From assembly GCA_043228905.1 (NCBI GenBank), contig JBHGNT010000003.1:2046001-2110000 (forward strand): 64,000 nucleotides of DNA. The letters are read 5' to 3'. The DNA is from Azolla caroliniana. Taxonomy: Eukaryota > Plantae > Polypodiophyta. Made by a program: the position numbers and the translations under genes. Positions 1-64,000 of the stretch are shown one piece after another (the first letter of the stretch is position 1; the number at the start of each line of letters is the position of its first letter). The notes beneath the pieces were generated by a model. It ran no database searches and was not told the origin of the DNA. It saw only the letters and a list, made by a program, of their open reading frames with translations.

Positions 1-1378
1 TCTCCTGCTGGAGACTGATGACGGGCTGACGGCCGACTGGGCCGTGGTGAAGAGATTCTGTGGCCGTTTTGACAAACGGCGAGAGTGGGTCGATAAAGGA
101 TCAACGGGGGCAGGCTCTGTAGCAGCAAGGAATCTTGAGCCAACCTCGCCAGCGCGAAGGGAAGAGACCCGAGACTAGCTTGAGACCGGATCGACTTTGA
201 CCGGCATGGTCAGAGGCTCGAGCGGAGGAGCAGCTCTAGAGGAGCTTACTAGGATGGTAAAGGACCTCTAGATTGCACAGGCACGGAGGGACGACGGCGA
301 ACAGGCCCGTGACCGAAGGCCTCTGGCTGGAAACCGGTGTTTGTGGTGCGACACGGTCAGCCACGTCCGGAGGGACTGCGGGAACTTCGTCGAGGCAATG
401 AGAGCCCGAAGGGTGCACACCAGCGAGACCCGAAGGGCCTTGAACCTAAATGTCGGGTGAGGGGGTATGAAACGGCTGATGGAAGAAGCGGCGGCTCGCC
501 ACGCGGAGACCGTTCACTACTCGGCTTCGGTAGGGATCCGGGTCCGAGGTGGTGAGGCCCGGAAGACGGACGAAGCCGGATTCTGGCCATTGATGCTGGA
601 AGGCCTCGCCGGCGCGCGGCTAAGGAAAGAAGAAGTGGACCGCGCGGAAAAATGGGTTTGGGAGGTAACTGGGTGGAGTGACTTGGTCGAAGAGAAGACG
701 AGCTTCGTTGAAGCCGCATGCCAGAACTACGAGGCTCTGGTGGAAGACAAGCGAGTAGGTAAAACTGGAGGGGCTGGGCCCTCGCAACGGTACGAGACCT
801 GATTCGGCCAAAGGCAGAATGAGGCTGGTGCGACCGGCGCACCAGATAAAGCCAAGAAGACCGGGTACTGAGTGAGCACGGAAATCGAACGGACCACGGA
901 ACTGCGAAAGGTCTTGAAGGAACGTATCCTCGATAGCAAAGTGGATCTGTCGCTGAGGGAAGTGCTCGGGATTGCCAAGAAGGAGTTCCACGACTCCATC
1001 GTAGACTTGGTGAAGAGGAAGAGGCTGTCGACAAAGCCAGAGCCGGAGAAGCCGGTGGAAGTGCGAATGACGCACATAGAGGACATGGCGCTAGAAGACG
1101 AGTTGGCAGAGATCCATTATTCGAGGCCGCACTGGGCTAGAGCGACCACGGAGACCCTTGTTAAGATCGGGGATGTCCAGGAGCCGGTGGTGGCGTTGGT
1201 GGACCACGGTTCAGAAATCAACTTGATGTCCATGGACTTCTACAAGAAGGGGAAATGGCCGATCAACACCAAACATGGTTGGAAAATACGGGCAACGACG
1301 TGCGCCACGGAGGAACTACATGGAGCCTGACCGAACGTACGTGTGAAAATCAGCGATGTCGAGATCGACTAGCACTTC

Positions 1379-1463
1379 TGTTGGAAGCAATGTCGTCTGT
1401 GCGGAAGATCTTGAAGCACTCGATTCCTGTTTATTCCCTGTGTATGACAGAATGTAGGTCGTT

Positions 1464-1501
<38 letters not shown>

Positions 1502-1670
1502 AAAAGAGTTTCTTATTTCATAAAGCAACAATACAACAACCAACCCCACAAAGAGGTTACAAGGTCACTATATATAGTGACTGACTTAGGGCAACTACCC
1601 TTTATGCTAATTACAGAAATGGCCAAAACGGGATAATGTGAATACGTCCATTATACACATGTATTCGACA
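1379..1670 (-). repeat. 3' LTR of intact copia
   Basis: Direct repeat of 6454-6745, TG..CA ends, adjacent to PPT. Confidence 0.97.
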
Positions 1671-1863
1671 CTCCCCCGTAATGGGCGTATACATGGGTTA
1701 TCTGAGATTACAGGTATAAACTTAGGTTCTCGGACATATCAGCTTTGTTTGAGTCGGCAGGGTCCGAAGGCAGAAGACCGAACTGGTCGGGTCGGAACAG
1801 TCGAAGCCGATCATTAAGGAACTGATGTCGGTTGTCGGGAACCATTCTGCTCTGTGTCCGGCT

Positions 1864-4800
1864 CTAACCGGACTGGTTTGTCGTTACGCCCATCTGATGC
1901 CGAAGAGACCGAAAACGGTCTGCCGAAAGACATTTGGTCATTCCATCTGCGACATTGTCGGTTGTGGATATTTTCTCTAGACCGATTTTCCCTGAGATGA
2001 CGCAGTCCCGAACGAAGTGATATCGAACGTCGATATGTTTGGAGGCGTTGTGGTGAACCGGATTTTTCGACAAGGCAACAGCACCTTGACTGTCGCTGTA
2101 GACAACTGGAGCCGAGTCATGGTCGACTTGTCGAAACGTGTGCGCCAGCCGACCGAGCCACAAAGCTTCTTTTGCTGCGTCGGACGCAGCTACATATTCT
2201 GCTTCGGTCGTTGAGGTTGCTGTGCACTCTTGAAGTTTCGACTTCCACGAGATTGCTCCATTGCCGAATTTGAAGCAGTATCCGGTTGTTGATTTCCGAC
2301 TGTCTATACAACCGGCGAAGTCCGAGTCGGTGTAACCGACTACGCCTGAGGTTCGGTTCGGACCGAAAAGAATGCCGTGATCTTTTGTGCCAGCCAGATA
2401 TCTGAACACATGCTTGACTGCGTTCCAATGCGATCGGCTAGGATTGTGCATAAATCTGCTAACGACTCCTACGGCATGAGAGATGTCAGGCCGTGTCGCG
2501 ACCATCAGGTACATAAGGGAGCCGACTGCCGGTGCATACGGTACCGACTTCATATCTTCCCCCTCCGAACCGGATGTCGGGCAGTCTCGCTGAGAGAGCC
2601 GAAGATTCATAGGGAGTGGGGTTGAAGCAGATTTGGCTGATTGCATGTTGAAGCGTTCCAAGACACGTCCGATATAGTCGGTCTGAGACAAAAAAAGATG
2701 TCGTTTATCGCGATGCCGACTAATCTTCATGCCAAGGATGTGTCGTGCCGGACCGAGGTCCTTCATGGAAAACTTCAACCGCAGTTGCCGAATGAGATCG
2801 GTGAGTTCGCCCGCGTGGCGTCCAGAGATTAGCATGTCGTCCACGTAGATGATGAGGAAGATGGGTGATCCATCTTGAGCTGTGTTGGTGAAGAGACAAT
2901 GGTCCTCACCGCTTTTGGAGAAGCCGATCGATTGGATGAAGTCGTCGAACTTCTTGTACCATTGTCGTGGTGCCTGTTTGAGGCCGTATAGACTCTTCCT
3001 GAGTCGGCAGACTAGATGTTCTTGGCCGGTGGCCACGAAGCCTTTCGGCTGCTCCATATAAATTTCCTCGTCAAGATCACCATGGAGGAATGCTGTTTTG
3101 ACATCTAGCTGAATCAGCTCCAAGTTGTCGGCTGCCACTACGCCGAGTAGGAAACGAAGGGTTGTCATTTTCACCACTGGTGAAAAAATCTCGTCGAAGT
3201 CGACGCCGTATTCTTGTCGGAAGCCCTTCGCAACCAATCTGGCCTTGTACTTTGGGGTGGTCGAATCAGACGTCTCTTTTAGTCGATAGACCCACTTGCA
3301 AGGAAGAGCACGTCGGTTCCTCGGTAATTCGACCAAATCCCAAGTCTTGTTTGCCCGAATGGAGTGCATTTCCGACTCCATCGCCAGATGCCAGGTGGCT
3401 GAATCGACAGATGTCGATGCTTCTTCGTAAGACGTCGGTTCGCCGGCGTCGGTGAAGAAAATTCCAGGAGAATATCTCTCCGGAGGTTGCGACAGTCTCT
3501 CGGATCGTCGAAGTAGGATTGGACTGGTCGCATCGGGTATCGAGGTCGGATGGTCCGAAACCGAATCATTCGGCTGTGCCGAGTCAGAGTTGTCTGAGTC
3601 GGTAGTGTAAGGTTCAGCTACCCGTGAAGCTGACCGTGTGTTGAGAGCGGGGCCTTCTTGAAGGGTCGGCACATCGGAAAATGTTACCCTTCGGACTTCG
3701 ATCGGTTTTTCGACAGATGGATTCATAGCCGACTCGTTGAACACAACGTCCGAACTTCGAACGATTTGTCTGCGTTCGGGGTCCCAGAGTCGGTATCCCA
3801 TTTCGCCGTCGGATCCATATCCAAGGAAAATGCATTTCCTGGACCGAGGTGCAAGTTTGCGGCGATCATCTTTCGGAATGAGGGCATACGCCTCGCATCC
3901 GAAGATCCTCAGCTTGTCGTAATTCGGCTTTCTGCCGATCCATAGTTCCTGAGGAATTTGAAGTCCTAGAGGTCTACTTGGCGACATATTGATTATGTGT
4001 ACTGCCGTGAGTAGAGCCTCTGCCCAGAAGCCATCCGACAGTCCGGAGTGTTGGAGCATGGAAACTATCCGTTCTTGGATTGTCCGATTCATTCGCTCTG
4101 CAATCCCGTTTTGCTCCGGACTGTGTGGTGCCGTAAATTCACGTCGGATGCCGCGTTGTCGGCAGAATTTGACGAATTCATCGGATTTGAACTCTCCCCC
4201 ATTGTCTGTCCGAAGGCATTTCAGCTTTCGGTCGGTTTGATTTTCTACCATAGCGAGCCAATCTGAGAAGATCGAGAAGACACGATCTTTGGTGCGAATC
4301 GGATAAGCCCACACCTTTCGAGTCGAATCGTCAATAAAACTGACGAAGTAAGAGGCACCGCCTAGAGACTGATGCGGCATTGGCCCACAGACGTCCGAAT
4401 GGACTAAATCGAGAGGTCTCGTTTCTTTTGGTGCTGATGTCGGGTGTGATGCGGCTACTTGTTTGCCATACTGGCAATGCTCGCAGAATTGATGGTCGGA
4501 GAAGGAGAGTTTGGGGATGTACCCGGCTCTGGATAGGTGCGTGATGCCGGCCTTGCTGAGGTGTCCTAATCTTCGGTGCCATAGTGATGACACAGGAATA
4601 TCCACCAAAAACAGGTTACCCTCTCTGAGCGTAACATGTAGCGGATACAATGAGTGTATCTTAGGTCCTCTAGCAAGCAGGAGGTTCCCCCTGTGGAGTG
4701 TCCACCCTCCCGAAGAAAAGCCGGCACGAATGCCGTCTTCATCCAGTTGTCCGACTGAGATCAATGGCCTTGAGAGCTCGGGTACATGTCGGACATTGTG

Positions 4801-5880
4801 GAGTACAAGTGTAGAGCCACCTGCAAGGTTGAGCTCTACTGTGCCGATTCCGATGATGTCACAGTGTTGTGAGTTGCCGACCCGAACTGAGTCGGAGTGA
4901 CGGATCGTATATTGCCGAAATTGGGACCGATGAGGAGTCACATGAAATGACGCACCCGAATCCAAGAGCCATGTGCTCGATTCTTCAGTCGTGAGCAGAA
5001 CTTCTGAGCCGACTGGATTTTCGATTGATAGTATGTTCGGGTCGTCTGGTAGCACATCAGCTGAGAAGCTGACGTGATTGATCTCCTCATGCCGGCCACT
5101 CCTCTTGTTGTTCTTGTTCTTGAGTGCGCGGCAGTCGGCCTTGATGTGTCCGGGTTTCTTGCAATAGTTGCAGATTCGGTTATCCCGTGACTGGCTCCGT
5201 CTTCGCTGATTGTTCGGCGGTCGTGAGGAATCTCTTCCTCGTATGTTCGATCGGTCTGTCGAACCTTGTACTACGTAAGCGTCGTCTGTTGAGTCTTTGG
5301 CGAAAGACTTTCTCCGAGCTGCTTCAGTCAGGATTGCGCTCGTGACTTCGGAGTATTTAACAGCCGTGGTTGACGCGTTGCACACGGTTGTGACGAAAGT
5401 TTCCCATGATGAGGGAAGGCTACTCATGAGTATCATTGCTCTGAGTTCATCCTCGATTGCCGTCCCCTGTGACGAGATTTGGGAGCTTATGCTTTCGTAC
5501 TCATTGAGGTGTGCTTGAACCGAATCGGATTCTTTCATCCGCAAGTTGTAGAGGCGCCGGATCAGAAACATCTTCGTTGCGGCGACCTTCTTTTCGTAAG
5601 TGTCCGACAGTGTTTTCCACAGTTCGAATGCTGTCGTACACGATTGCACCGTAAAGTATACCGATTCCGATAGGTGCATCCGAATCGTGGCGCGGACGAT
5701 TCTGTCCAGCTTCTGCCACTCAATTGGTTTGTATCCTTCTGGAGGTTCTTCATTTTCGATGGGATCGATCTGCCCCTTGACTATGAGATAGTCCTGCATT
5801 TGTTCCTTCCAGAAGTTGAAGTTCGATCCATCGAACTTTCGTAGACTCATTTCTGACGAGCCGGATGTTGATGCCATCAA
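1864..5880 (-). CDS. Copia gag-pol polyprotein (GAG-PR-INT-RT-RH), 1338 aa, uninterrupted
   Basis: CNYCKKPGHIKADC zinc knuckle, WLLDSGAS protease, HHCC and D-D-E integrase (HSDVCGP, TDNGGEF, NGIAER), RT IYVDDM, RNase H YTDSDFAG..KHIDVRYHF. First ATG at 5877. Confidence 0.98.
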   Translation of the reverse strand: MMASTSGSSEMSLRKFDGSNFNFWKEQMQDYLIVKGQIDPIENEEPPEGYKPIEWQKLDRIVRATIRMHLSESVYFTVQSCTTAFELWKTLSDTYEKKVAATKMFLIRRLYNLRMKESDSVQAHLNEYESISSQISSQGTAIEDELRAMILMSSLPSSWETFVTTVCNASTTAVKYSEVTSAILTEAARRKSFAKDSTDDAYVVQGSTDRSNIRGRDSSRPPNNQRRRSQSRDNRICNYCKKPGHIKADCRALKNKNNKRSGRHEEINHVSFSADVLPDDPNILSIENPVGSEVLLTTEESSTWLLDSGASFHVTPHRSQFRQYTIRHSDSVRVGNSQHCDIIGIGTVELNLAGGSTLVLHNVRHVPELSRPLISVGQLDEDGIRAGFSSGGWTLHRGNLLLARGPKIHSLYPLHVTLREGNLFLVDIPVSSLWHRRLGHLSKAGITHLSRAGYIPKLSFSDHQFCEHCQYGKQVAASHPTSAPKETRPLDLVHSDVCGPMPHQSLGGASYFVSFIDDSTRKVWAYPIRTKDRVFSIFSDWLAMVENQTDRKLKCLRTDNGGEFKSDEFVKFCRQRGIRREFTAPHSPEQNGIAERMNRTIQERIVSMLQHSGLSDGFWAEALLTAVHIINMSPSRPLGLQIPQELWIGRKPNYDKLRIFGCEAYALIPKDDRRKLAPRSRKCIFLGYGSDGEMGYRLWDPERRQIVRSSDVVFNESAMNPSVEKPIEVRRVTFSDVPTLQEGPALNTRSASRVAEPYTTDSDNSDSAQPNDSVSDHPTSIPDATSPILLRRSERLSQPPERYSPGIFFTDAGEPTSYEEASTSVDSATWHLAMESEMHSIRANKTWDLVELPRNRRALPCKWVYRLKETSDSTTPKYKARLVAKGFRQEYGVDFDEIFSPVVKMTTLRFLLGVVAADNLELIQLDVKTAFLHGDLDEEIYMEQPKGFVATGQEHLVCRLRKSLYGLKQAPRQWYKKFDDFIQSIGFSKSGEDHCLFTNTAQDGSPIFLIIYVDDMLISGRHAGELTDLIRQLRLKFSMKDLGPARHILGMKISRHRDKRHLFLSQTDYIGRVLERFNMQSAKSASTPLPMNLRLSQRDCPTSGSEGEDMKSVPYAPAVGSLMYLMVATRPDISHAVGVVSRFMHNPSRSHWNAVKHVFRYLAGTKDHGILFGPNRTSGVVGYTDSDFAGCIDSRKSTTGYCFKFGNGAISWKSKLQECTATSTTEAEYVAASDAAKEALWLGRLAHTFRQVDHDSAPVVYSDSQGAVALSKNPVHHNASKHIDVRYHFVRDCVISGKIGLEKISTTDNVADGMTKCLSADRFRSLRHQMGVTTNQSG

Positions 5881-6453
5881 ATTCGGTTTCAGTTGACGAA
5901 GCTCGGTTCGGAGTTGACTACGAACCTTGTTGGAGTGCAGCCGGTTGGCTCACCCGATATCGTTCTAGTCGGATTTGAACCCGAGTCGGTTCGGTTTCGG
6001 AACTTGCTCGAATTTACTCCGGTAACTTGAGGGACAGAACCGACTGGTCTTCCCGAATGTTGCCGAGTCGGAGTGAGCCCGGTTCGTTTCGGATATATAT
6101 GCCGAATACCAATTATTAAAACCGATTATCTGAACCGATTTTGCTTCGGTTGACTGCAGCGACGAGAGAGACGGATCCGACTGATCCTCCCGAATGTCGA
6201 TCAGCCAGATGAAGCATGAATTTGGGTTGTTGTCAGGGTTGCACAAGGGGATTTCACCTCGAGCGGTTACGATCACGGGGAGCGGAGTACAACCTGCTGG
6301 CTTACTCCAAACAAAGATGATCTAACGCGATGAGATGCAAACCTGGTTTTTCTTCTTCTTCTCTCTTCTTCGAATGACGCAGGGAACCGAATGCAGAGAC
6401 GACGGCCGACAGCGGATTGAAGAACCGACTACTGTGCAGGCTCTGATACCAGA

Positions 6454-6538
6454 TGTTGGAAGCAATGTCGTCTGTGCGGAAGATCTTGAAGCACTCGATT
6501 CCTGTTTATTCCCTGTGTATGACAGAATGTAGGTCGTT

Positions 6539-6576
<38 letters not shown>

Positions 6577-6745
6577 AAAAGAGTTTCTTATTTCATAAAG
6601 CAACAATACAACAACCAACCCCACAAAGAGGTTACAAGGTCACTATATATAGTGACTGACTTAGGGCAACTACCCTTTATGCTAATTACAGAAATGGCCA
6701 AAACGGGATAATGTGAATACGTCCATTATACACATGTATTCGACA
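6454..6745 (-). repeat. 5' LTR of intact copia
   Basis: Direct repeat of 1379-1670, adjacent to tRNA-iMet PBS. Confidence 0.97.
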
Positions 6746-6950
6746 ACTTCTTCGTGCAGGAGACGTCCTCACATCTGGTTATACTAGGAGAACCATACAT
6801 CACGGCGGCACGGATGGAGACCAAGGTGCTGGACAACGGTTCGGCCTATGCAAGAGTCAAGAGCCAGGACGGGCGTCACTCAGTCCAGTTCCTGACGGTG
6901 CGACCGAACCATGAGCGTAACCGCGAGACCCTCGGAGGCGGAACCCGAGG

Positions 6951-7016
6951 GGATTTTTAGAGAGGGCTACCAAGGCGTGGGGCCGCGATAGTCCGGACAC
7001 CCCGGAAAAACCCCAC
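6951..7016 (+). promoter_or_regulatory. Candidate -1 programmed ribosomal frameshift signal (gypsy A)
   Basis: G GAT TTT TAG ends the gag-pro frame. A 6-nt spacer is followed by stem GGGCTA/TAGTCC. Loop GTGGGG is complementary to CCCCAC at 7011-7016. The -1 frame is open downstream. Confidence 0.75.
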
Positions 7017-9497
7017 AAATGTATAGTAGGGAAGAAGACCTGTACCATAGGTAGGAAATTTTGGTTCTCCGATAGCGGGGGTTGTACTATAACCGGCGTC
7101 AGCGGCCGGAAAAGGAAGCGAGCGGAGGAGCGGCTCAAGGGATGCAGAGTCCTCTCCCTCGACGAAGAGATCAGCGGCGCCGTGGAGGCGGTCTCTTTTG
7201 ATGACACCTTGGGCGAGTTACGAAAGGTGGTAGGGAAGACCTTAGAGAAGACCGGACCGTTCCGGTTAGTTCGATGGGAATGTACGAAGTCATCGCGGAC
7301 TTCGGGGAAAGGATCGGGTTGGATCAGACGGCCCGCGTGGATACAAAGTACAAGACTGTGGACCGGAAGGTGAGGCCAGTCGCGACACCCTTGCCGGAGG
7401 GCAGCGAGGAGTGGATAAAAGGGGTCGCGTCGGACCCAAGTTTACGGAATCCGGCTGGCATAGGGCAACGGTTCACCGACATAACACTACAAGAGCTCAA
7501 GATCGGTGGGGGCGGCTTTCTACTGCCGGCGGCAGAGGACCGGTTTTGGAGAATGCTCGGGAGGCACAGGAAGGCTTTCGCATTCTCACCAGAGGAGATC
7601 GGGTGCGTAGACCCGACATATGTCAAACCGATGGTGATCTTCACATTACCGCACGTACCGTGGAATCTCAAATCGATTCCGGTGCCGAGAGCTCACATCC
7701 CGAAGTTGATGGAGCTTCTGACGCAAAAGGTGGAGATGGGCATCCTCAAACCGTCGAGTGCCCCGTATTCGAATCGGTGGTTTACGGTGCCGAAAAAGAA
7801 CGGCACGCTGTGCTTCATTCAGGACCTGCAACCAGTCAACAAGGTGACCATTCGGAATGCAGGAATCGAACCGTCCATAGACGAGTTCGCGGAGGCCTTC
7901 GCCGGAAGGTCGATTTACTCTGTCGGTGATCTGTATTCGGGGTACGATCAGTTCCAACTAGCCGTGGAGAGCAGAGACATTACGACGATGTGGACTCCTC
8001 TCGGCCTAGTGCGGATATGTACCCTACCACAAGGAGGGACGAACTCGGTGGCTCACATGGTGGCGAGAGCAAGTATGACGGGGAGTGGCTCCGGATCGGC
8101 GGGCTCCTGAAAACAATGACACCGGACGTGGCATGGACAAAGGAAGAGACCAACCGGATCCGGAAGAAAGCGTACCGATTCTTCCTTCGGGACGGGTACA
8201 CCTGGAAGCACCCGAAGAAGAGGGACGACATCCCGCTCCGAGTGGTGGCGAAGAAGGAGGAATAGGAGGAGTTGCTGGAGGCCTACCACGAGAGTCCTTG
8301 GGCCGGACACCGCGGACCGTGGGCCACGTTCGAGAAGCTAAAGGGGAAGTACTGGTGGCTGGGACTGTACCGGGACGTGCATCGGTTCGTGACGACTTGC
8401 GAAAGCTGTAAGATGCACTCCATAGTCCGACACCGGGACGAGCTTCACCCGACCTACCCTCGACTGTCCATTTCAAGTGGATGGTGGACTTGGTGACGAT
8501 GCCGATGGGAGTAGGACAAATGCGATACCTGGTGCTTGCACGGGAAGACTTAACGAACCAGGTGGAAGGCCAGGCACTGCAAAACAAAACAACCGCGGCG
8601 GTATGCCGGTTCTTGATCGAAGAGGTAATGTGTCAGTACGGGTGCGTCGGGAGGATCGTGGCTGACCGCGGAGAGTTGGACTCGCAAGAGGCTGAAGAGC
8701 TGTTTGACCGACTAGGGGTCAAACTCTCGATCACCAGAACGTACAATCCAGAGGCTAACGGGAAGGTGGAGCGTGGACACGGGCCGATCGTCAAAGCACT
8801 AGTACGGGCGTGTGAAGGCCAAGTCGGGAACTGGCCGCGACTGCTACCTTATGCCTTGTGGACGGACCGAACTACACACAGTTTGGTAACCGGGTTCATG
8901 CCGACAAAGCTTATGTACGGACAGAGGCCGATCATGGCAACGGAGTGAACCATCTCCTCATGGGCCACGGTGGATTGGAGAGATGAGATGAGCCAGGAGG
9001 AGCTGCTAGCGGCACGGATTCGACAGCTCGAGCGAAGGCTGGAGGACGTGGAAAGAGCCGCGGAGAAGCTTCGGTTGGCAAGGTCGAAGAACAAAGAGCG
9101 GTTTGATCGGACTCATCGACTGCGACCGAAGAAAATCGAGGAAGGTGACTGGGTCCTAGTGTATGACAACATCCTCGATAACCAACACAGGGCGATGCGG
9201 AAGTTTGCAAGGAGGTGGTTCGGGCCTTACGCGGTGACAGGCGCCAACGATAACGGGACCTACCATCTTGCGGAGCTCGACGGTACGAGGATGGCAATAC
9301 TGGTAGTGGGGAAGAGGGTCAAAGCGTTTAAGAAACGACACGAGTGCGAGCCAGGTTTGGAAAGCATGGACGGCGACGACGGGAGGTCCGAGGCGGATGA
9401 CGACCCGGAAGTCGAGGAGTAAAGCATGGACCGGTTTTCTCCAGCAAGAGCCCGATTTTGGCGCATACCGGTGGATGCACGGTTAGGTGGGGGCGGA

Positions 9498-10186
9498 TGT
9501 CGTGAAGAAAACCGTCTCTAGGCGGAAACCGAGTTTAGCGTGTGTAAACCGGCCCTGATACGTGATTACACTTTTCGTTGTATAGTAAGTAGGTAGGTAC
9601 AAGTCGGCTGAGGTGAAATCCTAGGTAGCACGCATTCAATAGGGAAGAATCGAGGTGTATCTTTGTCCGAAAGGACAGAGAATTAATATGATGTAACGAA
9701 TGATAACGGCCTCCCTCCTTGGGCTATAAAAGAGAGGGAGAGGAATGAAAAAAGGATCACTTTTGTCGAGGACGAAGTGATGTCGGACTGGAACCGAGCT
9801 CTTCTCCTCCTTTTTTTTCTCTGTATTTGCTTTGAGCAGGTTTTCGGGAGGCTGACTCTGCTCCGTGGAATGCCAGTGTGCTTCCAGCAGAGTCTCCATC
9901 TCGCTCTTCTGTATGTGAGTGAACAAGCGTCGGTGTTCGCCTTGCCGGCCTGTTAGTTGTAACCGTCTTGATATATCTTTATATATTTACGTACATACAC
10001 GTTCATATACTCGGACTTCTAGTCTTCTCGTTTTGCTGTGTTGTCGGACTGTGATTCCTGTGTGCTCCCGCGTCTGTGTGTACGAGTGCGCCCGCTGCCT
10101 TTCCGTTCTCCTCCTTCTTAGCTATTCCTCGGTCCAAGACCCCTGTGGTCCCGCCCTTCTACACGCACGCGCGTAATAACGCGACA
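9498..10186 (+). repeat. 3' LTR of gypsy A (689 bp)
   Basis: Starts TGTCGTGAAG after the PPT, contains CTATAAAA (~9724), ends GCGACA. Flanked by ACGT. Confidence 0.9.
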
Positions 10187-10359
10187 ACGTAAACATCCTG
10201 TATACTCTCTATCATTGTGTGTGTCTCTGTATGTGTGTTCACTCCCTACTTCCCATTATTGTGTTTGATTCTCGTTGGAAGTATTCAAGACTTGGTTGTG
10301 GCCGAGCTATATTCCGCGCTATTCTCTTCAAACTGGTATCAGAGCGAACAACATAGGAA

Positions 10360-13300
10360 ATGAAAGAATCGTTCGGCGGCATGTTCAAGATCACTGGCTC
10401 CAACTACTCAGTGTGGAAGTTGAAGATGAGGAATATGCTGGTGGTTAAAGATCTTTGGTTTCCTGTTCAGTTCGGGGACAAGAGATTGGACAAGATCGAT
10501 GCCACAGTGTGGGAGGTGATGCACATGAAGACTACGACATACATCCGGTGCTTCATCGACATGAGCCTGTACAACAACTTCAATGAAGAGAGCAAGGCCC
10601 ATGAACTCTGGGTGAAGATCGGCATCATGTTCCAGAACAAGAATGTCGTTAATCGGGTTTCGGTATTCTAGAAGCTAGTGAGGCTCCGGTACTAGGACGA
10701 CTCTAGCATGGCCGAGCACATGAATGCCTTCCAGGGATTGATCCACCAGGAAACCTCGTTGGAAGTACCTCTCGCCGATGAGGTACTCACATTGCTCCTG
10801 CTCGGTTCCCTCCCGGATAGCTGGGAGATGTTGGTTGTCATGTTGGGCAACGCCGGGCCGGCAGGAAAGCAGTTGTCCCTAACAAGGGTAAAATCAAGCT
10901 TGCTAGATGAAGAAGCTCGCCGAAAGGACCGGGAGTCTAGAACCGATATGAAGGCCTTGGTCACAGAAGATGACCACAACCGGGGAAGAGGCCGGTATCA
11001 GAGTTCCCAAAACTGGGACTAATCGGGGACGAGGTCGAAGTCAAGGGGGAGACCCACGTGCTTCTATTGCGGGAAGCTGGGACACTTACAGAAGAACTGT
11101 CGGCATTTCTGGAAAGAAAAGGAAACCGGCACTACCGATTCGAAGAAGAGTTCAAACCGAAATGGTTTGGACCGGATAGGCTAGGATCGGAAGGGAACGT
11201 CAGCAATTACGACAAGTGAAGAGGAACTGATGCTCATTACTGAGGAGAATGAGTTAAACCTTGTCAGAGACGAGACAACGTGGGTTGTCGATTCCGGAGC
11301 GTCATTCCACCTGACACCGGATCGGAAATGCTTCTTATCCTACACAACCGGTGATCATGGCTGTGTCCGGATGGGGAATGAAGGTACATGCCAAATTGTC
11401 AGCATAGGAGATGTGTTGTTGATGACACCAACCGGATGCAAGTTGCTGCTGAAGGATGTCCGTGTCACGGACACACCAAGCGCGGACTAAGATGGAGCAC
11501 GGATGATGAGGCTACGACGGAGCAATGACGGAATGACACAAGAGGATAAAGATAGAGATGAAGATTAAGGAGACAAGATTGGACGAAATGAGAATACTAG
11601 ATTGATATGTCCATGACTGGCGTTGTTCACCTTGAATTCCTTCAAGGTGAACTCAACTATTTATACTAAGTGGCATGCATACCTGTTGCACGCATGTGAT
11701 ACAATAGAGCATGTAGGCAGTAGGTACGCATGCATGTGCCAAGTGTTAATAATACAAGGGAGAAATTATGCACATGATGCTAGCTAAAACCTACAATGAG
11801 GAAGTATATACATGATTATATGCTAGATGTGTGGTTAACACATAACACTCGATTATAACATGGTCATGTCAAGAGTTCGAATCTTGACAGTCCGACACGT
11901 TCCAGAGGTTTGATTGAACCTGATATCAGCCGGTCGGCTAGATGATGAAGGCTACACGGGTAGCATCCGGAACGGAGTCATGAAGTTCTGCAAAGGGAGC
12001 CTAATAGTGGCTCGAGCTCGGAAGGTCAACACACTATACTTGATGAATGCCTGGATATGCTGGGAAGAAGTGAACATAGCATCCGACACTACCGGTGAGC
12101 TGTGGCACAAAAGACTGTGTCACATGAGTGAGAAGGGGATGAAGAGGCTTGATGAAGACAATCTTATTCCGGTGAAGGACGTGCAACTTGAGAAGTGCAC
12201 CGACTGCCTGGCCGGCAAGCAAAACCGAACCTCCTTCTGGTCAAGACCACCGATGAGACGGAATGCACCATTGGAGCTGGTGCATACGGATGTGTGTCAA
12301 GTGGACACAAAGTCACATGCCAGATCGTAGTACGTCGTGACGTTCATAGATGACCACAACCGGAAGCTGTGGGTCTCATCGTTGAAGACGAAAGATCAAG
12401 TGCTATCCGTATTCAAGGAGCTCCACACGAGAGTGGAAAGAGGAACCAACCGGAAGCTGAAGGCGGTTCAAACGGACAACGGAGGAGAATAATGGGGGCA
12501 GTTCGAGGAGTATTGTCGGTCGAAGAGAATCTGGCTCGAATTCACCGTGCCGAAGATGCCAGAATAGAATGGGCTGGCCAAATGGATGAATCAGACCGTG
12601 ATGGAGAGAGTTCAGAGCATGCTGGCATATGCAAAGTTACCCAAGACGTTTTGGGATGAGGCGCTGACGACGACGACCTATGTGATAAACAGATCACCCT
12701 CAGTCCCCTTGGACGGAGACACACCGCGAAGAGTATGGACCGGTAAGGACGTGTCTTACCGGCATTTGAAGGTGTTCAGGTGTCTCGCATATGTGCATGC
12801 AGCAAAGGACAAGAGAGCAAAGCTGGATCCGAAGTCCAGGCCATGCATATTCCTTGGATATAGCAATGATGAGTTCAGTTACCGGGTGTGGGATCTAGTC
12901 GACAAGAAGGTGTTCCGGAGTCGGGACATAGTCTTCATGGAAGACAAGATCATTGTCGATTGGGAGTCGGAGAAGAAGGTGATGAACTCCGGATCATCCA
13001 ACGAAAACCGGCTTGAGGACACAATGACTTACCCGGTTGAAAACCGGATGTTAGCCGGTAACCGGATGTCACTCGACAAACCGGCCAGATACAGACAAGA
13101 AACTGGACCGACCAAAGAAGAAGAAGAAGAAGAAGAAGACACCGGAACCAGACAAGATCCCAAATCGAATTCGGATGAGGAACAAATGAAGGAACCAGTA
13201 GTCAGAAACCAGGGACGGAGATATCCTCCCCGAGAGAGAAGAGCCGCCCGGAGAATTCCAAATGCAGAGCATGTGTCGCTAACCGATGAGGGGGAGCCGG

Positions 13301-14860
13301 AAAGCTTCGAAGATGCAAAGAGAGACACCCACAACCACAAGTGGTTGAGTGCCATGCAGGATGAGATGGATTCCCTGCATGAGAACCACACGTATGAACT
13401 GACGGAGTTGCCGGAAGGGAAGAGAGCACTCCGGAACAAGTAAGTGTACAAGCTGAAACCGGGAGATGCCGGAAATCCACCAAGGTATAAGGCCCGAATC
13501 ATGATGAAGGGCTTCCAACAGAAGAAAGGAGTGGATTTCGATGAGATCTTTCCCCCATAGTAAAGATGACATCCATTCGGACAGTATTGGGCATAGCGGC
13601 AAGCATGGACCTCGAGGTAGAGAAACTAGACGTAAAGACGATGTTCCTCCATGGCGACCTCGAAGAGGAGACATACATGCAACAATCGGAAGGATTTGAG
13701 AAGAAAGGGAAGGAGCACCTGGTGTCCTGGTTGAAGAAGAGCCTATACGGACTGAAGCAAGCTCCCCGACAATGGTACCGGAAGTTCGACTCCTTCATGA
13801 CCGACCAAGGGTACCACAAGACGCAAGCCGATCATTGCGTATTTGTGAAGAAATTTGACAGAGGAGATTTCTTGATACTTCTCCTATATGTGGATGATAT
13901 GTTGATCGTCGGACGAGACCAAGGAAAGATCCAGATGCTGAAGAAGGCTCTGAACCAGACATTCTCAATGAAAGACTTGGGTTCGGCAAGATAGATATTG
14001 GGAATGCACATCATCTGGGACCTATTGAAGAAGCTGTTGTGGTTGTCACAGGAGAAGTACGTGACAGAGGTGCTTCAATGGTTCAAAATGTCGGAGGTGA
14101 AACCGGTCGGATCGACACTTCCAGGAAATTGCAAGTTGTCTAGAAAGCAGAGCCCAAGGAGAAAGGCGGAGAAGACGGATATGATGAAGATACCATATGC
14201 CTCTGTCGTCGGGAACTTGATGTATGCGATGGTGTATACCCAGACGGACATCGGTTACATTGTAGGAGTAGTCAGCCGGTTCATAAGCAATCCCGGAAGA
14301 GAGCACTAGAACACGGTCAAGTGGATACTCTGGTATTTGAAAGACACCTCGAGTATGTGCCTCCGGTTCGGCTCCGGTAATCCCCAACATGACGGATTCA
14401 CCGATTCAGATATGTTGGCTGATGCAGATACCAGCCGGTCTACATTCGGATATATCATGACTTATGCAGGGGGAGTTGTTTCGTGGCAGTCGAGGCTGTA
14501 GAAGACGGTTGCGTTGTCAACCACGGAGGCGGAGTACATGGTAGCTGTGGAAGCCGGCAAGGAGATAATCTAGATGAAGGACTTCATCGAAGAGCTAGGG
14601 ATCCAACATGAGGAATACTGGTTTTACTGTGACAGTCAAAGTGCCATCCACCTTGCAAAAAACGCGGTTTACCATTCTTAGACGAAACATATCCTACGGA
14701 GGTACCACTGGATCCAAGAGAGAGTAGAAGATCAAGAGTTCGTGCTGACAAAGATCCACACGGAGGAGAACGGGTCGGATATGCTGACCAGGGTGCTGAC
14801 AATTGACAAGCTGGACACGTGCCAAAAGCGGATCGGGCTGATGAGACATCCCATGCTGTA
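10360..14860 (+). pseudogene. Copia B gag-pol, fragmented
   Basis: CFYCGKLGHLQKNC, WVVDSGAS, VHTDVC and LLYVDDM motifs spread across ORFs broken by many stops. Confidence 0.92.
11463..11889. mobile_element. Solo LTR (427 bp) inside copia B
   Basis: TGTCA..TGACA termini, 5-bp TSD GTCCG (11458-11462 / 11890-11894). Removing it restores LKDVRHVPEV. Confidence 0.88.
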
Positions 14861-14874
14861 GTGAAGGGGGAGAT

Positions 14875-15173
14875 TGTTGGGAAATCGGTCCCTTCGGATG
14901 GGGTCCTCTTATGAATGAAGTGGACCCGGTGAGAACCAGATGGACCTGGTGAGAACCGGAAGAGATCCGGAAACCAGATTGGACTGAAAACTGGATCGGA
15001 TAGACCCGATGAGAACCGGATGAGAAGACATATTTGTAAATATGTTTTGAGTAAGCCTATTGAGGCTATGTTTGTAAATAGACCTAAGTTCATATTAGTA
15101 TAAATATGACTTAGGGCAATCACTTTGGGTGGTTGTTGTCATATTGTTGTATGTATAATTGTTGTATAGTAAG

Positions 15174-15247
<74 letters not shown>

Positions 15248-15529
15248 TTTTTTGTTGTAACCGTAGCTTGGCGAAGAAATAGAGCTTGAGGTCGTTGCCT
15301 CCGAGTCTCTGATTGTACCTTTCTCATATAGTGATAGTTCGGAGTCTGTGGGCTCCTGTGGTTTTTCCCTATTAGGGTTTTCCACATAAACATCCTGTGT
15401 ACTCTCTATCGTTGTGTGTGTGTGTGTGTACGTGCGTTCACTCCCTACTTCCCATTACTGTGTTTGATTCTCGTTGGAAGTGTTCAAGACTCGGTTGTGG
15501 CCGAGCTATATTCCGCACTATTCTTTTCA
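14875..15529 (+). repeat. 3' LTR of copia B (655 bp) with (GA)n tract
   Basis: TG..CA ends, follows PPT, 3' end matches 10187-10330. Confidence 0.92.
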
Positions 15530-16539
15530 GAATGTTGATGTTGTGGCCCAACACTGTGTTGTTGCCAAATAATACTCAATGTTTTATGTTCTATGATCAT
15601 CATTTCGTTTAAGGTTGCAATACCACGTTGCTATAAAAATCTCAATAGTTAGAAGGTACATGAGGAATGTTGATATAATAGTGATTCAACATTTGGTAAA
15701 TGTTGATGGTTGAATCACTACTTCATGTGCAATGTTGCAAACTCAATTGCCAATGCTATGGTAACAAGTGTCAACCTCAACAATTTCAAGGTATATGATG
15801 GATGTTGAAACTGCAATCCAACATTTGACATTGTGGTGTTGTTGAAATAAAAGTATAGTGAGTCCATCTACATGTGCACATCAACATTGGGTTAGCGATT
15901 GTAGGTATTAAAACCAAAATCTTGATGTGGTACAAATTTCAGAGCCTTAAACAAACTAGGATAGTCCCCACGACACCAAGCAAGGGTCATAGAAAAGACT
16001 CAAAAGTGATGACATGGTAGGTTTTGTATGTTGCCTCTTTGAAGCCTCTCAAATAAACATCAAAGTAAACCAATTTAGTAATTGGACACAAACCCTTCGA
16101 GCTATAATAAAAAATAATGATTAATGAGCTACGTGGTGAACTTGTAATTTAATTTTAGTACTCATTGTGTGTGTGTGGAATAAATATATGTACAACATAG
16201 ATAATTAAAGAGAGTTTAAACCGAATGGCCTTCACAAACTTGGGAAGGTAATAGTACGCTAATATGCATTAAATGAATACATTGAAAAACATGGTATGGA
16301 AAGTCTTTTTGATGTGTTTCTAGATGCATCTTCAAAGTTCTTGCCATATATTTGGGGGAGATTTTCATCTAAGTTTTACTTCAGTTTTGAGTCTCATGAC
16401 ATAAAAATGAATAATGTCCTCTTTCCTCTATAAGGTATGTATGCACGATCACATTAATTTTGAGTTCTTAACTTTGAATTAACATATTTTTCTTCACTTT
16501 CTCTTTCAAATTGTACAAGTACATTAAATAAAGAGAAAT

Positions 16540-17235
16540 AATCAGATGGGTGGAATAGTGGATCCACCCTATCTCGCATTGATCGTATCTATGTACGCAA
16601 GGCACTAGAAGCGAAGGGCACAACTTTCTCCGACCACTACTCGGTAATCGGTCATTTTTAATTGCACAATGCACCGAAAGAGGGGCTCATTTAAGCCTTG
16701 AATCCCGCACATTATTTACATAGTTAAAGAGGTGAAGGAACAACTCACCACCCAATGGTCATTGCCTGTCAATGACTCATCAACATCCGACAAACTTCTA
16801 GTTAAACTAACAAGAGCTTCAAATATATTACACGAGATCATCAAAACCAAAAGTAAGGACGGTCATGAAAAGAGACAGAGGATAAAGTTTGGACTAATAG
16901 CCTTACGAAGACTCCAATAGAGATACTCGTCATGCAATTAGATTGCAGGACAGGTTGACATGGCCAAACAAGAGCTCATCATGACAAAAAAGGCAATCTA
17001 TGAATGGAGTTTCATGGAAGCATGGCTTGTTGGATTCGAGTCGGGGACAAGACCACGAAGAAATTCTTCCGATCCAAGGGACCGAGGCATGCTAGAACAA
17101 TGATGCGCAACCTCAACCGAGAGGATGGAATGACCACTGAGGATGGCGCAGAAATATTGCCACAACCTACTTACCGAAGATAGTATGGCCACAGGGGAAG
17201 ACACAAGAGAAGATATTATCTTCCAGAGTATACCC
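16540..17235 (+). pseudogene. L1/Tx1-type LINE ORF2 fragment (endonuclease C-terminus plus linker)
   Basis: Manual translation gives SRIDRIYV..SDH from 16572 and WIRVGDKTTKKFF at ~17031-17069. Confidence 0.75.
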
Positions 17236-17936
17236 TTGATGGGAATATGGCGTCAGGCCCGGTTCAGATATAGGTTTACGTGCTCGTGTGCTCCGAAAAA
17301 GGTCCCCAGCAACCGAGCTAGGTGGGACACAACAAGCTTAGTGGCCTCTCTTCCTCCTACTCCTTAGTCAAAGACCCCCTGTGGTCTTGCCCGATCCGAC
17401 ACCTGCACGTGGATATCCGTGAAATCTTTGGTGAATTCGATGTGAAAGGGCAGGAAAGGAGCTTCAGAATGAGCAGGTGTGAGCTTGCAAAAGCAATGGC
17501 GGTTGTCGTGGGCCACCTTGTGAACGCTCGAGAGAGTTCAACGGGGCTCAGTAGAGCCATTGAAACAATAATCGGCACAACAGGCCGATTTAACGGGAAG
17601 GACGTCACAAATTATCTGGAGGCCTTCAAGGCTGAAATGTTGATGAGAGACATCCCGGACGACAAATGGTTGTCCGTGTTTCCTTGAGTCGTCACGCCGA
17701 GTCTCCACGTTGAGGTGCTCGAGGTACAAGCCGATTGCCGCAACTGTCAGAATTCGAGGACCGGCTCCTCGAATGATATCGCCTAGACGATTCACTCCAA
17801 ATGTTCGACCGACTAGTGGTCAAGCTCTCCCTCATGACGGCATACAATCTGAAGGCAAACAGAAAGGTCGAGCGCGGGCATGGTCCGATCATAAGAGCTT
17901 GCGACGGACAAGTGAGGAATTGGCCGAGACTCCTAT

Positions 17937-18084
17937 TGTGACGGGCATGACCATATAATATCCCGTGGTGAGAATGTACCGTAGTATTCTATACACATGG
18001 ATAAAGTGTGAGGGTTAAAGGAGAGTGTAACGATTACTACGGTACATTCTCACCACGGGATATTATATGGTCATGCCCGTAACA
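17937..18084. mobile_element. 148-bp foldback/MITE with 50-bp terminal inverted repeats
   Basis: Arms 17937-17986 and 18035-18084 are reverse complements with one mismatch. TGT..ACA ends. TSD CCTAT/CCTAC. Removing it restores integrase RLLPYALW. Confidence 0.9.
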
Positions 18085-21000
18085 CCTACCATATGCATTG
18101 TGGGCAGACCGAACTACGCACAGTTCGGTAACAAGGTACATGCTGGCCGAGCTCATGTTCGAACAAAAGCCAATCATGCCGGTGGAACGAACGATCACAT
18201 CATAGATGGCAGTCGACTGGGTAGACGAGATGAGTTGGGAGGAGCTGTTGGCCGCGAGTATTCGACAACTCGAGAGGCTTTAAGATATCATTAAAGGAGG
18301 GGATAAAGTGTGTGAAGGGAGAAAATTGAGGGGAGGATCACTGACAAAAAATGGCTGTCATGAATGTTGATGTAATCGACCCTCATTGAGCTATAAAAGG
18401 AGGGAAGAAAGACCGTTTTTGGGGTATCCATCGTTTTGGAGGAGGAGAAGACATTGTCGGTTTGACCTCTCGAGTGGTTGTTTCCTATTATGAGTTTCCG
18501 GTTTTCTGTTCCGCTCACTTGGTTAGGGACGGTGAGGTCTCTGCTCGCGTAGGAAGACTGTGCGCTCCTGACCAGAGAATTACCCGTGTATGTGTGTGTT
18601 GTTGAGAAACAAGCTCAACAAAAGCATATGGTGCATATTGGTAAGTGAGATCTTCTATAGTAGCTATTGGGAAATTAGCTACTATTAGGTATGTAGGTAA
18701 AACAACTATTTAGCTAGTCACAGCTAATTAGCTGCATATGTAAGTCACTTATATACTTAGGTAAAAAAGTATTAGAGAATGTAGTTGTAAGAGAAGATTG
18801 ACAAGAGAGGTTTCTCTGCGTGTAATGAAATAGAAGCATTTGGGTTGCTACAGAGGTAAGTCTCCTTCCCCCTTCCTTTTCTTTCTTGAGGACACTAAAC
18901 GATCTAGGACATCAAGATCCATTGTACACAAAGAAGAGCCGAAGCACCTTCATAACATGGTATTAGAGTAGAGTTGCTCATATAGAGGAACAATACAAAT
19001 CTGAGAAGTTTGGTTATGGTTGCTGGTCTGAATCAGAGAGTTGTCTGTGAAGTTAATCGTAGCAAAAGCCCTAATTTGTAAGAGAGAATGGAAACCAAAT
19101 AGTCACAGAAAAGTTGGACAAAAACAATTTCCCTACGTGGAAATTCAGAATGAAAAATTTCCTGATGGGAAAAGGATATTGGGATTACATTGAAGGAGAC
19201 CTAGAAGAGGCTCTAGAGATCCCTGAAGAAAATGCAATTACTGCACAGATTAAAGCATTTCAGGAATGGAATCAAGGGGCAAGGAAAGTATTGCATTGGC
19301 TGTCACTTAGCATCTCAGATTCGATGCTTGGACACATACAAGATGCTTTGCTTCCAAAAGAAACTTGGGACAGTTTGGTAAAACTGTTTGCAGTAAACAC
19401 AAAGGCTAGAAAGCTTCAGTTGAAGACTGAGCTAAATACCTTGGAGAAAGGTAAGATGTTAGTTAATGAATATGCTCTGAAAATAAAGAGCATATGTGAG
19501 TTACTTACTTCTATTAATGTAAAGGTAGAAGATGATGATAAGGTGGAATTATGCTTAAGAGGCTTAGGACCTCAATATAAAAGCTTCAAAACATCTATTC
19601 TCACAAGGGATAACATCCTAAGTTTTCCAAATCTAGTTTCAATGCTTGTAGTGGAAGAAAGAAATCAAATGGAGGATGTAAACAAAGGAAACTTTGAGAC
19701 TGAGGGGCAAGCCCTCTACAATAGTGCTGGAAGAGGCCGTGGAATAGGCCATGGAAGATTTGGTTCAACTAGAACCAACAACAATTATCAAGGAAGAGGA
19801 CAACAAGCTACAAGTGGAAGAAACAACATCAAAGGCAGGGGGAGCAATCAAGGCAGAGGTAAGCAAACTTATTTGAATGATGATGGCTGATGGTATTGTG
19901 GAAAACTAGGCCATACACAGGCTGAATGCTATAAAAAGCAAAATGATGAAAAAAGAGGGATCCAGAGACATCAAAATAATTATGCTTCAACTAGTGAAGA
20001 TTGTGATAAAGATGGTGCATTTGTGATGCAACATGAAACAACAAAAATGGCTGAATGTATACAGAGATGTAATGAAGGTTTTATGTGGTATGTAGATTCT
20101 AGGGCATCTAATCATATGACATTACATGCAAATTGGTTTGAAAGTTTAAGAGAACAAGAGATTCCTGGTTATGTACTAACCGGTGATAACACCACTCATA
20201 CAATCGAGCATGTTGGAGATATCTCATTGTGGGAAGAAAAAGGAAAAACAAAGTATATGCTAAATGTTATGCATGTGCCAAACCTTGCAAACAATCTTAT
20301 TTCTGTTGGACATATAGTAGAGCAATGAATGCAAGTTAAGTTTAAGCAAAGTGGATGCTTTATAGAGAAATAGGGAAAGCTTATCGCAAAAGGAAAACGA
20401 CAAGGAAGGATGTTTGTGTTAGATGTGGATATGCCTAAAAAGATTACAACCATGTTTGCAGAAGGAATGAATGTAATCTCAGATGTGGAGATGTGACATA
20501 AAAGAATCGGTCACATAAGTATGCAAACCTTGAAAAACATGTTGAGGAAAAATGCGGTGGCTGGACTGCCTAAGTTAAAAGATTGTGAGATGAGCAAAAT
20601 ATGCGAAGCATGCCAATATGGAAAGCAAAATAGGTTACCTTTCCCTCATGAAATACATGTAAGAAAAAATTTGTTAGATTTGGTACATACAGATGTATGG
20701 GGGCCAACAAAAAATGCATCAATTAGTGGATGTAAGTTTTATGTAACATTTATTGATGATTGCTCAAGGAAAACATGGGTATATTTCAAGAAAGAGAAAA
20801 GTGAAGTATTTGATTGCTTCCGTAAGTTTAAATGCATGGTGGAAAAGTAGGCTAGAACTAGAATCAAGTGTTTAAGATATGATGGAGGAGGAGAATATTT
20901 CTCAAATGAAATTTCTGATTTTCTATGTAATCAAGGAATAAGGAGACAATTTACATGTAGATATACTCCATAGCAAAATGGAGTTGCTAAGAGAAAAAAC

Positions 21001-21815
21001 AGAACTCTGGTGAACATAGCAAGCGCCATGATGACTGAAAAAAATATGCCATTGTATTACTGGGTTGAAGCTGTAAACACAACAAACTTTATTCTAAATA
21101 GATGTATAACATCTGGAGTACATGAAGTAACTCCTGAAGAATGTTTCTATGGAAGGAAACCTAGTTTAGGACACTTAAAAAGTATTTGGATGCCTTGCCT
21201 ATGTCCATGTACCTGTTGAAGTAAGAAGCAAGCTTGATCCAAAAGTTGAAAAATGTGTTCTTGTTGGATATTCAGAGGAGCAAAAAGGGTATAGATGCTA
21301 TAACTTGTTGACAAAAAGGATTGTAGTGAGCCGTGATGTAATATTTGATGAGTTGGGTAGCTGGTACAACCCAAAAGAAAATGTAGAAACTGATGAAGAC
21401 TATGAAAATGAAGACAGTCCAACAAATCTGAAAATGGAAGTGATAACCATAGAGATGGAAATAATGTTGGACAACAAAGTTCAACATCAATAGAATGTTC
21501 TGGACCATCTAAAAACTCTGCTAGTAAATTTGATTTAAATGCATGGAGTGGAAAAAATGCAGGACACAAAAAATATGATGATAGAAAGGGAAAACAGAAG
21601 ATGCAAGAATATGAAATGCTTGATGATGGGTCTAGAAACATGAAAGATGTAGATTCAGATACATCATTGGATGATGAGCTTGGTAATCCCTAGTATGGAT
21701 AAGGCAATGAAAGATGCAAATCAGAAATCGAGAAGATTAGATAGAGAGAAAAAAATTGTTGAATGATTTGGTTATGATACATACATGGCTATGCATTATG
21801 CATACATGTGTAAAG

Positions 21816-22319
21816 TGTTAGGAAACAGGTCCCTCCGGATGGGAAGTTGAGAAGAACCGTATTGATGAGCAACTCGGCCGAGGCCGAAATCGGACATCGT
21901 GGAGATAGCCAACCCGGAAGGCTAAACTTGTAAATAGTCGAAAGGTTACATTAGTATATAAGCACTTACAACAATCATGTTAGTGTGTGCGTTATTGTAA
22001 AGTTACTATTGACGAGGTTGTTGCCTCTGTAACTATGAGAGTGAACGAGTGTGAGTGGAAGCGCGTGAGCTCCATAGCCGCCTGTTGGCGAAGTAGGATC
22101 TCGAGGTCGTTTCCTCTGAGATCTCTGATTGTATTCCTTTCTCTCATAGTGTTTTGTTTTGGAGTTTGTGAACTCCACGTGGTTTTTTCCCAGTTCGGGT
22201 TTTCCACGTTAAAATCTGTGTCATTCTCAGTTTCTGTATTCTGTTTTTTCCTTTCCATTAGATTGACTATTATTCCGCACACGAGCAACCGGTTGTGGCC
22301 GGCAACGATTTAAACTTCA
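21816..22319 (+). mobile_element. Solo LTR L (504 bp) inside copia J
   Basis: TGTT..TTCA ends, perfect 5-bp TSD TAAAG (21811-21815 / 22320-22324), TATATAA at ~21955. Confidence 0.9.
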
Positions 22320-24467
22320 TAAAGTGGTACAAATCCCTGATCCAAATAATTTTGATGAAGCAAAATCTGATAAGAAATGGGTGAATGCAATGCAAGAAGA
22401 AATAGATGCATTGGCTGAAAACAGAACATGGAATTTGGTAAAGTTACCGAAAGGAAAAAATGTTGTAGGTTGCAAATGGGTCTACAAAACAAAGCATGAT
22501 TCCAATGGGAATGTAAGTAGACATAAAGCAAGACTTGTGACAAAGGGATATGCCCAGATGCAAGGAATTGATTATGATGAAACATTTGCACCGGTTGCAA
22601 AAATGGCAACCTTGAGGACACTACTTGATGTAAGTGCAGCCAAAAGATGGGTTCTGCACCATATAGATGTAAAAAATATTTTTTTACATGGTAACTTGGA
22701 AGAATAAGTGTATATGTGTCAACCACCAGGTTTTGAAGATAAGAAGCATCCATAATATGTTTGTAAGCTGAAAAAGGCTCTCTATGGACTGAAACAAGCA
22801 CCGAGAGCATGGCATAAAGAACTTTCAGAATCTCTGAAAAAAATTGCCTTCAAAAGGTCAAAAGTTGATCCTTCATTGTATGTAAAGAAGGTAAATGATT
22901 GCATTGTTGTTATCTTGATATATCTACATGATTTAATCATTGGAGGTGATTCTATGGATGAAATAAGGAAGCTAAAGAAAAATCTTGAAATGCAATTTCA
23001 TATGAAAGATCTAGGAGAGTTGAGATACTTTCTTGGTATTGAGATGATCATATCTAAAAGTGGTATATATGTGTTGTAAAAACAGTATATAACAACTATG
23101 TTGAAGAAGTATGGTATGCTTGGATGCAAATCTATTGATGTACCACAAGATTAGAATTGCAAATTGAGGGCTGATTTGGGAGCCACAATAGAAGATGTAA
23201 ACATGTACAGGTCTATGGTGGGAAACCTCATATATTTGACTATAACAAGACCTGATTTGAGTTATGCTATTCGATTAGTCAATCAGTTTATGCAATAGCC
23301 AACAAAGTCGCATTTGGACTGCATTAGAAAAATCTTGAGGTATGTAAAAGCTACTCAGAACTATGGACTGTTTTACAAGGCTGATCTGGACATAAAGCTG
23401 AAAGGATATACAGATGTTGATGGGGTTGGAAGCCAAACTGATAGAAGATCCACAAGTGGATATATTTTTACATTGGGAAGTGCAACTATTTCATTGAGTA
23501 GCAAGAAACAAGCTATTTTGCATTATCAAGTACTGAAGCTAAATATAGAGGAGCTGCAATAGCCACTTGTAAAGAGGTATGGATCAGAAGATTGCTTGCT
23601 AATTTGGGAGAATATATAGATGGTATAGTCACAATTTGGTGTGACAATATGAGCAACATTCAACTCGCAAAAAACCTAGTGTTCCATGCAAGAACAAAGC
23701 ACATTGAAGTGCATTATCACTTTGTTAGGGAAAACGTGATTGATGGAGAAGTGGATCTTCTGTATGTAAGCACAAATCAGCAAGTTGTTGATATTCTTAC
23801 AAAGGGATTGAGCATGGAAAAACATAAACAGTTCATGGACATAATGGGAGTTATTGTTGAGAATCGATTTGTAAAACCACAAGATCAAACGATGTTGAAA
23901 ATACACTACATAGGCACACAACGACACAGTACATAGAGATTTATGTGGAAACCCTAAAAAACGGGAGAGCAGAAACTTCACTATACAGTGGATGTAGAAG
24001 GCAGAGATTACAACACTCTGATTATGAGTGTATCACCCACACAGGGTTCTTGGCATCTGCTGTTACACACACAACTATGGTGCCTCTCTCTCTCTCTCTC
24101 TCTCTTTATCTTTCTCTCGTGTCTCTCTTACGCACACTTCTATTGTCGTCACTACTATATTTTTCCCTAGATGTATATATATATACTAATACATCGTGTG
24201 GGATATTTACAATTGTAGCCACTACTACATATCATTTCTATTATTATTACTATAATAATAATAATAATAATAATAATATGTTTAAAGAATCGACTCTCTG
24301 TTGTCGACTCTTCCGAACAGTCGGCTATTTCCGAACAGTCGGTCCCTTCGACTCTTCGACTGTTGGCTACTTCCGAACAATTGGTTCCTCCCACTGGAGG
24401 GACATATTCCCAACAAACTCCCCCTTCACTCCTGTGGGAGGGAGTCAATCAATCTTGTCTTCTGTTG

Positions 24468-27400
24468 ACAGACTCTAAGTCTATCCATAGGTAGGTTCTT
24501 CGTGAGCATGTCGGATCCATTGTTATCCGTGTGGATCTTCACAAGTGTAAACTCTCCTTCTTCGACTTTCTCCCGCAACCAATGATACCTTCTCTATATG
24601 TGCTTGGTCCAAGAGTGATATGCAGCATTATTGGCAAGATGTATGGCACTCTGGCTGTCATAGTGAAGCAATTTGCTTCATCCCTAGCTCGTTGAGAAAA
24701 TTTCTCATCCGGATAAGCTCTTTGCCAGCCTCTACCATTGCCATATACTCTGCCTCTATAGTCAACAAGGCTACAGACTTCTGCAGTCGTGATTGCCACA
24801 ACACTGCTCCCCCTCCATAGGTCATCACGTACCCCGACGTGGATCGGCTTGAGTCTACATCTCCCGACATGTCCGAGTCGGTAAACCTTCTAGCACAGGT
24901 TTTCCGACACCATACCCTAGGCACACCCCTGAGGTGCCTTTTAAGTACTTGAGTATCCACTTCACCATTGCCTAGTGTTCCCTTCATGGATTACTCATAT
25001 ATTGGTTTACTGCTCCCACAACAAATGCTATGTCTGGTCTCGTACAGACCATAGCATACATTAGACTGCCGACGACCGAGGCATATGGTACCTTCCTCAT
25101 CTCGGCCTTCTCCTTCTCCCCTTTCGGGCACTGCTTCACATTGAACCTGCAATTTGTCGGCAACACCGAGCCGACCGGCTTTATGTTCGACATGTTGAAC
25201 CTTTTTAGGATCTTCGTCACATGCTTTTGTTGTGACAACCATAGCACCTTTTGAGTTCTGTCTCGAACTATGTGCATTCCTAAGATCTGTTTAGCCGGTC
25301 CAAGGTATTTCATGGCAAATGACCTACCTAGAGCTTTCTTCAAGCTTCCGATCTTCCATGTGTCTTGACCAACTATCCACATGTCATCAACATATAACAA
25401 GAAAATCAAGAAGTCTCCTTCTTCGTACCTTTTGACAAACACACAGTGATCGACTTGTGTTTTTTGGAACCGTTGTTCCATCATGAAGGACTCGAACTTC
25501 TTGTACCATTGGTGTGGAGCTTGTTTTAGACCGTACAAGCTTTTCTTCAGTCGACACACCAGGTTCTCTTTCCCTTTTTCCTCAAAGCTTTCGGGTTGGT
25601 GCATGTAGATTTCTTCTTCTAGCTCCCCGTGCAAGAATGTGGTTTTGACATCCAAATGTTCAATCTCCAGGTCCATACTGGCCGCTATACTCAGAACAAT
25701 TCGAATGGATGTCATCTTCACGACTGGTGCGAATATTTCGTCAAAGTCGACACCCTTTTTCTGTTGAAAACCCTTCACCACTATGCGGGCTTTATACCTG
25801 GGCTCACTGTTGGCTTCTCTAGTTTTCACCTTGTAGACCCACTTATTCCTGAGTACTCTCTTACCTTTCGGCAGCTTTACCAGGTCATAGGTGTAATTCT
25901 CGTGCAAGGATTCCATCTCATCTTGCATCGCACTCATCCATTTCTCTCTGTGCTAGTCGGCAATGGATTCTTCATAGCACTCCGGTTCACCTTCATCAGT
26001 CAGGAGGATGTATTGACTGGTATATGTTGTTGGTGCTTTCCTTTCTATAAATGGGTATCTCCTTCCACTCGTTGTTGGCTCTCTTTCGGATGTCTCTTCC
26101 AACTCTTATCTCCGTTCGAGTTCCTACACGTCAATCGGCATCTCCATGTTGGACGACTCCAACTCACTCTTCAATTGACCTTAGCAGCTCTGCCAACTCT
26201 GACTCATAGTCGGTCGGTCTCTCCCAGTCTACTGACTCAGATTCGGCTATGCTGACTGGTCGTCTCCGAACAGCCGACGTTGTCAGTTCACTTGACCTTA
26301 GATCGACGATAGTTGGGGTTGACTAGGGAGTCGTATCCTACTTCTGTTGCTTCCAGTCTTCAATTGTCTTATCTTCAAGAAAGACTACATCCCGACTTCT
26401 CACAACCCTCTTGTCGACTAGGTTCCATAGCCTATAGCCGAACTCATCTTCCGAGTATCCCATGAATATGCATGCTTTCGACTTACTTTTGAGCTTTGAC
26501 CTCTGATCCTTCGATACATGCATATACCCCAAACCATAGTACGTAAAATTCGTGTTCGTCTACTATATCATTCGTTTTCGTACATTGGAAAACGAACACG
26601 AATGATATTCAAATATTCGTGTGTTTTTTTTTCCCTTTTTTTACCTTTTTTTTGGGTTTTTTACTTCTTTTCCCCCCTTTTCCTATACACATCAACGCTA
26701 CGCTCTGCTCTCCTCCCCTTTTCCCCCTTTTCCCCCTTTTCCTTGAACGATCTGTTGCTTGCATCGTGCACATTAGTCAATAGTGAGTCAGTGACCACAT
26801 CTTCTCCCGGCCATTATTTTCTGTAATTTTTCACTAATTTTTGTAATTTTTGTAATTTTTTCGTAATTTCTATAATTTCTCTATAATTTCTTTAATTTCT
26901 GTAATTTTGTTGTAATTTCTGTAATTGTTTCGTAATTTCTATAATTTTTATATTTTCTGTAATTTCTCTATAATTTCTGTAATTTCTGTAATTTTGTTGT
27001 AATTTCTGTTATTACGAAGGTAATGTTTTCTTTTGCAATTTTAAAATATTTACCTTATAGTAAATAATTTATCCAAAAGTATGGTATTTATCATTCTTCG
27101 AGGGTGTTTACCCTTCTCGAATGTACGAATGGTACGCATGGTTCATACTATGCCCGAAACATTCGAACACCCTCAGGTGTTGGTAGGAGACATCCTTCCC
27201 TGTTCACACTCTCTGTGGGACATCACCCTGTAATGGTACTTAGGGAGACATGTTGATAAGATAAACAATTGTGTACATCGCCTTAGCCCAATAGGATTTC
27301 GGTAGTTTCGCATGAGAGGCATGCTCCTTAGCCTCTCCATGATTGTTCAATTCATCCTCTCTGCAAGCCCATTCAACTCTGAGGTGTTTGGCACTGTGTA

Positions 27401-29131
27401 TTCGATCCGAATGCCTTGGCACTTGCAGTATTCCTCGAATTGCCCTCTATACTTGCCACCATTGTCAGTTCGAACAGTCTTCAACTTCCAACCTGACTCT
27501 CATTCAGTTCTAGCCTGGAACTCCTTGAAAACCGATAGTACTTGATCTTTCGACTTTAGTACGAAGGCTCATGTCTTCCGACTATAGTCGTCGATGAACA
27601 TCACAAAGTATTGTCCACCTCGATGTGATGGAGCATCTACATAACACACATCCATGTGTACCAGTTCCAGTGCAACTTCTCTTCTTCTTGGTGGTCTTGT
27701 GTGGAATGCTGATCTGTTCTGCTTTCCGACCAAGCAGTCGACGCACTTCTCCAGGTGCACTCCCTTGACTTCTGGTAGAAGCTTTTGGTCGGCTAGCAGG
27801 TGCATTCCTTTCTCACTCATGTGGCCTAAGCCTCTTGTGCCATATCTCTCCTACCGAGTCGGCTGCCACATTTACTTCCAATTTGCACAGTCGGGCATGC
27901 ATCATATATAATGTGCCTTCTTTCTGTGCTTGGGCCACTATAAGATTTCCTCGGCAGAACTTCCACTTGCCATTCCGAAAACTACCACTATAGCCTTCGT
28001 CATCTAACCTTCTAGTCGATATCAGATTCAATCTGATGTCGGGGACGTGTCGAACATCCTTCAAAGTCAGTCGACACAACACCCTGTCGACGTCGTCAAG
28101 CAGACACTTCCGACTCCGGTTATCTTGCACTCTCCACTATCACCCATTTTCACATAACCGTGATCTCCAGCTATGTAAGTCGAGAAATACTCTCTCGACG
28201 GAGTTATGTGAAACGATGCCCCAGAATCGATCACCCAAGTGCATTCTTCACTTGCAAGATTTGCACTTGTCTGTTCACAAATGAACAACAATTCTTCATT
28301 GCTCGTAGCAATGGCAGAAGTGTTCTTCTCATCAGAAATCTTCCTGGGTTCGACATTGTTGCTGACACCCTTGTCTTTTCTCATGTGTTGGCAGTCCTTT
28401 TGGAAGTGTCCAGGTTTACCACACTAAAAGCACACTAGCTTACCTCTGGACTTCGATCTAGCTTGGGAGTTTTCTCTCCTTGGTGGACTTCTTTGCCGGT
28501 TCCTTCCTCTGTCTGAATGTTGTGTTATATTCAACTCCGACTGGGACAGGACTCCCTTGTCCTTCCTCCTTGCCTCCTCATTTAGGATGCTTGTCTTTAT
28601 GGTTTGTAAAGACAAGTTCTCTTCTTGACAAGAGGTGCTGAGAGTAACCACCGGATTCTCCCAGCTATCTGGCAGTGTGCACATCGGCAGAATGGCTTGC
28701 ATCGCATCATCCAGGGGAAACGTGGTTGCAGCAAGTTGATTCACATACCCCATGAATGTGCTGATGTGTTCAACGATGCTCTGACCGTCCCTGTATTTCA
28801 GCCGTACGAACTTTCTCATCAATGAGGTTTTATTGAGCGTGTTCTTCCTCTCATATAGACCCGACAGCTTCTGCCACATCTCGCGTGCATTTGTGTCGTT
28901 CGCCACATGTTGCAAGACACTTATGTCAACGCATTGTCGGATGGTGGCCACCGCCTTTCTGTTAAGAAGTTTCCAATCCGACTCCAATACCCCCCTAGGT
29001 ATATCTGCTCTGTCGACTGGCTCATACAGGTCTTTGACTATAAGAAGGTCCTCCATCTTTATCTTCCAGTCTGCATAGTTTTCTGAGTTTAGAACTATCA
29101 TGCTTGGGAAGCCGCTCACACCTCCTTCCAT
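24468..29131 (-). pseudogene. Copia M gag-pol, fragmented
   Basis: ORFs 28424-29131 (gag), 28067-28384 (WVIDSGAS), 27569-27820 (integrase), 24984-25937 (LYVDDM), 24658-24987 (RNase H). Confidence 0.92.
26535..27152. mobile_element. hAT-like non-autonomous DNA transposon N (618 bp) inside copia M
   Basis: Short TIR CATAGTA../..TACTATG. 8-bp TSD CCCCAAAC/CCCGAAAC (26527-26534 / 27153-27160). Internal TGTAATTT(C) tandem repeats ~26822-27010. Confidence 0.78.
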
Positions 29132-29404
29132 GCTTGCACCTCAAGCTCTGATACCAGATTGTTGAGAATCGATTTGTAAAACCACAAGATCAAACGATGC
29201 TGAAAATACACTACACAGGCACACAATGACACAATACACAAAGATTTACGTGGAAACCCTAATAAACGGGAGAAAACCACGGGGGGGAAAAAATTCGCTA
29301 TAGAGTGGATGTACAAGACAGAGATTACAACACTCTGATTATGAGTGTATCACCCACATAGGGTTCTTGGCGTTTGTTGTTACACACACAACTATGGCAC
29401 CACT

Positions 29405-29440
<36 letters not shown>

Positions 29441-30292
29441 TCTCTCTTACACACACTTTGATTGTCGTCACTACTATATTTTGCCCTAGATGTATATATA
29501 TATACTCATACATCGTGTGGGCTATTTACAATTGTAGCCACTGCTACATATCATTTCTATTATTATTAAGTTCTAATAATAATAATAATAATAATAATAT
29601 GTTTAAAGAATCGGCTCTCTGTTGTCGACTCTTCCGAACAGCCGGCTATTTCCGAACAGTCGGTTCATTCAACTCTTCGATTGTCGGCTACTTCCGAATA
29701 TTCAGTTCCTCCCACTGGAGGGACATATCCCCAATAGTTATAACCATTCGTATGATAGTTGAAAAACATGAAGGAAAGAAGACTGAAGATGATCTCAAGA
29801 AAGGATAAGTTGAGTTTGAGGGGGAGTGTTGAGAAACAAGCTCAACAAAAGCATATGGTGCATATTGGTAAGTGAGATCTTCTATAGTAGTTATTGGGAA
29901 ATTAGCTACTATTAGGTATGTAGGTACAACAACTATTTAGCTAGTCACAGCTATTTAGTTACTCACCGCTAATTAGCTGCATATGTAAGTCACTTATATA
30001 CTTAGGTAAAAAAGTAGTAGAGAGTGTAGTTGTAACAGAAGACTAACGAGAGAGGTTTCTCTGCGTATAATGAAATAGAAGCATTTGGGTTGCTACAAAG
30101 GTAAGTCTCCTTCCCCCTTCCTTTTTTGTCTTGAGCACACTAAACGATCTAGCACATCACCATCCGTTGTGCACAACGAAGAGCCGGAGCGCCTTCATAA
30201 CATGTGAGTGTGGAGCTAGGTGTTCTGTCACCGACGGAGTTCGGTTGTATTCTTTTCTCTATTTAATCTAATATTACTGATTTTGTTGTATC

Positions 30293-31278
30293 CGCCAAGA
30301 AATATGGCAAATTTACACCCGATATACATGGATCACCCCACGAGAGCCACTCCCATCTAAACTGTTGTACTATATGGAACACATCTTGCACTTCTCTAAG
30401 TTAAGTTTTATTACATGACCAAGATATTTAGATACTTTCTTATCAAATGCACTAAGGGTGTCCATTGGACAACTTAGGATATCATCTCACCAACTTGAGA
30501 TTGAGAATGGTCGGGCTAATAGAGTTCCTAGAGAGGAAAGGCTATGTAGATTATGTCACATAGAGATAGAGGATGAGTATCACTTTACATGCAAGTGTTC
30601 GACCTATGCCGAGATAAGGGTGGAATACCAAGACATATTAGGACCCTCTCCCACCCTCTCCAAACTATTAGATACCTCGGATATAAAGAGACTAGGTAGG
30701 TATATCTTAGAGCTAAAATAACATAGGGAGAATAAGCTACAAAGTGTTAACCATAACCCTTTTAATATTCAACAACATGTAAGTAGTGTAATTTTTCAAG
30801 AACAAGGGGAGACGATGAATGTGGATACACTTAACGCCACTCAGCCTCTCTCTTGAGGAAGCAGAAATGCAAAGAACAACCAAACGTCCTCGGATGTTGG
30901 GCTTCAAAACAACTCGACGTGGAGTAGAAACAATTAAGAAGATACGTGAACATGAGCTATGCCAATTAGAAGTTATGGTTAAGGTACCTTCTACATTGGG
31001 ACCATGGGGGGCGACATCCACATCGAAACCCTTTGACCTCCCACTTCTTTTCGAGAGACTTGGATGGAAATGAAACCAAGCCTAGTATAACTTGCCATTT
31101 CATTGTAGAACATGTTTGTTATTTACTAGACCTATTTAGCTTAAGATCTGTTTTTATTTTATTTTATTTTTACTTTCGATGATTCAATGGGTAAATATCC
31201 CATTTTGTTATAAACCAATTGTCTCATGGGCCAATTTTAGCCTTAGAAGATGTTAATATATCTTTCTTTCTTTCTTTC
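30293..31278 (+). mobile_element. 5'-truncated LINE 3' end, RTEX-like, inserted in the 3' LTR of I
   Basis: ORF 30458-30721 LRISSHQLEIENGR..REERLCRLC..EDEYHFTCKC is a C-terminal zinc finger. It is followed by a 3' UTR ending in (TCTT)n at ~31261-31278. Boundaries approximate. Confidence 0.72.
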
Positions 31279-31475
31279 TCTCTGTGTTGGGTCAACATCA
31301 GTTCCTTTGTTTCTGTCCCCAGGACGTGTCGCTTCTCCCACCTCCGTTCTTGCGTATCTACTTGAGTCTCTGAGCCTATGTGCTCATTGACTGGAATCCG
31401 GCGTCAGGCCCGGTTCAGATACAAGTTTACGAGCCCATGTGCTCCGAAAAAGATCCCCGACAACCGAGCCAAGAT

Positions 31476-31990
31476 ACACATAGAGGAGTGGAAGCTTAGC
31501 TCGAGAGGAGAGGAGAAAGAATAGGACATAAACATAGAATGGATGGAGGCAAGATACACAAACCAGTTATATTAAGAAACACCAAAGGCTTTACAACCAT
31601 GGTCGCATAGGTCGAACGGAAACACTATAAGGAACCCTAACCGGATAAGTAAAGTAAAGAAGATGATGATGAAGAAACCCTAAGCGAAAACCTAAACCTG
31701 AAATGGTATGATGAAGAAGAAGAATAGTAAAACCCTAGACGAAACCCTAAAACCGAAATAGAAACCCTCAACCTAAGTGGTATACCTCTCTCACTCAAAA
31801 TAGGCAACCTCTTCACAAGAGACCCCTCCCTTCCTTTTATAGCCCAAGGAGGGAGGGACGTTACAATGTGGGATAAATTCTCCCCCTTATTCTATACACC
31901 ATTTTCCTACTATACATGTGCACATGTTGCACATTGCCGACTTGCCCATTCTATCCTGGTTTCACACCAAAGGTGGAAATCTTCACGACA
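31476..31990 (-). repeat. Partial gypsy LTR K
   Basis: Minus strand starts TGTCGTGAAGATTTCC, the group's LTR start. CTATAAAAGG on minus at ~31833-31842. Flanked by ACGT. Confidence 0.72.
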
Positions 31991-32014
31991 ACGTGCACAC
32001 AGATATCCGTGACA

Positions 32015-33006
32015 CCGCAGTCTACATGCAAGGGGACTTGGAAAATCTAAAGAAGCTAGAAAGTGGATTAGCCGTGTTTTGCAAAAGATCAAACGCCATG
32101 ATCAATTGGCACAAATCCTATGCAATATGACTTTCTCATGAAGCACATCCTGCATGGCATTCACATCCCACTTTCAAGTGGATCAATTAGGGAGCGAGCA
32201 CCAAATATTTGGGTTTCAAAATTGGATTCAACATTCCTTCGGAGATGATGGTTGCACTAGTTATTCACTCCATTCAACAAAAGTTGATACATTGGAACTC
32301 AAAAAAACTCTCGTTAGTAGGTCACATCATAGTGGCAAACCATGTATTACTCGCAATAGCATGGTACAACCTATCATGCTGGACAATATCCAAGGAAATT
32401 ATACATTAGATTCAACGACTGATAAACAACTACATTTAGACTGGTAAGGAAGACCATGCACCTCGGGCCAAGGTAGTGTGGCCTATACTCACATCACCTA
32501 ATTCAAGCCAACATACTCCATGGAATGAAGGGTGGATGGACTATGAAATCTGAAATTATTAAGTTAAACGCTCTATTGCTTAAGAAAGCTGCTAATCAAA
32601 GGATGACAATGGAGAAGTGAATAGGCTATGAGGAGGAGGGCTCTTTAATACCAAGAGGTAGGAAAATTGTTGAGATATCAAGCTCAATTAGGTCTATTTA
32701 TTTCGTCAATTATGTAACATGGTAGTTACATAAATAGAATCTAGTTAGTGTGTTGACTTTAAATCCTTAAATAGGATTTTGTACTTAAGTGGGATACATT
32801 CTAGATCATCCACTCCCAAGTTCATTTAATATAGGATCTACATCCTTCTACCTATATTCTCCTCACACATGTGCACCCTTGCACATGAGATGTATATATA
32901 CCTCATTGTGGGTATTTTTGTAACATGATGCTTTTTAATATAAGTAATAGTTCTTTAAGTTATACTTGTGCCCATTTTGTCTTATTTGTTCATTAGTGTA
33001 ACTTCC

Positions 33007-33038
<32 letters not shown>

Positions 33039-34114
33039 TATACGTGATTAACTATGCACATAATTAAATATTAATTAACCCTTACTTAAGACCTAATTAT
33101 TAACAAAACCACTAGACAAGATCGAAGGCCATGACTTGCAAGACAATGAGACACCAACATTAAATATAGCAATTCGAGTACTCGCATATACTTATAAATG
33201 CATTGTAGATCCCAATGCGATCAAAGTATAACTAAAATGGCACATATGTACTTATGAAAACACATGGCTAAGTAAGGTTAGTTGGAACCCTTTGCCATGG
33301 ATGTGGCATGATCCTTATGCGGGTCAAGGAAGCAAAGCCATCCGTTTCTTCCAATTCACAACTAGATTGGGTCGCTACATTCTAACCGTTGAAACTAGTG
33401 CCAACTGTTGCAAAGTTATGGCACCCATATCATGTTTCTCATACAATTATCACTATGTTTTGGCAGAAAATCTCGACACAACAACACGGTAGGTAAATTA
33501 CCACTTTCCAATGTCTATTAATACATAAGTCACTACTGATTGGAGCATGGAAGCATGGGAACCTTATCTCTCCTAATTGTGTAGCATGCCAAATGCAACA
33601 GAATCAATCTGACATGCTCTGTGGTAGTGCCTAGAGACCCATCGAATATAGCGGGGGGTTGGCCGCCTATTGTAATTATGCTAGGTGCAAGGCACAATCA
33701 AGTGGGGAAATGTATGTTGGTTATCATGGTAAGCCCTACTTGATAGGTACGAATATCAGGAGGAGGGGATGACTTTGGTGATAAAAGCATAAGAGGTTTT
33801 TTTTCCACCATCGACAATATCTACTCAACTCCTATTAATGCCAAATCTCAAGTTGTGTTGGAATTGGTTAGCCCAATAACATTTTGGAGTCTATGGAAAC
33901 AACGATGTAGAAGGGTCTTCCCCAACCAAACTATGCATCCAATAATTTTAATGCAAAGAGATATGGAGTGAAGTTGTAGCCACTCTAAAGAGCCAATATG
34001 ATGGCCTCACGGGCGGATCCAATGGAGTTGAGCGATAACGACTAGCCTTTATCCAACAATGGTCGCCCTCTCCCTTTCTTGAGTTAGTGGGCATCCACAT
34101 AAGATGGAACTATC
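32015..34114 (+). pseudogene. L1/Tx1-type LINE ORF2 C-terminal remnant (probable continuation of 16540-17235)
   Basis: TAVYMQGDLENL..INWHKS, KLSLVGHIIVANHVLL and a degenerate zf-RVT at ~33570-33650. Same family as the LINE at 52200-54410. Confidence 0.75.
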
Positions 34115-37100
34115 GCGTTGCATGGGGAATTCCGGCCACTTGGAGAAAGGAGTCGAAGAGCGTGGGAGCAGGGGTGTGCACAGATGCACACAAAGTTGTC
34201 TTTATGTACAAATAAGTGTAAATAACATAGGACTAGTAAGTACTACGGAGTACGATTTTGATGGGTACTTTAATGTCCCACACACATAGAGAAGAATAAA
34301 AGTGATAGATAGGAGGAACTCGAGGAGGGAATCAAGGACGGAAAAACGGTTGTAGTAATAACTTGATGTAATGGTCTCTCTCTCCTTGAGCTATAAAAGC
34401 AGGGAGAAACGACTAAGAACGAATCCACGTTCTAGAGAACAAAGTGTTGTCTGACGGAGCTTTGCAGACTTTTGTTCTCTGTTTCGGTTTCTGGTTGTGC
34501 TGCGAAGCCTCCGTTTCATGCTAGTAGCCCATGTGCTCCTAATCGGAGGATCGCTAGCATCAACATGTGTGTATGTGAGGAGTTAATAGCGTTGTTGCCG
34601 ATAGAGTCCGGCTGTAATTCTTTCCCCGATGATTAATAGATTATTTTGTTGTCTCCTTGTTCTCTGTTTTTTCTGTTTCTACCGTATTCTTGTCACCATC
34701 CCTTCCTGATTGTGTGTGCGAGCCGTGGGCTCATTGTACATAGTCCGGTGCTACTCCGGGACCGGTAAAGCATGCCGCACTCGTGCGCTCACCATAAGGC
34801 ATCCGGAAACCGGTTCGGATCTGATACTTGTCTAAACCGCACTCTAGTGAATTTATCTGAGGATTGAACTGGGTATAACCCTTTTCCCTTGCCGGTTCTG
34901 GGACGACGCTTCAGAGACAATCACTCGGACACCTATCCGGATAATCCGTCTTCCATCTAGGGCTCCTTGGTCCGAGATCCCCGTGGTCCCGCTCATTCCA
35001 ACACATCCACGCGGAAGTCCGCGACATCATTGGTGAACCCGACATGAAGTTGGGGCAGAAAAGGAGTTCGAAATGTGAGGAAGTGGACTCGTTGAAGCAA
35101 TGGCGGTGGCAGTTGATGTAATGGCGGGCGCAGCTCCAGAGGAGGTGACGAAGATGGTGTGCGATCTCCAGATTGCGCAAGCCCGAAGCGATGGCGGAGG
35201 AAAGTCACGTGACCGAAGGCCTCCGAGTGACCAACAATGCATGTGGTGCGATGCCGTCGGCCACATCCGAAGAGAGTGCACTGATTTCATCGAAGCCCTC
35301 AAGAACAATGTTGTGTACCTCTAGAATGAACAGGTACACACGTGTGGCACGCAAAGGCCCCTTGAGGTGAACATAGAATGAGGCGACATGAAGAGGATAA
35401 TGTAGGAAGCTGCGGCTTGGAATGCCGAGGCCATTCACTACTCCGTGTCGGCGGGGATCCGAGTAGGCAGAGAGAAGGGCAATGTATACGAAAGCAATGT
35501 TGATTTTGGTCGCTCGTACTAGAAGGCATGTCGGGGGTGAGGCTACAGAAGGAAGAGGCGGACCACGCGGAGAAACGGGTCTAGGAGGGCACCGGATGGA
35601 ACGATCTGGTTGAAGAGAAAACTGGCTTCGTAGAAACTATGTGCCAAAACTACGAGGTTCGGGTCAAGGACAAATGAGCCGGAAAGGACGAAGGGGATGG
35701 TTCCTTGAGCCGTTATGAGACCCGGAGTGGGCCGAAAAAGAATGACGGAGGCCCAACCAGCTCACAGGGGAAGGCGAAGATCAAGCTTCTGGCTGAGCTC
35801 AGAGATAGAGATGACAACGGATCTGCAGAAGGTCCTGGAAGAGCGGATCCTCGACAACAAGGTGGAGCTCTCGTTACGAGAGGTGTTGGGGATCGCAAAG
35901 AAGGAATTCCATGATTCCATCGTGGACCTGGTGAAAAGGAAGCAACTCTCATTGGAGCCGGAGTTGGAGAAGCCGGTGGAGGTAAAGTCGGACCACATCA
36001 AAGGGGTGACGATGGAGTAAGAAGTTCCAGATAGTCACTTCCTGAAGCTACGCTGGGCAAGAGAGACAATAGAGACCCCGGTCTGGATTGGGGATGTGAA
36101 GGAGTCGATAATAGCTCTGATCGACCACGGATCGAAGATAAACCTGATGTCGATGGACTTCTATAAGAAGGGTACTATGAATACAAAGCACGGGTGGAAG
36201 ATACACACGGCGATCCGAGCCACAAAGCTACATGCAGCGTGCCCGAAAGTCTGAGTAAAGGTCGGCGATGTCGAGATCGACCAACACTTCTTCGTGCAAG
36301 AGACATCCTCCCATCCCGTGATTCTCGGCGAACCTTACATTACAGCGGCCCGAATGTCGTGTGAATCTTGACACACTATGTAAAAAAATAATAATAATGA
36401 AATAATTATTATAGATTAGATTAGTAGCTTACTATAGAAAGATGGATATACTCAAGAGCTTCAAAATGTTTTTTACTATATACAAAATGGAGAAATACAT
36501 ATCAAGTTATGTGAAAATAAAGTTTGAGAAGATAGGGAAATTAGAACTATGCAAAATCGGAACCGGAACCGGCAAACAAACCGGAACCGGTCGGTATGCA
36601 AACCGAAACCGGCCGGTAAGCAAAACTAGAACCGGAACCGGAACCGTCCGGCAAGCAAAACCGGAAACTGGCCGGTAAGCAAAACCGAAACCGCAACCGG
36701 CAAGCAAAAAGGAACCGGCCGGCGAGGGATTCGGCGATCGGGCGGAACCGGTGTCGGGGTTGCTACGCCCTTGCGTGCAGAAAGGAGGAGGGACCACGAG
36801 GGTCTTGGACCGAAGAGCAAGAGAGAGCGGAGTAAGAGAGAGACCCGATTACACAGAACCGAAGATTGCACAGGGACACGGCCCAACAAACAGAGATCAC
36901 AAATAAACGCCGACGCAGATGGACGCAACAACGAAAGATATGTACTTATGAATGCAAGAAAATAACAGACTAAAGTATTACAACCCACGGCGGGGCACGG
37001 AATAGATACTAACGAAAACGAACAGGGCGGCGAACAGATGCCGACCCCTGTATGTCGCGACGCACAGAAAGGGAAAACAGGTCGGAGGTGCTGCAGGACG

Positions 37101-37517
37101 CACTCGGGGCGTTCCACGGAACAGCGCAAGCCTCCTCGAAACCTGCACAGGTACGCGATGGAGCAGAGGACAGAGAAAGCAGGAGTGAGAGAGGAGCTCC
37201 GAAATCGGTTCGGCAGCACTTTGTCCTCTCCGCGCGAGATATCCCACTTCTATTCTTCCTCTTTCTTTTATATCCCATCAAGAGGCCGTTTGGCATTAAC
37301 TGCATACCAACCGAATCTACCCACCTAGGATCCTCGTATGTACCTACTTCGCCCTTAGGTACTTCTTGGCGCGTGTGTGCGTGTAGAGCCGTTTCCCCAC
37401 GCCTTGTTCCTCCGATTTCTCTTGTGGGCGGTTTTCTTCACGACATCCGCCCCCACCTAACCGCGCATCCACCGGCATGCGCCAAATTAAGTTGGCACGG
37501 AGAAAACCGGCCCGCCT

Positions 37518-40500
37518 TTACTCTTCGCCTGCCGGCCCTCCCTCGGCCTCGGATCGGTCGTCGCTGCTGTCCAGGAGAATCGGGTCGGGTTCGTCGTCGT
37601 GCCGCTTCTTGAAAGCTTTGATCCTCTTCCCGGCCACGGGTATCGCTATTCTCGTACCGTCGAGTTCCGCCAGATGATACGTCCCGTTTTCGTTGGCGCT
37701 CTGTACCGTGTACGGCCCGAACCATCTCCGTGCGAACTTCCGCGTTGATCGGTGCTGGTTGTCGAGGCTGCTGTCGTAGACGAGCACCCAGTCACCTTGT
37801 TCGATCTTCTTCGGTCGGAGTCGGTGCGTTCGGTCGAACCTGGCCTTGTTCTTTATCCTCGGCACTCGGATCCTTTCTGCAGCCGTCTCCACGTCCTCCG
37901 GTCTCCGTTCGAGTTGTCGTATACGCGCTGCCAACAAGTCCTCCCGGCTCATCTCGTCCCTCCAGTCGACCGTCGCCCATGAGGAGATTGTTTGTTCCAC
38001 CGGCATGATCGGCTTCTGGCCGAACATGAGCTCTGTCGGCATGTACCCGGTTACCGAACTGTGCGTAGTCCGGTCGGCCCACAAAGCATAAGGTAGAAGT
38101 CGCGGCCAGTTACCGACTTGGCCCCCGCATGCCCGAACCAGCGCTTTAACGATCGGCCCGTGTCCGCGCTCCACCTTTCCATTCGCCTCCGGGTTGTACG
38201 CAGTGGTGAGCGAGAGTTTGACTCCCAGCCGATCGAACAGCTCCGCGGCTTCCTCGGCGTCCAACTCCCCCCGGTCAGCCACGATCTTCCCGACGCACCC
38301 GTACCGGCATATCACGTCCTCGATCAGGAACCGACACACGGCCGCGGTCGTCTTGTTCTGAAGGGCTCGGCCTTCCACCTGGTTCGTCAGGTCTTCCCGC
38401 GCTAGGACCAGATACCGCATCTGTCCTACCCCCATCGGCATCGTCACTAGATCTACCATCCATTTGAAGTGGATAGTCGGAGGGTACGTAGGGCGAAGCC
38501 CATCCCGGTGTCGGACTATCGAGTGCATCTGACAACTCTCGCAAGTCGACACGAACCGATGCACGTCCCGGTACAATCCCGGCCACCAGTACTTCCCCTT
38601 CAGCTTCTCAAATGTCGCCCACGTTCCACGGTGTCCAGCCCAAGGGCTGTCGTGGTAGGCCGTCAGCAGCTCCTCCTGTTCTTCCTTCATCGCCACCACC
38701 CGGAGCGGAGCGCCGTCCCTCTTCTTCGGGTGCTTCCATAGGTAGCCATCCCGGAGAAAGAATCGATATGCTTTCTTCCGGATCCGGTTGGCCTCGTCCT
38801 TCGTCCATGACGCATCAGGCGTCATTGTCTTCAAAAACCCGCCGATCTGCAGCCACTCCCCGTCGTACTTGCTCGCGTCGAACTCGTTAAGCGCCGGAGT
38901 GCTCATCCCGTCGGTCGTTATGTATGCCGCCTCGAAGAAATCCACGCTGACTTCTTCGTCTTCCGAAACCATGCCGTCCTCGTCGTCGAACCTCGCCCTC
39001 GAAAGCATGTCGGCCATGGCGTTGTCTTTCCCGGAAATGTGTCGTATTTCCGGGTCCAGGGACTTGATGTACGCTATCCACCTGAGCATCGCCAGGTCCG
39101 GAGTCGCGCATCCGGAAACCATACCGAGAATCGGCAGGCAATCCGTCTCGATGATCACTGCTGTCCCTATCAGGTAGTCTTTGTCGGCCTTAACCGCCGA
39201 AACAATACCCTAGAGTTCGCGTTTAACCTGGGCGTATCCTCGCTGCCGTTCACTGAGGACTTTCGCGCCGAATCGGATCGGAAACCGATTGCCGTCCTCG
39301 TCTTCCTGGTTCACGACCCATCCGATCCCGGTCGGACTGGTATCCACCGTTATGAATACCGGGGTACCCTTCCCGTATACCGCCTTCCGGAGTGCCGGTG
39401 CCGCTGCAAGGGCCTCTTTCAGCTTCCGGACCGATTCCGCGTGCTCGTCTAGCCATTCGAACCTTCGCCCCTTTTTCAGCAACCCGTACAGTGGCTCCGC
39501 GACGTGTGCGTAATGCGGGATCCATATGTGGTAGAACGCGCATGCCCCCAGGAATCTCCGTACTTCCGTGACCGAGCTGCAGTCGGGCTTCATCGCGGAG
39601 ACGGCTTCTATCTTTGCCGGAGACGGTTTCCGGCCATATGGTCCACATAGATGTCCGACCACCATGATTTCCGACTGCCCGAATGCTGACTTCTCCCCCG
39701 AGAAGGTGAGCCTCGCATCCTCTAGCCTTTGTAGCACCTTCTCGCAGTCGTCGATGTGCGTTACCACGAATCGCCGGCATCCGTCCGGCCCGATCGTCTC
39801 GTCCTTTTCTTCCACCGGGCATCCCTTGATCGGGATGTCGTCCAGAAACGGCATGGTGACGTCCGGGATACAGTCCCTCAGAACCTTGTTCATCGCATTC
39901 ACCATGTGGGCCACCGAGTTGGTCCCTCCTTGCGGCAGTGTACACATCCGAACTAGGCCGAGGGGAGTTCGCATCGTCGTAATGTCTCTGCTCTCCACGG
40001 CTAGCTGGAACTGGTCGTACCCTGAGTATAGATCCCCGACCGAGTAAATTGACCTTCCGGCGAAGGCCTCCGCGAACTCGTCTATGGTCGGTCCGATCCC
40101 TGCGTTCCGAATGGTCACTCGATTGACCGGCTGCAGGTCCTGGATGAAGCGCAACGAACCGTTTTTCTTCGGTACGGTAAACCATCGATTCGAATATGGG
40201 GCGCTCGACGGCTCGAGAATTCCCATATCAACTTTCTGCCTCAGCAGCTCCATCAACTTCGGGATGTGAGCTCTCGGAACCGGGATTGGCTTGAGATTCC
40301 ATGGTACATGCGGTACCGTGAATATCACCATCGGCTCCACGATCGTCGGGTCAACGCATCCGATTTCCTCCGGCGAGAATGCGAAGGCTTTCCCGTGCCT
40401 TCCGAGCATTCTCCGAAACCGGTCTTCCTCCGCCGGCAGTAGGAACCCGCCCCCACCGATTTTGAGCTCTCGGAGCGTCTCGTCGGTGAAGGTGTGTCCT

Positions 40501-41009
40501 ATGCAGGCCGGATCTCGTAGACTAGGGTCCGATGCAACCCCTTTGATTCTCGTCGCGCTGTCCTCCGGTAAGGGTGCCGCGACTGGCCTTACCTTCCGGT
40601 CCACAGTCTTGTACTTGGTGCTTACGTGGGCCGTCCGAACTGACTCGAGCCCTCGACCGAAGTCCGCGATGACTTCGTACATCTCCTCGGAACACACCGG
40701 TATCGTCCGGTCTTCGTTAAGGCCTTCTTCGACTACCTTTCCCAGCATTCCCAAGGTGTCGTCGAATGAGACCGCCTCCACGGCTCCGTTGATTTCCTCG
40801 TCCGGGCCGAGAACTCCGCACGCTCGAAGTCTCCCTTCCACCTTTCTCTTCTCTCGGCCGCCGATGCCGACTATCGCACATGCTCCGCTGTCGGAGAGCA
40901 AAAATTCCCTACCTACGGTACAAGGTTTCTTCGGTTTTATCGTACAGGTGTGAGGTTTTCCCGGGGTGTCCGGACTGTCGCGGCCCCACGCCTTGGCAGT
41001 CCTCTCTAA
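37518..41009 (-). pseudogene. pol (RT-RH-INT) of C in the -1 frame, with a single TGG>TAG stop at 39210-39212
   Basis: ORFs 39210-40901 and 37518-39158 share one frame, which is open up to the slippery site. RT FLDD, RNase H TVDTS/ETDC, INT HHCC, D-D-E and GPY. No chromodomain. Confidence 0.9.
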
Positions 41010-42202
41010 AAATCCTCTCGGTTTTCGGAACCGAGGGAATCGCGGTTACGTTCGTGGTTCGGCCTTACCGTCAGAAACTGGACCGAATGGCGCTCGTCTT
41101 GGCTTTTGACCCTCGCGTAGGCCGAACCATTGTCCAGCACTTTGGTCTCCATTCGCGCCGCCGTGATGTACGGCTCTCCTAGAATGACCGGATGCGAAGA
41201 CGTCTCCTGCACGAAGAAGTGCTGGTCTATCTCGACGTCGCCAATCTTGACTCGCACATTCGGACAGGCCCCGTGCAGTTCCTCGGTGGCGCGCGTTGCT
41301 GCCCTTATTTTCCACCCGTGCTTGGTGTTGATCGGCCATTTGCCCTTCTTGTAGAAGTCCATGGACATCAAATTGATCTCCGATCCGTGGTCCACCAAAG
41401 CTATCACCGGTTCCCGGACATCGCCGATCTTCACCGGGGTTTCCGTGGTCGCTCGGGCCCAGTGTGGTCTCGAATAGTGGCTTTCCGCCCACTCGTCTCC
41501 CAGCGCCATGTCGTCTAGGTGCGTCGTCCGCACTTCCACCGGTCTTTCCGGTTCTGTCTCCGTCGACAGCCTCTTCCGTTTCACCAAGTCCACGATGGAG
41601 TCGTGGAACTCCTTCTTGGCGATTCCCAGCACCTCTCGTAACGACAGCTCCACCTTGCTGTCGAGGATCCGTTCCTCCAGGACCTTCCGTAAGTCCGTGG
41701 TCCTTTCTATCTCCGTCCCCAGACGGTACCCGCCCTTCTGGGGTTTATCTTGCGTACCGGCCCCGCCGGCTTCGTCCCGTCGTGGCCCGGACCGGGTCTC
41801 GTATCGTTGTGAGGGCCCGGTCGTCCCGGGTCTCCCCACCCGCTTCTCTTCTACCAGAGCCTCGTAGTTCTGGCAAGCAGCTTCCACGAAGCCCGTCCTT
41901 TCCTCGACCGGGTCGCTCCACCCGGTCATCTCCCGTACCCGTTTCTCCGCACGGTCCGATTCTTCCCTCTTCATCCTCGTATCGGCAAGGCCTTCCAGCA
42001 CCGTCGGCCAGAATCCGGCTTTGCTTTCCCTCCGGGCCTCGCCGCCCCCGACTCGAATGCCGGCCGACGCCGAGTAGTGGACGGTTTCCGCGTGTCGGGC
42101 CGCCGCCTCTTCCATCACCCTTTTCATACCGCCTTTTCCGTCGTTTCGGCTCAGGACCCTTCGGGTGTCGCTGGCATGCACCCGTCCTTCCCACAGGTAC
42201 AC
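41006..42202 (-). CDS. gag C-terminus plus aspartic protease of C
   Basis: ALVDHGSEIN active site and VILGEPY flap/C-terminal motif. Ends at G GAT TTT TAG. Confidence 0.85.
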   Translation of the reverse strand: MYLWEGRVHASDTRRVLSRNDGKGGMKRVMEEAAARHAETVHYSASAGIRVGGGEARRESKAGFWPTVLEGLADTRMKREESDRAEKRVREMTGWSDPVEERTGFVEAACQNYEALVEEKRVGRPGTTGPSQRYETRSGPRRDEAGGAGTQDKPQKGGYRLGTEIERTTDLRKVLEERILDSKVELSLREVLGIAKKEFHDSIVDLVKRKRLSTETEPERPVEVRTTHLDDMALGDEWAESHYSRPHWARATTETPVKIGDVREPVIALVDHGSEINLMSMDFYKKGKWPINTKHGWKIRAATRATEELHGACPNVRVKIGDVEIDQHFFVQETSSHPVILGEPYITAARMETKVLDNGSAYARVKSQDERHSVQFLTVRPNHERNRDSLGSENREDF

Positions 42203-42213
42203 TACCCTGTTCC

Positions 42214-42888
42214 TCAGCGCCTCCGCGAGCCCGACCCGGTCGCCCCGTTATCCGCCCATTCTCGCCGTTTGTCGAAACGGCCACAGGCCTTCCTGACAGC
42301 CGCCCAGTCGGTAGTGAGCCCGTCTTCGGTCTCCAGCAAGAAGCCCACTTGCTCCCGATCCCGCTCGTCGACCGACTTGACAAACAGCAAGACCCGGCTC
42401 GTGTCCAGGATGGTTCGGTCGAGCGCCGAAAGGCGCGCAAAGTTTTCCTCGAACTCCCGGAGGAGCGCCGACGCGTTTCTTCCCTTCCCCGGGGACTCCA
42501 CCCATTCCATGAACCTTCGCTTCGAAAGCCGGAGCGCGTCGTCCAGCCCGTATTTCTCTAGGAGCCGACCTTCGAACTCCTCCCAGGTACGGCTCTCCGT
42601 CCGCACCTCGAGCACCTCCGCATGGATGCTCGGCATCGCTACTCGGGGAAATCCGGCAAGACGCCTTTCTTCCGGAATGTCCCGCATCAGCATCTCTGCA
42701 CCGTAGGACGCCAAATACTTCGTGGCATCCTTCCCATCGAACCGGCCGATCGTGCCGACGACCGCCTCAATGGCTCTGTCGAGGGCACCGGTGCTCTCGC
42801 GCGCGTTTACAATCCGATCCACGGCCGAAGCCATGGCCTCTGCGAGATCCGACCCCCTCATTTCCTGCTCTTCTGTCGCCTCTTTCAC
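42214..42888 (-). pseudogene. gag N-terminal (capsid-like) part of C, frameshifted by an internal deletion
   Basis: GRFDGKDATKYL domain homologous to the gags of I, H and G. The zinc-knuckle segment present in A and D is missing. First ATG 42861. Confidence 0.8.
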
Positions 42889-42901
42889 GTCGGGTTCACC
42901 A
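42884..42901 (-). promoter_or_regulatory. Primer binding site complementary to the tRNA-Trp 3' end
   Basis: TGGTGAACCCGACGTGAA is the reverse complement of UUCACGUCGGGUUCACCA (plant tRNA-Trp 3' end, as recalled). Identical or variant PBS at 17429, 35031, 55553, 58722 and 63522. Confidence 0.8.
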
Positions 42902-45900
42902 AGATGTCGGGGTTGCTACGCCCTTGCGTGCAGAAAGGAGGAGGGACCACGAGGGTCTTGGACCGAAGAGCAAGAGAGAGCGGAGTAAGAGAGAGACCCG
43001 ATTACACAGAACCGAAGATTGCACAGGGACACGGCCCAACAAACAGAGATCACAAATAAACGCCGACGCAGATGGACGCAACAACGAAAGATATGTACTT
43101 ATGAATGCAAGAAAATAACAGACTAAAGTATTACAACCCACGGCGGGGCACGGAATAGATACTAACGAAAACGAACAGGGCGGCGAACAGATGCCGACCC
43201 CTGTATGTCGCGACGCACAGAAAGGGAAAACAGGTCGGAGGTGCTGCAGGACGCACTCGGGGCGTTCCACGGAACAGCGCAAGCCTCCTCGAAACCTGCA
43301 CAGGTACGCGATGGAGCAGAGGACAGAGAAAGCAGGAGTGAGAGAGGAGCTCCGAAATCGGTTCGGCAGCACTTTGTCCTCTCCGCGCGAGATATCCCAC
43401 TTCTATTCTTCCTCTTTCTTTTATATCCCGTCAAGAGGCCGTTTGGCATTAACTGCATACCAACCGAATCTACCCACCTAGGATCCTCGTATGTACCTAC
43501 TTCGCCCTTAGGTACTTCTTGGCGCGTGTGTGCGTGTAGAGCCGTTTCCCCACGCCTTGTTCCTCCGATTTCTCTTGTGGGCGGTTTTCTTCACGACACC
43601 GGCTACCAGACGAGGTTGGATGTGGACGGACGGAAGATGGGATCATGCAACAAACTAAAGTAAAGTGAAGAGAACTAAAGTAAAGGCCATGTGGACGCAA
43701 GCAACTAAAGTTGGAGTGCATGCAAAAAGTAAAGGTCATGTGGATGGTCACATGCAACTAAAAGAAAAAGCCATGCAACTGAAAATAGATGCAACTAAAA
43801 GAAAAAGCTAGGCAACTAAAAGTAGAGGCCATGCAACTAAAAGAAAAAGCTAGGCAACTAAAAGTAGAGGCCATGCAACTAAAAGAAAAAGCTAGGCAAC
43901 TAAAATTAGAGGCCATGCAACAAAAAGTGGAAAGGCTATGATCAAGGGAGAACTCTATATATATTCCATTTTTTTCTTACACTCAGACTCTTCATATTAT
44001 CTTAATTTTTTTCCTTTTCTTTGGGAGCTCTCTTATCTTATCGAAGCCAATAACCCTAATCTTCCCTACGGAAGCTATCTCTCAAGTAAACCATAATTTC
44101 CATACAGAAGCAATCTCTCAAAATCCAAAATTCCTTGTCAAAGCCATATCACTCAAGAATCATAATCTCTTATTTCCTTTAATCTATTATTCTAGTAATC
44201 TCCTTAAGATAAAACTTTTGTAATCCCAATCTTGGGATTGATTGTAATTTTTCTTTCTACTTGTTAATGAAATTTGTTAATATTTCTCATTTCGGTTAAT
44301 TCTTAGTACATAAATACACGAATTTGATATCCTCTAGTCAAAGGCCCTGGGGTCTTGTCTCAACGTTCATGTATCCTTGTCATATTTCTGCGACACCGAA
44401 TGGAGACAAAGGTGCTGGATAATGGTTCAGCCTACGCGCAGGTGAAAAGTTAGGATGGTTGGCACTCCATTCAGTTCTTAACAGTCTGGTCGAACCACGA
44501 CCTGAATTGGGATTCCCGCAGCGGCGAAAGCCGAGAGGATTTTTAGAAAGGACTATCAAGGCCTGGGGCCGTGATAGTCTGGACAACTGGAAGAAACCCC
44601 AAATCTAGAAAATTTTGGTTCTCTGAAAGCGGAGGTTGTATCGTGGCCAACATTGGTGGCTAGGAAAGGAAGCGGGTCAAAGAGCGCTTTAAGGCATGCG
44701 GAGCCTTAGGACCAGACGAAGGGATTAGTGACGTTGTGGAGGCGGTCTCATTCGACGACACCCTCGGGGAGGTCGAGAAGGTGATCGAAGAAGGCCTAAG
44801 CATTCCGGTCAATTCTATCGAGATGTATGAAGTCATCGAGGAATTCGGGAGGATGGTCGGGTCGGATCAGATGGCCGATTAGATACTAAGTACAAGATTG
44901 TGTACCGGAAGGTGAGGCCAGTCACGGCTCCCTTGCCAGAGGACAACTGGGAGCGAATGAAAGGGGTTGCGACCGACCCGAGTTTGCGAGATCCGGCCAG
45001 CATAGGACACCAGTTCACCGACGAGATGCTACAGGAGCTGAAGGTCTGTGGAGGTGGCTTCCTACTGCCGGCAGAGGACCCATTTCGGAGGATGCTCGAA
45101 AGGCACGCGAAAGCCTTCGCGTTCTCGTCAGGGGAGATCGGGTGCATCGACTTGGCAATCGTAGAACCAATGGTGATCTTCACTGTGCCACATGTGCTGT
45201 GGAGTCTCAAACCAATTCCAATACCGAGGGCTTACATCCCAGAGTTGATGCAGCTGCTCAAGCAGAAGGTGGAGATGGGGATTCTCGAACCGTTGAGTGC
45301 CGCTTATTCGAATTGGTGGTTTACGATGTCGAAGAAGAACAGCATGTTGTGCTTTATAGAGGACCTGCAACCCATCAACAAAGTGACAATCCGGAATGCA
45401 GGGGTCAGACCGACCATCAATGAGTTTGTTGAGGCCTTCGCCGGAAGGTCAATCTACTCGGTTGGGGATCTATACTCCGGGTACGACCAGTTCCAGCTAC
45501 CCGTGGAAAGTAGGGACATCACGACGATGTGAACACCTTTCGGCCTAGTTTGGATGTGTACCCTACCGCAAGGAGGGACCAATTCGGTGGCACACATGGT
45601 GAATGCAATGAACAAAGTGTTGAGGGACTGCATCCCGGGCATCGCCATGCCGTTTTTGGATGACATCCCGATCAAGGGAGGTCCGGAGGACGCAAAAGAA
45701 GAGTCGATCGGAGCAGACAGATGTCGGAGGTTTGTCGCGGACCATATCTCCGACTGCGAGAAGAACTGCAGAGGCTTGAGGGCGCTCGGCTTACCTTCCC
45801 CAGGGAGAAGTTGGCATTCGAACAATCGGAGATCATGGTGGTCAGTCACCTATGCGAACCACACGGCCGGAAACCATCTCCGGCAAAGGTAGAGGCTATC

Positions 45901-48900
45901 TCAGTGATAAAGGAGGAGTGTAGGTCGATCACAGAAGTCTAACAATTCCTGGGAGCATGTGCCTTCTACCACATATGGATTCCCCATTACGCGCACATCG
46001 TTGAGCCGCTCTACAGCTTGTTAAAGAAAAGAAGGAAATTTGAATGCACAGGAGAGCACAGAGGCAATCCGGAGACTGAAGGAGAGGCTGATGGTGGCAC
46101 CGGCTCTCCGGAAAACGTGTACAAGGCAGATACACAAGTCTACATGATGGTGGACACAAGTCTGAATGGAATCTGGTGGGTAGTCAATTAGAAGGACAAG
46201 GCAGGCGCGCGACACCCCATCCGATTTGGTGTAAAGGTACTGAGTGAGCGGCAACGAGGATACGCCCAAGTTAAGCGCGAGCTTTGGGGTATCGTTTCGG
46301 CGGTCAAGGCCGATAAGGACTATTTGATTGGGATGGAAGTGATAATTGAGACAAACTGCCTACCGATTCTTGGCATGGTTTCCAGATGCGCGACTCCAGA
46401 CCTGGCAATGCTTAGGTCGATCACATACATTAAGTCCTTGAATCCGAAGATACAACACATCTCCAGAAAAGACAATGCCATGGTCGATATGCTTTCAAAC
46501 GCATGGTTTGACAACGAGGATGACATGGTATCGGAGGACGAAGAAGTCGGTGTGGACTTAGACTTCGAGTCGGCTCGAATGTCGGCAAATAGATGAAGCA
46601 CTCTGGCCCTTAACACGTTCGACGAGTGTGACTACGACAGGGTGTGCCTTCAAGTCGGAAGGTTCCTAAGCACAATGGCACCGGACGCAGTGTGGATGAA
46701 GGAAGAGGCTGGTTGAATATGGTAGAAGGCCTACAAGTTCTTCTTGCGAGACGGTAAGATATGGCGGCATCCAAAGAAGTGGAACGACACACCACTCCAG
46801 GTGGTGACGAGGGAGGAGGAACAATCGGTGCTTGTGTCGGAATTCCACAAAAGCCCCTAGTCCGGACACCGGGGCACATGGGCCACATTCGAGAAGCTAA
46901 AGGAGAAGTATTGATGGTCGGGAATGTATCGGTACGTGCACCACTTCTTGGTGACATGCGATAGTTGTCAGATGCATTCTGGAATCCGGCATCGGTACGA
47001 GTTGCACCTGACACCTCAAGTGGATGGTCGATTTAGTGATGATGCCAATGGGGGTAGGACAAATGTAGTACCTAGTGCTCACAAGAGAAAACCTGACGAA
47101 TCAAGTGGAGGGCCGAGCGTTGACAAACAAGACGACCACAACCGTTTGCGGATTCCTGATCGAAGATGTGATTTGCTGGTACGGGTGCATTGGGAAGATC
47201 ATAGCTGACCGAGGGGAGTTGGACGTACAAGAAGCCGAGGAGCTATTTGATCTGCTAGGGGTTAAGCTTTCCCTCACGACGGCATGCAATCCAAAGGCAA
47301 ATGGGACGCGGACATGGACCAATCGTGAAGGCGATCGTGAGGGCATGTGATGGTGGGTCAGAAACTGGCCGAGACTCCTTCCCTATGCTTTATGGGCCGA
47401 CCGGACTACGCACAGTTCGGTGATCGGATACATGTCGGCCGAGCTCATGTTCGGGCAGAAGCCGGTCATGCCGGTGGAAAGAACGATCTCTTCATGGTTG
47501 GCGGTCGACTGAACGGAGGAGATGAGTCGAGCGGAACTGTTGGCGGCGAGGATCCGGCAACACGAGCGGCGGCCAGAAGATGTTGAGCGTGCGACGGTGA
47601 GGATAGCAATGTCGTGGAAGAAGAACAAGGTTATGTTCGACCGGACACACTGACTCCCCAAAAGTTCGCACAACGATGGTTCGGGCCTTACGTGGTTACA
47701 AGCATCAACAAAAACGCGACATACCAATTAGCCAAGCTCGACGGGACGAAAATAGCAGTACCGGTTGCCGGAAAGCGGATAAAGGCCTTCAAGAAGGGTC
47801 ATGAAGTCGAACCCGATCCGGAGGAATGGGCCAGAGACATGGAGGAGAACGAGGAGTCGGAGCTGGACGAGAACCGGATCACCGATGGTTCGGGAGAGGA
47901 GTAAAGACCGGGCTTGAATACCCACCGTTTCACTACTTGGCACATGCCGGAGGATGTGCAGTTTAGTGGGGGTGGATGTTGTGGGGAATTCCGGTCACTG
48001 GGAGAAAAGGAATCGGAGAGCGAGGGAACGAGGGTGTGCACGAATGCACACAAAGTTGTCTTTATGTACAAACATGTGTAAATAACATAGGACTAGGGAG
48101 TACGTCCATCTTGATGGGTACTTTAATGTCACACACACATAGAGAAGAATAAGAGCGATAGATAGGAGGAAATTGAGGAGGGGATCAAGGACGGAAAAGT
48201 GGTTGTAGTAATAACTTGATGTAACGGTCTCTCTCTCCTTGAGGTAAAAAAGGATGGAGAAAGGACTGAGAAGATATCCATGTTCTTGAGAAAGAAGCGC
48301 TATCTGACTAAGCTGTACAAGCTTTTGTTCTCTGTTTCGGTTTCTGGTTGTGTTGCGAGGCCTTCGTTTCACGTTGGTAGCTCGTGTGCTCCTGATCGGA
48401 GGCTGTTGCCGGTAGAGTCCGGTTGTAATTCTTTCCCCGCTGATTAATAGATTATTTTGTTGTCTCTTTGTTCTCTATTTTCTCCGTCTGTACCGTGTTC
48501 TTGTCACCATCCCATCCTGATTGCATGTGCGAGCCATGGGCTTGTTGTTCGCAGTCTAGTGCTACTCTAAAATCGGTAAAGCATGTCACGCCCGTTACCA
48601 TAAGGCATCTGGAAACCGATGCAGATCGGATACTTGTCCGGACCGCGCTCCGGCGAGCTTATCCGGTGAACGAATCGGGTAACCCTTTTCCATTGTCGGC
48701 TCTGAAATGGCGCTTCGGAGACAGTCACTTGGACACCGATCCGAATAATCCTTCTTCCGGCTCCGACTCCTTGGTCCTAGACCCCCGTGGTCCCGCCCTG
48801 TTCCAACACATCCACGCAGAAGTCCGCATCAGTGTCCCTACAGGGATTTGTATAAAATTCTCTCATCTATAAAATTTTATAACTAATTGAAGGAGTCTTT

Positions 48901-49510
48901 TTGGGAAAAAATAAAAAATCAAGAAAAACGAAAAGATTATAGCCTTCGTAAATATAAATCTACTCGTGTATCACATGAATAAACCAATAACTCGATAGGC
49001 TAGAATATCCCAACATACCAAATGAATGTTCAGTGACCTTTCACATGTAAACCTCTAAACCAATACTATGGAGTGGCCGCTACTTAAGTCTATAATGCAT
49101 TTTTGGAAACCATCATCTAATAGAGAGCATTGTAATTCTTTGCTAAAAGAGCTACTTGTGTCTTCTCTGTTATTATGTTGGCCTAGAAAGAAAAGATTGT
49201 GCTCTAAGTTTAATCTCTTGTTTCATTTGGGGTTCAAAGAGGTGGGAGATAACATTGAGGCTTGATCTCAAAGAATTTTGGAGTTTGTTGAAATGTGGTA
49301 ATTATTACGCATCCCACATAATTATGGGTTTATCTCGCAACAACTACAAAATATTGCATTCCTGCAAGGTCCTTTGTCTCTACAAAGAGAGGAGCATGCA
49401 TGGGTTGATTGGTGTTTAGGGGGTCAAACATCGTTTTTACAAGTGACTACTGTCATGAAGACTTACATTTTGGCTTATCAGGAGTCGAACCCACAACTTC
49501 TTGGTCTATG

Positions 49511-49892
49511 TGTTGAATGTTTAACCATTGTAATAACATATATGATATGTAATTATAATAATTATTTTTAGCGATTACAAGAAATTTGGAATATTCTAGA
49601 ACATTCTAGATTATTCTAGAATGTTCTTGAATATTTCATGATTATATTTATTATCATAAATATCTAAAATATTCTAGAATACTCGATAAGGATCTATAAA
49701 TAGGTGCCTATACATTACATCACAACTCGTTTGGTTCAACACCAGTCTTTAGCCCTTAGCCTACTCTTTGTAACCTTGTTTTCTCATAATATAATACAAT
49801 TTCCATTCTCTCTCTCTCTCTCTCTCTCTCTCCTACTCACGAGTCACGACAACTACTAATCTCTTGTATTATTACTCTATTGATTCTCTTCA
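49511..49892 (+). repeat. Probable copia-type solo LTR remnant
   Basis: TGTTG..TTCA ends, TTCTAGA repeats, CTATAAATAG, (CT)n. No clean TSD. Confidence 0.5.
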
Positions 49893-50959
49893 ATGGCTAC
49901 CATCTAAGGCTGGACAAGAATGGAAAGTACATAACTTTAATTATGGATGGTGGTAGATCTTAAATGTAGTTGAAATTCTAAATCGCCACTTGTAGCGAAG
50001 GTCTTCATCTGGAGAGTTTTGATTGGGGTTTGTCTTGGGATTAGCTCTAAAGCACATGGACTAGCAACAGGCAATTGTTTCTTTTTCATTATTCAACCGG
50101 AAGATAGTACTCATCATTCACAATGCGTGAAGTGTGATCATCCACATTTTTTCCCATGTCATGAATATATATATCTAGAGAGACAAAGAGTTTAGATGGA
50201 TGTAGCTTAGTTGGTAAGGTTGTCCAACGGAGACTAGAAGGTCATGTATATGGTCATAGGTGTTGAGAAACAAAAAGCAACATTTTGATCCTTGATCTAG
50301 ATACTTAGTTTGGCATATTTTGTTTGGCCAACCCAAATGCGTCTCCAATAGCATTTAAAATGTCGATAATACAATAGAAAATCAAAGTGCAAAATTACAA
50401 ATTTTCAAAGCATGAGTGGTCAATTGAAGAAAGAAATTGCAGAAGATCTTATTGTACTAATCAATTAACTTTACAACTTATACAAATATAGCAAATAAAT
50501 GAATTGGATAGATATGTATATAATCAAGGACAAGGTGTTATACCTTAGGCTGCTAATGGTGTAGGGTTCCTTTATACAACACACTTTTTTTTTTTCATAA
50601 AAATTACCCTCCATTAGTATTAAGATTAAAGTAGCCAAAGGCAAGATACAAAATAATCCAACATTACAATGAATAATGTGTAGCCAATCTTTCTAGATAA
50701 AGATAAAGGCAAGATACAAGATAATATCGGTGAACTTCTCCCTAAGTAATATTGTTGCCCTACCAGCGTCCATATCACCAAGTAATGTTGATGCCATGCC
50801 AAAGCCCCTAGCATCAATTCCATCGTATTCAACATGTAGTGATATATCTTCTTTCACAATGATTCCTTGATCGCTACTACATGTAAGATTTCATCATATC
50901 CAAATGATCCAAATGAGCCTACCATATGAAAATACTAGTTCTCTACTCAATCCACTCCC

Positions 50960-52160
50960 CTCAGACCCTCATGAAAATTTGCTTCTGCCTCTGCCACCAT
51001 CTTCTCTCATCGTTGTATAAACTAAAAACAAATAAATGTGCTTCAAAATATTTCCACATCAGCCATCTCTCCATTTTCCATGAAATTCTTGTATAGACAA
51101 CAAAGAAAAAATTAGTTGTCCTCATCCACTCATGACATTTTGCTTCAATCCTCGACAACATCCTCACTCATCCTTTCAAAAATAAATCAGCTTCCTTTTC
51201 CACAACATCCATCTTGCCAGTTATTGCCCACGTCGTGAATCTCTCTATTTTCAGCAATTTCCTATACATACACAAAACAGAATTAATCCACTCTCCTCAC
51301 CCTCATAAAACCTTGCTTCTACCTCCGCCACCATCTTCACTCATCATTCTGAAAACTGAAAGTAAATAAGACTGCTTCAAAAACTTCCACATCAACTATC
51401 TCTCCATTTTGCATCAAGATCCTGTTGCCATTCATCACCCAAGTCCTGTACCTACAAAAAACACAGAATGAATCCACTCTCCTGAAACCCTCATGAAACC
51501 TTGCTTCTACCTCCACCACCATCTTCACTCATCCTTCCAAAATTAAATCAGCTTCATTTTCCACTACAAGCATCTTGCCATTCATCTCCCGAGTCCTGTA
51601 CCTACAAAAACTAGAATGAATCCATTCTCCTCAAACCCACATGAAACCTTGCTTCGGGCTCCGCCACCATCTTCACTCATCCTTTCAAAATAAATCAGCT
51701 TCGTTTTCCACTACAACCATCCTGTCATTCATCACCCGAGTTCTGTACCTACAAAAAGAAGACCAGAATGAATCCACTCTCCTCAAAACCTTAAGAAACC
51801 TTGCTTCAGCCTCCGCCACCATCTTCACTCGTCATTCTAAAAACTGAAAATAAATAAGTTTGCTTCAAAAAAAACTTCCACATCAAAACAGCTCGCCATT
51901 TTGCATCAAAATCCTCTCCACTTTCAACACTTTCCTATATATATACACTCCTTAGACCATCATGAAAATTTGTATTTGCCTCCATCCCCATCTTCATTCA
52001 TCGTTCTAAAAGTTATAATACCTAAATCTGCTTCAAAATAATTCCACAACAACCCTCTCGTCATTTTCACCAAGTTCCTGTATAGACAACAAACAAAATG
52101 AATGAACTGTCCTCATGAAATTTTGCTTCAACCCTCAACAACATCCTCACTCATCTTTGC
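50960..52160. repeat. Degenerate tandem array, about 8 units of ~150-190 bp
   Basis: Core CATGAAACCTTGCTTC..CCTCCGCCACCATCTTCACTCATC recurs near 50968, 51130, 51301, 51490, 51639, 51790, 51960 and 52112. Confidence 0.8.
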
Positions 52161-52199
52161 CATGTTGTATACACTAAGAATGTTGTTGGTGGCGGAAAC

Positions 52200-54410
52200 A
52201 ACCAACGAGGTGGAACGTAATTTCAATTTACATCATCACCTGCATCCAACAAAATAGGAATAACTGCCCAGACTCTACGAATTCTTCTTCTTTTCCGGTT
52301 ACCTTTATTTCCATCACCCTTATAACTATCATACTCACCTTTTACTGTATGTATCAGTAATTCCCAAAAGTTCTTAACCTTATCCACAACATGAATTTGT
52401 TCATCATTGTATAGTTTAGAACATCTCTCTTTCCACAAAACCCATAGGGCCAAAGAGGGAACAATCTGCCAAACATAACACCGCGAGAAGAACTTGATTC
52501 CCGGTACGGAGTTGGAAATAGAGTACACCTAAAAACTTTTTCCCTATAAAGTCAATGAAGAATTATGATAATGATAAAAAGCCTTTTGTTGATCCAACGT
52601 TCCCCAAATACTCCACCCCACGTGAAAATGGTTGACCTATACTTACGACCTAATAACCTAAGAATTCGAAACCAAAAACTTTTGGCCGCAACACATTCCC
52701 AAAAAACATGATGCAATGTCTCAACTGCAAACCCACACATAACACATGATCTGTGAGGCATTGTTCCCCTCAATAAACCTCCTACTGGCAAGGCGTAATG
52801 AATCATCAATCATCGAAAATGTAATACCTTATTCATACACTTAAGTGACCAAAATTGTTTCCAGAACTTCAACATATGCGAGGATGACACATTACCTTCC
52901 TCCCAATATTTTTTGTACCGATTCAATCTGATTCAAAAGAAAATTCCTTCCAAACGCCACAGAATATGTGAAGAATGGGAGGACCTTCATTTGCGAAGTG
53001 TCGGATCTGGACAACTTCCAACCATAATCAGTCAGATCCCAATGCAAATCAGCAATTGGCCTAGATTGTAAAACCCAAATATTAGATGAATATTGAGCAA
53101 TTAAGGGATTAGGATCTATAAGGATCTTTTTATCTAATCGAGCAATTACTCGCACTAGTAACTGATTTGCAAAAGACATAATTGGAGCCTCCTCCTCCAC
53201 TGCAAACAGTCTACCATTATCCAGAACTTCATAAAAATAAAGGCTACCATTTTGATGGTATAAACGATCTCCTATAAGTATATTAAGAGTTGAAAACATA
53301 TTGTACCAATTCTGAAAATGGTTGAACTGCATAGTTGGCATTGTTACCTGAAATACTGTGGACACTTGAGAGAACATAATATTTGCCCCTCTTAAATTAT
53401 ACAACCTATTCCACTAGTCCTGCGCTGAAGTCTCTGAAAACTTTGGCCACCTCGCAACCGTACGGGTGGGGCCACTATCCAATGTCGCCCCCGTAAACCC
53501 AAAACACATGCAACTTCATCAGTAAATAAAGGATTCCATAACAATGGTTGACGCATGAATTGAGAACGATTTTTTGGTGGCAAGAAAACAAGTGCTTGAT
53601 GAATACTTTCCCATGCATGACTTGTTCCATTAAAGAATCGTAAAGACGCAACAGGTGACTTAGGTAAAGGAAAATCCGAATTAAAGAACCATCTAAGACT
53701 ATCCCTCCATTGACCACCTACCGATGGCTTAAACTTATGTAAATGAAGAATCCATAACTTTTTCCATAATTCCTCTCCAGGCAATAAACTTCTAACAACA
53801 TGTTTAGTTAGTAATGCCTTACTTTGCATTAAGGGATCAATCAAACCTAAACCTCCTTTCTGTTTAGACTGTATAAGAACCGACCAAGCGACCTTTGCTA
53901 CAGGAGTGTGTGAACTAGCATTCCCCCAAATAAAATTTCGTACTAGACGTTGAACTTTAAGCATTACTGACCTAGAAAACAACCATGTAGATGCAATATA
54001 CCAAATCGAGGACAAAAGCACCGAATTTGCAACAACTACACGTCCTGCTAAGGACAACTTTTCCTTATTCTAGTATATTAACTTATTTCTTAATCTTAAC
54101 AACAAAGCTGCTATCATATCTTCTGCATTTAATCCCAAACCCACTCTACATCCTAGATACCTAATAGAATGACCTGAACTAAATACATTAATTGGCAGAT
54201 CTCCCTTAGCCACCCAAAAACTTGATGATTTATCCCAATTAATCAATGCACCCGATGCCTGTGAGAAGTCATCCATAGCTTTTTGAACCTGCAATAAATT
54301 AACTTGTGAGGCTTGAACATAGAGAGTTGTATCATCAACAAACTCACTATCCATGACAACATCTGCAAATGGTAGTGCTAAACCTTTGATATTTACATTC
54401 TGAGAATTTA
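52200..54410 (-). mobile_element. 5'-truncated L1/Tx1-type LINE (RT C-terminus to zf-RVT), degenerate
   Basis: FVDDTTLY..INWDKS, LSLAGRVVVANSVL..KGGLGL and CVMCGFAVETLHHVFWEC in successive ORFs. Confidence 0.88.
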
Positions 54411-55609
54411 AATGTACCTTTGATATACAACACACATTTGCACACAAATATGTAGCTTTAAGGCTTTATTTCATGAATGGATGGTAACTCGAAAAGAGCA
54501 AGGTGATCCACAATGGGGGGGGTGGGGGGGGTTATTGTAATGGAATACATCAATGATATGGTTGGTATCTATACTTCCTTTATGTACCATACAAGTTTTC
54601 ATAACATGTGGGTTATTTATTAAGAGGTTCAAGGATTTACTTAGAAACGTTTCTTGCATTCTTTTAAATGTTATAATAATGTTAGAAGTTTAATAATGAA
54701 TTACGGAATTGAGAGTGCACACGTGACTGTGAAACAAAATCTTGCTAGGATTGGGTTTGTTCAAAGATGTGTGGAAAGCTTTTTTGGATGTAGTCAAAGT
54801 TAGAACGTTGTCGTGAAGATTTTCGGCAACGGCGTGAAAATTATGTGCAACAAACGAAATCAAGAAGGTGCAATGTGCACTTGAGAAAGGGGTGAAGGCC
54901 ACACGCATATGCTAGCATGTTGTAAATAGTACTGAAATGAGAATCGTAAAAGAAAAGCTAGATATAAAGTTAAACATGTGCACGTGTGATGTGCGCTAAA
55001 TTGTAAATATAAACAATGAGACTAAAGCCTAGTAACATTTAAGTTCATACATAGGGGTGGAAGCCAGGCTTGAACATTGCACCTCCAATGAAGGAGACAA
55101 ATTAACTTACCACTAAAGCCACTACTAAGTGCTTTAGAATTTGTATATTTTCTTTTCATATTCTGTATTTTGTAGGAAGCCAACATATAGAAACCGTGGG
55201 CACAAAACCATGGTTTTAGCCCATGGTTTTAGCCCGTCGGTTTAGCCCATGGTTTTTGCATGGAGAGACCTATAAAAGCCTATAGTGCGGCTTGTGTAAG
55301 GAGGCAATTGATGTAAGTAAAAAAGAAACTTTTAATCAAAGATTAGAGTTATCCTAATGGTGATGTATCTTGTCTCGTAAAACTAAAGTCAAGGGTTCAA
55401 TATCTATCTCAATCTCTATCTCTCTTCATCCATGTATCTATCTTCAATACTTTCTCGCTTACGCTGCTAAAAACATCAAATCCTTCCGGTCCAGGACGCC
55501 GGTTGTCCCGCTTCATTTCACGAACACGCGGGGATTAACTCCACATCTTACTTGGTGAACCTGATGTGAAAAAGCAATAGGAAGGATCAAGACAAGGATC
55601 GACGAATAC

Positions 55610-57832
55610 TTGGAGATGGCATCCTCAAGAAATCAATTGGGAGAGTTCGAAAGAATGATGATAATCTTCGAACAAATGATGAGATCTCGGGACAACAATG
55701 CGAGCATGGAGAAGGCCGTCAACCGTGTCATGGAGATCGAGGGTCAATTTGATGGAAAGAACATTACGAAGTTCCTGGATGTATACAAAAGGGAGATAAA
55801 TCAAAGGGACGTGTCTGAAGCACGTTAAATCTCGAGTTTCAAGTGAGTTGTCGTCAACAACGTCTAAAGACGGGTCATCGAGCTTCAAGAAAGGAAGACA
55901 ACATGGTCAAAGTTCGAAAGAGAAATATTAGTGGAGTTCGCGACGGAAGACTTGACGAGAATGACTCGACATGCCTTGATGAAGTGGATAGAAAAGAAGA
56001 ATAAGAGGATGAGCGCTTCGAGGGTGTACGACGAGTTCGACCAAATGTTTCGTCGTCTCCCCACGACAGACCAAGTGTTGCTTGAGGAGGACAAGACTTT
56101 GTACTTCTTGAAAGCTGTAGACATGAAGGATAGACGAGAATTGGGGACTCTTCTTGAAGATAATACCCAAGCGAACGAGCTTGTGGTGGACTAGGTTACG
56201 GTGAATCGAGCATGCAACAAGATTGACAGGCGTTATCAATGGCTTGATGACATTGACTTGGTAAGGCCAAGCGTAGAAACATCAAGACCACCTAAAGAAG
56301 TGGAGCTGCCTAAACAAAGCAACCTACATGAAAAGAAGATTGATGATGACTCGAGGACGGAGAAGGCCACTTCGAGGGAGGATGAATGTTTCGGAATGCA
56401 CGTCGTGTTCGAAACATCGGATGATGAAGGAGCAAGCCTATTAATCGAAGCTTGCATCAATGGAGATAAACAGTACAAGGCTAGTGTAATTGAGGATCTA
56501 GCCGCTAAAGACGACATCGAGGAGGTGACTATCAACAAGACGACAAGCATCGACAACGGACATGGCCGGATTTTATCCACACATGCTCCAGAGACTTGGG
56601 CAGTTGCGTTCAAGAACCAACGTGAGACCCAAGAGATGGAAGGTGTCGGCGAGGAGCCGAAGGTCGAAACAAATACATGCCACGAAGAGAGAAGGATAAT
56701 CGAATCCTGTTCGATCAAGAGGGTCAATAGGTGCGACACCCATGCGATTGAAGAGATAGCCACGAAAAACGACATCAAGTCGGAGATAGCTATGGACGAG
56801 TCGATGACGGATGGTCATGTGGAGACTTTCCTAACACTTCATCTAGAGATTTGGGCAATTGCGTCTGGGAACAAAAATGAGACCCAAGAGACGGATGGTG
56901 GCGAAAAGGAAGAAAAGGACCAAGATAATACAGACAATGACGACGGCCGAATTTTGCCCTCATTGGTTCCAGAAACTTGGGCAGTTGCGTCCGAGAACCA
57001 ACAGAAGACCCGAGAGACGGAAGGTGGCAACAAGGGGGAGTTCCAATCTAATGTGAAACATGACATCAAAACAAAGGTGTCAAAGGCGATTGACCAAAGA
57101 CAAATGGAATCCTCCACACATGTTCTAGAGACTTGGGCAGTTTTGGTTCAAAGCCAACGTGAGACCCAAGAGACAAAAGGTGATGGCGGGGAAGCCAAGG
57201 TTCAAGCCAACACAAATAACGATGTCGACGCGTGGCCGACAAATACATATGGATCTCTCCACACTCGTTCTGGAGACTTTGCCATTAACCGATGTAAGAC
57301 CCAAGTGAAGGACAGTGACGAGGAGGAAGCAAGGGTCGAAGCTGATGTGTGGGGAAAAGAGGCCAAGCAAAGCACAACAAAAAAAGACGAGGGCCAGGTG
57401 GGTCAAGAAGATTTAAAGGGTATTTCTCAAGATATTGATGTTACATTCAACTTGAAGGTGGACACTATCAATGTTAAGATCAAGGAATCAATGGAGAACT
57501 CTGACATAAGAAGAAACCACAAAGATGGACAAAGTGGGAAACATGAAAAATGGTCACGTAAGGATCTCGACATGGGCATACACTTGAAGATACTACATGG
57601 GGTATTCAATGCCAATATTCAACTAATAACTTGTGGAGGAAGACAAAAAACAAAACTACATGATGGGTCAAAGTGCTTTGATGAAGGAGATGGTTGGAAC
57701 GAAGGTGGAACATGCATAAAGCGTAAACGGTTATTCTCGGAAGGAGAACAAGGGGCCATGACAACTGGTCATGGTAAATCAAAGAATGAGAGAATGATAT
57801 GGTGGATTGGGTGGCGACAATGGTTCGAGTGA
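55610..57832 (+). pseudogene. ~740-codon gag-like frame: capsid-like domain plus acidic repeat domain
   Basis: ORFs 55610, 55931 and 56201 are in one frame, broken only by in-frame stops. GQFDGKNITKFL resembles the C gag. ETWAV repeats follow. Confidence 0.8.
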
Positions 57833-58550
57833 AAGGAATAGATATGCTTGAAATGGAGGAATTGTAACGATCAACGTAGCCGAAATCTCACACTCTCTCT
57901 TCTTGGCACGTACTAGAGGACGTGCAGTTTGGTGGGGGTGGATGTCGTGAAGATTTTCGGGAACGATGGAAAAATTGGGTGCAACAAACGAAATCAAGAA
58001 GGTGCAATGTGCACGTGAGAAAGGGGTGAAGGCCACACGCATATGCTAGCATGTTGTAAATAGTACTGAAATGAGAATCGTAAAAGAAAAGGTAGATGTA
58101 AATTTAAACATGTGCACGTGTGATGTGCGCTCAATTGTAAATATAAAAAATGAGACTAAAGCCTAGTAACATTTAAGTGCATACATAGGGTTGAAAACAA
58201 GGCTTGAACCTTGTACCTTCAAGGAAGGAGACAAATTAACGTACCACTAAAGCCACTATTGAGTGCTGTAGAATTTGTATATTTTCTTTTCATATTCGAT
58301 ATTTTGTAGGAAGCAAACATATAGAAACCGTGGGCACAAAACCATGGTTTTAGCCCATGGTTTCAGACCATGGTTTTAGCCCGTGGGTTTAGCCTATGGT
58401 TTTTGCATGGAGAGAACTATAAAAGCCTATAGTGGGGCTTGTGTAAGGAGGCAAGTGATGTAAATAAAAAAGAAACTTTTAATCAAAGATTAGATTTATC
58501 CTAATGGTGATGTATTTGTAAAACTAAAGTGAAGGGTTCAATATCTATCT

Positions 58551-58596
<46 letters not shown>

Positions 58597-58742
58597 ATCC
58601 ATATCTCTATCTTCAATACTTTCTCCTTTACGCTGCTAAAAACATCAAATCCTTCTGGTCCAGGACCCCGATGGTCTTGCTGCATTTCGCGAACACGCGA
58701 GGATTTGCACAACATCTTACTTGGTGAACCCGATGTGAAGAA

Positions 58743-60276
58743 GTGGTAGGAAGGGTCAAGACAAGGATCGACGAATACTTGGAGATGGCATCCTCAAGCA
58801 ATCAAGCGGGAGAGTTCGAGAGAATGATGATAATCTTCGAACAAATGATGAGATCTCGGGACAACGATGCGAGTGTGGAGAAGGCCGTCAACCGTGTCGT
58901 GGAGATCGAGGGTCAATTTGATGGAAGGAACATTACGAAGTTCCTGGATGTATACAAAAGGGAGATGAATCAAAGGCACGTGTCTGAAGCACGTCAAATC
59001 TCGAGTTTCAAGTGAGTTGCCGCCAACAACGTCTAAAGACGAGTCATCGAGCTTGAAGAAAGGAAGACAACGTGGTCAAAGTTCGAAAGAGCAATATTAG
59101 CGGAGTTCGCGACGGAAGACTTGACGAGAATGACTCGACATGCCTTGATGAAGTGGATAGAAAAGAAGAATAAGAGCATGAGCGCTTCGAGGGTGTACGA
59201 CAAGTTCGACCAAATGTTTCGTAGTCTCCCTGCTACAAACCAAGTGCTGCTTGAGGAGGACAAGACTTTGTACTTCTTGAAAGCTGTAGACATGAAGGAT
59301 AGACGAGAATTGGGGACTCTTCTTGAAGATGATACCCAAGCAAACGGGCTTGTGGCGAACTGGGTTGCGATGAAGCGAGCATGCAACAAGATTGACATGC
59401 GTCATCAATGGCTTGATGACATTGACTTGGTAAGGCCAAGCGTAGAAACATCAAGACCACCTAAAGAAGTGGAGTTGCCTAAACAAAGCAACCTACATGA
59501 AAAGAAGATTGATGATGACTCGAGGATGGAGAAGGCCACTTCAAGGGAGGATGAATGTTTCAGAATGCAAGTCATGTTCGAAACATCGGATGATGAAGGG
59601 GCAAGCCTAATCGAAGCTTGCATCAATGGAGATAAAGAGTACGAGGCTAGTGTAATTGAGGATCTAGCCGCTAAAGACGATATCGAGGAGGTGACTATGA
59701 ACAAGACAACAAGCGTCGACAACGACCATGGCAAGATTTTGTCCACACATGCTCCAGAAACTTGGGCAGTCGTGTCCAAGAACCAACGTGACACCCAAGA
59801 GACCGAAGGTGTTAGCGAGGATCCGAAGGTCGAAACGAATACATGCCACAAAGAGAGAAGGATAATCGAAGCTTGTCAAAAAGGATGATGGAGTTTCTAA
59901 GACAAGGGAAAAGACGAAATGAAGCCCAACAAGCCGTCAAGAGGGTAGTCGAGCGAGTGAGCTATTTCAATGGCGCTGAAGTCCAAATTTTTCTAAAAGT
60001 CTACAATTCGGAGATGGATTCAAGAGGTGTGGACGAAGCTATGAGGCTGGAGTACTTTTGTCGGGTGGTGTCTCAACCGATCTTCAAAGATGTAAAAGAG
60101 CTTCTACAAGCTCATGATTCATGGGCGACTTTCGAGAAGGCTCTATTGGAGGAATATGGCTATGAGAGACTAAAGGGACGAGATCTACACAGCTTCGACC
60201 AATGGGTGACATCGGCGAAGACCCACCAAGGCGCGACACAAGCATTCGTAGACTTTGAGCGTCGTTTTTCTCAACT
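58743..60276 (+). pseudogene. Second copy of the H gag-like frame, running into a second capsid-like segment
   Basis: Near-duplicate of 55580-56710. From ~59885 it reads QQAVKRVVERVSYFNG.., homologous to the G gag. Confidence 0.78.
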
Positions 60277-62721
60277 CCATCATCCTTTCGTCTCCGGATC
60301 GTTGCGTGAATCAGTTGGGAACCACCGAGGTTTTTTACTAGGAGAAGAAGAAGAATCCCCCGAATATTTTGTATTAATCAATTCTTATAAAAAAAATCAA
60401 CAACCCAATACATCTTTCTCTCTTCCTTATATAGTGTTGGAAGAGTCTAAGTTTATCACATGCAAGCATCATGCTTTTCCTAACTTTAGTTTTCATGCAC
60501 ACTGCATGTGCATGATTAGCTTTACTTTAGTTTTCATGCACACTGCATGTGCATGATTAGCTTTACTTTAGTTTTCATGCACACTGCATGTGCATGATTA
60601 GCTTTCTATCCCATCTTTTCTTTTAACTCGAGTGTGTATGCATGAATAACTTTTTGTACCATGCATATCTAGAATATTTACATGGGATAAAGTTTAGTAT
60701 AACTTTAGTATGCTAGTATAGTGGTAAGGTTGGGGTTTTCCTACGTGGAGGTATAGGGTTCAAATCCTGCCCTATGCATGTAATAAGTATTTTTAATACT
60801 TTCTTTTTTATTTATTATACGTACTCTAAATCGGATATAGTGTTTTACATATTTCACGTAGTGTGTGATTCACACTACGACACTCGCCCCTCCGAATCTG
60901 CACATCCTCCGGTATGTGCCAAAGTCCCCGATGCTTGTTATTCACCTTCATCCGAAGCTTCCTCCGATTCTCCCCTTAAGTCGACTATGAGTTGTAATCC
61001 ACTTTCTTCCCTTTCCGCATCACCACGATCTTCGTCTGATTGCTCCTCCTTGTCAGTCTTATCTAGGATCATATAGGGTTCTTCATCACACCGCTTTTTG
61101 AAAATCTTCACCCGTTTCCCGGCTATAGGCACTCGTAGTATCGTTCCATCCAACTCACATAGTCGGTAAGTTCCGTTGTCAAAAACTTTCCAAACCTCGT
61201 ATGGCCCGAACCACCTTTTCGCGAACTTCTGCATCGTTGTATGTTGATGATCCAAACTACTGTCGTAAACAATCACCCAATATCCTTCTTCAATCTTCCG
61301 CGGTTGTAGTCGGTGCTTTGTGTCGAACCGGCTTTTATTCCGGAATCGCGCTTCTTGTTGTCGGCGTATTGCTTCTGCTATGTCTTCCGATCTACCCTCT
61401 AGTTGGCGTATCCGGACCGCTAGTAGTTCTTCCCGGCTCATCTCTTCCTTCCACGGTAGCACTGTCCATGTCGCGATTGCGGTTTCCGTTGGCATTACCG
61501 GTGCTTGTCCGGTCATGAGTTCTGCTGGCATGTAACCGGTTACGAAGCTATGTGTCCTCCGATCCGCCCATAGTGCATACGGGAGCATCTGCAGCCAATC
61601 CTTCACCCTTCCGTCGCATGCTTTGGCAAGTGCTTTGACGATCGGACTATGTCCTCGTTCGATTTTCTCGTTGGCCTCCAGATTGTATGCCATTGTTAGT
61701 GTTAATCGAACTCCATGTTTGGTGAAGAATTCCTTAGCTTTATCAGAGTCGAATTCTCCCCAATCCACAATCACTTGTCCTACACACCGGTACCTGCAAA
61801 ACACCTCATCCAAAAGAAATTGGCATACTGCAGAACACGTTTTCCTTCGTAGCGCCCGACCTTCTACTTGGTTTGTGAGATCTTCGCGAGCTAACACCAA
61901 GTACTTCTTTTGTCCGATCCCAGTTCGCATGGCTACAATATCGACTATCCACTTGAAGTTGATTGTCGGTGAGAATGTCGAATGTAACTCATCTCGATGT
62001 CGAACTCCGGAGTAGATTTAACACTTCTCACAGCTTTCCGTGAACTCAGCTATATCTTTGCACATGTTCTTCCACCAATATTTTTGTTTGATTTTCACAA
62101 AAGTTGCCCATGTTCCTCGATGTCCAGCCCAATCGGATTCGTGAAATTCGGACATTATCCAGTTTCGTTGCTCTTTCATCCCAACTACCCGAAGTGGTAT
62201 GCCATCCGGTCTTTTCGGCTCCCTCCATATTAATCCATTTTTCAAGAAGAACTTTCGGACTTGCCGCTTCTTACTTCGGATCTCGGCTCTCTTCTCTTTA
62301 TTGTCCAATGATTCCTCGATTTCTTGTAGCACTTTCCCAATCAGCAAGCTTTCTCCCTCGTATTCTTCTTCCCGGAATTCTCGGATTACGTTCACCCAGC
62401 ATATGTGCTCCGAAGCAAAGTAGTCTTCGGAAACTTCTTCATTATTGGATTCGGTTATGTCATCTCCGAACCACGCCCTTGATAGCATATCCGCCACAAC
62501 ATTGTCTTTTCCGAAGATGTGTCATACCTCCGGATTAAGTGACTTAACATATGCAATCCACCTTAGCATAGCCACATCCGGTATCGTGCAACACCGCATC
62601 ATCCCGAGTATCGGAAGACAATCTGTTTCGATCACTACTTCGGCTCCGATCAAATAATCTCGATCCGATTTGATTGCCGACACGACTCCCCATAATTCTC
62701 TTTTGACTTGTGCATACCTGC
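60277..62721 (-). mobile_element. Gypsy element F fragment (RNase H, integrase, PPT, partial 3' LTR), interrupted by G
   Basis: Integrase ORFs 60938-61930 and 62018-62497. PPT 60883-60898. LTR from 60882 downward with ~39-bp tandem repeats at 60485-60605. Confidence 0.88.
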
Positions 62722-63293
62722 TGTCGTGAAGAATTTCGACCAGAGGCGAAAACCGGGGAACATTGGCTACATCGGCGGGGTGCAGCGTGTGTACGCACCC
62801 ATGTACATTTAGTGTGAATATCGAGGGCGCCTTTATGGCGCCGAAGAGTAGTCAAGTCAGGACAGACGATCCCATGTAAGTCGGGATTTGTCCTGCATTG
62901 TAATGCCTCCCTTTCCTTGTTCTATAAAAGGAAGGGAACGCCCTTTGTAAAAGGGTTGCCCATTTTGCATTAGAGGGTATACCGTTAGGTTTAGAGTTAG
63001 CTTCTTCTTCTTCTTCTCCTTCGTATTCGTTTAGGGTTTGCTGCAGCTCATCTCCTGCGCAAGACCCCACTCGGCGCGACGAGCCCGTGAGCTCCCCGAC
63101 GGCGGCTTGGCAGCAGACGACTACTGTATTCTTCATATATATATACATACATATACGTTTATGTTTGTCTATGTATATTCGCGTCGTTGTTGGCGTCGGG
63201 TGCTTACCCTCTCCTGCGTTTTCTGTACATAAGGCGTGAGTCGGGTTGAGCTGCGTGTGCGTGTGCGTGTGTGTGTGTGCGTGAGTCGGTGTT

Positions 63294-63387
<94 letters not shown>

Positions 63388-64000
63388 TCGGTTGCTTCCG
63401 GTGTGTTTGTGGGATGCCCTAGAAACAGTGAAGCACGACTCCCTACGCTCCATCACTCTCTCGTCCAAGACCCCCGTGGTCCCGCCTTTCTCCACTCACG
63501 CGCGTAACAACGCAACATATTTGGTGAACCCGACGTGAAAGGTGGCAAGGGAGGATGGAGTAGGAAGACGACGACCATGCGGGGATGGTGGCCGAAGTGG
63601 TGTTGGAGTCGGCACGAGTGGTGATGAGGCGAGAAGCAGCGCAACAAGCGGTTGAGCGAGTGGTCGAAAGAGTCGGCCGTTTCAACGGGGACAAAGTCCC
63701 ATCTTACTTGCAAGCCTACAACGCGGAAATGGAGGAGCGTGGCGTAGACGAGGCGTTGAGGCTGGAGTTCTTCTGTCTGGTCGTAGCTGTCCGGATGCAT
63801 GCGGAAGTAAAGGAGCTCTGTGAGGCTCATAGTTCATGGGAGGCCTTCGAAGAGGCGCTCCTAAAAGCATATGGAGGACGGCGGAAGAGCCGGGGACGGC
63901 ACCACTTCGACCAGTGGGTAGCATCGGCAAAGACCCACCGGGGTGCGACAAAGGCGTTCCAGGAGTTCAAGCGACGACTTGCTCGGCCCCCAGAGCGGGA
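62722..64000 (+). mobile_element. Gypsy-group element G: 5' LTR, PBS and start of gag (runs off the window)
   Basis: LTR 62722-63517 (TGTCGTGAAG..CAACA), perfect PBS 63522-63539, gag AQQAVERVVERVGRFNGDKV from ~63555. Confidence 0.9.

What the first reader, a model, noticed from the sequence alone, without database searches (positions are those of the whole stretch)
40940..41015. Conserved -1 frameshift cassette placed after the protease (gag-pro | pol) with a covarying stem/pseudoknot
Seen: three diverged copies end the gag-protease frame at G GAT TTT TAG (A 6951-6960, D 44537-44546, C 41015-41006 minus). In A and C I translated the -1 frame as open (LERTAKAWGRDSPD.. in C), and in C it runs directly into RT. 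After a 6-nt spacer comes a stem with compensatory changes: GGACTG/CAGTCC (C), GGGCTA/TAGTCC (A), GGACTATCA/TGATAGTCT (D). The loop (G/C)TGGGG can pair with downstream CCCCAC (A), CCCCA (D) or CCTCAC (C), suggesting an H-type pseudoknot. Known: GGAUUUU is the -1 slippery heptamer of dianthoviruses and umbraviruses, and alpharetroviruses express PR with Gag and frameshift into pol. Inference: this plant gypsy group makes Gag-PR in excess and RT-RH-INT by -1 frameshifting, unlike the usual layout with PR in pol.
Basis: partly seen in the sequence, partly recalled or inferred. Interest (0 to 1): 0.88.

Follow-up and report, generated by a model that had tools for sequence, protein, structure and literature searches.

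The report
Plant retrotransposon frameshift pseudoknot after protease
A widespread family of jumping genes related to those of mosses, liverworts and ferns ends its capsid-protease gene at a conserved slippery sequence followed by a predicted, co-varying RNA pseudoknot that likely makes ribosomes slip back one base to reach reverse transcriptase, and one sub-branch with a spacer one base shorter would have to slip back two.

Summary
Observation confirmed and extended. Element C (36752-43598, minus) is a young Ty3/gypsy retrotransposon, likely Phygy lineage (LTRs 693/694 identical, CCGG target duplication). ORF1 ends with a retropepsin-fold protease at G_GAT_TTT_TAG; pol begins there in the -1 frame. 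In 80 related loci, 59 of 60 whose ORF1 ends in DF* carry exactly G_GAT_TTT. Of 58 holding both junction and RT start, 52 have pol open in -1, 2 open in +1/-2, 4 are broken, none is fused in frame. Stem 1 is paired in 242 of 248 cells across 31 families with compensatory changes; stem 2 partners match their own family far better than swapped ones, supporting an H-type pseudoknot. Frameshifting itself is untested. Unexpected: two diverged families (L053, L061) have AG_GTT_TTT, the arterivirus -2 site, a 5-nt spacer, the same pseudoknot and intact pol in the -2 frame. REXdb lists Phygy's coding layout as not determined; my paper searches found no description of this signal. Known mechanism, new setting.

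The parts
36752..43598 (-). Element C, 6,847-bp Ty3/gypsy LTR retrotransposon, inserted inside older copy D
42905..43598 (-). 5' LTR of C (694 bp, TG...CA)
   Evidence: 1 mismatch to the 3' LTR
36752..37445 (-). 3' LTR of C
43599..43602 (.). Target-site duplication CCGG (other copy 36748-36751), fits NCGN
42885..42901 (-). Primer-binding site TGGTGAACCCGACGTGA; match to tRNA-Trp is recalled, not shown by a call
   Evidence: its first 14 nt occur in 32 of the 80 related loci
42214..42861 (-). gag, N-terminal part (ATG at 42861); frame interrupted near 42200-42250, where C lacks sequence that relatives have
   Evidence: (loose ends at 42226-42228)
41006..42247 (-). gag C-terminal part (DUF4100) plus aspartic protease (LVDHGSEIN, Asp codon 41392-41390), ending ENREDF*
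41009..41015 (-). Slippery heptamer G_GAU_UUU
41003..41008 (-). Gag-PR stop TAG (41008-41006) within the 6-nt spacer
40972..41002 (-). Pseudoknot stem 1 (41002-40995 with 40979-40972)
40950..40989 (-). Pseudoknot stem 2 (GTGGGG 40989-40984 with CCTCAC 40955-40950)
39210..41015 (-). pol, first part in the -1 frame: about 130-aa linker, RT, start of RNase H; in-frame TAG at 39212-39210
37518..39209 (-). pol, second part: rest of RNase H and integrase, no chromodomain hit
37446..37458 (-). Polypurine tract before the 3' LTR
6951..7016 (+). Cassette of copy A: heptamer 6951-6957, TAG, stem 1 6964-6994, stem 2 6977-6982 with 7011-7016
44537..44601 (+). Cassette of degenerate copy D: heptamer 44537-44543, TAG, stem 1 44550-44580, stem 2 44564-44568 with 44597-44601

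Best explanation
This is the gag-protease/pol junction of a Ty3/gypsy retrotransposon lineage (likely Phygy), where ribosomes likely slip back one base on G_GAU_UUU, stalled by a predicted H-type pseudoknot 6 nt downstream, so that most would stop and release Gag-PR while a minority would make Gag-PR-RT-RH-IN. Shown: the two-ORF layout, the -1 register, conservation of heptamer and spacing, covariation of both stems, protease fold. Inferred: that the structure forms on the mRNA, that it causes tRNA slippage (A-site Phe re-pairs fully, P-site Asp partly), the efficiency, any help from the adjacent stop codon (23 of 31 families), and the Gag-PR excess. In the L053/L061 clade the same pseudoknot sits 5 nt behind AG_GUU_UUU and pol lies in the +1/-2 frame, which a -2 slip would reach.
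For: Register: 52 of 58 informative loci open in -1, none fused; the pol frame is closed by a stop a median 6 codons (1-38) before the heptamer. Synonymous constraint: 59 of 60 loci ending DF* use G+GAT+TTT against background 0.29, 0.62, 0.43; the residue before DF takes 12 values in 90 proteins, all with a G-ending codon, never D/N/H/Y/F/C/I. Spacing from heptamer to stem-1 end is gap-free in a MAFFT alignment of 31 families. Stem 1: RNAalifold finds 8 pairs, 6 with double changes; 88.4% of cells paired over 10 pairs against 81.4+/-1.1 shuffled and 23-46% slid; at least 37 pair changes on the tree but only 6 of 248 cells unpaired. Stem 2: own loop/downstream pairing -13.7 against -10.6+/-0.56 for swapped partners in 16 clade representatives, 0 of 200,000 permutations; control window p 0.60. 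Pseudoknot scan: found in 30 of 33 sequences, reached by 0 of 1,200 shuffles and 6 of about 1,190 other sites. Conserved pol-frame residues precede the first AUG (codon 89 in C, 110 in L002/L003). G_GA is a known X_XX variant in umbra- and dianthoviruses (PMC5009743 passages).
Against: No experiment or ribosome profiling. G_GAU_UUU is a non-canonical heptamer with weak P-site re-pairing. 3 of 33 sequences gave no perfect-helix pseudoknot (L062, L068, L072), and C and A fold no better than shuffles alone. 76 of the 80 loci carry contig names of one assembly series, so hosts are sampled narrowly; short-read contigs of multicopy families may smooth variants. The 31 families were chosen for an intact pol frame (9 of 40 clusters dropped), so the zero stops are partly by selection. 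Ab initio Physcomitrium and Riccia gene models bridge the junction by introns (14 of 37).
Confidence: 0.87

Rival explanations
1. Pol is made from a spliced RNA that removes the Gag-PR stop, as in Ogre elements; the structure has another role.
For: Ogre has the same GAG-PROT | RT-RH-INT split with an intron (PMC6317226 section 13). 14 of 37 eukaryotic gene models run from PR into pol by predicted introns, Physcomitrium ones often from KDFG.
Against: The models use many different acceptors and are predictions. The only GT shared by all families near the PR end are Val codons with variable +3 to +6 bases. There is no non-coding spacer; pol is open from the heptamer. Poly(A) reads of a related organism cover the junction bin at about 14x and 8x with no joint listed (shallow, 208 and 135 reads, so weak).
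Confidence: 0.04
2. -1 frameshifting is real but driven by stem 1 and the adjacent stop alone; stem 2 is dispensable or serves packaging or dimerisation.
For: Stem 2 is weak in C, L015, L049, L073; the stop follows the heptamer directly in 23 of 31 families, and a nearby stop matters in an umbravirus G_GAU_UUU site (PMC5009743 passage).
Against: Stem 2 changes sequence in a matched way in at least eight clades (GGGAC/GTCCC, ACAGGG/CCCTGT, ATGAGGGT/ACCCTCAT, CAAGG/CCTTG, GCGAGA/TCTCGC, AGGCGGGG/TCCCGCCT) at constant geometry relative to the heptamer; 8 families have no adjacent stop.
Confidence: 0.05
3. Pol is translated on its own, by re-initiation or from a separate transcript at an internal AUG.
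For: A Met near linker codon 100-112 is common.
Against: It is absent in some families (L031, L072), conserved residues and third-position-biased divergence lie upstream of it (0.15/0.10/0.35 by codon position for codons 30-130), and it does not explain the heptamer.
Confidence: 0.02
4. RNA polymerase or reverse transcriptase slippage on the U-run adds a base, so some RNAs carry a fused frame.
For: The run is 4-6 U; such slippage is reported at the HIV U6A site (PMC5737442, search listing only).
Against: No indel was listed in RNA reads at the site (threshold 10%, shallow); it does not explain the fixed 6-nt spacing to a pseudoknot or the conserved G_G before the run.
Confidence: 0.02

Closest known systems
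Phygy lineage (REXdb, non-chromovirus Ty3/gypsy of Physcomitrium; PMC6317226)
   Same: 4-bp NCGN target duplication, no chromodomain, aRH or extra ORF hit, coding region fills the interior, nearest named homologues are Physcomitrium patens proteins.
   Different: REXdb gives Phygy's ORF organisation as 'ND'; C is 6,847 bp against 7,656-9,968; RT phylogeny with REXdb references could not be run; homologues also occur in Adiantum and Riccia.
Alpharetrovirus (Rous sarcoma virus) gag-pol frameshift
   Same: -1 shift at the end of gag into pol with a pseudoknot (PMC5009743 passages); protease in frame with Gag (recalled).
   Different: Retrotransposon without env; heptamer G_GAU_UUU; compact local H-type fold with about 14-nt loop 3.
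Ogre and Retand (Tat clade) plant retrotransposons
   Same: [quoted passage not shown]
   Different: Ogre uses a spliced spacer of about 274 bp, Retand a single in-frame stop; both carry aRH. Here the ORFs overlap in -1 with a slippery site and pseudoknot.
Dianthovirus and umbravirus -1 frameshift sites
   Same: G_GAU_UUU heptamer decoded by plant ribosomes, often near a stop.
   Different: Those use a bulged stem-loop pairing with a site about 4 kb away; here the partner strand is 11-16 nt beyond stem 1.
Arterivirus (PRRSV) -2/-1 site AG_GUU_UUU
   Same: Identical octamer in L053 and L061, second ORF in the -2 frame.
   Different: The arterivirus site lacks an RNA structure and needs a C-rich motif with nsp1beta/PCBP proteins; here a co-varying pseudoknot lies 5 nt downstream and no CCCANCUCC motif follows.

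Membership tests
Ty3/gypsy LTR retrotransposon (Metaviridae) | Two LTRs with TG...CA ends, TSD, PBS and PPT | tested here: met
Ty3/gypsy LTR retrotransposon (Metaviridae) | Domain order GAG-PR-RT-RH-INT | tested here: met
   Pfam RVT_1, RT_RNaseH, Integrase_H2C2, rve in order; PR by weak Pfam hits and retropepsin fold, Foldseek E 2.6e-6
Phygy lineage | RT/RH/INT phylogeny groups with REXdb Phygy references | not testable with these tools
   Reference fasta of PMC6317226 too large to read; nearest named homologues are P. patens proteins at 50-70% over the PR region
Phygy lineage | 4-bp TSD fitting NCGN | tested here: met
   CCGG on both sides of C; one element only
Phygy lineage | PBS for tRNA-Trp | tested here: inconclusive
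   PBS conserved in 32 of 80 loci; tRNA identity is recalled; ARAGORN found no tRNA in 60 of 120 viral stretches holding the complement
Phygy lineage | No chromodomain, aRH or extra ORFs; coding region spans the interior | tested here: met
Phygy lineage | Size 7.7-10.0 kb (descriptive; the authors call size of little value for classification) | tested here: inconclusive
   C is 6,847 bp but has a gap in gag; below the listed range
Programmed -1 frameshift signal (heptamer, spacer, pseudoknot) | Slippery heptamer in frame at the ORF overlap | tested here: met
   G_GAU_UUU, a known variant of X_XXY_YYZ
Programmed -1 frameshift signal (heptamer, spacer, pseudoknot) | Stimulatory structure a few nt downstream, supported by covariation | tested here: met
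   6-nt spacer to the conserved stem
Programmed -1 frameshift signal (heptamer, spacer, pseudoknot) | Measured transframe product that depends on heptamer and structure | not testable with these tools
   needs reporter assay or ribosome profiling
Ogre-type spliced gag-pro/pol junction | Non-coding intron-like spacer between the ORFs; aRH domain | tested here: not met
   ORFs overlap, no conserved donor, no aRH hit
Retand/MLV-type readthrough junction | pol in frame behind a single stop | tested here: not met
   223 stops in 3,410 codons of the frame one base on from pol (the Gag frame in 29 of 31 families); stop codon identity varies
Arterivirus-type -2 frameshift (L053/L061 only) | RG_GUU_UUU site with second ORF in -2 | tested here: met
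Arterivirus-type -2 frameshift (L053/L061 only) | C-rich CCCANCUCC motif 10 nt downstream, no RNA structure, protein trans-activator | tested here: not met
   motif absent by reading; pseudoknot present

The most novel reading that the evidence does not exclude
Within one retrotransposon lineage the same pseudoknot has been retuned from -1 to -2 frameshifting: the L053/L061 clade changed G_GAU_UUU to AG_GUU_UUU and shortened the spacer from 6 to 5 nt, keeping the post-slip distance to the stem at 7 nt. That would be a natural RNA-pseudoknot-driven -2 frameshift on eukaryotic ribosomes and an evolutionary test of the mRNA-tension model, in which -2 is favoured at spacers 1-2 nt shorter (PMC3458567).
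Probability: 0.6. Interest if true: 0.88.

Novelty: new variant of a known kind. Interest (0 to 1): 0.74.

Why it matters
How plant retrotransposons set the Gag:Pol ratio is mostly explained by splicing or single ORFs; a review of the 2003 survey reports only +1-frame cases in plants (PMC5009743 passage), and REXdb leaves Phygy's layout undetermined. This gives a precise, testable -1 signal, conserved across relatives from mosses to liverworts and ferns at protein level, with an alpharetrovirus-like protease placement. It explains why gene callers mis-splice these elements and supplies some 30 natural sequence variants of one pseudoknot fold, including a candidate -1 to -2 switch that makes the spacer-length model testable with natural sequences.

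Tried and rejected
No whole genome is held, so other genomic copies could not be aligned. Rfam: no hit in the window. Viral contigs: no relative. PDB sequence search with the PR alignment: nothing at E<=0.1; the fold search was needed. Single-sequence MFE folding does not single out the cassette in C or A. MAFFT does not align the stem-2 3' strand because loop 3 varies, so stem 2 was tested by own-versus-swapped pairing instead; stacking energies were entered from recall. Attempt to confirm the PBS tRNA through viral contigs failed. Read-level confirmation of the L053 junction in other runs was not obtained, so the -2 register rests on two contigs. Readthrough rejected (stops in frame 0). Chance or assembly error rejected for the main cassette (52 loci). 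For L053/L061 a +1 slip was considered: UUU_U would allow it in L061 but L053 has UUU_G, and a 3' pseudoknot at shortened spacing fits -2 better. Earlier findings of this scan: none by sequence or words. Gao et al. 2003 could not be read; it is cited only through the review.

Full report
What is in the window. They belong to three copies of one LTR retrotransposon group. Copy C spans 36752-43598 on the minus strand, has 694-bp LTRs with one mismatch, a CCGG target duplication, a primer-binding site and a polypurine tract. It sits inside the older copy D (LTRs 79% alike). Copy A is split by an intact Ty1/copia element. C is young but defective: gag is interrupted near 42200-42250 and pol has one in-frame stop. 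Pfam gives DUF4100 in ORF1, then RT, RNase H and integrase in ORF2. The ORF1 C-terminus hits aspartic-protease families only weakly, but its AlphaFold model (mean pLDDT 65) matches Ddi1, XMRV and HIV proteases (best E 2.6e-6). So the stop does lie after the protease.

Protein-level test. Homologues come from Physcomitrium, Adiantum, Riccia and many unnamed metagenome and run assemblies. Of 248 proteins examined, 80 did not reach the PR end; of the other 168, 63 end xDF, 29 end [DG]F plus five residues, 6 xNF, 2 VFx, 34 continue and 34 end otherwise (fragments, degenerate copies, further variants). The residue before DF took 12 values in 90 proteins, none of them an amino acid that lacks a G-ending codon. 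Among 110 longer proteins, which I split by source label, none of 73 intron-unaware ORF calls continues into RT; 14 of 37 eukaryotic gene models do, through predicted introns with differing acceptors.

DNA-level test. A PR alignment retrieved 157 metagenome loci, of which the best 80 were kept (76 of them from one assembly series). In 76 the PR stop lies in the contig; 60 end DF*, and 59 of these have exactly G GAT TTT before a TAG, TAA or TGA, against background use of 0.29 (wobble G), 0.62 (GAT) and 0.43 (TTT). Of 58 loci holding junction and RT start, 52 have pol open in -1 from the heptamer, 2 open in +1/-2, 4 are broken and none is fused. Twenty-five give a pol ORF over 1,000 codons that starts at the junction. 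The pol frame is closed a median 6 codons upstream, and conserved linker residues precede the first AUG, so pol needs an entry at this site.

Structure. 69 junctions fell into 40 clusters at 90% identity; I kept the 31 with an intact pol frame at the junction and dropped 9. MAFFT aligns them without gaps from heptamer to the end of stem 1. RNAalifold recovers 8 pairs, 6 with double changes; over 10 pairs 88.4% of cells pair, above all 500 shuffles and all slid controls (this control ignores kinship). On a protein tree that omits the cassette the 8 core pairs need at least 37 changes yet only 6 of 248 cells are unpaired. For stem 2, each family's loop pairs better with its own downstream strand than with swapped ones: -13.7 against -10.6+/-0.56 in 16 clade representatives, 0 of 200,000 permutations, control window p 0.60. 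A pseudoknot scan found the fold in 30 of 33 sequences, matched by 0 of 1,200 shuffles and 6 of about 1,190 other sites. Energies in these two scripts were recalled values. Against: C and A do not fold better than shuffles alone, and C's stem 2 is weak.

RNA. Poly(A) reads from a related organism cover the whole element on both strands at low depth; no splice joint or indel was listed, with about 14x and 8x over the junction bin. This is weak evidence against splicing.

Mechanism. Most likely a programmed -1 frameshift: Asp and Phe tRNAs on GAU UUU slip to GGA UUU while the ribosome meets an H-type pseudoknot (stem 1 of 8-12 bp, stem 2 of 5-8 bp, loop 3 of 11-16 nt) 6 nt downstream; unshifted ribosomes stop at once (23 of 31 families) or up to five codons later. 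Layout, register and covariation are shown; slippage, efficiency and stoichiometry are inferred.

The -2 candidate. L053 and L061 form a clade (support 99-100), are 80% alike in PR DNA and differ at 40% of pol third positions against 12% and 7% at first and second, so both have replicated under selection for a long time. Each has CAG GTT TTT (G/T)AC TAG, a 5-nt spacer, one of the strongest pseudoknots of the set, the family PBS, and a pol ORF of 1,154 and 1,101 codons in the +1/-2 frame. Six proteins from separate contigs end NNQVFD and two end NDQVFY, which confirms the ORF1 end but not the pol frame. AG_GUU_UUU is the arterivirus -2/-1 site (PMC7618472 and PMC6675879, passages), and -2 is favoured at spacers 1-2 nt shorter than -1 (PMC3458567, abstract and passages). 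L073 has G_GUU_UUC with a 6-nt spacer and pol in -1, as the model predicts. The claim rests on two contigs of 6-8x coverage and no read-level check.

Comparison with what is known. REXdb (PMC6317226: passages, section 13, supplement 5; supplements 1 and 3 too large to read and may bear on Phygy ORFs) describes Phygy with a 4-bp NCGN duplication, tRNA-Trp primer and undetermined ORF layout; Ogre and Retand share the GAG-PROT | RT split by other means, and Tcn1 and Selgy have overlapping frames before the protease. I file the element as non-chromovirus Ty3/gypsy, likely Phygy; the defining RT tree was not possible. PMC5009743 (passages) reports that plant elements with separate gag and pol frames in the 2003 survey were +1, and lists natural -2 cases as phage Mu, arteriviruses and Trichomonas vaginalis virus 1. 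Searches for Phygy with frameshift, moss with slippery and programmed frameshift, gypsy with pseudoknot, gag-pro with plant and retrotransposon with -2 frameshift showed no description of this signal; passages of PMC5580714, PMC12786077, PMC7466625, PMC11963269, PMC4139406 and PMC12481079 did not mention it. The library lacks most subscription papers, so absence from print is not proven.

Verdict. Real and well supported by comparative evidence; a known mechanism in a new setting (after the protease, in a non-seed-plant retrotransposon lineage), with a possible natural -1 to -2 switch as the most novel part. Interest 0.74.

Noticed in passing
L053:2838-2910 and L061:2500-2572: Clade with AG_GTT_TTT, 5-nt spacer, same pseudoknot and pol in the +1/-2 frame; candidate -2 frameshift.
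   Followed up: partly
window 1379-6745: Intact-looking Ty1/copia element (1,361-codon ORF at 1864-5949 minus, identical 292-bp LTRs) inserted into the protease gene of copy A; very recent.
   Followed up: partly
window 41392-41384 (-): The protease active-site motif is D-H-G, not D-T/S-G, in at least 90% of 27 aligned relatives; effect on activity unknown.
   Followed up: no
proteins P0297, P0303, P0337, P0169; P0227, P0231, P0276; P0376, P0406, P0407: Other ORF1 endings (xDYG*, DFxDRQx*, Riccia VF+5*) suggest further slippery-site variants; no DNA was available.
   Followed up: no
window 40972-40958 (-), 6993-7007 (+): In the window's own family loop 3 can form a small CCGG hairpin that competes with or adds to stem 1.
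   Followed up: no
window 39200-42900: Poly(A) reads of a related organism lie on both strands, with more antisense-type coverage over gag-PR than over pol (low depth).
   Followed up: no
window 50936-52015; 26800-27051; 54809-59888: Degenerate 150-190-nt tandem repeat, a T-rich 9-11-nt repeat array, and a 3.1-kb-spaced direct duplication.
   Followed up: no
proteins: Phygy-like Gag-PR homologues in Adiantum and Riccia, although REXdb described the clade from Physcomitrium only; ab initio gene models invent introns across the junction.
   Followed up: partly
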